Shown here: positions 1 through 44,535 of the stretch, in pieces
How the letters are laid out: each line of letters begins with the position of its first letter
Numbering within the stretch: the first letter of the stretch is position 1
Virus record (IMG/VR): IMGVR_UViG_3300033067_001518
Coordinates: 1-44,535 of that record
Strand: one strand, 5' to 3'
DNA from: a virus
Lineage: Duplodnaviria; Caudoviricetes
DNA: 44,535 nucleotides
Made by a program: the position numbers and the translations under genes
Notes under the pieces: model-generated
Databases searched by the model: none
What the model was told of the DNA's origin: nothing
Seen by the model: only the letters and a program-made list of their open reading frames with translations

Positions 1-448
1 TGATCATATATCCAGTTAGCAAATGCCTTTAATGCGCTCTCAAGTGAATCAACTTCACTTGTCACTTCCTCATCATCAATGCCGTAACAAGTGATTTGCA
101 TTGTCTCGGCATGATAATATCTACTTCTATGTTCAATGGTTGCACGTAGTGGAGCCGATAACTCTAATAAGAGAGCTATATCGTGCAACTTAGTATCTAG
201 TGGAGCGTATTCCTTAATTTTACTTTCAACTTCCTTCACATGATTATAACTCCCAGTGAAACATGCTCCATCCCCTTGAGAGGCAAAACCAGAATAGTAT
301 ATATCCTTAATATCTATCCCTAGTATTTTTGCAATTTCTTTAGCATACTCAAGTACGCATTCAGCATTCCATTGGAAGTCGTTTAGTTCTCTTAACTTGT
401 CGAGAGCTCTAGTTTTGGCCTTGTCGCTTAACTCTTCAAACTTATATA
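1..448 (+). repeat. Imperfect terminal direct repeat, left copy
   Basis: Ungapped match to 44088..44535 with about 32 mismatches by hand count; 1..77 and 386..448 identical. Confidence 0.95.
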
Positions 449-476
449 ATGTTTTTTCAATTGTAATAGTTCTCAT
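1..476 (-). CDS. Conserved phage early protein, 5' part (runs off the left edge; same gene as 43988..44535)
   Basis: ATG at 476, MRTITIEKTLYKFEELSDKAK...YYSGFASQGDGACF, open to position 1. Confidence 0.85.
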   Translation of the reverse strand, partial: MRTITIEKTLYKFEELSDKAKTRALDKLRELNDFQWNAECVLEYAKEIAKILGIDIKDIYYSGFASQGDGACFTGSYNHVKEVESKIKEYAPLDTKLHDIALLLELSAPLRATIEHRSRYYHAETMQITCYGIDDEEVTSEVDSLESALKAFANWIYD

Positions 477-480
477 ATAA

Positions 481-1170
481 TTAACTCTCACTTTCATTCA
501 AAACCACGTTAACAATTACTTTTTTAAACCCGGCTTCCAGGGCCTTTACTTGGAAGGCTCTCTTTTCATATGTAGAGATATATCTAGAATCATGAGGGTG
601 AATGATTAGAGCATCATTTACACTTGATAGATCCTCGCGCTCTACTATTTCTACAGTAACGGCCTTGATTGCACGCTCTCTTTTTTGTTTTGCTAGTCTC
701 TCTTGTCTCTCTTGTTCGGCTCGACTCAACCAAATAAGTTGTTCTTTTTTGGTGTACTTAATATTGAGAGCGTCAAGGTTAGCAATCTTAAAGGATGGTT
801 TTCCAGGATTGCGACTATATTTAAACCTAACTTCACTTTCGGCCCATTGGCTTAACTCTTCGGATCTTGCTCTATCTAGATTCTGTAAACCCTTGGGGGC
901 TTCCAAAACTAAATATTTTAAACCCAATTGAGAAAACAGGGAGCGAAGTTGACTGATATGTTTTCCAGTACTGGAAGAATACCTATATGTATTAAGTACT
1001 AACTTACCCTTAATAAGTTGCGCGATATTATACCATCTGTAGGAAGTTGCAACCATAGAGGAAGGATCGAAGGCAAGGTTACCGCGCTTAAAAACTTTAG
1101 AGCGTGGCTTCCAGTCTACAGTGTAGTTTTTTGATTTTTGTAGTTTTGAAATATCAATTAATTGTTTCAT
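481..1170 (-). CDS. Hypothetical early protein, 229 aa
   Basis: Long ORF co-oriented and tightly packed with the early block, downstream of a consensus-like promoter. Confidence 0.8.
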   Translation of the reverse strand: MKQLIDISKLQKSKNYTVDWKPRSKVFKRGNLAFDPSSMVATSYRWYNIAQLIKGKLVLNTYRYSSSTGKHISQLRSLFSQLGLKYLVLEAPKGLQNLDRARSEELSQWAESEVRFKYSRNPGKPSFKIANLDALNIKYTKKEQLIWLSRAEQERQERLAKQKRERAIKAVTVEIVEREDLSSVNDALIIHPHDSRYISTYEKRAFQVKALEAGFKKVIVNVVLNESES

Positions 1171-1171
1171 A

Positions 1172-1240
1172 TTAAAAACCCCCGATCATGGAAGCGGCTA
1201 TATATGTGAACATTAGATATGTAAGAATTGACGGTTTCAT
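1172..1240 (-). CDS. Possible 22-aa hydrophobic peptide
   Basis: MKPSILTYLMFTYIAASMIGGF; TAA-T-ATG junction with the next gene as elsewhere in the early block. Confidence 0.4.
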   Translation of the reverse strand: MKPSILTYLMFTYIAASMIGGF

Positions 1241-1280
1241 AAGTACTCTTTTCTATCAAGGTTCGATGCTTGATATATAA

Positions 1281-1310
1281 ATAATATCGCATTGCATTAT
1301 TAATTGCAAT
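1281..1310 (-). promoter_or_regulatory. Sigma70-like early promoter with overlapping inverted repeat
   Basis: Minus strand TTGCAA-17 nt-TATTAT; ATTGCA-N8-TGCAAT palindrome at 1291..1310 covers the -35 box. Confidence 0.6.
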
Positions 1311-1855
1311 AGTTATTTTTAAATATGCGTCAATTATTTATATGTGCGTTAATATGAGTATTCAACTTGATTAATTGCATTAGTTTGAGTATCCATATTT
1401 ATATGTTGAATCATGTATAGATGGTGAGTGAGTGAATATATATAACTCGTGCCTATTACATATAGATACAATCCAATCAATCCAATCAAGCTCAAGTGTT
1501 TTTCAATTCGGACATTATACAATACTGTCTGTAACCCAATGAATACATATACTTATATCAATACCCAATTAATAACTGGACCAAACACCAGCGACACATG
1601 TGTCAGCATGGATTCAATTAGAATGATTGATGCTAATGATTGCAATAAGTTACGATTGATTAAACGATTTTAGTTGATGGTGGGGTGGGCATACCGCCAC
1701 ACCTCCCAAATTTGTGGGTATAAAACTCGTTCTGACAGGTTCTTAAAACTCCACGACTCACCGCATACATAATCAATAACATAACCACAACACTCTCGAA
1801 AATTTGGCCTTCCTATAAATTCAATTAAACATACTATCGTCACTACTTATTTTTA

Positions 1856-1884
1856 TTGACTCAATGCGCGTCATTTGATATTAT
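1856..1884 (+). promoter_or_regulatory. Sigma70-like promoter
   Basis: TTGACT-17 nt-TATTAT with TGn extension, 8 nt before ATG 1893. Confidence 0.65.
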
Positions 1885-1892
1885 GCTTTCCT

Positions 1893-2171
1893 ATGAGCAA
1901 GAAAGTAAATGAGCTAACCGAGAGACAACTACAATCTCTGAAGTCAGCTGGTGGTATGCGAGAAAACATCCTTCGACAGGCTTACGAAGGAACAGGAGGA
2001 CGTACGAACGCCATCAAAGCAAAATGTCTGGAGTGTGTAAATTTCGATGATGCTGCCAACAGGATCAGGACTTGTGATGTTAGAACTTGCCCACTCCATG
2101 CTTATCGACCATACCAGTCATCATCTAGCGACGAGTCAGAAGACGCTGTTTCGCCACAGGACGCCACATAA
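1893..2171 (+). CDS. Small Cys-rich, probably Zn-binding phage protein
   Basis: AIKAKCLEC...IRTCDVRTCPLHAYRPY motif; start placed at ATG 1893 after the promoter. Confidence 0.75.
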   Translation: MSKKVNELTERQLQSLKSAGGMRENILRQAYEGTGGRTNAIKAKCLECVNFDDAANRIRTCDVRTCPLHAYRPYQSSSSDESEDAVSPQDAT

Positions 2172-2174
2172 TTA

Positions 2175-2513
2175 TTACCCGACAAAATAACTCAGTATTA
2201 ACTTAATATGCTCCAAGAACTCCTCATGCGTCATAGCACCCTTCATGATGTTGCAGGTGGAGCAGCAGCTCACACAGTTCTCGACGGTGTACCCAAAGTT
2301 AGGATCAATCCGATCAATTCCATTAGCAGAAAACTCTAGACTCACCCCACGAGATTTTCTGGTATGAACTCTGGTCTGTGGATCTTTCCTGCAGTAAACA
2401 CATGGACTCGTTACTAGAGCTTTAAACTCTGTCAGTGTAAAATCAAACTTATAGCCTTTTTTCTTTGCTCTTGCACGATAACCTGCTGCCATAACCTTGA
2501 TTGGATCTTTCAT
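2175..2513 (-). CDS. HNH-like endonuclease
   Basis: CVYC...NGIDRIDPNFGYTVENCVSCCSTCNIMKG; AAGGA SD before ATG 2513. Confidence 0.8.
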   Translation of the reverse strand: MKDPIKVMAAGYRARAKKKGYKFDFTLTEFKALVTSPCVYCRKDPQTRVHTRKSRGVSLEFSANGIDRIDPNFGYTVENCVSCCSTCNIMKGAMTHEEFLEHIKLILSYFVG

Positions 2514-2615
2514 GATAATTAATCCTTTCACGCTTTTTCACCGACTGCAAAAACTTAGTAAATCTATCAGGAGCCAAAATCATATGTACCGCAAGCCAGA
2601 AAGATTTTATGATCT

Positions 2616-2939
2616 TCACTTTTTCTTCCTAGCAGCATTTTCTTCTTTAGTTTTTTTCTTATGGCAAGTATTACACAATCCCTGTAGACCACTTGACGGA
2701 CAAAACAGTCTTTCCATAAACCCATCTCGAAGACTTCCAACAGGGACAATATGATCTATTTTAATTTTAGGAGTAACTTCACCGCACATCTCGCACATTA
2801 AAAATCCATCTGGAAGTGTACAACGCTTAACTGTGATCTGTCTAGCTTTACAGCGATACCAAACCTGTCTCACAGCAGAACTGATCTTCGTGATTTCGTA
2901 AGTACCTAGACCATCAATGGGCTTTGCCTTCTCTCTCAA
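2616..2939 (-). CDS. HNH endonuclease
   Basis: CEMC...IDHIVPV...LQGLCNTCH; TTG start overlaps upstream TGA. Confidence 0.8.
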   Translation of the reverse strand: MREKAKPIDGLGTYEITKISSAVRQVWYRCKARQITVKRCTLPDGFLMCEMCGEVTPKIKIDHIVPVGSLRDGFMERLFCPSSGLQGLCNTCHKKKTKEENAARKKK

Positions 2940-3103
2940 ATCGCACCGTTAACAAATTCTTTTTGAGAGTTGAAATAAAGTTTACTCTCAAGCTCAGTGA
3001 TTTTCTTTTGAAGTAATTCATTCTCATCGCTGAGTAATTGAACCTGCGCTTTTAAATCTAAAATAATCTGGCTAACATGCACAACGTCTTCCTGGTCGTT
3101 CAT
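2936..3103 (-). CDS. 55-aa coiled-coil hypothetical protein (not in ORF track)
   Basis: AAGGAG SD, MNDQEDVVHVSQIILDLKAQVQLLSDENELLQKKITELESK... Confidence 0.7.
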   Translation of the reverse strand: MNDQEDVVHVSQIILDLKAQVQLLSDENELLQKKITELESKLYFNSQKEFVNGAI

Positions 3104-3137
3104 AGTGTTCTCCTTGGAGATAGTGAATCATATAATT

Positions 3138-3377
3138 TTAGTAAGTGCAACTATCACAAATCCAAAACCATCCACCGTCTTTATTTTTTAATTTAGTATT
3201 TCCAGATTTACTACAACCAATACAAACTTCGTAATGAAAGCTTTCAGCCATTTTGTTGTTTTCAATATCCGTCAAGGTTCCGTCTAGTGCAGTTGCATTC
3301 CTCCAAGCACTAGCTCCTCTTGGATTTTTAAAAAACATTCTACGATAATCATCTGCAAGTTTAAGAGCCAGAGGCAT
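3138..3377 (-). CDS. Small Zn-ribbon-like protein
   Basis: CIGC...CDSC; start moved to ATG 3377 to avoid a long overlap with the helicase. Confidence 0.55.
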   Translation of the reverse strand: MPLALKLADDYRRMFFKNPRGASAWRNATALDGTLTDIENNKMAESFHYEVCIGCSKSGNTKLKNKDGGWFWICDSCTY

Positions 3378-4317
3378 CTGCTGACTTTGCAGATCCAGTA
3401 CGTCCACCCCATTTTTTTGCAAATGGTTTGTTGCTCCTGGAAACATTTTCTTTGAAAGTTTTATTTGATTCCTCATAACGTCCAAGAGCATCTGTGTTTC
3501 GTTGGTAGAATTTTTTGTTAACATATTTTCCGCGCTTTCTAATTTTTTTAAAAACGAACTCTCTGTCGTAATCTGTTAGACCAAAATCTTCTTGCTCTTG
3601 ATCTGTAAGCCTATTCATCAGTAAAATATTTGTAGCTTCCTGAACTGCTGTGCTTGATCCCTTGATGTCAAACTCAGAAATAATTTTTCCTTCAAAAGTT
3701 TTTCTTGGATGCATTACTAGAAAGAAATGCATCGGAGTCACTTTCACAAACTGAACAAACTTGTGGATTGTTTCATCCATCTCCAGAGTTTGATCTCCAC
3801 CACGGCTAGGTTTCAGCATAAAGTTCAGGTTATCAGCAATAGCTACATTTACGCTGTAAGCATCGTTAACGTATTTCATCAGATCAATAAACTCATCAAC
3901 GTCTACCCTTCCGCTGTAAGTTGTGACCACAAGATTTTCTTCAATCTTGTTTTGAAAATTTTTGAGAGTCCACATCAACCTTGATTTTTGTTCTGGAGTA
4001 ATATCCTCACCAGAAATAAAATCTTCTTTTGCAAATACACTCAAAACCATTTTAATAAAATCAACTTCACCAATTTCAACAGGAGCTACAAAAACTTTCT
4101 GACCATCATCGATAAGCTGTGCAACTAGATTTGCAAGCCACAAACTTTTACCAGCACCTGTTGGTCCACAGAAAATTGAAAACTCTTTTGGACGAAGTCC
4201 ACCAGTGTATTTTGTGAATACAGGCCACCATGGAGTTGGTGAACCTTTTGGTGGTTCGAGTATTTCACCAACAGCTTCATTAAGCGCGTTTAGTGTGTTT
4301 GCGATTGGAAGGTTCAT
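3361..4317 (-). CDS. SF4 (DnaB/T7 gp4-like) replicative helicase, ATPase domain only
   Basis: GGLRPKEFSIFCGPTGAGKS Walker A, IADNL Walker B, LVMHPRK, DIKGSSTAVQEA; follows the initiator with ATGA overlap. Confidence 0.88.
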   Translation of the reverse strand: MNLPIANTLNALNEAVGEILEPPKGSPTPWWPVFTKYTGGLRPKEFSIFCGPTGAGKSLWLANLVAQLIDDGQKVFVAPVEIGEVDFIKMVLSVFAKEDFISGEDITPEQKSRLMWTLKNFQNKIEENLVVTTYSGRVDVDEFIDLMKYVNDAYSVNVAIADNLNFMLKPSRGGDQTLEMDETIHKFVQFVKVTPMHFFLVMHPRKTFEGKIISEFDIKGSSTAVQEATNILLMNRLTDQEQEDFGLTDYDREFVFKKIRKRGKYVNKKFYQRNTDALGRYEESNKTFKENVSRSNKPFAKKWGGRTGSAKSADASGS

Positions 4318-5030
4318 TGGTTGTATTTTCCTTCAAGGACTCTTTCAATTGTTCCAGGTCTAATCAGCCAATCAAAATCTGCTTTCCAAGATTTTTTCCT
4401 TCCACCGGTTGGAGGAATTTTTCCTGTGCAAAATTTTGATGCGTTTATTATTGCCATAACATCCTCCCAAACTTCTTGGTTTGGATATGTTTTTAATCTT
4501 GCAGATGCTGCTGATCTTCGATCTGGTGACAACGCAATAACTTCTGGAAGCTCAGGATTTTTTAATTCGTTCCACAGGCTAACCAAGTCGCTAGGCGTCA
4601 ACGAGTCCATGTCTTTATCTTTAATCTTATCCTTATCCTTATCCTTATCCATATGGGTCGGGCAACCCATGGCCAAGGGTATGGCAAGGGTTAGATTATT
4701 TATATCGATATTGTGTGATTTCAATAACTTAATAACGGATTTATGAGTGTTGCTTGTTTCTTGTAACTCACCGTATTGAAATTTGATAAAGCTCGGTACA
4801 AACCATGTGTCATCCTTTAAAAATTCTATACGATGGCCAAAATGTTCTACCACACCATCAACAGAAATTCCCTTTCCAATGATAAAAGATGCTGCTTCCA
4901 GGTCAGCTCTCCATATTCCGGCGTGATCGCATTTGTCTAAAATGTAATCCCAAAAACTACGATACTGATGTGGCAGTTTCCTGTACCATGGATTATCCCA
5001 CTTTGTTGTGTCTGTGAATCTTTTAGCCAT
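4314..5030 (-). CDS. Phage replication initiator
   Basis: N-terminal MAKRFTDTTKW...W winged-helix-like region, DKDKDK linker, C-terminal WKADFDWLI...VLEGKY; directly upstream of helicase. Confidence 0.8.
   Translation of the reverse strand: MAKRFTDTTKWDNPWYRKLPHQYRSFWDYILDKCDHAGIWRADLEAASFIIGKGISVDGVVEHFGHRIEFLKDDTWFVPSFIKFQYGELQETSNTHKSVIKLLKSHNIDINNLTLAIPLAMGCPTHMDKDKDKDKIKDKDMDSLTPSDLVSLWNELKNPELPEVIALSPDRRSAASARLKTYPNQEVWEDVMAIINASKFCTGKIPPTGGRKKSWKADFDWLIRPGTIERVLEGKYNQ
4611..4692. repeat. Short repeats in the initiator linker; candidate origin
   Basis: CTTATC-type tandem units plus ATGGCCAAGGGT/ATGGCAAGGGTT direct repeat; lambdoid origins lie inside initiator genes (inference). Confidence 0.4.
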
Positions 5031-5319
5031 TTGCAACCTTCGATTCTTTATATTTAATGTATCTAGTTACAGTTGCGCAGAAGTAGTGAAATGGCTTTTG
5101 TTTGTCTTTGTTTTTATCTTTAAGGTAGATGTACTTTGTTATTTTTGCACCCTTTAAAACCTCTTCAAAAGAAGCAAATTTAAGCTGGAAAAGTATGCGC
5201 CTAATCTTTTTCCTGCTCAACTCTTCAACAGAAAATCTTTTCGTATCGCAAAGAGGAGCGACTATCTCTTCACAGATTTTTCTATATCTATCTATTGGAT
5301 CATTATTTTTGTATATCAC
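5023..5319 (-). CDS. Basic hypothetical protein
   Basis: ORF overlapping the initiator start; probable GTG start at 5319 after GGGGG. Confidence 0.65.
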   Translation of the reverse strand: MIYKNNDPIDRYRKICEEIVAPLCDTKRFSVEELSRKKIRRILFQLKFASFEEVLKGAKITKYIYLKDKNKDKQKPFHYFCATVTRYIKYKESKVANG

Positions 5320-5335
5320 GATGCCCCCACATCCA

Positions 5336-5378
5336 AATAAAAATCCCCCCAACAGCATCTACTCTGAAGGAGGGATTT
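5336..5378 (-). terminator. Hairpin with U-rich tail
   Basis: Minus strand AAAUCCCUCC...GGGGGGAUUU then UUAUUU. Confidence 0.45.
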
Positions 5379-5402
5379 ATCGACAATTGAGATCTCTCTC
5401 AC

Positions 5403-5431
5403 AAAAAACCGGCTGTAGATGTTGCCTGGTT
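5403..5431 (-). terminator. Intrinsic terminator-like hairpin after the SSB-like gene
   Basis: Minus strand AACCAGGC-loop-GCCGGUU then UUUU. Confidence 0.5.
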
Positions 5432-5464
5432 ATTTTTTATAAGAGCTTTATTACTTCGTCAAGA

Positions 5465-5923
5465 CTAAAAACTAATATCACTTTCTGGAGCTTGTGCTTT
5501 AGGATTAGCTGCAATAATTGCAGCAGCTTGACCTTTAAGTACAGCAAGAGCACCAGTGCCTTGTTTGAATGCTTGGGCAGCAGCACGAGGAGCCGAAGGG
5601 TCGTTAATATACTTGATCTCTGTATAAGTTTTACCATTATACACTCGATCAGCAATCACGATTTCAAAAACCTTTTCAGTATTCAAAACACCTGATTTTA
5701 AGCCTTTTTCAACGTCTTGTATATTAGATGCAGTAGCACCCATCACCACTAGATTCTTGGTTGTGATCTCTTGAGACTTCTCGCTTCCGAGTTGTCCGTA
5801 CCAACTATATGCTGGACCATTTTTAATTCCAAAAGTTACTTTTACTTGAAGTGAATTTTTTCCTTCAACTAATCCATAATCTGTAATCTTTGCTTCATAT
5901 GTTCCTGGTTCAATTTTGCTCAT
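5465..5923 (-). CDS. Putative single-stranded DNA-binding protein (DUF669-like)
   Basis: IEPGTYEAKI N-terminus, acidic-aromatic tail ESDISF, downstream of Sak4-like gene. Confidence 0.7.
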   Translation of the reverse strand: MSKIEPGTYEAKITDYGLVEGKNSLQVKVTFGIKNGPAYSWYGQLGSEKSQEITTKNLVVMGATASNIQDVEKGLKSGVLNTEKVFEIVIADRVYNGKTYTEIKYINDPSAPRAAAQAFKQGTGALAVLKGQAAAIIAANPKAQAPESDISF

Positions 5924-5924
5924 A

Positions 5925-6821
5925 CTATTCTCCTGTTACCTGTAATAGGCGGTTCTTGATTGCGACGAGTTTTTTTGTATCTGCTGCACTTTTCGCTGTT
6001 GCAAATTGTTCAGCAGCTTTACTGCGAAGATTCTCGTCAGTGACCTTCGTTAGTAATCCTTCGATTGTGGAATTTAATACTTCAATTGATTCTGGATTGG
6101 AAGATGCAACTGCATCGTCAAATGCCTTGTAGGATAAATCAATTTTATAAGGTAATCCAAAGCGGTTTTTAGCATCATGATATGCACGATATTCAGTGTA
6201 AATCACACGACTTTCACCACCGAGTCCTTTACCCTTTTTAGTATTTTTATCTACGTTAATAAAGTTCTCATACGTTGCAAATAGAACTGCCTCGCAGTTT
6301 TCCTTCACTAGAGCGTTTGCAGATTTGTGAAGTTTAATTTCATAACGATCATAGCCCTGAGAAGATGGATCATTAAATAATTTAACTTGAGAGTGACAAA
6401 TCAAAATTACATTCATCTTTTCTCTTAGATCTTTTAAAGCAGAAAAAAACTGTTGCCACTCTTTAGTAGCTAGAACTTGGCCTTTACCAAAGCCAAAGTC
6501 TTCAATGCTTTTCATTCCACCATCTTTGCAAACTTTTTCATGAATTAATGGCTCAAGATGATCAAGACTATCTACTACAAGAGTTTTATAATTATGTTTT
6601 GATGTCATCAATTCTTGAATTGAGTCCATGATCATTTGGAATGAAGTAATTTTTGGAAGTCGAATTACGTCAAGACTATTTGTTCCATCTTCAGTACAAG
6701 CAAAGATTGGATTTGGTGCTTCAGATGCAAATGTTGATTTTCCACAACCCTCTGGACCATATATTGTGATGAAGTGTGGCTTCTTCAATTTACCGCTGGT
6801 GACTTGGCTTAATAAGCTCAT
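5925..6821 (-). CDS. Sak4-like (AAA_24) single-strand annealing ATPase
   Basis: IYGPEGCGKST, TLVVDSLDHLE, VILICHS, AKNRFGLP; AAGGAG SD before ATG 6821. Confidence 0.85.
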   Translation of the reverse strand: MSLLSQVTSGKLKKPHFITIYGPEGCGKSTFASEAPNPIFACTEDGTNSLDVIRLPKITSFQMIMDSIQELMTSKHNYKTLVVDSLDHLEPLIHEKVCKDGGMKSIEDFGFGKGQVLATKEWQQFFSALKDLREKMNVILICHSQVKLFNDPSSQGYDRYEIKLHKSANALVKENCEAVLFATYENFINVDKNTKKGKGLGGESRVIYTEYRAYHDAKNRFGLPYKIDLSYKAFDDAVASSNPESIEVLNSTIEGLLTKVTDENLRSKAAEQFATAKSAADTKKLVAIKNRLLQVTGE

Positions 6822-6867
6822 TTTTTTCTCCTTTGTTTGTTCGTTTACTTCGGTTAGCATATTTGTA

Positions 6868-7527
6868 ATGGAAGAAAATGAGAAGCAAAAAGTTATACGA
6901 ATTAAGCATGATTCTTTTGAACAGGGTTCTGGTTCATGGCATCAGTTTAGACAAAAAAGAATTGGTGGATCTGATGCTCCAATAATATCTGGACAATCTC
7001 CATGGAAGTCTTCTTTAAATCTATGGGCAGAAAAATGTGGATCAATTGAACAACCAGATCTATCACAAAACTTTGCGGTCCAGCGTGGCGTGAGGCTAGA
7101 ACCAATCGTTCGTGGAATGGTTTCTATCATGTTAGACATGAATTTTGATCCAGCAGTATTTACGCACACAGAAAAAGAATACTTATCAGCTTCTCTTGAT
7201 GGATGGGACGAAGAAAATCAGGCAATGATCGAGATCAAAGTGGGCAATGCCCCAGATCACAAGAAATGCAATCCAGAAGATCCTAAGAGCATACCAAAAA
7301 AATATTTCGCACAAATCCAACACCAGTTATATGTGGTAAAGCCAAAACGTGCGTTTTACTGCAGTTATTGGATCGAAAAAGGAAAAGACGAAGACAGGGG
7401 TGATCTTAAAATAGTCGAAGTTTTTCCAGATGAAGAGTTTATTTCTCGGTATTTACCCATCGCCGAAGAGTTTTATCAATGCGTAATAAACAACACACCA
7501 CCACGGGCGGTTAAGTTAGAGTTATAA
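6868..7527 (+). CDS. YqaJ/lambda-exonuclease family nuclease
   Basis: EQGSGSWHQFR...IGGSD...G..LEP...SASLDG...IEIK...QIQHQL; true start ATG 6868. Confidence 0.9.
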   Translation: MEENEKQKVIRIKHDSFEQGSGSWHQFRQKRIGGSDAPIISGQSPWKSSLNLWAEKCGSIEQPDLSQNFAVQRGVRLEPIVRGMVSIMLDMNFDPAVFTHTEKEYLSASLDGWDEENQAMIEIKVGNAPDHKKCNPEDPKSIPKKYFAQIQHQLYVVKPKRAFYCSYWIEKGKDEDRGDLKIVEVFPDEEFISRYLPIAEEFYQCVINNTPPRAVKLEL

Positions 7528-7965
7528 ATATATTTTTCTTGTCCACAATGGCATTGTTAAGGCATCCATTAAATTCCAACCATCTTTAAGCCTTCTTCTC
7601 ACAACATGTCTGCTCATGCCATAAAGTGCACATGCGTCTACAAGTGCATATTTTTTACCATCAATATAAACATAGAAGTTTCTTCTTGTATTTCTTAACT
7701 GCTCGGATCTATTTGACCACTTGCAGTTTTCTTTTGAATATCCTTTTTCATTGTCTATTCTGTCAAGCATCATCCCCTTGTCTGGATATCCCATGTCAGT
7801 GGCAAAGTTTCTGAAGTCTAACCAACTATCGCATACATCTATTCCCCTTCCTCCATAGTCATTATATTGTTTGCATTTTTTATTTTTGCATCTATAAATC
7901 ATTAATCTCCATGAATCGTATGATTTATTTCCTCTGTATTTAATAAAAATATTTTTTTGTTCCAT
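7522..7965 (-). CDS. HNH-type homing endonuclease-like protein
   Basis: YGGRGIDVCDSWLDF...LDRIDNEKGYSKENCKW with C-terminal HTH-like segment. Confidence 0.85.
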   Translation of the reverse strand: MEQKNIFIKYRGNKSYDSWRLMIYRCKNKKCKQYNDYGGRGIDVCDSWLDFRNFATDMGYPDKGMMLDRIDNEKGYSKENCKWSNRSEQLRNTRRNFYVYIDGKKYALVDACALYGMSRHVVRRRLKDGWNLMDALTMPLWTRKIYL

Positions 7966-8006
7966 TTCATTGGAGTAACATATTATGTTGTGAAATAATA
8001 TGCACA

Positions 8007-8279
8007 ATGAGATATAGAAGGCGTTTCCGTGATGAATTTATAGTCCACTTCGACGGAGACATGATCTATTACAAGGATAAGGTTTTAAATATATGGGGTA
8101 CTACAGGAATCGACGTAGACCATAATAAAATTCAGTTACGCGATGATATATTGGTGCGAGAGTATCGAAAAGATAAACCATACACATTTGATAAGCTGCT
8201 TTTTATATGGGATGCAATACATCCTCAATTGGTATCTATTGCAAAGAAAAAAATGCTTGTCCACAGACGGACATCATGA
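8007..8279 (+). CDS. Hypothetical protein
   Basis: 90-aa ORF filling the gap before the next plus-strand genes. Confidence 0.55.
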   Translation: MRYRRRFRDEFIVHFDGDMIYYKDKVLNIWGTTGIDVDHNKIQLRDDILVREYRKDKPYTFDKLLFIWDAIHPQLVSIAKKKMLVHRRTS

Positions 8280-8291
8280 GATTAAAGCTAC

Positions 8292-8468
8292 ATGATTACA
8301 GATCCAAAAGATAAATTTAGTCATTTTTTAAATCTAATGCAAGATCAACTCGACGCTAGTGTATTTACGTTAGAGGGATTTGGATTTATAATTTTTATTG
8401 CATCAATAACACTTGGATTTCATTTACTTGTTATCCTATTCATAACAAGGATCTGGAAAAATGATTAA
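8292..8468 (+). CDS. 58-aa membrane protein (not in ORF track)
   Basis: MITDPKDKF...GFGFIIFIASITLGFHLLVILFITRIWKND; overlaps next start. Confidence 0.55.
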   Translation: MITDPKDKFSHFLNLMQDQLDASVFTLEGFGFIIFIASITLGFHLLVILFITRIWKND

Positions 8469-9105
8469 ACACATTGCCATTTTATTATTAGTTATAGCTT
8501 CGTCTTGCACTACTGTTCAAAAAACTGGACCAGTATTAGGTGAGACACAACTCCCCAAGTCCGAGACTCCAATGACGGAATCTGGACCTGTAATAACACC
8601 ATCACCTGTTGCTAAACCAGATGTTGGTGTTATTACAAAAATTATATCTCTAAAGTGTAATGAAACATGCACTGATTCAGAGAGAAAAGAGCTTCCAGGC
8701 ATTGAAGATGCAATGAACGAGACTCTTGCTAGTAAATGTTTTGAGGATTATATAAAATCACCAGGAAGAAGACTTGATTACACAAAAGACACTCCTGACC
8801 AGATTGTAAAGAAGATGAGAATACCAACAGAGCTTACTTTGGACTACTACTATCAAAGAAGTGCTGCTCTTGGGTATGAATCTGCAGATGATTTTTCTGT
8901 GATACACTTTAATCGTCGTAATCTAGGGGGATGGACGAAGTGTGATAAGGCATCACTCGGTGCGCACGAGCTATCACACTCCAAGGGATATTTTCATATG
9001 GGCAATCGTGCATCCCCCAATTATTATTCTGTTCCATATCAAATTAACCATGCATTTGATCAAAAATCATATGATGATTATAATGGTGGGTGTTGCAAAG
9101 AATGA
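8461..9105 (+). CDS. Lipoprotein with HEXXH zinc-metallopeptidase motif
   Basis: MIKHIAILLLVIASSC lipobox-like signal; HELSHSKGYFH; several Cys. Confidence 0.75.
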   Translation: MIKHIAILLLVIASSCTTVQKTGPVLGETQLPKSETPMTESGPVITPSPVAKPDVGVITKIISLKCNETCTDSERKELPGIEDAMNETLASKCFEDYIKSPGRRLDYTKDTPDQIVKKMRIPTELTLDYYYQRSAALGYESADDFSVIHFNRRNLGGWTKCDKASLGAHELSHSKGYFHMGNRASPNYYSVPYQINHAFDQKSYDDYNGGCCKE

Positions 9106-9347
9106 GTTACACAGAAAGTCTTAGAGAAAAACTAAGGGAATTTCTTAGATCCGGTCCAACTGGATTTACCATTGAGAAAAGAACAGGAATTCATCGTCAA
9201 ATCATTGCAAGATTCTCTCAGGGAACTGTAGAGGGTATAAACTTTGAAAATGGCATGACATTAAGAAGATTTTTAAAGCAGTGGGAAAAGGAGTTTGGAA
9301 ATGCCGAAAAAAGATATACCGGAAGGGTCAGTAAAGATCGAGTTTGA
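9102..9347 (+). CDS. Small HTH-like protein
   Basis: TGFTIEKRTGIHRQIIARFSQG resembles a helix-turn-helix; ATGA overlap. Confidence 0.55.
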   Translation: MSYTESLREKLREFLRSGPTGFTIEKRTGIHRQIIARFSQGTVEGINFENGMTLRRFLKQWEKEFGNAEKRYTGRVSKDRV

Positions 9348-9486
9348 TATTCAAGTTACTAAAGGTGGAAAACAAATAGAGCTTTTAATTAGATCAAAAT
9401 ATCCAATATCTTTTGATGAAATGCATGCGATAGTTGATGAGATCCAGGTGATGCAAATGCAGGATGATGATATTCAGTTAAATTAA
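9301..9486 (+). CDS. Hypothetical protein
   Basis: AAGGAG upstream, MPKKDIPEGSVKIEFDIQV. Confidence 0.6.
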   Translation: MPKKDIPEGSVKIEFDIQVTKGGKQIELLIRSKYPISFDEMHAIVDEIQVMQMQDDDIQLN

Positions 9487-9489
9487 AGT

Positions 9490-9517
9490 TTGAATTTTTG
9501 TTTAATTTGTATAGCAT
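9490..9517 (+). promoter_or_regulatory. Possible promoter for the tRNA-like RNA and late block
   Basis: TTGAAT-16 nt-TAGCAT ending 7 nt before the RNA. Confidence 0.4.
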
Positions 9518-9524
9518 TGATCTG

Positions 9525-9612
9525 TGCAGAGTAACTCAACGGTTAGAGATTCTTCATTAGCGACATGGATGTTGTATGAGATGGTTGGTAGGTTCGAGTC
9601 CTCCCTCTGCAC
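9525..9612 (+). ncRNA. tRNA-like RNA without a canonical anticodon arm
   Basis: Acceptor TGCAGAG/CTCTGCA, TA at 8-9, D arm ACTC-AACGGTTA-GAGA, T arm GTAGG-TTCGAGT-CCTCC; 38 nt between D and T arms. Confidence 0.7.
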
Positions 9613-9669
9613 AATTAAAAGGAAACAAATATGCGATTAAAATCGAATATAATTATGAAAGGAAATGTT

Positions 9670-9747
9670 ATGGCTAAGAAAAAAACAGCTAAGAAAAAGA
9701 TCGTTGCTAAAAAAGCAGCAAAAAAAGCAACTAAAAAAATGTGCTAA
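9670..9747 (+). CDS. Lys/Ala-rich micro-protein (H1-tail-like; not in ORF track)
   Basis: MAKKKTAKKKIVAKKAAKKATKKMC after AAGGA; in-frame alternative ATG at 9631. Confidence 0.7.
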   Translation: MAKKKTAKKKIVAKKAAKKATKKMC

Positions 9748-9797
9748 TATAAATCTTGAGCCGCCGATCTGATTGATTGGCGGCAAAGGAATTAAAT

Positions 9798-10304
9798 ATG
9801 AAATTAGGTCGCATGGCTGAGAGGCTAGCTAAACAAATGGACGATAAAAAGCCACGCAAGCCAGAAGTAATTGCAGATAACAGACAAGTAGTATCTCGCG
9901 CAGAAAATCCATCTGGTTATCACAATAGAAATCATATTGAAGATCGAATAGCGCAAGCGATAGACCACAAGGCAGAGCTTAAAAGACACGCACATTTGTT
10001 AGAAAAGCTTGCAAACACAAAAGATGTTAATGGATTTTTCCAAGATATATCTCCAGGCATTGCAGCAGAATTATTATTGCTTGCAACTGATCCAACATCG
10101 TCAGACAAAATTAAATTAGAAGCAATTCGTGATATTCTAGATCGCGCAGGACATGGAAAAGTAACTAAACATGCTGTAGCTAGATTTGATGCTTCTACAT
10201 CTAAGGATGCAATCATTTCATCAATATTAGGTAACAAAAAAGACTTAGGTAGAGTCGGAATTGAGATCACAGATGACGAAGACAGTGAAGATCAAGCGGA
10301 GTGA
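9798..10304 (+). CDS. Putative terminase small subunit
   Basis: Directly upstream of and overlapping TerL; IKLEAIRDILDRAG helix motif; SD before ATG 9798. Confidence 0.65.
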   Translation: MKLGRMAERLAKQMDDKKPRKPEVIADNRQVVSRAENPSGYHNRNHIEDRIAQAIDHKAELKRHAHLLEKLANTKDVNGFFQDISPGIAAELLLLATDPTSSDKIKLEAIRDILDRAGHGKVTKHAVARFDASTSKDAIISSILGNKKDLGRVGIEITDDEDSEDQAE

Positions 10305-11799
10305 TCTAGAGAAACTGTCTCGTGATGAACTTATTGCCATTGCAAAAGAAGCCGATAAGATTAAAGAGGCTGCAAAGTTTAGAACTATTGAGAGTTATCA
10401 AGAAACAGCACACGAAAAGCAAATAGAGTTTAGTAAAGCAGCATCTAAGCACAGAATGAGATTTTTCCTTGGTGGTAATAGATCTGGTAAATCTACAGCA
10501 GGTTTTGTTGAGGATATTCTTCTCGCAACAGGAAGACATCCATACCTAAAGAAGTGGAAAATTCCATGTAAAGGCCTTGTAGTAGTGCAAGATTTTGAAA
10601 CTCACTGTAAAAATATTTTAGAACCAAAATTTGATGAATGGACACCAAAGGGTGATCTATTAAAAGTTGATCGCAATCAAACCGGTGCTATTAAAAAGCT
10701 ATTCTTTAAGTGCGGATCAGTAATTGATGTAGCTTCACACGATCAGGACATGAAAGTATTTGAAGGTACTGATTATGACTTTGTTCACTTCGACGAACCT
10801 CCACCAAGAAAGATTTTTGTAGCAGTTTGGCGTGGTCTTACTGATAGAGGTGGTCTTTTGTTCATGACAGCAACACCACTAATGTCACCATGGCTCTATC
10901 GAATTTACAAAAACTATCTCGCTGGAGATCCTCTAATTTGGTTTGAGATGGTCAAGACATTAGACAATGCAAAAAATATTGGAGAGGGAAATGCAGAGCT
11001 TGGAAAGAAGAGAATTCAAGAATTCGCGTCTCAATTAGATGATGATGAGAGAGCAGCTCGTCTTGATGGTGAGATGGCACAAATGCGAGGACTTGTTTTT
11101 AAGTCTTGGGATGCAAAACACCATCTTATTAAGCCATTCCCAATTCCTGCTAACTGGAAAATTTTTGAATCTATAGATCCGCATCCTCAAAAGCCATGGG
11201 CAGTATCTTGGACAGCAGAGTCTGATTCTGGTCAGAAGATTTTGATTAGATCTGAGTATATAGAGGGAGATATTGAGGATATTGCATCACAAATTATTTT
11301 TGGAAGATCACAACTTCGTATTAAAGGTTCAAACAATCCAAGAATTGTGCGCTGTCTCATAGATAACTACGCTTCTGTTCCATTATGGCAAAAATCAAAC
11401 ACAGATCCTACAGCAGAACGTCTCAGTGTTCGAGAAGAACTAGAAAACTACATAGGACCAAACGTTGGTGGACCACAAGTTGAAGTTGCTCCAAAGAATA
11501 TTGCACAAAAAATTGATTTATTTAAAGGATGGCTAAAAATAAGAGACAACTTAGAAGGTGGTATGGAGAGTCATTTTTATGTATTTGATATTCCAGAAAA
11601 TGCAGATTTTGTATCTGAAATAGAAGAATATGTTTGGGAAGAGTCAAAAGATCACAAATTAAAAGACAAACCAAAAAAATTAAACGATGATATTCTGGAC
11701 ACTGTCATGCAACTTGCTCTTACTATACCAAAAGATATGGTTGAACAGGACTTGACACCAGTAAAAATTATGAGGCACACTTCATGGACAGTAAGATGA
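10273..11799 (+). CDS. terL: Terminase large subunit
   Basis: GGNRSGKS Walker A, VHFDEPP Walker B, MTATPL, nuclease SIDPH...DDILD. Confidence 0.95.
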   Translation: MTKTVKIKRSDLEKLSRDELIAIAKEADKIKEAAKFRTIESYQETAHEKQIEFSKAASKHRMRFFLGGNRSGKSTAGFVEDILLATGRHPYLKKWKIPCKGLVVVQDFETHCKNILEPKFDEWTPKGDLLKVDRNQTGAIKKLFFKCGSVIDVASHDQDMKVFEGTDYDFVHFDEPPPRKIFVAVWRGLTDRGGLLFMTATPLMSPWLYRIYKNYLAGDPLIWFEMVKTLDNAKNIGEGNAELGKKRIQEFASQLDDDERAARLDGEMAQMRGLVFKSWDAKHHLIKPFPIPANWKIFESIDPHPQKPWAVSWTAESDSGQKILIRSEYIEGDIEDIASQIIFGRSQLRIKGSNNPRIVRCLIDNYASVPLWQKSNTDPTAERLSVREELENYIGPNVGGPQVEVAPKNIAQKIDLFKGWLKIRDNLEGGMESHFYVFDIPENADFVSEIEEYVWEESKDHKLKDKPKKLNDDILDTVMQLALTIPKDMVEQDLTPVKIMRHTSWTVR

Positions 11800-14006
11800 A
11801 AGATTCAATTAGATTTAACACTCTTGATATTGGTAAAATTGATGCAGAAAAGCTTGGTAGTGATATTCGCTATGAGTGGACAAATGGCAATGACAATAGA
11901 TCTGAATTTCTTCAAAAAAGAGAAGAATACACATCTAATTGGAGAGATTTAAACAAGCAACCAAATCAAGGCCCATGGGAAAATAGCTCTAATTTTAACA
12001 TCCCAATCACTCTTTTTTACGGAAAAGCGATTCATGCTCGTATTTGGCAGATTTTCTCAGACCAAAATGCATTTTTTGGTGTTCAAGCTAAGAGAGAAGC
12101 GTTTGAAAATAAGGAACAGCCAATCCAGCAGTTCATGCAATTTGTTTTGAATGATTATTCAAACGGAAAACAAGGAACTCGTGACGTTTTTGACGAGTGG
12201 CTTTGGGATAACGTGTTTGATGGATCTGGATTTCTTAAAGTTTACTGGCAAAAAGATGAAGTTGAGTATCTTGAGGTAGTTCCTACTGTTGATGTTAAGG
12301 AAAAACTAATTTTTGATAAAGATAATCTCACCGGTCGTACTGAATTTGAGACAAAACAGTATGAAACTGAAGAGATTAAAACTGAAGTAATTGAAACACC
12401 TCACATTAAGCGTATTTTGCTAGAAGATTTCTTGATGCCTCCGGGTCAAAGTGATCCACAGACATCTGATTATGCTACACACAGAATTTTCATGACATCA
12501 AATGATCTCAAGGCTCGTGCTCGTGAAGGTAAGTTTGATAAAGATATTGTTTCTGAGTGTTTAGAACATAATCATAACTTTATTAATGGAGATCAATCTA
12601 CACAGATAAAGCGTGACAAATTGTCACAAGAAGGAATTGATGATTTTGATGGTTACTATGAAAACTATCATGCAGTTCTAGAGAGATACGGAAAGATTCT
12701 TGTTAAGAAGAAAATTGAAGGAAATGAAGACGAAGATTTTGACGAGACAATGCAAGAAGCGGTTGTATGGGTACATCAGGCTACCGGTAAAGTTCTTGGT
12801 TGGACTTACCTCTATCGTATTTCTCCTTCTGGAATTCGTCCTATCTTCAAGTCTGATTTTATTAAGTTTCCTGATCGTAACGTTGGTGTTGGTGTTGCGG
12901 AAGTATTGTCACCAATCAACCAAGCGATAAATGCAACATACAATTTGAGGCAGGATAATGGGCAGTTGGCATCAACTCCATTTGGTTTTTATAAAGCAGC
13001 CGCTGGATTAAAGCCAGACCGGTACAGAATTGAACCAGGTGTAATGATCCCAACTGATAACCCACAAACTGATGTTAAAATGGTTCAAATGCCATTCTTA
13101 AATGGTTTTGGTTATCAAGAAGAGGAAAGATTAATTGGATACGCCGAGCGAACTCTATCAATTAGCGACCTTCAGATTAAAGGTTCTTCAGAAAAAGTTG
13201 GATTATTTAGAACTGCTTCTGGAGCGTCAGCGGTCCAAGCAGAAAGCGGAATTCAGCTTGAAATCCACTTTGATCGAATCGCAAGAACGATGTCTAAAAT
13301 GCTTCAATGTTTATTTAGGCTCTGCAGAGAGCGAATGCCATCAGATCTTTATTTTAGAATCACTGGTGAAGACGGTAATCCGATCTTTGGAAAAGTAAAT
13401 CGTGAGGATCTGAAGGGTGAATATGATTTCGACATTAATATCGATGTTTTATCACAGGGAAAGATCGCTCAGCAGCAATCTGCTACACTCCTTCTTCAGA
13501 CACTTCTTAATCCTGCTTTTATGCAAACCGGCGTTGTCACTCCTGATAACCTATATAATATGGCTAAGAACTACTTGATTAAAAATCGTGTTACACGTCC
13601 TGATCAATATGTTTCTCAGCCACCACAATACCAAGGTGAAATTCTTACTCCTCGTGAGCAGATTTTCAGAATTGTTGTTGGTCAATTTCAAGATCCACCG
13701 ATTGCAAGCACTGTTAGATTATCTGATAATCATGAAAAAGCGTTGGCTGCTTATGAAGCTTTTAGAAATTCAGATCACTTTGGATTACTTGCAACACAAG
13801 ATCAGCTCAATGCTTTCCAAAGTTTGATTGATGCAAATACGCAAATGATGATGGCAGCACAAGCTGGTGGTAATCCAAACATGGCTGGAGTGCAAACACC
13901 TCGTGATGGAATGCAACCTATGGAGGCTATGCAAGGTGGTGGTCAAGGAGTTAGCCAGGGAACTTTAGGAGCACCAATGGGTGAAACTCCGGGACCGATT
14001 CAATAG
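11796..14006 (+). CDS. Portal protein (P22-like size)
   Basis: About 736 aa after TerL (ATGA overlap); PWENSSN, GVGVAEVLSPINQAIN, RTASG motifs. Confidence 0.88.
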   Translation: MKDSIRFNTLDIGKIDAEKLGSDIRYEWTNGNDNRSEFLQKREEYTSNWRDLNKQPNQGPWENSSNFNIPITLFYGKAIHARIWQIFSDQNAFFGVQAKREAFENKEQPIQQFMQFVLNDYSNGKQGTRDVFDEWLWDNVFDGSGFLKVYWQKDEVEYLEVVPTVDVKEKLIFDKDNLTGRTEFETKQYETEEIKTEVIETPHIKRILLEDFLMPPGQSDPQTSDYATHRIFMTSNDLKARAREGKFDKDIVSECLEHNHNFINGDQSTQIKRDKLSQEGIDDFDGYYENYHAVLERYGKILVKKKIEGNEDEDFDETMQEAVVWVHQATGKVLGWTYLYRISPSGIRPIFKSDFIKFPDRNVGVGVAEVLSPINQAINATYNLRQDNGQLASTPFGFYKAAAGLKPDRYRIEPGVMIPTDNPQTDVKMVQMPFLNGFGYQEEERLIGYAERTLSISDLQIKGSSEKVGLFRTASGASAVQAESGIQLEIHFDRIARTMSKMLQCLFRLCRERMPSDLYFRITGEDGNPIFGKVNREDLKGEYDFDINIDVLSQGKIAQQQSATLLLQTLLNPAFMQTGVVTPDNLYNMAKNYLIKNRVTRPDQYVSQPPQYQGEILTPREQIFRIVVGQFQDPPIASTVRLSDNHEKALAAYEAFRNSDHFGLLATQDQLNAFQSLIDANTQMMMAAQAGGNPNMAGVQTPRDGMQPMEAMQGGGQGVSQGTLGAPMGETPGPIQ

Positions 14007-14018
14007 ATAGGAGAATGA

Positions 14019-14384
14019 ATGAACTTTTTTAAAAGAAAAAATAAATCAACAGAGATTATTGAACTTAATCAGGAAAAGTTAAGTAACCAAATGAGAGAGA
14101 TTGGTGATCGATTGAGTGAATACAAAGATGATCCTGCTCTTAAGGATATTCTTAATTTGATTAAAGTTGGTAAGGATTTAGCAATTCTAAGTTGTGCTTC
14201 AGCAAAAGATGATAAAGATCGTGTTTTTTCGCAGAGCAAAGTAGAATCTTATAATGATATTCAGCACTTCATAGAAGTTTCTATCAATCGCAAGGTGGTA
14301 GAACGCCGAGAAGGAAAGAAACCAGTTTCAGGAACATTTAATGCATTCAGACGTGCATCAAACCAGGCAAATTCTGCCGTATAA
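14019..14384 (+). CDS. Hypothetical head-module protein
   Basis: AGGAG SD; helical protein after portal. Confidence 0.75.
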   Translation: MNFFKRKNKSTEIIELNQEKLSNQMREIGDRLSEYKDDPALKDILNLIKVGKDLAILSCASAKDDKDRVFSQSKVESYNDIQHFIEVSINRKVVERREGKKPVSGTFNAFRRASNQANSAV

Positions 14385-14399
14385 AGAAAGGAGCTAAAA

Positions 14400-14510
14400 A
14401 TGGCTAAATCAGCAGCACTTCGCGAGAAGCAAGGAATGATGAAAAAAGGATCTAAAAAAGAAGATTCTTCTTATAAGAAGACAAAAAAACAACCAAAGAA
14501 GAAAAAATAA
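14400..14510 (+). CDS. 36-aa Lys-rich micro-protein (not in ORF track)
   Basis: AAGGAG SD; MAKSAALREKQGMMKKGSKKEDSSYKKTKKQPKKKK. Confidence 0.7.
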   Translation: MAKSAALREKQGMMKKGSKKEDSSYKKTKKQPKKKK

Positions 14511-14543
14511 CAAATTTGACGTTTTAAAAACGAAAGGGGTATC

Positions 14544-15206
14544 ATGAATACAGATACTACAGTTGATGGTTCTGAACAAAACCAAAGCGACAGTGCCGAA
14601 AGCACGGTTGATTATAAAGCAGAATTAGCGGCTCTAAAAGAGCAAAACGCTGAACTTCTGAATGGATTAAGATCGCTTCAAGCGGCTCAGACGAAGCCAG
14701 TAGAAGAAAAACAAATGTCAAAAGAGGACTTCGCAAAGCTCCTCACAGACGATCCTCGAACAGCATTTAGTCATGCATTTAAGGGTGAAGTTGCCCAAGT
14801 TGAGAAAAATCTCACACAAAAGCAACAAGCAACTTATTATGATGAAAAAGCTGAAAGGGATTTCCCACTGATAACAAAAGATACTAAGTTTCAACAGTTA
14901 GTAAAGTCTGAAACTCAGAGACTAATATCAGCAGGAACTCCGAAAGATTCTCCAATGCTTGTCTATATTGCTGCAGAAAATGCAGCACTTAAATACAAAG
15001 GAAGTCAAGAAACTACAGCTAGAGAAAGTAAAACATCTTCTGGCGAAGCTCCTTCAAAAGTAATTCCTAAGTCTGGTGATAAATCACTACCTAAGAATTT
15101 CGATAAGATGGCAGCAATGTTTAACTTGAGTGATAAAGCAAAAGAGAAGGCTAAAGAGAACTTTGCATATCGTGCAGAACTCGAAGCAAGAAAGAACAGA
15201 GGATAG
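14544..15206 (+). CDS. Putative scaffolding protein
   Basis: Acidic N-terminus, coiled coil, between portal and capsid. Confidence 0.7.
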   Translation: MNTDTTVDGSEQNQSDSAESTVDYKAELAALKEQNAELLNGLRSLQAAQTKPVEEKQMSKEDFAKLLTDDPRTAFSHAFKGEVAQVEKNLTQKQQATYYDEKAERDFPLITKDTKFQQLVKSETQRLISAGTPKDSPMLVYIAAENAALKYKGSQETTARESKTSSGEAPSKVIPKSGDKSLPKNFDKMAAMFNLSDKAKEKAKENFAYRAELEARKNRG

Positions 15207-15207
15207 T

Positions 15208-15657
15208 ATGAATATTGACTTTAAAAATTTTAAGAAACATCGTCCAACAGATCCAAGTGATCCAGGCTTTACTATTCCAGGTGCAAAGTTGCGCTGGATT
15301 TCTGGTAGAGTACGCGAGAGAAGCGATTCTAGTGGTTTATGGATTCCTCTTCGTAAGGAGAAGATGCCAAAAGAACTAGTTGAACACATTGAAAACTGTT
15401 ATCCAGGTGCTTTTTCAGCTGGTGATACAGTAAGGCGCGGAAGTGGAGAGCTTATTTTAGCTTATGCATCTGTAGAACAGGTTAAGAATCAACGTAAATA
15501 TATTGATACTGCTACTAGAGATCAGATGAGTAGAGCTAGAATTATGCCAAACATGACAGATGTTGGTAATAAAAAAGATTTTGCTAAGATCGAAGAATAT
15601 GAGGAGTCGGCCAGTTCTATTCCGAGTCAATTCCTCAAGCTAACACCATCGGAATAG
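15208..15657 (+). CDS. Conserved head-module hypothetical protein
   Basis: PGAKLRWI...GLWIP...VRRGSGELILA; start ATG 15208. Confidence 0.7.
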   Translation: MNIDFKNFKKHRPTDPSDPGFTIPGAKLRWISGRVRERSDSSGLWIPLRKEKMPKELVEHIENCYPGAFSAGDTVRRGSGELILAYASVEQVKNQRKYIDTATRDQMSRARIMPNMTDVGNKKDFAKIEEYEESASSIPSQFLKLTPSE

Positions 15658-15687
15658 ATAACTATTCTTCCAAGGAGGGAGTAATAA

Positions 15688-16182
15688 ATGGCTAATCCAA
15701 ACGTACCATTTGGTTTTGAACCAATCAAAACTGATGGGAAAGAAAACAAAGTTGGTTATTACGAGAAAGAAGCATCTGCTATCTATCGTGGTGACGCTCT
15801 TCATATGACTGCAAACGGTAAAGTCCAAGTGGCTGCTGCCGGTGAGGTTATTTGTGGAGTTGCTGCTGAATCAAAGTCTGCATCTGATACATCTGCAATT
15901 GCAGTTTATGATGATGCTGATCAAGAGTTCATGGTTCAATCAAGCGGAGTATTTGCTCAGACTAACGTTGGTAACAACGCTGACATCGTAGCAAATGCTG
16001 CTGATACAACCTTGTCTCATTCAAAGCATTCAATCGATATTTCTACCAGTGCAGTAACTGCAACTCTTCAGTTCAAAATGTTGGGCTTGAAGTCTCGCGG
16101 TGAAAATGCAATGGGTAACTATGCAATTATCGTTGTAAAACCAAACAATCACATTAAATCTGCTGGAGTAGCAGGAATCTAA
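15688..16182 (+). CDS. Putative capsid decoration/cement protein
   Basis: MANPNVPFGFEP...AIYRGD...VYDDADQEFMVQ beta-rich protein directly before the major capsid gene; strong SD. Confidence 0.7.
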   Translation: MANPNVPFGFEPIKTDGKENKVGYYEKEASAIYRGDALHMTANGKVQVAAAGEVICGVAAESKSASDTSAIAVYDDADQEFMVQSSGVFAQTNVGNNADIVANAADTTLSHSKHSIDISTSAVTATLQFKMLGLKSRGENAMGNYAIIVVKPNNHIKSAGVAGI

Positions 16183-16197
16183 GAAAGGAAATGACAA

Positions 16198-17115
16198 ATG
16201 TTAAAACGTAGTAATTTACCGGATCTATATTTGGCAGATGCACTTCCATTTTTGGAAGCTGTGATCGAAGAAAAGTATGAGGAATATCCCTCTGTAGCAG
16301 AAATGCTATTTAACGTTCGCGACATGAAGAATGGTATCGCTCAACACTCCCAAGTGTCATCTTTGATGGCAGCTGGTCAAGTTGGTGAAGGCGAAGAAGT
16401 TCCTCAAGACAAGATCGTTCAAGGCTACAGCAAGACATATCTTGCTCGTAAGTTTGGGATTATGCTTTCTACTTCTCAAGAAGCAATTGATGATGAACGT
16501 TTTGATAGCATCTCTAAAAATGCTGGAAAACTTGGTCGCGCTGTACGTTCTGCAGAGGAAATCGATGCAGCAAGTATTTTGAACACAGCATTCTCTACCG
16601 TTGGTAACGATGGTAAAGTATTGTGTGCAACTGACCATCCATTACTTGCTCCAGGTGCTGGAACTAGCTCAAACACATTGGCTGCTGCTTCAGATCTTTC
16701 AATCACTTCATTGAAAGACTTGATCACAGTATTTAAGAAACAACTTGATACAGCTGGTAACAAGTTGATGATTAAGCCTAAGAAACTAGTAGTTCCAAGT
16801 GAACTTGAGTATCTTGCTTATGAGCTTCTTAAATCTTCTTATCTTCCAGAAGGATCGTTTAACAACGTGAACTCTGTTGGTAACGGTGGTTTGTATTCAA
16901 TTGAACCTCAGTGTTGGGAATATCTAACAGACAGTGATGCTTTCTTCTTGATGGCTGACAAGTCTGATCATGAGATTTACCAATTCTTCTCTAAGCGTCC
17001 AGAAATCAAGCAATCTATGGATTTCAAAACAGACGTTGCTTTGACTCGCATCATCGCACGTTGGGATGTTGGTTACAGTGACTGGCGCGGTATCTGCGGA
17101 TCTCCAGGAGCCTGA
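16198..17115 (+). CDS. Major capsid protein (Mu gpT-like)
   Basis: GNDGKVLCATDHP, IKPKKLVVPSEL, YLTDSDAFFL, GYSDWRGICGSPGA; high-expression codon bias; followed by terminator. Confidence 0.9.
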   Translation: MLKRSNLPDLYLADALPFLEAVIEEKYEEYPSVAEMLFNVRDMKNGIAQHSQVSSLMAAGQVGEGEEVPQDKIVQGYSKTYLARKFGIMLSTSQEAIDDERFDSISKNAGKLGRAVRSAEEIDAASILNTAFSTVGNDGKVLCATDHPLLAPGAGTSSNTLAAASDLSITSLKDLITVFKKQLDTAGNKLMIKPKKLVVPSELEYLAYELLKSSYLPEGSFNNVNSVGNGGLYSIEPQCWEYLTDSDAFFLMADKSDHEIYQFFSKRPEIKQSMDFKTDVALTRIIARWDVGYSDWRGICGSPGA

Positions 17116-17128
17116 TTAATAATTAATT

Positions 17129-17161
17129 TGTGGGAGGAGCATTGCTTCTCCCACATTTTTT
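17129..17161 (+). terminator. Intrinsic terminator after major capsid gene
   Basis: TGTGGGAGGAGC-ATT-GCTTCTCCCACA then TTTTTT. Confidence 0.9.
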
Positions 17162-17189
17162 GTTACCATTAAACACAAGAGGTAATTAG

Positions 17190-18710
17190 ATGCGAGCAAT
17201 CCTATCAATATTGTTATTGGCTGCAATGCTTGCATCTCATGCAGTAGCAGCAACAACATACACAACAAATTATAATCTAGCAAAACCATCAGATGGATCT
17301 ACAACTTGGGGTGCAAGTATCCGTGATGATTTAGATACTATTGATGCACAGATGTTCATTAACTCAAATAGTATCTCATCACATATTACAGACACTACAG
17401 ATGCACATGATGCTAGTGCAATATCTTCAACAGCAGGACCACTTGTTTGTACTTCTTCGCTAGATGTTCAAAGCTATTTAAACTGTCTTGATAATGAGCT
17501 TGGAGTTTTAACCGGTGGTCAAGTTGTAACATTAAATACAACACAAACAATTACTGGTGCAAAAACATTTACTTCATTGATTCAAGTAAATAACGGAATT
17601 ACAGTAACAGGAACTACGACATTATCTAGTCTTTCAGATGGAGTTATGCATACTGTTGGTGGAATTGTTTCATCTTCTCCAATTGTTGATGCAGATTTAC
17701 TATTATCAGCACCAGACTTAGGAACTCCATCTGCACTAGTTGGAACAAATATTACAGGTACAGCTTCAGCACTAAACATTGGCGGTAATGCTGCTACAGC
17801 GACTACAGCATCAAATGTTACAACTAATGCAAATTTAACTGGAGAGGTTGTTTCTGTTGGAAATGCAACAACACTAGGATCATTTGCATCTTTAAGCTTA
17901 AGCTCTGCTCTTACAGATGAGACTGGATCTGGATCTGCAGTATTTTCTACATCTCCAACTTTAGTAACTCCAAATCTTGGAACACCAACAACATTGGTTG
18001 GTACAAATATTACAGGAACAGCCGCTTCTCTTAGCATTGGTGGAACATCCGATAACGTTACCGGTATAGTTGCAGTTGCAAATGGAGGAACTGGATTAGC
18101 TATATTAACATCAAACAATGTTATTTTAGGAAATGGAACATCTTCTCCAACATTTATTGCACCAGGAACAATGGGTAATGTTCTTACTTCAAATGGTACT
18201 ACATGGATTAGTTCTCCATCTGCTGGTGGTGGCGGTGGATCTTTACAGTGGATTGAGTCAGCAAATGCACCAATATCGTCAACAGACTCTGCAAATAACA
18301 GAGTGTTTTTATTTGAATCATCACTTGGTCAGAGTCTTTATGCATCTATAAAGGTTCCACAGACATATGTTTCTGGAAGCCAGATTAAAATGTATCTTCA
18401 GTTCTATAGTGCTGATTCAAGCGGAACTGCTTTGATGCAATCTATATCTACATTAATTAGAACAGGTACAGATACATTTTCAAACACAACGAATCAAAGA
18501 ACTTCTACAAATGCAGCAGTTACACTTAGTGGTGGTACTGTAGATATTCCACAGCAAGTTATTCTTGATTTAACATCAGCAACAGGACAAATTAATGGTG
18601 TATCTGTTTCTGCAGGAAATTATATTAACGTTAATTTAACAAGAGGTACGGATACTGCAACAAGTGACATTAGTTCACTAGTTTATAATGCAGAAGTTAC
18701 ATTCCAGTAG
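17190..18710 (+). CDS. Tail-fibre-like protein with predicted signal peptide
   Basis: MRAILSILLLAAMLASHAVA then TTNYNLAKP...WG...DTID; QTITGAKTF and VANGGTG fibre motifs; internal LGTP..LVGTNITGTA repeat. Confidence 0.8.
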   Translation: MRAILSILLLAAMLASHAVAATTYTTNYNLAKPSDGSTTWGASIRDDLDTIDAQMFINSNSISSHITDTTDAHDASAISSTAGPLVCTSSLDVQSYLNCLDNELGVLTGGQVVTLNTTQTITGAKTFTSLIQVNNGITVTGTTTLSSLSDGVMHTVGGIVSSSPIVDADLLLSAPDLGTPSALVGTNITGTASALNIGGNAATATTASNVTTNANLTGEVVSVGNATTLGSFASLSLSSALTDETGSGSAVFSTSPTLVTPNLGTPTTLVGTNITGTAASLSIGGTSDNVTGIVAVANGGTGLAILTSNNVILGNGTSSPTFIAPGTMGNVLTSNGTTWISSPSAGGGGGSLQWIESANAPISSTDSANNRVFLFESSLGQSLYASIKVPQTYVSGSQIKMYLQFYSADSSGTALMQSISTLIRTGTDTFSNTTNQRTSTNAAVTLSGGTVDIPQQVILDLTSATGQINGVSVSAGNYINVNLTRGTDTATSDISSLVYNAEVTFQ

Positions 18711-18718
18711 GAGATATT

Positions 18719-20497
18719 ATGAAGAATATTTTAAATACGATTTTAATCATTAGTCAGTTATGTATGTTTAATTCTGCAAATGCAGCATTAAATGAAACTG
18801 ACAGAGCAATTGTTGATAAAACAAGAAACATACTATTAAACCCTGGATTTGAAAACGGTAGAGCAAGTTGGACTGCTTCCGGCGGAGCTACCACAGCAGC
18901 CAACTCCACAGCTAAAGGAACAGGTGCATTAGGGTATGATTGGGATAGTAACTCTGCATCTCAAACACTTCAATCTACTTCTGTAACAATCCCTAATGGA
19001 CTACAATCTAAAAATGGTATGGCTTCATGCCAGATTAAGACTGTATCGGGTACAGCTACTCATACTATGATAGTGAATGATGGGACTACAGACATTGGTA
19101 CTCCATTAACAATTAATTCAAATACAGCAGCATTCCAAGAAACTAAGATTAACTTCGTATTTCCTGCGAGTGGAACGATTCGATTAAAACTAGCTTCCGT
19201 AAATGCAAACGAACCAGAAATTTACATTGATGATTGTAAGATCAGTTTAGCCGATAACATTTATGATGCTCCATTGGTTACTGCGTGGACTTCTTACACT
19301 CCTACGTTTACAGGTCTTGGCACAGTTACAGCTATTACTACTAAATATAGACGCGTTGGTGATTCGTTAAATATTATTGGTAATTTTACTATAGGTACTG
19401 TAGCTGGTTCTTTAGCTTCTTTGTCGCTACCGAGCGGATTAACAATTGATACCACTAAACTATCTGGTGCATCGACAAATCAATATATAGGTTTTGGGAT
19501 TACAGACTTAGCTACTGTAAACTCTACTAAAGATTTAGTTTTATTAGCATCTCCTTCAAATTCTTCTACCCTTGTTTACATGGGGCTTCCAGATTATTCT
19601 GCTACAGGATCAGCATTATCTCCTAAAAATGGTAATGCGTTATTTGCTAGTTCTTCTGTTATCTCTGTAGATATTACCGTTCCCATCCTCGGATGGTCAG
19701 CCGTTAGCGCAGTAAGCGCGGATCAGACGGATTACGGCGATACTTCGTATACACCTACATTTACAGGTTTTGGTACTGTTAGTTCAATCGAGTGCAAGCA
19801 CTCAAGAGTATCTAGTAATTTAAACATTATATGCAAATTTACATCGGGTGTATCAACAGCTACAGAAGCTAGAGTTTCATTACCAAACTCTTTAACTACA
19901 GCAGATACTACAAGAATTCCAAGTATACAAATATGTGGGGACTCAAGAAAGTCTGGTGTTACAACAACTGACTTCGGTATTAGATCTCCACTATGCACAG
20001 CTTCATTAACTTATTTAACCTTTGGTAAATCTACAAGTACTACTGCTCCGTTTGCATCTGGAAATGGTAGTGATCTAGTTTCTAATGGTGAGGTGTTTCA
20101 ATTTAATGCAACCATCCCCATCCAAGGCTGGTCATCTAATCAACGTGCTCCTACATTAGTGGGGAGTGTGACGAGTAATGCTACAAGCGCATTAAAACAA
20201 ACTTCAATCAGGCATACAACTTCTTGCACAACCGGAACCTGTGCTAGTGCTGCTGCTGATGGAATAACGTCATGTGCTTTTAGTTCAACTGGAGTTTACA
20301 ACTGCACAGTTACGACAGCATACTCATCTACACCTGATTGCTTATTTACAACAGTAAATGAAGCTGGAAACGTGTCGTTATGTAGACAAGACTACACAAA
20401 TTCTACATCAAGTAATATTAGGGTTAATTGCTTCACAACAGGAAGCACAACCGCTGTAAATACAGCTTGGTATATGCAATGTCAGGGGCCACGATAG
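18719..20497 (+). CDS. Multi-domain fibre/adhesin-like protein with predicted signal peptide
   Basis: NILLNPGFENG carbohydrate-binding-like start; two TSYTPTFTG.GTV...PI.GWS domains; 8-Cys C-terminal domain. Confidence 0.75.
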   Translation: MKNILNTILIISQLCMFNSANAALNETDRAIVDKTRNILLNPGFENGRASWTASGGATTAANSTAKGTGALGYDWDSNSASQTLQSTSVTIPNGLQSKNGMASCQIKTVSGTATHTMIVNDGTTDIGTPLTINSNTAAFQETKINFVFPASGTIRLKLASVNANEPEIYIDDCKISLADNIYDAPLVTAWTSYTPTFTGLGTVTAITTKYRRVGDSLNIIGNFTIGTVAGSLASLSLPSGLTIDTTKLSGASTNQYIGFGITDLATVNSTKDLVLLASPSNSSTLVYMGLPDYSATGSALSPKNGNALFASSSVISVDITVPILGWSAVSAVSADQTDYGDTSYTPTFTGFGTVSSIECKHSRVSSNLNIICKFTSGVSTATEARVSLPNSLTTADTTRIPSIQICGDSRKSGVTTTDFGIRSPLCTASLTYLTFGKSTSTTAPFASGNGSDLVSNGEVFQFNATIPIQGWSSNQRAPTLVGSVTSNATSALKQTSIRHTTSCTTGTCASAAADGITSCAFSSTGVYNCTVTTAYSSTPDCLFTTVNEAGNVSLCRQDYTNSTSSNIRVNCFTTGSTTAVNTAWYMQCQGPR

Positions 20498-20749
20498 ATG
20501 AAAAAACTAATATCCATTACTGAGCATACGAAGATAGAGTTGGGTTTAATCATAACTCTACTTTCTGTTTCAGCAGGGGGTTTAGTTTTTATTATAAGTG
20601 CGTTTGGAAAAATAGAGTCTCATGATGTAGAATTAAAGAGCATCAAAACAGAAGTCAGTGAATTTAGGTCAGTGGCAGAAGATGTAAGTTATTTAAGGGG
20701 GAGATTTGATGAGAAATTTCCGCCGAATATTAAAAGTGGTAATAGGTAG
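20498..20749 (+). CDS. Membrane protein with coiled coil (holin/antiholin-like)
   Basis: One hydrophobic segment, start of lysis cluster. Confidence 0.6.
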   Translation: MKKLISITEHTKIELGLIITLLSVSAGGLVFIISAFGKIESHDVELKSIKTEVSEFRSVAEDVSYLRGRFDEKFPPNIKSGNR

Positions 20750-20766
20750 TAAAAAAGGAGAATAAA

Positions 20767-20904
20767 ATGGAACAAGTTAATATTATGATGATTCTAGCTG
20801 TACTATTCGGAATTTCCGAATCATTGAGTATGATCCCACAGATCAAGGCTAATGGTGTATTTCAGCTTATCTTCAACGTTCTTAAAAGCTTTAAGAAGCA
20901 ATAA
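20767..20904 (+). CDS. 45-aa holin-like membrane protein (not in ORF track)
   Basis: AAGGAG SD; MEQVNIMMILAVLFGISESLSMIPQIKANGVFQLIFNVLKSFKKQ. Confidence 0.7.
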   Translation: MEQVNIMMILAVLFGISESLSMIPQIKANGVFQLIFNVLKSFKKQ

Positions 20905-21077
20905 TGACAGGAGCAGAGGTATTAGCTGTCATCACTGGATTTTTTAAATTCTTTCCAGAGGTTAGAAAGCTAATACTTATGCTTCAAAAGACACCAGAAG
21001 AGAAACGACAAGCTCGTCTTGAGATGGTGAATGTCATATTTGATGAGGTAATAAATGAAAATCGTCCAAAATGGTAA
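20904..21077 (+). CDS. 57-aa inner-spanin-like protein (not in ORF track)
   Basis: TAATG overlap; hydrophobic N-terminus then charged helix; overlaps downstream lipoprotein gene. Confidence 0.55.
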   Translation: MTGAEVLAVITGFFKFFPEVRKLILMLQKTPEEKRQARLEMVNVIFDEVINENRPKW

Positions 21078-21354
21078 ATCATTTGCAGTTGGATTTTTGT
21101 TTGCAATCACATTAATTGGATGTGCTGGAGTTACGTTTCCATACAAATGGTTTTATCCAGATCTTAAGTCATATGAAGGTATACTTATTGGTGATCGTCC
21201 ATCAAATGATCTAGATGCTTCAGAGTGCATAAAGGGATCTTCTGGTGAACATGGGTGTGTAGTTATGCTAAAGCCTGAATTTAAGGCCATGTATAATGAA
21301 TACCTTGATATGAAGCAAAAGATAATCACTCTTGAAAGGAACTGCCAGCAATGA
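21055..21354 (+). CDS. Lipoprotein, outer-spanin-like
   Basis: FAVGFLFAITLIGC lipobox, extra Cys, lysis-cluster position. Confidence 0.65.
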   Translation: MKIVQNGKSFAVGFLFAITLIGCAGVTFPYKWFYPDLKSYEGILIGDRPSNDLDASECIKGSSGEHGCVVMLKPEFKAMYNEYLDMKQKIITLERNCQQ

Positions 21355-21761
21355 ATTTAACCCTTACAAGAAAAACTTTCATAGAGAACGGTGTAATTGG
21401 TGAGTTAAATAGTGATGATGGTTTTATTTCTGTATGCCTTGAGAGAACATATCTTAAGAGTAAAAAGAGTAGACCAAAGGTTCCTGCTGGTACATACAAG
21501 TGCGTAAGAGGAATACATAGACTTCATGATAATGTTGATTTTGAGACATTTGAGGTTATGGGAGTTCCTGGGTGTACTGGTATATTAATCCATGTTGGTA
21601 ATTATTCAGAAGACAGTGATGGCTGTATTTTGATTGGATCTGCAGTTGGAAATAGATCAAATGGATCAAAGATGATAACTAGTAGTAAGCAAAAGTTTGC
21701 AGAGTTTATGGAAAGACAAAAAAGCGTGGATGAATTCACGTTAATAGTGGAGGCATTGTAA
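21351..21761 (+). CDS. DUF5675-like protein, candidate endolysin
   Basis: LER...VPAGTY...GILIHVGNYSEDSDGCILIG His/Cys motif (L,D-transpeptidase-like). Confidence 0.8.
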   Translation: MNLTLTRKTFIENGVIGELNSDDGFISVCLERTYLKSKKSRPKVPAGTYKCVRGIHRLHDNVDFETFEVMGVPGCTGILIHVGNYSEDSDGCILIGSAVGNRSNGSKMITSSKQKFAEFMERQKSVDEFTLIVEAL

Positions 21762-22753
21762 TGAGTGGACCATTTGGAAGTTCAAGTTTTGGTTCGGGAC
21801 CATTTTCTGGTTCTCCATTTTATAACACTAAGACATTGATTGATGCTGTACTTCAGAACACTGGTCACTCAAAACCAGCTACAGAGGTTGCAAAGAGAGC
21901 TGCTGTACTTAACTTTTTAAACAATAGATATTCAATTATATCCACAACTCAGCATTGGGATTGGCTGTATCAAGAAGTTGACACTCTTTTTAAAGAGCCT
22001 TACCAAGTTGGAACATTAAACTTAACAAAGGGTCAGCAAGCTATTACCGGTAACGGTACATCTTGGAGTGCTAATTTAATTCCATACAACTTCATTGTTA
22101 TTCCATCTCGTAATGAAACGTACATGATTCAAACTATTGAATCTAATGTTGCACTTACAATGGAAGGTCAGTATGCAGGTGAAACAGATACTGAAATTGG
22201 ATACATTGCAATCAAACCTGTTTATAGAATGCCTGATGATTTAGAAAGCATTCAAAGTATTCAGGTAGATAACGTTGGTGAATTAGTGCCAATGGGTCGT
22301 CAAGAATTTGCTAGAGTTAAGCAGTCAATGCCAGGACAGACCGGTATGCCTAGATGCTTTACTGAACTTTATCGTCGTGCAGAGGATAACGTTAGATACA
22401 TTGAGATTTATCCTGCTCCAGATAAGAACTATACAGCTAGACTTCATTACGGTGTTAATATTTTAAAGCTCGATGATAACGAGGACAGTATTCCACTAGT
22501 TCCAGATCGTCACAGAGCAATTCTTTATTATGGTGCTCTAGCAGATATGTATGCTTACATGAGAGATGTTAATTTGACTGTTACAGCTGAGGCTAACTTC
22601 AATGCAGCATTACTCAATATGAGAAATGATACTAAGATTACTGACTCTAGAATACAATTTACTCAAAAGAGAAATTACAGAAACAGAAGCAATAGACGCA
22701 AATCTGTAAGAGTTAGCTATAGTCCTAGCGACTTTGCGAGAGAAGAAGACTAA
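21761..22753 (+). CDS. Putative head-tail adaptor / tail tubular protein
   Basis: WDWL, YRMPDD, IEIYPAPDKNY, LVPDRHRAILYYGALA. Confidence 0.75.
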   Translation: MSGPFGSSSFGSGPFSGSPFYNTKTLIDAVLQNTGHSKPATEVAKRAAVLNFLNNRYSIISTTQHWDWLYQEVDTLFKEPYQVGTLNLTKGQQAITGNGTSWSANLIPYNFIVIPSRNETYMIQTIESNVALTMEGQYAGETDTEIGYIAIKPVYRMPDDLESIQSIQVDNVGELVPMGRQEFARVKQSMPGQTGMPRCFTELYRRAEDNVRYIEIYPAPDKNYTARLHYGVNILKLDDNEDSIPLVPDRHRAILYYGALADMYAYMRDVNLTVTAEANFNAALLNMRNDTKITDSRIQFTQKRNYRNRSNRRKSVRVSYSPSDFAREED

Positions 22754-24324
22754 TGCCATCAGCACCATTAACAGTTAAATTCCCATATATTGGAATGAAC
22801 GGTTTCAATGGTGGTTTATCGTCTGAAAATCCAATAATTGTTGAGCAAGGAAAACTTGTAATTGCTAACAATGTTCTTATTGGAACAATTCCAACTAAGC
22901 GTAAGCGAGGTGGCCAGGAAGCGTATAATACTGTAGCACTAGGATTATCTACATCTCCAATTAGAGGAATAGTTGAATACTGGAGAACAGCATTTGTTTC
23001 AGGATCACCTGTTAGCGATATATTTCTTCATCAAGGTGATAAGGTTTGGTCTATAGATGATAGGAATGCAGTAGCTGTAGATAGAACTGGATCTCTTACT
23101 CTAAGTGCTAATGCAATACCAAGTTACCAGCCTTTTCAGCAGACTCTTTATTTTTGTTCTACAGTAACTGCAGACGGTTACAATAAGTGGGATGGTGTTT
23201 CTGCAACAGCAGTAGCTGCAACTCCTCCTCCAGATGGAGTTGGCAAATATCTATGCTCTCATCTTGGAAGAATGATCATGGCAGGACAAGATGATTACCC
23301 TTTTAGACTGTATTTCTCTAGTTCTCTTGATGCAGAAGATTGGTCATCTATATCACCATCAAATGCAACTTCTCTTGATCTTGATGACAACGGAGATCCA
23401 GAAGGTATTACTGGTATTGTAAGTTTTCAGAATAGACTTTATGCTTTCACAAGAAGATCAATCTATGAAATTACAGGAACAACTCCAGATACATTTATAG
23501 TTCAAAGAATATCAAACGGTATTGGGTGCGTTTCACATGCATCTATTGTTTCAATCCCAAACGATGTTATTTTCGCGTCAGATCGCGGAGTTCATAGCTT
23601 AAAGCAGTTAGATGCAGGTAGACAGACAGAGACAAAGTTTGTATCTAGAGATATTCAAAGACTATGGACAGAACTTATTAATTATACAAGATTCAAGCAA
23701 TGCCAAGCTGCATACGATGAAAACATAAACTCATATATCATTACAGTTGTAAGCGGATCTGACATTGTTAATAGAGATATTCTTGTTTACAATATAGAAT
23801 TTGGAACATGGACTCAGTGGACAAATATAAATGCAAGATCAATATCAACAGTATTAATTGGGAATAAAAGAAAAATATTAATAGGATCAGAATCTGGAGG
23901 AGTTTCTTTACTTGGTGTTGAGACAAGACAAGACTTTGGCGCAGATTATTCAGCAGAATTTAAAACTGGAACATTATATCCTGGCGGAGATGTAACACTT
24001 CAGAGGCGCATATTGTCAATGACTGTTCTTGCATCTTCTAATTCAGCATCAACAATAGATGTTTCTTGGAATATAGATGGTATCAGAGGTGGAACCACAA
24101 CAATAGCACTTACTGCAGGTGAAGATTTACTTGGAACAACGTTTGTTTTGGGACAATCTATCCTTGGAATTGGTCAATATTTGCCGTACACTTTCACTAT
24201 TGATGAAGTTGGATATGGTATCCAGTTAGATTTTTTAATTCGCGGATCTGGAGATGTTGAAATCTACGGTTTCGTTTTGGAGGTTGATAATGCGAACGCT
24301 ATTTTTACTGCTGGGGCTTCTTAG
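22753..24324 (+). CDS. Putative tail nozzle/stabilisation protein (P22 gp10-like beta-propeller)
   Basis: FNGGL, KRKRGG, RLYFSS, GIGCVSHASI, FASDRGV; follows adaptor. Confidence 0.75.
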   Translation: MPSAPLTVKFPYIGMNGFNGGLSSENPIIVEQGKLVIANNVLIGTIPTKRKRGGQEAYNTVALGLSTSPIRGIVEYWRTAFVSGSPVSDIFLHQGDKVWSIDDRNAVAVDRTGSLTLSANAIPSYQPFQQTLYFCSTVTADGYNKWDGVSATAVAATPPPDGVGKYLCSHLGRMIMAGQDDYPFRLYFSSSLDAEDWSSISPSNATSLDLDDNGDPEGITGIVSFQNRLYAFTRRSIYEITGTTPDTFIVQRISNGIGCVSHASIVSIPNDVIFASDRGVHSLKQLDAGRQTETKFVSRDIQRLWTELINYTRFKQCQAAYDENINSYIITVVSGSDIVNRDILVYNIEFGTWTQWTNINARSISTVLIGNKRKILIGSESGGVSLLGVETRQDFGADYSAEFKTGTLYPGGDVTLQRRILSMTVLASSNSASTIDVSWNIDGIRGGTTTIALTAGEDLLGTTFVLGQSILGIGQYLPYTFTIDEVGYGIQLDFLIRGSGDVEIYGFVLEVDNANAIFTAGAS

Positions 24325-25192
24325 TTCTTTAAAATCTTACGGTGCAGTTTGTTCTAGGACTCTAACATTTGCAGATGGTTCAATATTAACTGCATCTCAG
24401 TTAAATAGTGAGTTTAATGCTATTACTAACTGTGCAAATGCTCTTGATAACTCAAACATAACAGATGCTGCAAATGTAAATCCAAAGAAAATTGATGCTG
24501 CTATTGCTGGAGATGGTATTGCAAGAAATGGATCAACTGGTGTACTTAGTGTAAACACTGATGATACAACAATAGAAAAAAATTCAGACACTCTTAGAGT
24601 TAAGGACTCAGGAATAACTCCTGCAAAAATTGCTGCAAACGCAGTTACAACATCTAAAATTCTAGATCAAAACGTAACAACAGCTAAGATAGAAGATGGA
24701 GCAATAACTAATGCAAAACTAAATGCATCAATTGTACTAGTTCCAGTTGGAACAATACTTCCTTTTGCTGGACCACTTGCTCCATCTGGATTCTTACTGT
24801 GTAATGGAACAAGTTATTTAAGGACTGATTATGCTGCGCTATTTGCAGTAATAAGTACATATTACGGATCAAGCAGTGGAACAACATTTAATGTTCCAGA
24901 CTTTAGAGGAAGATTTCTTCGTGGAGCAGACAGTGGAACAGGCAGAGATCCAGACGCATCTTCTAGAACTGCTATGAATCCAGGTGGATCAATAGGTGAT
25001 AGTTTGGGGTCTATTCAGTCTGATAGTTTTAGATCACACACTCACTCAGCATTTACACTAAATATAACAAACACAGGAAATGTATCTGATACATCATCAA
25101 GATATACGCAGGGTAGTGCTACAACAAGTGCATCTGGTGGTAGCGAAACCAGACCAATCAATGCAAACGTTAACTACATAATTAAATACTAA
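24290..25192 (+). CDS. Tail fibre with phage tail-collar domain and predicted signal peptide
   Basis: GGAGG SD before ATG 24290; VPVGTILPFAG...GFLLCNG...YAALFAVI...FNVPDFRGRFLRG; ETRPINANVNYIIKY; VTT.KI repeats. Confidence 0.88.
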   Translation: MRTLFLLLGLLSSLKSYGAVCSRTLTFADGSILTASQLNSEFNAITNCANALDNSNITDAANVNPKKIDAAIAGDGIARNGSTGVLSVNTDDTTIEKNSDTLRVKDSGITPAKIAANAVTTSKILDQNVTTAKIEDGAITNAKLNASIVLVPVGTILPFAGPLAPSGFLLCNGTSYLRTDYAALFAVISTYYGSSSGTTFNVPDFRGRFLRGADSGTGRDPDASSRTAMNPGGSIGDSLGSIQSDSFRSHTHSAFTLNITNTGNVSDTSSRYTQGSATTSASGGSETRPINANVNYIIKY

Positions 25193-25599
25193 TGAAATTC
25201 AATATCCTAGAAATATCAGACAACCATATACCAGAAATCATCAGATGGTTTGATGACCGTAAGTGGCCTTTGCCTGGTGTACCTGCAATTGGACCAAAGA
25301 TTGGTGCAGTAGCTGAGAACAATGGGGTAATTTACGCATGTGTTTACTCATATATTACTGGAACATCTGTTGCATTTTTAGAGTGGACAGCCACAAATCC
25401 AGATGTTCCACAAGATGATGCAATGAAGGCTTTTGATGATCTTCTATTTCACTTCAAAAAGATGTGTGAATTATCAAATCCAAAGGTAAGAGTTCTATGC
25501 TTGGTAACGCAAAGCGCAGCATTTGCATCAAGACTTAAAAAACATGGTTTTAAGATTCAAGAGGAATGTTATAAAGCTGTATGGACGTTAAAAGAATAG
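25192..25599 (+). CDS. GNAT-fold-like tail-module protein
   Basis: AFLEWTATNP...LKKHGF; position before ejection genes as in many podoviruses. Confidence 0.55.
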   Translation: MKFNILEISDNHIPEIIRWFDDRKWPLPGVPAIGPKIGAVAENNGVIYACVYSYITGTSVAFLEWTATNPDVPQDDAMKAFDDLLFHFKKMCELSNPKVRVLCLVTQSAAFASRLKKHGFKIQEECYKAVWTLKE

Positions 25600-25985
25600 T
25601 AAAGGGTGATCCCGAATATGACTTTTGCTATGCAAAAGCTACTGTTTGGTGGGACTTTTGGAAGTTCCCACCTCCTCCTATCGATTTTTTGCCAAACAAT
25701 ATGATCTGCGCTTACAATAAAGGTGTGCCAGTATGTGTAGGATTTCTTTATCATACCGATAGCAAGATTTCTTGGCTTGAATTTATTGTCGCTGATAATA
25801 AAGCAAGTAAAGTTGATAGAGCTAAAGGTATAGAAGATGTTCTTTCTGCTGCAAAAATATTAGCAAATTTGATGGGATTTGGATCTGTGTTCACAACATC
25901 TAAAAACCAAAGTTTGAATCATAAGCTTGAAAAACAATACATAAAAACAGACATGGGTGTAACCCACTTTGTAGGGAGAGTTTAA
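25581..25985 (+). CDS. GNAT-fold-like tail-module protein
   Basis: WWDFWKFPPPPIDFLP...GFLYHTDSKISWLEFIVAD. Confidence 0.6.
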   Translation: MDVKRIVKGDPEYDFCYAKATVWWDFWKFPPPPIDFLPNNMICAYNKGVPVCVGFLYHTDSKISWLEFIVADNKASKVDRAKGIEDVLSAAKILANLMGFGSVFTTSKNQSLNHKLEKQYIKTDMGVTHFVGRV

Positions 25986-25986
25986 A

Positions 25987-27162
25987 ATGCCAGCATTAAC
26001 TTCAATAGCATTAGGAGCAGCAGGAGCGATTGGTGGAGCAATTGCTGGTGGTGAAGATGAAACAACTACAACAAAGAAATATATTCCACCTGCATCTCAA
26101 CAAGAGTTAGACCTTCAAAAGAAAAGCATGGAGTCTTATCTTCAGCAATTAAATCTTGCTCAACAAGGTGAGGCAGGAATTGCAGGAGGACAAGGAGTTC
26201 AGGATGCATCTCGTAATTCATTAGAAAGTATTCTCGGTGGTCAGGCATTTAATATTAGTCCAGAACAACAAGCACAAGTTCAAGCAATTAGAGATGCTGC
26301 TGTTCAATCTGGAACTGGTGATATTCAGAACTTTGTAAATCAGAACTTATCAAACATCAGTAACTCTGCAGGTGTTCGTGGACTTCGTGGTCAAGCATTA
26401 TCAGAACTTCAAGGAAGATCAATTGGTGAGGGTGCTCGTGCAATTGGAAATCTTTCTTCACAAGCAAATCTAACAGCTGCTCAACAGTCTTTGGATGTTC
26501 CATATAGACAAGCATCACTTCAGGGTGGAATAGCAAACCAAAATGCTAACTTTATGGAAAGACTTAGACAACAAGCAATTGAGAATCGTCAACAGCTTCA
26601 AAATCCAGTGTTAATGCAATCAATGCAAAATGAAAGACTTGGACAGGCTACACAAACAAGCACAACTCCAGGTAGTGTTGGTAAAGCAATTGGTGGAGCA
26701 CTTGGTGGTTTAGGATCTGGATTTTCAACTGGTGCTGGAATTTCAAAAGGACTTAGTGATCTTGGTGGTAGTGATTACAACAGCTCTGGTGGTGGAGTTA
26801 AATACGCAATGGCGCATGGTGGTCGCGTTCCAGATCAAGATCGTAAATGGACTCCACAGGAAGTTGAGCAATTCAAGAAAGGTTACAATGCACCAAGTGG
26901 AGGTGCTGTGACTAGTGCATTGAGAGATCTGTTCACTTTTAATGATGATAAAGAAAAAGAAGATAACTATGCTCGTGGTGGTAAGGTTGAAGGAACAGCA
27001 CATTTTCGCGGAGACACAGAAGCAAACGATACAGTTCATGCAAAACTATCTCCAGGTGAAATTGTAATTCCAAGATCATTCGCACATGATCCAGACTTAT
27101 CAAAAGCATTTATTAACTACCTTCATAAGAAAGAAAAAGAATCTAAGAAGGAGCAATCATAA
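25987..27162 (+). CDS. Putative DNA ejection/pilot protein
   Basis: Gly/Ala hydrophobic N-terminus, Gln-rich helices, GG-rich patch. Confidence 0.7.
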   Translation: MPALTSIALGAAGAIGGAIAGGEDETTTTKKYIPPASQQELDLQKKSMESYLQQLNLAQQGEAGIAGGQGVQDASRNSLESILGGQAFNISPEQQAQVQAIRDAAVQSGTGDIQNFVNQNLSNISNSAGVRGLRGQALSELQGRSIGEGARAIGNLSSQANLTAAQQSLDVPYRQASLQGGIANQNANFMERLRQQAIENRQQLQNPVLMQSMQNERLGQATQTSTTPGSVGKAIGGALGGLGSGFSTGAGISKGLSDLGGSDYNSSGGGVKYAMAHGGRVPDQDRKWTPQEVEQFKKGYNAPSGGAVTSALRDLFTFNDDKEKEDNYARGGKVEGTAHFRGDTEANDTVHAKLSPGEIVIPRSFAHDPDLSKAFINYLHKKEKESKKEQS

Positions 27163-28298
27163 TGGGACTTCGTGAATTTTTAATGGGTGCTCAACAAGGA
27201 TCTGAAGGTGCTACTCAGTTTGCAAAGACTGCGCAGGAGATGAGACAACAGGCAGCGAGTAAAGATCTTGCTGCTCAGTTACCGGGCCTATCAGAAAAAT
27301 TTCGTATGGCATCACCTGAAGAACAGGGTCGCATATCTGGAGAGATTGGTGGTCAGGATATTTTGGCTGGTGGAACTAAAAATCCGATGATTGAGCAGAT
27401 TGCTAAACTTGGTTTTGGATCAACTACATCAGATGTTCTAACACCAGATCAACTTGTATCTACTTATGGACTATCCCCTGAAAAAGCACAAGCAATTGGG
27501 TCACTTAAAACTCAAAAAGCACAACAAGCAGCACTTGGATATGGGCAAAAGGAAACTTTAGCAAAAACTAAAGAGGCAGGAGTTCAAGGAAGATTTGAAG
27601 AATCTTTAGGTGAGAGAAAAACAACTCGTGGGATTAAAAACTACGCTGATTTCAATAAAGACCTAGAGGGTGCTGAGGTTAAATTTGAAGATGCATCAAA
27701 AGGACTTGCATCTTCTCTTGCTCAGTTTAAGAAAAATCCAAACAAAGGTTCATTGCAGCAATTGGCAGTATCTATGGCAAGAGCCGGTGGAGATACTGGA
27801 GTTTTGTCAAATATGGATATGGCCGCTTATAAACTAAGCACAATGCCACAAGAGATTAAACAAATGATTTCATGGGCATATGATCTTCCAGAAGATGCAA
27901 TAACTCCAAGTGTTCAAAAAGCTTTAACTAATATGGCAGAATTTGGTTTATCACAGTCAGAAAAGAGAAAAGAAGATAGACTTAAAAATCTTTTTAAGAA
28001 CAACGTTTCTATTTATGGAAAAGAATTTCTTAAGGGTGAAAAGCCTGACGTTCTTAAGAATTGGGAAAAGAGACTTGGAATGGAAGCCTCTATTGATAAG
28101 AGTGGTGTTTCCGTTGGTCATAAAGCTAGAACGTTTACCGGTAAAGCAAATGATGTTATGTCTGCTGCTATTGCAACTAAGAACAAAAAAGTTATTGATG
28201 CTGTATCATCTAAGTTAAACCAATTGCCGGAAGGTAAAGATATTGGCGATAAGGCTGAATCAGCATTAATGGATTACATTAAAAAGGGTGCTCAATAA
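27162..28298 (+). CDS. Putative DNA ejection protein
   Basis: Helical, second of three TAATG-coupled genes. Confidence 0.6.
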   Translation: MGLREFLMGAQQGSEGATQFAKTAQEMRQQAASKDLAAQLPGLSEKFRMASPEEQGRISGEIGGQDILAGGTKNPMIEQIAKLGFGSTTSDVLTPDQLVSTYGLSPEKAQAIGSLKTQKAQQAALGYGQKETLAKTKEAGVQGRFEESLGERKTTRGIKNYADFNKDLEGAEVKFEDASKGLASSLAQFKKNPNKGSLQQLAVSMARAGGDTGVLSNMDMAAYKLSTMPQEIKQMISWAYDLPEDAITPSVQKALTNMAEFGLSQSEKRKEDRLKNLFKNNVSIYGKEFLKGEKPDVLKNWEKRLGMEASIDKSGVSVGHKARTFTGKANDVMSAAIATKNKKVIDAVSSKLNQLPEGKDIGDKAESALMDYIKKGAQ

Positions 28299-30163
28299 TG
28301 CCTAGTGAATTAGACAATATTAATCTAACAGATGAGCCAACAAAACCGGTTGATTCTTCTACAAAAGACTTTGGTATGAAGGAAAGATTAATTGCTACTT
28401 TATTATTTGATACTCAACCAAAACGCAGGGCTGCTTTTGTTGAAAGATTTGGATATGAGTTAAATCCAAAAGACGACAATTTAATTAAGCCAATTGGTGC
28501 AGATGATGAACAATACTTTCCAATAGATCCAGGTGGAATATTTGATTTCAAGAAGTATGGCAAAACAGGAAAAATGCCAAGCACATTTGGGCAGGGTATG
28601 CTTGAGAGTGTTATTGATATTTTAGAAGGTGCTTCTGATGTTGCGCAAGGAACTGCAATTGAAGCAGGTGGAGATGTCAGTGCTGTCGGTGGACCGGTGG
28701 CTCTTGCTGCTGGTCGTGGAGCAGGAAGAATGGCAACATTTAATGCTATAGAAAGTGCAAAGGATGCGATTGGTAATATATTTTTAGATAAAGAAATACC
28801 AGTTGATTACGGCATTAGAGCGACTCAATCCGCAATTCAAGCAGTTGGACCAGAAGCACTAAGTGGTGCTGTTTCAAAAGGTAAAGATATTTTAAGCGGA
28901 ACTGCAAAGCTAGTATCAAAAGGCGTTAGAAATCTTTTAAATATTGGTGACGGTACAATTGGAAATCAGGCATGGAATGCAATCATTAAAAATCCAGAAA
29001 TAGTTGCAGATGAAAACAAGCTAGTGAAAGCAGGATCAGGACTTGATTCCTCTGTTGAGCAATTGATAGGTGGTCACAATAAATCTACTGCTGACTTTTC
29101 AAATACTGCATACCAAAGAAAGATGAACGAGCTTGAACCACTAAGAAAGTTAGAAGCAGAAAAGCTTTCAATGGATAGAAACTTAGATGCTCCAATAGAT
29201 AAAATTATAAATCTTTTTGAATCAGCTAAACTTGATTTAGCTAGACCAGATATTAAATCACAATCAAGAAAAGATGGTATTGCATATCTTCAGAACCACA
29301 TTGATTCATTGAAATCTGCAAGAGAATCTATGTCTGGAAATCTTCCTGGACCAGAAGCTGGAAGATATAACTTTGGGCAAGTTGATGAGATGGTTAAAGA
29401 GCTTCAAAAAGATTTATACAGCAAGAAAACTCTTAACGTTGATTGGAGAGATGCCATAAAGAAGGTTGTAGATGGAGATGGTGGATTAAACACGCTACTC
29501 AAGAATGCTGCAACAAATGCTGGATCACCATATGCTAGTATTAAACAGCAAGAATCAAAACTATTCAGTGCGTTTGAAGATAATGTCCAGAATATTGACG
29601 CTGCAAAAGTTAGAAGATTTACAATGGGTGATGATCTAATGTCACCAAAAGGAACAAGCACAGATACCACTGCTAGATTATTTAGAGAATCTGTAGCTAA
29701 GACTGACGATGCACTTGGGACTGATTTCTACAATCAATTTAGAACAGGTCAGATCCAAAATAAATATTGGGAGCAACTCAATAAGCAAGGTCCAAGAGGA
29801 TCTGGTGGATCATTAATTCCTGCACTAGCAGCAGGTTCCACTGTCGGTGGTGCTGTTGCAAGCAAAACAGGATCTCCTGGACTTGGATTTGTAGCAGGTG
29901 GATTGGCTGCAGCTCCAGTGTATGCACTAACTCAACCAAGGTTCGGAACAAAAACTGCTGTTGGTGCTGCTAAACTAGGAAATGCAATAGAAGGAATTGG
30001 TGTACCAGAAGCTTTACAACCATCTGCAGACATGGCAAAAATGTTAGCAACTCGTGGTATTGCTCAAGGAGTTGAAGGTGAAGATAGGTCTAAGCCACAG
30101 GAATTAAGCATTAATGATATAAATCTTAATGATGAATTAAGTAATATAGATTTGAACCAATAA
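28298..30163 (+). CDS. Putative DNA ejection protein (large)
   Basis: Gly/Ala-rich membrane-like patches, 621 aa. Confidence 0.6.
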   Translation: MPSELDNINLTDEPTKPVDSSTKDFGMKERLIATLLFDTQPKRRAAFVERFGYELNPKDDNLIKPIGADDEQYFPIDPGGIFDFKKYGKTGKMPSTFGQGMLESVIDILEGASDVAQGTAIEAGGDVSAVGGPVALAAGRGAGRMATFNAIESAKDAIGNIFLDKEIPVDYGIRATQSAIQAVGPEALSGAVSKGKDILSGTAKLVSKGVRNLLNIGDGTIGNQAWNAIIKNPEIVADENKLVKAGSGLDSSVEQLIGGHNKSTADFSNTAYQRKMNELEPLRKLEAEKLSMDRNLDAPIDKIINLFESAKLDLARPDIKSQSRKDGIAYLQNHIDSLKSARESMSGNLPGPEAGRYNFGQVDEMVKELQKDLYSKKTLNVDWRDAIKKVVDGDGGLNTLLKNAATNAGSPYASIKQQESKLFSAFEDNVQNIDAAKVRRFTMGDDLMSPKGTSTDTTARLFRESVAKTDDALGTDFYNQFRTGQIQNKYWEQLNKQGPRGSGGSLIPALAAGSTVGGAVASKTGSPGLGFVAGGLAAAPVYALTQPRFGTKTAVGAAKLGNAIEGIGVPEALQPSADMAKMLATRGIAQGVEGEDRSKPQELSINDINLNDELSNIDLNQ

Positions 30164-30164
30164 T

Positions 30165-30647
30165 ATGATCGACATAACAGTATCATTCAACGAAGACGTT
30201 GATCCATCATCACTAGAACAAATGAACAAACTACCAAAGAAGATATTTGAGTGGGTTTGCTACACAATGAATCAAGGTGGATATGTTCCACATATTTATG
30301 AAATAGACAGTAAATCTTTGCGCTTTGTGATTAGAACTGTTGCTGGTACAAAGACAAAACTTAGTTTCCAAAACCAGATTAAGATTGCATCAGTTGCAAA
30401 TCATCTATTCAAAGTTAAACAGCGAGTTTGGCCCATTGCCATAATGAGAGATCTTTGCGGAAATCAGTTCCTAGACTTCTGGAAGATCACAGTTACAGGA
30501 GAACCAAGAGGAGTTGAAGATCACATTGACAGAGAAGATGATGATCTGTTTGAAGAAGATGATGATTCTACCACATCGTATCTTCCTGAATCAGATCTCC
30601 TTCAACTTCCCCAAGAATGCTCTCCTCGTGAACTACACATGTCTTAA
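30165..30647 (+). CDS. Hypothetical protein with acidic tail
   Basis: TAA-T-ATG junction; last 80 nt overlap the convergent gene. Confidence 0.6.
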   Translation: MIDITVSFNEDVDPSSLEQMNKLPKKIFEWVCYTMNQGGYVPHIYEIDSKSLRFVIRTVAGTKTKLSFQNQIKIASVANHLFKVKQRVWPIAIMRDLCGNQFLDFWKITVTGEPRGVEDHIDREDDDLFEEDDDSTTSYLPESDLLQLPQECSPRELHMS

Positions 30648-30945
30648 CTTTTCCGTCCACCTCGTCAGAAAATTTATGTAAAAAAGCATAATCTGGATCG
30701 TCTTTGTATTTATCCCACAGATCCAAATCTACCGGCTCTAGCTCAAATCCATCACTTATCAAAAGATGCTGTCCTTTTTTCCATTCCATCCTGCAGTCTG
30801 ATGCACTGCTTAATACCCATACGTCCTCAGCTCTAGTTAGCATCCCACGGCTACTATCTGGCACATACAGTCCAGATTTTGTTCTAAGTCTTGATCTTTC
30901 TCGTACTGCGAAAACAAACATTCGTCTTTTAAGTGGTTTTTCCAT
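30568..30945 (-). CDS. GroES-like co-chaperonin (divergent)
   Basis: KPLKRRMFV...RTKSGLYVPDS and VVHEESILG match the GroES PLxDRVxV, KTxSGLxIP and xxxESDILx patterns. Confidence 0.65.
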   Translation of the reverse strand: MEKPLKRRMFVFAVRERSRLRTKSGLYVPDSSRGMLTRAEDVWVLSSASDCRMEWKKGQHLLISDGFELEPVDLDLWDKYKDDPDYAFLHKFSDEVDGKVKTCVVHEESILGEVEGDLIQEDTMW

Positions 30946-31037
30946 ATTCTGTTTTTATAGAATATCTATTTGATTGCCAATAAAATTTTGATTTATTAGT
31001 CTTTTTGTTAGCATAATAATGATAGAGGAAACACTAA

Positions 31038-31361
31038 ATGAACGAAAAACTATCTACTCCATTAGATTTATCAGCTTCGACTGAATCTCAGGTTTTTGAC
31101 ATTACAAAATGTAGTGGTTTTGCAGTTCAGTTGGTTTGGACTGGATCTCCTACTGGTACAGCTAAGATTCAAGGTTCATTAAATGGAACTGTTTTCTCTG
31201 ATATTGCTTCTGCATCAGTTGCAACTGGCGGATCATCTGGTGACTTCTTATTTAACACTTCTGATTTAGTTCACTATCACCACATTAAAATTATATACAC
31301 TAGTACATCTGGTACAGGATCAATGGACGTGTGGGTTGGTGGAAAAGAGCAATCAATTTAA
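31038..31361 (+). CDS. Small beta-sandwich virion/fibre-associated protein
   Basis: FAVQLVWTG...KIQGSLNG...GKEQ; paralogous to N-terminus of 33383..34174. Confidence 0.7.
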   Translation: MNEKLSTPLDLSASTESQVFDITKCSGFAVQLVWTGSPTGTAKIQGSLNGTVFSDIASASVATGGSSGDFLFNTSDLVHYHHIKIIYTSTSGTGSMDVWVGGKEQSI

Positions 31362-31960
31362 TGAAAAAAATATTATTACCACTATTAATATCATTATTCT
31401 TATCAACTGCTAATTCCAGTGAGATTAGAAATATTGGTTCAAGCAGTGCTATAACATTTCCAACATTTGCAGACATGCTTTTGTTCCCATCTCCACCAGA
31501 TGGTTTACTAGCAGTTACTCTTGATACTCATGAATTATATATGTGGGATCAGAGCATCACAACATTTACACTAGTAAATGCAGGTGGAGGAGGAGGTGGA
31601 ACATGGGGATCAATTACTGGTACTCTTTCAAGTCAGACAGATCTTCAGAATGAACTTAATGCAAAATCAAATATTCGTACTGTAAATACAGTATCTGCAA
31701 ACTTTACTATTCCATCTTTAACTTCTGACTATATATTAAATGTAGATTCTACTGGTGGATCGGTTACAATAACAATTCCTAGTTCATCATTATCAGGAAC
31801 ATATTGCATAGATGTTAAAAACATTGGAAGTCCAGCAACAGATGTTGTTTTAGATCCAGTTGGATCTCAAACAATTGACGGTAATTTAACTTTCACAGAG
31901 ACAGACGGAAATGAATCAGTTCGTCTTTGTCCATTAACAAGTAACTGGTTCATTTATTAA
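31361..31960 (+). CDS. Fibre-like protein with predicted signal peptide
   Basis: Start at TAATG overlap; MKKILLPLLISLFLSTANS; GGGGGTWGSITGTLSSQTDLQNEL motif; GSQTIDG C-terminal domain. Confidence 0.75.
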   Translation: MKKILLPLLISLFLSTANSSEIRNIGSSSAITFPTFADMLLFPSPPDGLLAVTLDTHELYMWDQSITTFTLVNAGGGGGGTWGSITGTLSSQTDLQNELNAKSNIRTVNTVSANFTIPSLTSDYILNVDSTGGSVTITIPSSSLSGTYCIDVKNIGSPATDVVLDPVGSQTIDGNLTFTETDGNESVRLCPLTSNWFIY

Positions 31961-31970
31961 GGAGAAAATC

Positions 31971-32792
31971 ATGAAGATCACTTCGGCGTTAGTATTATTG
32001 TTTATCTTGAGCACAAATGCTCTTGCTGCTTATAACCAAACACCATTTGCAGTAACTAAGGGTGGAACAGGAACCACGACAAGCACAGGTTCTGGTTCTG
32101 TTGTTTTATCAACCTCACCTACATTAGTAACTCCAGCTCTTGGTACTCCAAGTGCTTTGGTAGGTACTAACATCACAGGAACGGCTTCTGGACTGACTGC
32201 TGGCAACGTAACAACCAATGCTAACTTAACTGGTGCTGTTACATCTACAGGAAATGCCACATCACTTGGTTCTTTCTCTAGTGCAAATCTTAGTGGTGCA
32301 GTTAGTGATGAAACAGGATCTGGTGCAGCTGTGTTTGCAACATCTCCAGTTTTTACAACTCCAAACATTGGATCAGCTACTGGTAGCGTTTCTGGTAATG
32401 CTGGAACTGCAACAGCACTTCAAACAGCTCGTACAATCAATGGTGTTTCTTTTGATGGTACTGCAAACATTACCATTACTGCAGCTCAAGCAAATATGAA
32501 TGTTGTTGATGGTGGAGATGCAGCATATTCAATCCTTGCTGCAAATAATGTTGTTAGAACATCTACAACACTTACTGCAAATAGAGCTTACACTCTTCCA
32601 CTTTGTACCGGTTCAAACATTGGTGAAAAACACTATGTTAAAAATCTTCCTGCTCAAACATTTAACATTGTTTTGACTGCTGCTGGATCTGATTTGATTG
32701 ATGGATCTGCAACAACAACATTACTCCCTGGTGATTCTGCAACTGTTATTTGTGGTGCATTCTCAACAGATGGAACTTGGGACCTTAACTAA
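31971..32792 (+). CDS. Fibre protein with predicted signal peptide
   Basis: AAGGAG SD; MKITSALVLLFILSTNALA; ATALQTARTINGVSFDGTANIT tail-fibre motif. Confidence 0.8.
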   Translation: MKITSALVLLFILSTNALAAYNQTPFAVTKGGTGTTTSTGSGSVVLSTSPTLVTPALGTPSALVGTNITGTASGLTAGNVTTNANLTGAVTSTGNATSLGSFSSANLSGAVSDETGSGAAVFATSPVFTTPNIGSATGSVSGNAGTATALQTARTINGVSFDGTANITITAAQANMNVVDGGDAAYSILAANNVVRTSTTLTANRAYTLPLCTGSNIGEKHYVKNLPAQTFNIVLTAAGSDLIDGSATTTLLPGDSATVICGAFSTDGTWDLN

Positions 32793-32815
32793 TTAACAAA
32801 AGAAGCGGTTGGATA

Positions 32816-33376
32816 ATGAAAAACATAATAATCATTTTATCTATACTTTATTATTCAACCGCATCTGCTGGTTATTTTAATAAACCAAAGAGTGCAAGTA
32901 TCGGATCTCTTCAATGGATTGAAGCAGGTGCTGCTCCAATTACAGCTGTAGATTCTGTAAACAACAGAATATTTTCATTTGTATCTTCATTGTCTCAAAA
33001 CTTATATACATCTATCAACGTTCCTGATTCATATGTTCCAGGAAAACAAATTAAAATGTCTCTCAAGTTTTATAGTCCAGACTCAAGTGGAACAGCTCTA
33101 CTAACTGCTGTTTCAACTCTTATTAGAACTGGCACTGATGCGATCACAAGTACAACTAACCAAAGAACATCTACTAACTCTGCTATTACATTATCTGGTG
33201 GAACCGTTAATATTCCTCAGTCTGTAATTTTTGATCTTACTAGCTCAACAGGAACGATTAACAGTGTTGCTGTTTCTGCTGGTAGTACAATTTTAATAAA
33301 TTTAAGTCGTGGTTCTGATACAGCTGCATCTGACCTTAGTTCTTTAATCTATAACGCTGAGGTAATTACTCAATGA
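32816..33376 (+). CDS. Stand-alone fibre head domain with predicted signal peptide
   Basis: MKNIIIILSILYYSTASA; colinear with the C-terminal domain of 17190..18710. Confidence 0.8.
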   Translation: MKNIIIILSILYYSTASAGYFNKPKSASIGSLQWIEAGAAPITAVDSVNNRIFSFVSSLSQNLYTSINVPDSYVPGKQIKMSLKFYSPDSSGTALLTAVSTLIRTGTDAITSTTNQRTSTNSAITLSGGTVNIPQSVIFDLTSSTGTINSVAVSAGSTILINLSRGSDTAASDLSSLIYNAEVITQ

Positions 33377-33382
33377 GGTACA

Positions 33383-34174
33383 ATGCTAACTAGATCAATA
33401 GATAATGTATCTACATCAACAAGCATTGTTGGATATGAGATAGATCTATACTGGGTTTACGTTTGGGCTGTTCAATTTATTTGGGATGGAACAACAAATG
33501 GAACAGTAAAGATCCAGGGTACTGTTGACGGTGAAACTTGGAATGATATTGCAGGAACATCATTTCCAACCGGTGGTGCTCCAGGTGGATACTTTTTCAA
33601 TGCCAGTGCATTGGTTGGATATATGGGAATTAGACCTGTATACACAAGAACAAGTGGATCTGGAACATTAAGTTGTTTCATTTCAGGTAAAGAACAGACT
33701 GTAACAAGTGAAAATGCAGCATCGTTTATCGATGTAGGAGAAAAATATGTCAGGACGTCAAGATTTGCTACGATTAGCTCGGGAACAAGCGGAACAATTA
33801 CACTCCCACCAAACTCGCAAGTTGTACTTGACGACTTCGGAGGCTCGACGGACGCCGTTCTCAGTAAAATTGTCTCTGGGAAGCCGAATTATGAAAATGT
33901 TAAAACCGTTGGCTTCACCGTTATCGCTACTAGCTTTGACAGTGCTGGTAATTATAGCATTACTGGTACGCCATCTTCTTATCCAATAGCAATTATTTAT
34001 AGAGTCCGTCAGCAAATTAAGGATTTTGATTCAACATCATCTGATATACTTGGTGGAGTTGATTTTGATTCTGGACCTGGAAGTTATTTAACATCTAATA
34101 TTGATGGAGGAAAATCAAACTCTACTTATGGTGGTACAATACCTATCGATGGTGGAAGTTCGACATCATTTTAA
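33383..34174 (+). CDS. Fibre-associated two-domain protein
   Basis: N-domain like 31038..31361; ends NIDGG...IDGG. Confidence 0.7.
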   Translation: MLTRSIDNVSTSTSIVGYEIDLYWVYVWAVQFIWDGTTNGTVKIQGTVDGETWNDIAGTSFPTGGAPGGYFFNASALVGYMGIRPVYTRTSGSGTLSCFISGKEQTVTSENAASFIDVGEKYVRTSRFATISSGTSGTITLPPNSQVVLDDFGGSTDAVLSKIVSGKPNYENVKTVGFTVIATSFDSAGNYSITGTPSSYPIAIIYRVRQQIKDFDSTSSDILGGVDFDSGPGSYLTSNIDGGKSNSTYGGTIPIDGGSSTSF

Positions 34175-34183
34175 GGAATAAAT

Positions 34184-34597
34184 ATGGCACAACAAATTCA
34201 AATAAGAAGAGATACTGCTGCAAACTGGACATTAAATAATCCTACTCTTGCAGATGGTGAGATGGGAAGAGAAACTGATACTGCTCTTTTTAAGTTTGGT
34301 AATGGAGTAACAGCATGGAACTCTCTTGCTTATGGTGGTCTTAGTGGGACAAATGGTACTAATGGAACTAACGGTACAAATGGATCTACATGGAGAACTG
34401 GTATTGGAGTACCATCAAATGGTCTTGGTTCAAATGGCGATTACTATATGAATATTTCGACATCAGACTATTATTTAAAATCAGGTGGAATTTATTCAGT
34501 TGAAGGAAACCTTAACACAACAAACACAAATCTTGACTGTGGAAATGCAACATCAAATTATGGTGCATCTATGGTTTATGATTGTGGAGGAGCTTAA
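34184..34597 (+). CDS. Mtd_N-like (major tropism determinant/hyaluronidase N-terminal) domain protein
   Basis: QIRRDTAANWTLNNPTLADGEMGRETDT...KFGNGVTAWNSLAY; (TNG)4 spacer. Confidence 0.85.
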   Translation: MAQQIQIRRDTAANWTLNNPTLADGEMGRETDTALFKFGNGVTAWNSLAYGGLSGTNGTNGTNGTNGSTWRTGIGVPSNGLGSNGDYYMNISTSDYYLKSGGIYSVEGNLNTTNTNLDCGNATSNYGASMVYDCGGA

Positions 34598-34599
34598 TC

Positions 34600-35805
34600 A
34601 TGGCAATAAAATTTCAATTCAGACGTGACACTACGGCAAACTGGTCTAGCGCAAATCCAATTCTTTCAGATGGAGAATTTGGTCTTGATACAACACTTGA
34701 TCAATTTAAAATTGGTGATGGCGTAACTGCTTACAACTCACTTCCTTACGGAGGAATCACTGGCCCTGCTCAAACAAATCCAATAATGGGTTATGGATCA
34801 GGAACAGACGGTGATGTTACTTTGAGTGCAGGTATCACGACACTCACTAGAAACATGTACTACAATAATTTGACGTTGACTGGAACAGCTCGAATTAACG
34901 TAGCTAGTTATAAAATTTTTATTAAAGGAACTTTTGACATCACAGCAGCAGGTGTTGGTGCAATTTACAATGAGGGTATTGATGGAACAAATGCTGCAAC
35001 ACAAACTGGTGGTGCTGCTGGTGCTGCAATTGTGGCAACAGTAAATGGTGCTTCAACTGCTGGATCAGTAGGGCAAACTGGAGTTATTGGTGTTGGGGCT
35101 ACTTCTGCTGCAGCTGTCGCTTGTAGCCCGGGAAATGGCGGAGGAAATGCGCTAAATGGAGCAGGTGGCGCAGGTGTATCTGGAGCTGGTGGAGCAGGTA
35201 GTGCTCTTGTTGTTCCAGTAACTCCACTTCCTGTGAATCATTTTCAAACAGATCTATCTAGAGGATTAGCACTTATTCAAGGTGGTACAGGTGGACGCGG
35301 TGGTGCATCAGGAGCTGGTGATGGTGTAGTGCTTGGACGAGGAGGCGGAGGTGGTGGTTCAGGTGGAGGTATTGTGCAAATTTTTGCACGAAAAATTAAT
35401 CGTAGTGGATCAACTCCTGCTGGTTGTATTTCTGTTCACGGTGGACGAGGTGGTAACGGTGCTTCTGCTGTAGCAGGAAATACAGGTGGCGGTGGCGGAG
35501 CGAGTGGAGCAGGTGGTGGTTGGATTTATTTAGCATATGATGAATTACTCGGAACTACTGCAACAAACTGTCTTGATGCTTCAGGTGGTGATGGTGGTGC
35601 AGGTGGAAATGGTTTTGGTACTGGCTTTGGTGGAAGCGGCGGTCAAGGTGCTTCTGGTGGACGCATCACTGTTGTCAACCCAATCAACAGAACTGGTTCT
35701 GAAACTGTTGGAAATCATGCTATTGGAGGATCTCTTGGAGGTACAGGTATTGTAAACACAGGTGGATCTGCTGGAGCAGGTGAATTACTAAGAGTTAGCT
35801 TATAA
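34600..35805 (+). CDS. Mtd_N-like domain plus glycine-rich fibre
   Basis: QFRRDTTANWSSANPILSDGEFG...KIGDGVTAYNSLPY; YGSGTDGD then Gly-rich tracts; GGAGG SD before ATG 34600. Confidence 0.85.
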   Translation: MAIKFQFRRDTTANWSSANPILSDGEFGLDTTLDQFKIGDGVTAYNSLPYGGITGPAQTNPIMGYGSGTDGDVTLSAGITTLTRNMYYNNLTLTGTARINVASYKIFIKGTFDITAAGVGAIYNEGIDGTNAATQTGGAAGAAIVATVNGASTAGSVGQTGVIGVGATSAAAVACSPGNGGGNALNGAGGAGVSGAGGAGSALVVPVTPLPVNHFQTDLSRGLALIQGGTGGRGGASGAGDGVVLGRGGGGGGSGGGIVQIFARKINRSGSTPAGCISVHGGRGGNGASAVAGNTGGGGGASGAGGGWIYLAYDELLGTTATNCLDASGGDGGAGGNGFGTGFGGSGGQGASGGRITVVNPINRTGSETVGNHAIGGSLGGTGIVNTGGSAGAGELLRVSL

Positions 35806-35813
35806 GGAGAATT

Positions 35814-36272
35814 ATGATAACAAGAAATATTGTAAATCATTTGAATGAAATAGTTGGAACAATGAGTTTTGAAGATGGTACTTCTGAGAATGTAATATCA
35901 GCTAAATTACTTCCTTACACTATAGCTCCATATGTTGATTCAGACTCATATTTAAAATTTTCAATTATTGAAAGAAAAAAATTCGCAGATGATCTTTTAG
36001 AAAGATTCAAGCTTAAAAATATTAAAGATGGGATCAATGCTGTTCAAGGTATGCATATGCATCATATTTTACGCGCTTATCCAGTAACATTTTCAGGTCA
36101 AAGTTTCACAATCGATATCATGAACCTTGCAATTAGCGGTGATCTTGAAATTGCATGTCTTTCTTTGTTGTATGGATACACTGACGATATGTCACAATCT
36201 TATCATTGGATGAGCGCAGATCGTAAGACGTGGCTGATTAATGAATTAAAATCATTTTTGGGATGGATTTAA
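35814..36272 (+). CDS. Hypothetical protein, possible fibre assembly factor
   Basis: AAGGAG SD; directly after the Gly-rich fibre. Confidence 0.7.
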   Translation: MITRNIVNHLNEIVGTMSFEDGTSENVISAKLLPYTIAPYVDSDSYLKFSIIERKKFADDLLERFKLKNIKDGINAVQGMHMHHILRAYPVTFSGQSFTIDIMNLAISGDLEIACLSLLYGYTDDMSQSYHWMSADRKTWLINELKSFLGWI

Positions 36273-36508
36273 TGAAATCATTAACTGGAAAGATACTTGG
36301 AGTTTTACTCTTATCATTACTAATTTATGATGTTATTGCCATACAAAAAGGTGGAACTGAAGCTTCAGTTTCTTCTGTAATAATTAACTTTGCATACAGA
36401 ATGCCTATATTTACTTTTTTGTCTGGAATTGTTTGTGGTCATCTTTTTTGGAGAATGAGAACAAATAAAGACACAAAGAAAATAGATGACGAAGGTTCTA
36501 ATAATTAA
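36272..36508 (+). CDS. Two-TM membrane protein
   Basis: TAATG overlap; two hydrophobic segments, GHLFW, charged tail. Confidence 0.7.
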   Translation: MKSLTGKILGVLLLSLLIYDVIAIQKGGTEASVSSVIINFAYRMPIFTFLSGIVCGHLFWRMRTNKDTKKIDDEGSNN

Positions 36509-36598
36509 CTTTGCATTAGTTGTGTATTACTGATTACACACTTCCGTAGCTAATGCTGTCAGCGAGTTCTGGTTCTTTCAAACGTATTTATACGGTGA

Positions 36599-36775
36599 TC
36601 AGGACTCGCTAGATTTTTCTAAAAAATCAACAGTTAGTCCACACCGATATGACAAGCGATCTCTTTCATCTGCATTGTCTTTAACTACGTTTCTCCACTC
36701 ACCAGATTCAACTAGTCTAAACTGTTTGACTTCTTTTCCATCTATCATTATCACTCTAAATTCAGTTTCTAACAT
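36599..36775 (-). CDS. 58-aa hypothetical protein (not in ORF track)
   Basis: GGAG SD; MLETEFRVIMIDGKEVKQFRLVESGEWRN... Confidence 0.55.
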   Translation of the reverse strand: MLETEFRVIMIDGKEVKQFRLVESGEWRNVVKDNADERDRLSYRCGLTVDFLEKSSES

Positions 36776-37400
36776 TAACTACTCCAGTATCATTGAATGG
36801 GTGTTTTTTGTGGTAATAAATTGAGAATGCTTGTGGGATTATTTCTTGGTGTTCTTGCAGCTTTTTAAATCTAAACCCAAGTAATCTACATCCCTCAAGA
36901 AATACCCATTGAAGCTGTATTCCGCTGGTATCTGATAAATCTGGTTTCTTAAAGAATTTCTGAACAGTATATAGTATAGGGTACATTATATACTTTATCT
37001 TTGGAAATGCTGCACAAATCATCAAAGGCCATATTGGGAAGTTTCTTCCAAGGAAGTCTTTGAATTGTATTTTTCCATCTGTGTTGTATATGAAAAAATT
37101 CTTTGCACCATAAGAAAGAACTTCTTTTGGTATGTCTGATATACCTAGTTTTATACAAGCAACTGCAACTCCTAGATAGCAATCCCAGGCCATTTGGTCG
37201 TAATTGTTGCCTTTCCATCTGGCTATAAGTCCTGTCTTTAAATAGTTTTGCCTAACTAGCTTCTTATAGTCCGATGAATCAAATCCCAACAAAACAGCTA
37301 CAGATGTGAATAGGGTTCCATTATCACAAGGTTTATCCTCATGCTTTGGTTGAGGAAGTACCATTCCGTATATATCTAAAAATCTTTCATTAAATTTCAT
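36762..37400 (-). CDS. Hypothetical protein, 212 aa
   Basis: Long ORF; family not recognised. Confidence 0.7.
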   Translation of the reverse strand: MKFNERFLDIYGMVLPQPKHEDKPCDNGTLFTSVAVLLGFDSSDYKKLVRQNYLKTGLIARWKGNNYDQMAWDCYLGVAVACIKLGISDIPKEVLSYGAKNFFIYNTDGKIQFKDFLGRNFPIWPLMICAAFPKIKYIMYPILYTVQKFFKKPDLSDTSGIQLQWVFLEGCRLLGFRFKKLQEHQEIIPQAFSIYYHKKHPFNDTGVVNVRN

Positions 37401-37414
37401 GTATAATATTTAAC

Positions 37415-37669
37415 ATGAGTAAGTTGTTATTTGCAATCTCATGTTTTACTTTGATTGACATCCAAACCGCTGACAAGAATGGTGAGTGTCGTTCTGACTG
37501 TAAGCATATGGGGTATGTTTCTGGTGCTTATTTTCATGACACGTTGACATGCTGGTATGCTGACAGATTGCAATTACAGTTACAAAGTAAAACAAAACAA
37601 ACAAAAAGCGTTCCATTAATTCCTTATAAAAATTCAGAAGATGACACCAAGCTTCCTTGGGAAAATTAA
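37415..37669 (+). CDS. Small Cys-containing exported protein
   Basis: Signal-like N-terminus, CRSDC...TCW; TATAAT 7 nt upstream. Confidence 0.6.
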   Translation: MSKLLFAISCFTLIDIQTADKNGECRSDCKHMGYVSGAYFHDTLTCWYADRLQLQLQSKTKQTKSVPLIPYKNSEDDTKLPWEN

Positions 37670-37875
37670 AAAATAATTTTTAAATGAAATTCACCATCTT
37701 GGTCAATACAAAAACACTTACTTCTTTCCTTGTTTCCATGTTCATAAAAACTTTCCATGCTTCCACATTTTACAGAACAGGTTTTTCTGTTTTCTTCTGT
37801 GACATTAAACCAATAATAAATCATAACAACCAAAGCCAAAGCCACAGAACACAAAAGAAATTTTTCTTCTTTCAT
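37666..37875 (-). CDS. Small membrane-anchored Cys-rich protein
   Basis: N-terminal TM, CSVKC...CFC. Confidence 0.6.
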   Translation of the reverse strand: MKEEKFLLCSVALALVVMIYYWFNVTEENRKTCSVKCGSMESFYEHGNKERSKCFCIDQDGEFHLKIIF

Positions 37876-37879
37876 AATT

Positions 37880-38116
37880 TTATTCATTATTTTCAACAAT
37901 CCTTAAATGATGGTGTGAAAAAGAAAACTTTTTTCCACATTTCTTGCATTCCTGAAAGTCACCACATTTGAAATTTTGTCCATCACAAAACATTGTTTCA
38001 TGCGTTTGTTCACCAAGAAAGACATCACGTGCAATTGTAAAAAGATGTTCTTTGCAATTCAAACAAAATGCTTTTGTTCCTTTTTTAAAATATGGAATTA
38101 ATTCAATGTTCTTCAT
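37880..38116 (-). CDS. Zn-ribbon-like protein
   Basis: CLNC...CKKC. Confidence 0.65.
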   Translation of the reverse strand: MKNIELIPYFKKGTKAFCLNCKEHLFTIARDVFLGEQTHETMFCDGQNFKCGDFQECKKCGKKFSFSHHHLRIVENNE

Positions 38117-38127
38117 AATATTTTCTT

Positions 38128-38313
38128 TCAGCTTTTTATTTCAACAGTCAAAGAATAATTAACTTCACCAAGGTTTGGAATATAATCAACACACATTCCA
38201 TTCTCATACACATACATGGAATATGATTGCATAAGGCTATCCTTCGCTGTGAACCTGTAACAATTCTCCCTCATGGGGCAAGTATCATTTCTGCATTTTG
38301 TGATGTCGGTCAT
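38128..38313 (-). CDS. Small Cys-rich phage protein
   Basis: MTDITKC....CPMRENCYRFTA; GGAG SD. Confidence 0.75.
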   Translation of the reverse strand: MTDITKCRNDTCPMRENCYRFTAKDSLMQSYSMYVYENGMCVDYIPNLGEVNYSLTVEIKS

Positions 38314-38375
38314 AATTTACTCCATTGTGGTGATGTATATGAAAGTTAGTTCGGTTTACTATAGTTTAGTATGGT

Positions 38376-38555
38376 TTAGTGTAGCAATATTTGGGTGTGA
38401 TTTGGCATTAGTAGCTGTTTTTGGTTAAAAGTCTCTCGAAGAATTGGTATTCTAAATCTATTTTTAATTAAATAATTTGTTGTTTCTTCAATAGTAATAT
38501 CTCTTCCTAAATCATCATATATAGCTGTTGTTTGGTAATCATGTCTTATTTCCAT
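38376..38555 (-). CDS. Hypothetical protein
   Basis: Probable start MEIRHDY overlapping upstream gene end. Confidence 0.45.
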   Translation of the reverse strand: MEIRHDYQTTAIYDDLGRDITIEETTNYLIKNRFRIPILRETFNQKQLLMPNHTQILLH

Positions 38556-38745
38556 CCTCATCTTTTGATAAATCAAGAACATCACAATATAGTTTAAATT
38601 TTCTTGGGTAAACACTTGTGTCATTTGGGTCAAACAATGATACAACCCGTCCACCTTTATGAATCGTTAAGTTTCCTATATGGGTGTCGTCGGTCATTAC
38701 AAATGTTTCGCCTTTTAATATTATTATTGAATCAAATCTTATCAT
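38539..38745 (-). CDS. Hypothetical protein
   Basis: GAGGTG SD, ATGA overlap. Confidence 0.65.
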   Translation of the reverse strand: MIRFDSIIILKGETFVMTDDTHIGNLTIHKGGRVVSLFDPNDTSVYPRKFKLYCDVLDLSKDEDGNKT

Positions 38746-39092
38746 TCACTCACCTCTTTCTTCTGTGGGGATAGGGCTTCTTTTGCAGAATCAATTCTAA
38801 TCTCACAATGTGGGCATTTATGTACGCTATAATGAGCAATCATGTTATCTAAAACATACTTCATCGCCTCTCTGAACCTTTTATTCTCATCCTTCAGGGA
38901 TTGGATTTGATGAAACCTACCATCTGATAAATGAGTCAACCTATCAATCTCAGGCTGCAATATTCCCGTTACGAATGAAGCTCCTTTTTTAAAAGCGTTT
39001 TTTGCTGTAAAAGATGAGTCTATATAGGTGTCTCTAATTACTGAGTCTTTGTTCGCCTCTAAATCAATTTTCTTCTGTAGATCGGGGGTCAT
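38742..39092 (-). CDS. Hypothetical protein
   Basis: GAGG SD; AFKKGA, coiled coil, CPHC. Confidence 0.7.
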   Translation of the reverse strand: MTPDLQKKIDLEANKDSVIRDTYIDSSFTAKNAFKKGASFVTGILQPEIDRLTHLSDGRFHQIQSLKDENKRFREAMKYVLDNMIAHYSVHKCPHCEIRIDSAKEALSPQKKEVSE

Positions 39093-39137
39093 AAAATTTC
39101 CTCAACAGTAATAATTACTTTTTTCATTTTAACTCCG

Positions 39138-39233
39138 TTAATTAATATATTTATAAATTATCAATACAATTATAACCGCAAAAACCACTCCACCCCATGG
39201 CTGAGGTTCTTCATCATCATAGGGATCATTCAT
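39138..39233 (-). CDS. 31-aa single-TM peptide (not in ORF track)
   Basis: MNDPYDDEEPQPWGGVVFAVIIVLIIYKYIN, overlapping upstream stop. Confidence 0.55.
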   Translation of the reverse strand: MNDPYDDEEPQPWGGVVFAVIIVLIIYKYIN

Positions 39234-39945
39234 CTTTACACCATAGTCCACATTCCATATCTGGTTCTTTCATCTTATGCCCAGACTTAGAATCAAGCTC
39301 ATCTAAATAGGTTCGCTTACCTTTTACTTTTAAAATTGTTCTTTCAAGTGACCTCTCTAGTTTTCCCATCTTTAAAAATACATCTGGAAAATCTACCCTT
39401 ATTTTATTCCAATACCCTGCTCCACCCTTTACACACCCAATGCAATTATTGTTTTTGTAACCAAGTTTATACATCATTGGTAATTCAATCCCTGCTTTTT
39501 TAAGTTCAATAAAACAATCATTTTTAGAGAGAGAGAGAGCAATTAATGGAGTTTCAAGATTAACTTCTGGGTTTTGAGAAATAAATCTATCCGCTCTATG
39601 TTTTTCTTCGCTGGTAAATCCAAATATCTGAACGTCACTTAGTTTCTGAAACTTCTGCCTAACCATCTTTTTCATTTCGGTGGTGCATCTAGCTCCTTTA
39701 ACGCCAACCAAGTATTTTGTTTTCTCCCAGACTTCCCAACAATCTTTAAACTTATCAGAGCGTAATCTTAAAATTGGTACGCCAAACCACTTCTCACAAT
39801 CCTGTAAAAATCTTTCATTATCTTTATGCTCGTTTTCAACAACACAACAAGCGACAATTACTTGATCACCATATTTCTCAATCGTCTTTTTAGTAGCTAC
39901 TGCGGAAGCTGCACCACAAGAAAACCAGCAAACTATTCTATTCAT
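39226..39945 (-). CDS. PAPS-reductase-like (PP-loop) phage protein
   Basis: VCWFSCGAASAVA, GARCTTEMK, YKLGYKNNNCIGCVKGGAGYW; GAGGAGG SD. Confidence 0.85.
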   Translation of the reverse strand: MNRIVCWFSCGAASAVATKKTIEKYGDQVIVACCVVENEHKDNERFLQDCEKWFGVPILRLRSDKFKDCWEVWEKTKYLVGVKGARCTTEMKKMVRQKFQKLSDVQIFGFTSEEKHRADRFISQNPEVNLETPLIALSLSKNDCFIELKKAGIELPMMYKLGYKNNNCIGCVKGGAGYWNKIRVDFPDVFLKMGKLERSLERTILKVKGKRTYLDELDSKSGHKMKEPDMECGLWCKDE

Positions 39946-40001
39946 TACGTCCTCCTCAGCATCTTAAACGATGCTTATTATGTTGTTTAATGCATAAAAT
40001 T

Positions 40002-40262
40002 TTATAGTGCCCTCGACCCCGACCACGACCTCGACACCGACCACGACCTCGACCCCGACCACGACCCCGACCACGACCCCGACCACGACCCCGACCACGA
40101 CCACGACCACGACCACGACCTCGACCTCGACCTCGACCTCGACCCCGACCACGACCTCGACCACGACCTCGACCTCGACCTCGACCTCGACCCCGACCAC
40201 GACCACGACCTCGACCACGACCTCGACCCATCAAAGCCAGCTCTTAGTATTGCCTGATTCAT
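40002..40262 (-). CDS. Ser-X (SR/SW/SG) dipeptide-repeat protein, 86 aa
   Basis: ATG 40262 overlaps upstream TGA (ATGA); MNQAILRAGFDG then 36 SX units. Confidence 0.7.
   Translation of the reverse strand: MNQAILRAGFDGSRSWSRSWSWSGSRSRSRSRSWSRSWSGSRSRSRSRSWSWSWSWSGSWSGSWSGSWSGSRSWSVSRSWSGSRAL
40011..40226 (-). repeat. 36 tandem hexamers TCG-NGG
   Basis: 14 TCGAGG, 14 TCGTGG, 7 TCGGGG, 1 TCGGTG. Confidence 0.97.
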
Positions 40263-40591
40263 TTTTGTGATCTCGGAAGTTCGTGCGACCAAATTGTTGC
40301 ATCGACGATTGACCCTCGTCCTATGATCACATCATCTTGAAAGGGTTCTACTTCATTTAATTTTCCAGTTTTAATTGCATCCATAAATCTTCCAGTGTCA
40401 GCAATCCATGCTGCATTTTCTAGAACAATTTCTTTAGAGGTAACTTTAATTAATTTACCTGTATAAAATAAGGTCACTGTTCTGATAAAATAATTCTTAC
40501 CTATCTGGTAAGGGTGTGATTCTCCACTTCCTTTTAAAAGTGATTGAACGTGCTTAATTTCTTTTACCGTCATGTTATCTATATCAACCAT
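40259..40591 (-). CDS. Small beta-barrel (SH3/Sm-like) protein
   Basis: IGKNYFIRTVTLFYTGKLIKV...IVLENAAWIADTGRF...IIGRGSIVDA; AAGGA SD before ATG 40591; fold is inferred. Confidence 0.75.
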   Translation of the reverse strand: MVDIDNMTVKEIKHVQSLLKGSGESHPYQIGKNYFIRTVTLFYTGKLIKVTSKEIVLENAAWIADTGRFMDAIKTGKLNEVEPFQDDVIIGRGSIVDATIWSHELPRSQK

Positions 40592-40615
40592 ATTTCCTTC
40601 TTTCGTTTTGTTATA

Positions 40616-40672
40616 AAACCCCACCACCCGTAACCAAATCATATAGGTATATGTTTGAGGCGGTGGGGCTTC
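40616..40672 (-). promoter_or_regulatory. Long leader hairpin with U tail
   Basis: Minus strand GCCCCACCGCCU-CAAACAUAUA-CC-UAUAUGAUUUG-GUUAC-GGGUGGUGGGGU-UUU. Confidence 0.65.
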
Positions 40673-40695
40673 GCACCCTTGTTAGGACAATGATG

Positions 40696-40899
40696 CTAAC
40701 TTTGCTCGGCTAACTGCCTTTTATATTCTTGTCTATCGCGAGATTTGAGAATATTCAATGCGTTTTCAAAGTTGATGCACATAATGTTTGCGCAGCATTC
40801 TTCGTAGTCATCTGTATACATTGTTTTGATGTGGGTAATCACTAACTGGTGTTTGCATTTTGAACATGTCATGCTTGATGATTGTTTTCTGATAATCAT
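40696..40899 (-). CDS. Small Zn-ribbon-like protein
   Basis: CSKC...CCANIMC. Confidence 0.55.
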   Translation of the reverse strand: MIIRKQSSSMTCSKCKHQLVITHIKTMYTDDYEECCANIMCINFENALNILKSRDRQEYKRQLAEQS

Positions 40900-40901
40900 A
40901 T

Positions 40902-41093
40902 CTAGTCTCTGTCTCTATCTTTGTAGCGATCATAAGCATCGCTGGCTTCGTCTTCAAAAGTATTGTATCCGCAAACAAGGCAGTAGAAGTCGTCTACATC
41001 GTCATGATCACAACAATCACAGCATATTTCATCGTCGGTGGAATCTCCGAGTGGTTGTTTGCATTCTGTGCATACAGATGGTTTATTTTTCAT
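40902..41093 (-). CDS. Small Cys/Asp-rich protein
   Basis: CTEC, CCDCC, CLVC. Confidence 0.65.
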   Translation of the reverse strand: MKNKPSVCTECKQPLGDSTDDEICCDCCDHDDVDDFYCLVCGYNTFEDEASDAYDRYKDRDRD

Positions 41094-41424
41094 ATCCAGT
41101 TCCTTTGCAGTGTTGGCATTTTATTTTTATTTGTTTTTTTATTTCTATTGGTAGATTTTTTGTAACATCCCAAAGTATTACCTGTTGATCTGTAACGTTG
41201 CACTTCTTTTCTCCTATCTCTACAACAACTCCAGAAGCTCTAAGCTCAGTCAATCTTGCACTTACGTTTCCAGCATATCCAATGAAGGATATATTTCTTG
41301 CTATCTCACTCCTGGTTAATGGACCGTTTTTATATAATTCTGAATACACTTCAAATCTTCTCTTACTCAAAAGACCTTCTGATTCAATCTTTATGTATGT
41401 ATCAATACTAGTTTGTCTTATCAT
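41083..41424 (-). CDS. Winged-helix DNA-binding protein with C-terminal CxxCxGxG
   Basis: GPLTRSEIA...NVSARLTELRASGVV; GGAG SD. Confidence 0.8.
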   Translation of the reverse strand: MIRQTSIDTYIKIESEGLLSKRRFEVYSELYKNGPLTRSEIARNISFIGYAGNVSARLTELRASGVVVEIGEKKCNVTDQQVILWDVTKNLPIEIKKQIKIKCQHCKGTGYEK

Positions 41425-41713
41425 TTTTATCTCCCAAGTCTTGATGTGCGCGTACTATTTTATATCCAAACCACTCAGCAAGCTCATGTATGTTTTGTGT
41501 CATGTATAGATCTGGTGCAATTATTTCTCTTGGCGATAGTTCGCTCATTGCATCTATATACCACTCACATGCGAGTTCTTTTACTTCTTTGCGTTGGGTG
41601 AATCCATAGACCATATCAGTGAAGTTATCGTAGATTATAAATTCTCCGTTTTTTTCAAGAGCTATTGATGGGTAATCAAATTCATCGACTACCATGATGT
41701 CTAAATTTTTCAC
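41408..41713 (-). CDS. Acidic hypothetical protein
   Basis: AGGAGG SD, GTG start. Confidence 0.7.
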   Translation of the reverse strand: MKNLDIMVVDEFDYPSIALEKNGEFIIYDNFTDMVYGFTQRKEVKELACEWYIDAMSELSPREIIAPDLYMTQNIHELAEWFGYKIVRAHQDLGDKNDKTN

Positions 41714-41755
41714 TAGTCTTACCTCCTAAAGTAAGTCTTTGACGTACGCGAGGAA

Positions 41756-41989
41756 CTAATAGTTCCCAGTATTACTGTTTTGGTAATATGGATCGTTTGG
41801 TGAGTGTTGGTATCCGTTTGGCAGTGTCGGAGCCTGTTGAATCACAATCGGCTGTGGAGCATCTTGAATATATGAATTATTATTTTGTATGCCCGAATAT
41901 TCGCAATTCATTCCACCACCTGCAGTGGCGTAGCATGATGCATGTGCTTTTGCGCCTAATAATAAGATCAATAGTGCTATCGTTTTCAT
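41756..41989 (-). CDS. Small exported protein
   Basis: MKTIALLILLLGAKAHA signal, Cys pair, AAGGA SD. Confidence 0.7.
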   Translation of the reverse strand: MKTIALLILLLGAKAHASCYATAGGGMNCEYSGIQNNNSYIQDAPQPIVIQQAPTLPNGYQHSPNDPYYQNSNTGNY

Positions 41990-42052
41990 ATCGTTCCTTT
42001 CGTTTGTTTATATCGCTCTCTTCTTTCTTAAAAAAGTTCTTTTTTCTGTCTA

Positions 42053-42673
42053 TTATTTTTGGCATATATTACCCATAACTAAATTCTGAATATTATTTAA
42101 AACACTTACACTTTCATATTCTGTTAAATATCTAGCAGTGGCTGACACATCACGATGTCCTAACATAGTTTTTACTTGCATGATATTATTATTTGCAGCG
42201 AATGCGCGGAAAGCCAACGAGTGTCTTGCGCTGTGGATACTATATTTAATATCCCCAAACAATTCCAGCTGGAGATTGTTAAAATATATTCTTAGTACCT
42301 TATAGGCTGTTCTATGATTCATAGAAGACTCATTTATCAATCTCGCGATGTCTTTTTTTTCAGCTCTTAATCTAGCCCTTAAGTCTTTGAACGCGCGAAG
42401 TAGTTTTGATGGCATTGGAATCCACCTACTCACTCCACGCTTTGATGCAATTACATGGATCGTTGCCGTCTCAACTCCATTTGATTCAATGATATTCATG
42501 GATTTGTGTGTTATCTTTATAATTTCATTTGACCTTGCGCCAGTTAACACTATTAATAATATCGTCAATGCCGTGGCATCGTGGCGCAAAAAAAGCGCGT
42601 CTATTAGTTGCCTGTAGTCTGATTCATTTATATTTTTCAGCATGTTAAGCATATCCTTAATAATTAGTTGCAT
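42053..42673 (-). CDS. Tyrosine recombinase, catalytic domain only (start may be 42652 or 42643)
   Basis: TGARSNE (R), SK (K), HSARH, LGH, TARY catalytic residues. Confidence 0.88.
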   Translation of the reverse strand: MQLIIKDMLNMLKNINESDYRQLIDALFLRHDATALTILLIVLTGARSNEIIKITHKSMNIIESNGVETATIHVIASKRGVSRWIPMPSKLLRAFKDLRARLRAEKKDIARLINESSMNHRTAYKVLRIYFNNLQLELFGDIKYSIHSARHSLAFRAFAANNNIMQVKTMLGHRDVSATARYLTEYESVSVLNNIQNLVMGNICQK

Positions 42674-42692
42674 CTAATAGCCTAGATGCAAC
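42667..42692. promoter_or_regulatory. Perfect 10-6-10 inverted repeat; candidate recombination site or operator
   Basis: GTTGCATCTA-ATAGCC-TAGATGCAAC. Confidence 0.6.
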
Positions 42693-42783
42693 CATATTTT
42701 TCAAAACACTTGAGGCGCGGCTATACGTCGAACCCTCATGGTAACATTCAAGCGGTACTTATAGACTTGAATGAGTGAAAAAA

Positions 42784-42882
42784 CTATTCATTCCGTACAA
42801 ACTCCAGTAACTCTAAAAAAGTGACCAGACCTAAATTGTATGCATATAGCATGTTGAAGATTCTGGGGTTTTGGGGTTTCAT
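42784..42882 (-). CDS. 32-aa peptide (not in ORF track)
   Basis: GAGG SD; MKPQNPRIFNMLYAYNLGLVTFLELLEFVRNE. Confidence 0.5.
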   Translation of the reverse strand: MKPQNPRIFNMLYAYNLGLVTFLELLEFVRNE

Positions 42883-42883
42883 A

Positions 42884-43111
42884 TCAACCTCTTTCGTTTA
42901 ATAAACTTCTTACTTTACGCTTACACTGTTCAAGAGACCAGCCATTGAATACCTCAACGTATTCAGTTGATCCGCCGTTTTGGTACATTGTCACATCATA
43001 TACTCGGTGTTTTCCACCGCTTAAGTCAACCTTAATGGAATATTTAGTAGACACATCACGTAACCAGGTAGTTTTGTTTTTAGTTATATATTTAAAATTT
43101 AAGCGTCTCAT
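42884..43111 (-). CDS. Hypothetical early protein
   Basis: GAGGG SD, TAA-T-ATG junction. Confidence 0.7.
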   Translation of the reverse strand: MRRLNFKYITKNKTTWLRDVSTKYSIKVDLSGGKHRVYDVTMYQNGGSTEYVEVFNGWSLEQCKRKVRSLLNERG

Positions 43112-43112
43112 A

Positions 43113-43304
43113 TTAAACCCTCTCAATCCTAATCGGTTTTTCTTGGGATATTTTTTCGACTATCTCTAAAAATGTTTGAACATCCTCTACCGTAAAAACA
43201 TCGTCAATATCGGATCTAGTATACTGAATTAAGGTATCCGCTGGGATTGCAAAGGTACTATAATTTGTTTCACATAGTGGTTTCCATTTAATTGTAATAT
43301 TCAT
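43113..43304 (-). CDS. Hypothetical early protein
   Basis: GAGGG SD, ATGA overlap. Confidence 0.65.
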   Translation of the reverse strand: MNITIKWKPLCETNYSTFAIPADTLIQYTRSDIDDVFTVEDVQTFLEIVEKISQEKPIRIERV

Positions 43305-43447
43305 ATTACTTTACCCTCACGATGAAGTTTAAAACTAATCTCCTCTAGATCATTTAATGATTTTTTTAATAGCTCATCTAAAGTGTATTTATTAGTTTGT
43401 TTTAAGATCAAATTAGCAACATATAACTTAGCTTTTTTAATATTCAT
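43301..43447 (-). CDS. 48-aa early protein (not in ORF track)
   Basis: AGGAG SD; MNIKKAKLYVANLILKQTNKYTLDELLKK... Confidence 0.65.
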   Translation of the reverse strand: MNIKKAKLYVANLILKQTNKYTLDELLKKSLNDLEEISFKLHREGKVI

Positions 43448-43448
43448 A

Positions 43449-43823
43449 TTATTTTTCTCCTCTTAATAATGTTTCAATCGCTTTTTTGGCTGTACTACTT
43501 GACTTATACGATTGAAACTCGCCTAGCGTTTCAATGTGGTAAATATATCCGAAAAACTTAGTAGACTTTTTACGAGTTACAGAACGAATAGAATATAGTC
43601 GTGGAGACTCCGAACTAAACTTCTCGCTAGTAATGAAGTACGCTGTAACTCCATCCCCTCTGAAATAGTCAACGACTTTAGACTTGAAAAATTGCATAGT
43701 ACCTGGATCGAAGTAGTGACCTGAACTGGTATATTCATAGTCTCGAATCAAGTCGTCTATGTGATATATTGTGGGGGCAGATTTTTCGCCTAGTTTAGTT
43801 TTGTATGTTTTGGTTTGTAGCAT
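43449..43823 (-). CDS. Conserved phage early protein
   Basis: HYFDPGTMQFFKSKV...YFITSE...RLYSIR; AGGAGG SD. Confidence 0.75.
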   Translation of the reverse strand: MLQTKTYKTKLGEKSAPTIYHIDDLIRDYEYTSSGHYFDPGTMQFFKSKVVDYFRGDGVTAYFITSEKFSSESPRLYSIRSVTRKKSTKFFGYIYHIETLGEFQSYKSSSTAKKAIETLLRGEK

Positions 43824-43824
43824 A

Positions 43825-43986
43825 TTATTTTCCTCCTTTAAGCATATTAAGAATATTTTTCAATCTTCTATATTCATCCTCAAGCGCATCAGCTTCACTA
43901 GGTATGAAAACACCATCTATCCTAAATAAAATGGCAGCTAGTTTTGTTTCATATTCTGCAATTAGTTCACTATTATAATTTTTCAT
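43825..43986 (-). CDS. 53-aa early protein
   Basis: Start ATG 43986 at TAA-T-ATG junction. Confidence 0.65.
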   Translation of the reverse strand: MKNYNSELIAEYETKLAAILFRIDGVFIPSEADALEDEYRRLKNILNMLKGGK

Positions 43987-43987
43987 A

Positions 43988-44535
43988 TTATTCCAACTTT
44001 CCTTCAATGCTAAATTCATAGCCGTTAGCGTCGATCATTTCCTTAATAGCTTCATCACTGTTAACCCATTCATATTGTTTTTCTAGTTGATCATATATCC
44101 AGTTAGCAAATGCCTTTAATGCGCTCTCAAGTGAATCAACTTCACTTGTCACTTCCTCATCATCCATACCGTAGCAAGTGATTTGCATTGTTTCAGCATG
44201 ATAGTATCTACTTCTATGTTCAATGGTTGCACGTAGTGGGGCCGATAACTCTAATAAGAGAGCTATATCGTGCAACTTAGTATCTAGTGGAGCGTATTCT
44301 TTAATTAGTTTTTCAACACCCTGTCTATGATTATAACTCCCAGTGAAGCACGCTCCATCCCCTTGAGAGGCAAAACCAGAATAGTATATATCCTTAATAT
44401 CTATCCCCAGGATCTTCGCAATTTCTTTAGCATCCTCAAGCACACATTCCGATTCCCATTGGAAGTCGTTTCGTTCTCTTAACTTGTCGAGAGCTCTAGT
44501 TTTGGCCTTGTCGCTTAACTCTTCAAACTTATATA
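43988..44535 (-). CDS. Conserved phage early protein, 3' part (second allele of 1..476)
   Basis: YYSGFASQGDGACF...WIYDQLEKQYEWVNSDEAIKEMIDANGYEF; open to the right edge. Confidence 0.85.
   Translation of the reverse strand, partial: YKFEELSDKAKTRALDKLRERNDFQWESECVLEDAKEIAKILGIDIKDIYYSGFASQGDGACFTGSYNHRQGVEKLIKEYAPLDTKLHDIALLLELSAPLRATIEHRSRYYHAETMQITCYGMDDEEVTSEVDSLESALKAFANWIYDQLEKQYEWVNSDEAIKEMIDANGYEFSIEGKLE
44088..44535 (+). repeat. Imperfect terminal direct repeat, right copy
   Basis: Matches 1..448 without gaps. Confidence 0.95.

Follow-up and report, generated by a model that had tools for sequence, protein, structure and literature searches.

The window, i.e. the whole 44.5-kb stretch of DNA analysed here, is a complete podophage-like genome; the virus record includes genes for terminase, portal and capsid. 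Contigs of run X1 match the region with no differences, and it may derive from them. The features of its late region that matter here are collected in Table 1; genes are called by their first positions. The lysis-type cassette suggests a host with two membranes, and its lipoprotein 21055 may be spanin-like. The adaptor is the likely docking site for fibres.

Table 1. Late-region features of the window (signal, predicted Sec signal; residues and Cys counts refer to the encoded proteins)
Feature	Position	Strand	Description
Terminator-like hairpin	17129..17165	+	between capsid gene and 17190; 12-bp stem and T run; consensus match only
Fibre	17190..18710	+	signal, residues 1-20; anchor-type N-terminus, residues 21-55; Cys87/Cys99 pair; then repeat shaft and C-terminal domain of ~157 aa ('socket')
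Socket domain of 17190	18237..18707	+	conserved C-terminal module on many unrelated fibre anchors
Adhesin-like partner, predicted exported	18719..20497	+	signal, residues 1-22; short helical arm; CBM-like jelly roll, residues 33-181; further beta-sandwich domains; 14 mature Cys
Lysis-type cassette	20498..21761	+	small membrane proteins, lipoprotein 21055, DUF5675 protein
Tail adaptor, SU10_adaptor	21761..22753	+	PF24175, E 1.5e-11; no leader
Nozzle / P22 gp10-like stabilisation protein	22753..24324	+	no leader; last 35 nt overlap the signal codons of 24290
Post-nozzle tail fibre	24290..25192	+	signal, residues 1-18; anchor with Cys21/Cys48; shaft repeats; Collar domain
Small fibre-type protein	31361..31960	+	signal; C-terminal tip domain; 2 Cys; phrog_25379 (tail), E 5e-10
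Fibre	31971..32792	+	signal; shaft repeats shared with 17190; tip-like domain shared with 31361; 2 Cys
Free socket copy	32816..33376	+	signal; 69% identical to the 17190 C-terminus; 0 Cys
Fibre-type cassette, leaderless	33383..35805	+	33383 and two Mtd_N proteins (34184, 34600)

Signal-like N-termini in six late proteins

An earlier note on this DNA had described six tail-fibre-like proteins with apparent Sec signal peptides. Signal-like N-termini are indeed present in 17190, 18719, 24290, 31361, 31971 and 32816, each combining a basic n-region with a hydrophobic core of 8 residues (mean KD 2.7-3.7) and a small-x-small site. All six, which range from 186 to 592 aa, are called SPI rather than lipoprotein by our own heuristic, used in place of SignalP, which flagged 37 of 763 control-locus ORFs of at least 150 aa. 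Among the window's genes, it flagged these six but none of the terminase, portal, scaffold, decoration, capsid, adaptor, nozzle and three ejection-like proteins, nor 31038, 33383 and the two Mtd_N proteins. It also flagged two of the four homologues of the ejection-like protein 25987. As for the designation 'tail-fibre-like', it suits 17190, 24290 and 31971 and, less firmly, 31361, with its one PHROG tail match, but neither 18719, a multi-beta-sandwich protein, nor the single-domain 32816, which are not fibre shafts.

The overlap of 24290 with the nozzle gene and its Collar domain (PF07484, E 1e-21), both noted before, were confirmed. The gene occupies the canonical post-nozzle position, its protein also matches tail PHROGs, and the anchor-like N-terminus is homologous to those of leaderless post-nozzle fibres. 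Its structural model is poor (pLDDT 55), and a fold search in the PDB gave no significant match, T7 gp17 appearing only at E >0.4. Alignment of 24290 against genome_contigs and single-protein locus scans with the nozzle and capsid against viral_contigs returned no matches. A start at 24254 was rejected, as GGAG abuts its ATG while 24290 has GGAGG at normal spacing; an overlap artefact as the general cause of the leaders was also rejected. Further downstream, 31971 is 51% identical to 17190 over 168 aa. No 18719-type partner gene directly follows 32816, whose Atlas model resembles CBM4/9-type jelly rolls at a TM of 0.62, below the bar for naming the fold. For the socket, 31361 and 31971, sequence searches against solved structures brought no useful match.

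Leaders, leaderless counterparts and cysteines

A first question is whether the leaders are working Sec signals at all. Alternatively, they could be uncleaved structural or membrane-tethering segments, or the proteins could have cytoplasmic forms made from internal starts, which would agree with the heuristic nature of the signal calls, with a possible compositional bias in the 24290 leader, whose first 11 codons overlap the nozzle gene, and with the in-frame start codons found inside the leaders of 17190, 18719 and 31971. The earlier note had named true starts downstream of the hydrophobic segments as one thing that would refute its reading; in none of the six proteins does an internal start near the cleavage site have an SD motif, and 24290 has no such start. 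SD-like motifs precede 17190, 18719, 24290 and 31971, the start of 31361 overlaps the stop of 31038, and 32816 has a weak SD only, its next in-frame start lying 58 codons downstream. Moreover, five of the six genes overlap no core gene.

Homologues also speak against non-functional leaders. The heuristic found a signal in 23 of 27, 16 of 19 and 115 of 120 members of the three families searched (self included), counts that are not independent since the homologues are interrelated; P0028-P0034 were excluded from the 24290 count because they match shaft repeats only. Divergence is faster in the leaders than in the 30 residues that follow (35 vs 58%, 34 vs 65% and 28 vs 44%). The small-x-small site keeps register with the start of the mature protein in 24/24 and in 16/17 rows (2 and 1 rows were omitted as short), i.e. 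an in-register A-x-A site in 40 of 41 scored rows, and a Met within the last 10 leader residues is found in only 4/24 and 4/17 rows.

The earlier note had proposed checking whether relatives start at the predicted cleavage site, and leaderless relatives begin exactly there. Among them is the virion-detected tail fibre gp19 of Sinorhizobium phage phiM5 (ARV77521.1), whose record reads 'detected in phage particle proteome' and whose N-terminal segment is homologous to the mature start of 17190, bearing out the anchor-like segment suspected after its signal: residue 21 of 17190 aligns to residue 2 of gp19 (hhalign 91%, E 9e-7). A weak match of 17190 to the neck of the TP901-1 receptor-binding protein was also found (E 0.001). 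Six leaderless 24290-type anchors were collected (L001, L088-L091, L093), of which L090 is likewise encoded behind an adaptor gene and a gene of ~520 aa, at the place of the fibre, and four 18719-type partners have no leader (L143, L144, L151, L152). In G001, a related phage, the 17190-like and 24290-like genes have both kept their signals, but the regions fetched from it showed neither a socket nor an 18719-type gene.

The mature cysteine counts given earlier (2, 14, 3, 2, 2 and 0 for 17190, 18719, 24290, 31361, 31971 and 32816) are correct, with a 15th Cys of 18719 sitting inside its leader. Even counts are the rule in the 18719 family (115/120, vs 35/71 in leaderless controls), which also has six reciprocal covarying Cys pairs. 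In the 24290 family, C21 and C48 are both present in 17 rows and both absent in 8, with one row truncated. Cysteines are thus gained and lost pairwise. The pairs accompany the leaders and fit an oxidising compartment, in which they would presumably form disulfides. With these data, we regard leaders that do not work as Sec signals as highly unlikely.

The socket domain and its predicted exported partner

For the C-terminal domain of 17190, Pfam gave no match above cut-off, and no solved structure proved to be a sequence relative. Of 79 viral loci with a socket gene, 77 have an 18719-type gene next to it downstream (59 by motif, 18 by eye), and the pairing holds in 57 of the 59 loci that were not first found through 18719. 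Only 6 of the 79 socket genes have a heuristic signal, whereas the partner is nearly always signal-bearing. In most relatives, the 18719-type gene comes after a leaderless gene, with gaps of about -7 to 25 nt, and several socket genes carry T7-gp17-type tail anchors. The pair is found on lambda-like, T7/P22-like and Mu-like contigs, in natural versions with and without leaders. As 17190 carries a leader here, the compartment split seen in the relatives is not found in this genome.

An upstream socket is present for 22 of 26 partners with a short arm but for 0 of 12 with a long arm. Socket distance tracks that of the partner N-domain (rho 0.57, permutation maximum 0.34) but neither that of the partner tip (rho -0.02) nor that of the socket gene's own N-terminus (0.02), tip and anchor distances being near saturation. 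Linkage alone could account for both the gene pairing and the distance correlation. Profile comparison detected no homology between the socket and the 18719 N-domain, and no cultured-phage matches were found for the socket, 18719 or the 24290 anchor.

As modelled (pLDDT 85), residues 33-181 of 18719 are a CBM4/16/22-type jelly roll, with Foldseek matching CBM16 (E 5e-7) and VIA matching the CBM4-2 structure 4bj0 (Z 16.7, rmsd 2.0, 139 aligned); the fold search effectively covered residues 32-181 only. This predicted domain may serve docking, although the fold alone shows no function.

Probable export, proposed docking at lysis and known systems

Since the N-termini resemble bacterial export signals, these parts likely fold outside the cytoplasm. 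The six fibre- or adhesin-type proteins are likely exported through their Sec-type leaders, cleaved and disulfide-folded in the periplasm, and they would attach to the particle built in the cytoplasm once lysis brings the two compartments together. Cleavage would leave 17190 and 24290 with the N-terminus that leaderless fibres carry right after Met, so that they would still plug into the tail, likely at the adaptor/nozzle for 24290. The freed N-terminal arm and jelly roll of 18719 would bind the socket domain of 17190, and possibly that of 32816, making 18719 a swappable distal adhesin. The conserved pairing of 17190 with 18719, and 32816 as a free socket copy, go beyond the earlier note. Periplasmic folding with late attachment had been put forward in that note, and the leaders, the leaderless counterparts, the Cys covariation and the gene pairing give it good comparative support. 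We consider it probable that these are fibre parts which are exported, acquire disulfide bonds and attach to the virion when the cell lyses or later.

Exported proteins might instead act apart from the virion, as soluble decoys, as blockers of receptors, or as periplasmic factors expressed by the lysogen and set free at lysis. An integrase-family gene (PF00589) and leaderless Mtd_N proteins are present in the genome, no recognised anchor was found in 31361, 31971 or 32816, and the free socket domain 32816 could be a decoy or scavenger. Against such roles, the anchor-type N-termini behind the leaders remain highly conserved, 24290 lies where a post-nozzle fibre is expected, 18719-type genes mostly stand behind leaderless genes, several with tail anchors, and promoter-like sites are no commoner than in shuffles. 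A virion-independent role is unlikely in our view.

Display on the host surface, during infection or lysogeny, another suggestion of the earlier note, would make the six proteins adhesins like the MAT fibres of Bdellovibrio. In B. bacteriovorus, MATs are signal-bearing, phage-fibre-like trimers with varied tips, chromosomally encoded cell-surface adhesins of ~1,000 aa that share a ~130-aa beta-rich domain directly behind the signal, and an S74 chaperone closes 13 of the 21 (PMC10769870). As an analogy the comparison stands: the six proteins have a signal followed by phage-fibre-like modules, and 18719 a CBM-like domain. As a claim of membership it fails on the features tested, as the six proteins are much shorter, none has S74 in Pfam, and their genes lie in a phage late region rather than on the chromosome of a predatory bacterium. 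Their mature N-termini are unrelated to each other, so no ~130-aa domain is common to them, and no MAT structure was among the sequence matches. Their families are found on phage contigs, adjoining structural genes. With neither a transmembrane segment nor a lipobox in the six mature parts, and SPI rather than lipoprotein signals, surface display is disfavoured, and we hold it to be most improbable.

Nor did host searches (18719 alignment, genome scan, cultured-phage comparison) support the Bdellovibrionota-like host that the earlier note had called plausible but not shown. The 18719 alignment matched three MAG contigs whose labels are unrelated and whose gene content is phage-like, and a scan of 131 genomes around one of them returned that contig and two weak partial matches only. 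One named homologue came from a Chitinophagaceae MAG, which we did not count as host evidence.

Tailed-phage virions normally assemble in the cytoplasm from signal-less proteins, and in the textbook view all parts of a tailed phage are cytoplasmic proteins without leaders. Fibres of the phiM5 gp19, MW202601.1 and T7 gp17 types start at Met without a leader and assemble in the cytoplasm, whereas 17190 and 24290 have conserved leaders, and the window's proteins add a cleavable-type leader and Cys pairs to the podophage scheme. MW202601.1 has the same adaptor-nozzle-fibre gene order, its post-nozzle fibre matching the 24290 anchor weakly (E 3e-5; hhalign only 11%). In T2/T6 gp37-gp38 and in the BPP-1 fibre with Mtd, a proximal anchored protein is followed by a separate variable tip protein, both parts being cytoplasmic, whereas the distal part in the present system bears a signal and 4-20 cysteines. 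In favour of late attachment, P22 tailspikes and T4 fibres can be added in vitro to particles that have already formed. Spanins and filamentous-phage coat proteins are exported phage proteins. Signal-bearing endolysins are known as well (PMC10820202). All are cases of phages using the host Sec pathway, as the proteins described here would, but they are lysis proteins or belong to membrane-assembled phages, and none is a tailed-phage fibre. No description of fibre export with docking at lysis in tailed phages was found in the literature searched.

More generally, we lean towards the view that widespread uncultured tailed phages of several tail types split assembly over two compartments, a modular fibre socket having to wait until lysis to capture an adhesin that is Sec-exported and rich in disulfides, and that this phage extends the route to tail-anchored fibres, so that its host-recognition gear would be completed outside the cytoplasm. 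If so, virion assembly would include an extra compartment-crossing step, receptor-binding proteins would gain access to disulfide formation, and infectivity would depend on host Sec/Dsb and on the course of lysis. With the socket/partner pair, the idea could be put to the test on two small domains in E. coli, with no need for phage culture.

Of note, receptor binding could be provided with no export at all by the leaderless Mtd_N proteins encoded alongside. Their cassette is an internal control and a candidate cytoplasmic receptor-binding route, and a similar cassette is found in the siphophage-like L097.

Predicted signal peptides and leaderless counterparts

The earlier note had described six proteins of the window (genes 17190, 18719, 24290, 31361, 31971 and 32816, named by their starts) as bearing apparent Sec signals and paired cysteines, and their N-termini and Cys counts are as it stated. 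It expected signals in these six and in neither the core virion nor the Mtd_N genes, and this pattern was found with a heuristic of our own, distinct from SignalP, which looks for a basic n-region, an uncharged hydrophobic 8-mer and a small-x-small site. The heuristic calls all six proteins, no core virion gene and no member of the leaderless Mtd_N cassette. Further calls in the window are two lipoproteins, two small membrane proteins and a few shadow ORFs. In control loci, 37 of 763 ORFs are called as background, and two of four homologues of one ejection-like protein are false positives. No transmembrane segment is present in the mature part of any of the six. The annotated starts have the best support; true starts downstream of the hydrophobic segments, which the earlier note regarded as refuting, have less in their favour, as internal starts lack an SD motif and 24290 has no internal start before its anchor. 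The 24290 leader may have arisen through overprinting.

Alignments of three of the six families indicate that their leaders are conserved features. In counts that include the query and homologues related to one another, the heuristic detects a signal in 23 of the 27 matches of the 24290 family (34 in all) that span the N-terminal region; of the four misses, one truly lacks a leader, two come from truncated gene calls and one has a leader that is visible by eye. The corresponding figures are 16/19 for the 17190 family and 115/120 among the 18719-family matches listed (120 of 372). Identity among homologues is about 28-35% in the leaders and 44-65% in the following 30 residues, and a small-x-small site lines up with the mature start in 24/24 and 16/17 scored rows. 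The idea that the leaders are non-functional seems very improbable.

The earlier note proposed checking whether homologues in other phages begin at the predicted cleavage site, and leaderless ones do. In the alignment of 17190 with Sinorhizobium phage phiM5 gp19 (hhalign 91%, E 9e-7), residue 21 of the former stands opposite residue 2 of the latter; gp19 is annotated as a putative host-binding tail fibre detected in the particle proteome. The 24290 anchor directly follows the initial Met in five homologous loci (L088-L091, L093) and, weakly, in MW202601.1. L090 has the same gene order as the window, with an SU10-type adaptor, a 519-aa gene and then the leaderless anchor gene, and in L093 leaderless and leadered paralogues lie two genes apart. 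As leaderless counterparts begin at the cleavage site, the mature N-termini would be ordinary fibre starts to which a leader was added.

A socket domain and its leadered partner

The C-terminal 157 residues of 17190, which we call the socket domain, are 69% identical to mature 32816. A scan of viral contigs for this domain yielded 82 loci, of which 80 were retained and 79 have a next gene, several being near duplicates. In 77 of the 79, the next gene belongs to the 18719 type (59 by motif, 18 by eye); a stricter HMM gives 63. Twenty of the contigs were already known via 18719; the remaining 59 include 57 with an 18719-type next gene. The heuristic finds a signal in 67/79 next genes and 6/79 socket genes, one further socket gene having a likely signal by eye and two being cut at the contig start. 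Many unrelated N-termini, T7-gp17-type tail anchors among them, carry the socket, on contigs whose neighbouring genes are lambda-like, podophage-like or Mu-like. At four loci (three distinct), the partner is leaderless, its Met overlaps the stop of the socket gene, and it starts where the cut of leadered partners is predicted (Cys counts 5, 5 and 2).

Among 18719 homologues, an upstream socket accompanies 22 of 26 short-armed and none of 12 long-armed proteins. Across 51 pairs, socket distance tracks the partner N-domain (rho 0.57) and neither the partner tip nor the N-terminus of the socket gene, both of the latter distances being near saturation; linkage alone could be the source of the correlation. 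The 18719 model (pLDDT 85) starts with two helices, that of the leader and a short one in the arm, and continues with a CBM-like jelly roll (Z 16.7 to CBM4-2; E 5e-7 to CBM16) and more beta-sandwich domains. The Atlas model of 32816 resembles CBM4/9 folds too, below the naming bar.

18719 homologues at six loci (L098, L103, L107, L112, L113, L118) have a longer 'GLPPT...' N-terminal extension. The genes before them end in other C-terminal domains, with two types shared according to BLAST, so that alternative plug/socket pairs may exist. On contigs with Mu-like or baseplate-like neighbours (L096, L132-L135, L188, L200), a signal-bearing 18719-type gene follows a short leaderless fibre-base gene.

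Cysteine pairing and the proposed assembly route

The cysteines of the signal-bearing families behave like disulfides, which we predict them to form. The Cys count after residue 28 is even in 115/120 of the 18719-family matches listed, as against 35/71 leaderless controls of at least 400 aa with at least 4 Cys. In a smaller control of leaderless fibres with at least 2 Cys, 15 counts are even and 6 odd, which makes parity by itself a modest indicator where counts are low. Reciprocally covarying column pairs in 18719 are 104-173, 359-372, 406-426, 503-508, 519-529 and 541-588. C87/C99 of 17190 are found in 18/18 rows; C21/C48 of 24290 are both there in 17 rows and both missing in 8. Since several leadered 24290 homologues lack them, this pair would be dispensable for export.

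On this comparative evidence, we think it probable that the six are Sec-exported, oxidised fibre parts that dock on virions at lysis. They would pass through Sec, be cleaved and oxidised, and build up in the periplasm; at lysis, finished particles would receive the anchors of 24290 and 17190, and the socket would receive 18719. In most relatives, the tight pair consists of a leaderless gene, several times one with a recognised tail anchor, and a leadered partner, so that the products would meet only after a breach of the inner membrane. In vitro, preformed particles take up P22 tailspikes and T4 fibres, which makes late attachment biochemically plausible. Against this route, both 17190 and 18719 are leadered in the window genome, no recognised anchor is present in three of the six, no partner gene goes with 32816, and the leaderless Mtd_N proteins could bind receptors by the usual route. 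A soluble, virion-independent role of the exported proteins appears unlikely.

Bdellovibrio MAT fibres, as described in PMC10769870, have a signal followed by a shared ~130-aa domain, span about 1,000 residues and often carry S74. The six proteins are shorter, have no S74 and are encoded in the late region of a phage; the comparison made in the earlier note therefore stands as an analogy. Display on the host surface is the least probable alternative. PMC10386132 describes the N-terminal domains of fibres as binding the tail hub and as rarely exchanged, and in PMC10820202 the signal sits on an endolysin. In searches of open-licence full texts, we found no description of signal-bearing tailed-phage fibres, nor a described counterpart of the route that comparison implies. 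The feature itself is real; it is conserved and occurs widely in uncultured phages.

Genome setting and further loci

The window is the entire virus record (44,535 bases) and encodes a terminase, an SU10-type portal, a capsid, an SU10-type adaptor, a nozzle/'stabilization' protein, three ejection-like proteins without Cys, a lysis-type cassette and an integrase-family protein. The virus is a short-tailed phage, possibly temperate, and the lipoprotein in its lysis cassette suggests a host with two membranes. A contig of one run shows no difference from the window over 16000-34000 and is possibly its source.

Features of the window and of homologous loci on other contigs (L handles; G001, a related phage genome)
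Location	Strand	Observation
6628-7527	+	YqaJ recombinase ORF, opposite in direction to its neighbours
8461-9105		Lipoprotein outside the lysis cassette; 7 Cys, HELSH zinc-protease-like motif by eye; relative after DUF5675 gene in L094
24290-24324		First 11 codons of 24290 leader overprinted on 3' end of nozzle gene; similar overlap in L002, L086, L087
25192-25985		Two tandem ~135-aa genes between fibre and ejection-like genes; kept in L002, L085, L086; no Pfam match; presumably acetyltransferase-like
30568-30945	-	Small ORF, opposite in direction to neighbours
L083:1337-1729		Similar small gene in G001
33383-36272		Leaderless cassette (33383, two Mtd_N proteins, 35814); 53-75% identical in parts to siphophage-like L097 genes
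39956-40292	-	Low-complexity repeat overlapping end of gene 40259-40642; (RG)n, (SW/SR)n or (VE/VG)n in the three minus-strand frames
L084:1977-3992		G001 large terminase; insertion resembling intein by eye
L204:1316-1840		Second, free, leaderless socket-domain gene on same contig as L195; no partner next; parallels 32816

Its similarity to L097 indicates that the leaderless cassette is a recently exchanged module. The product of 31038 and the N-terminus of 33383 look like one domain.
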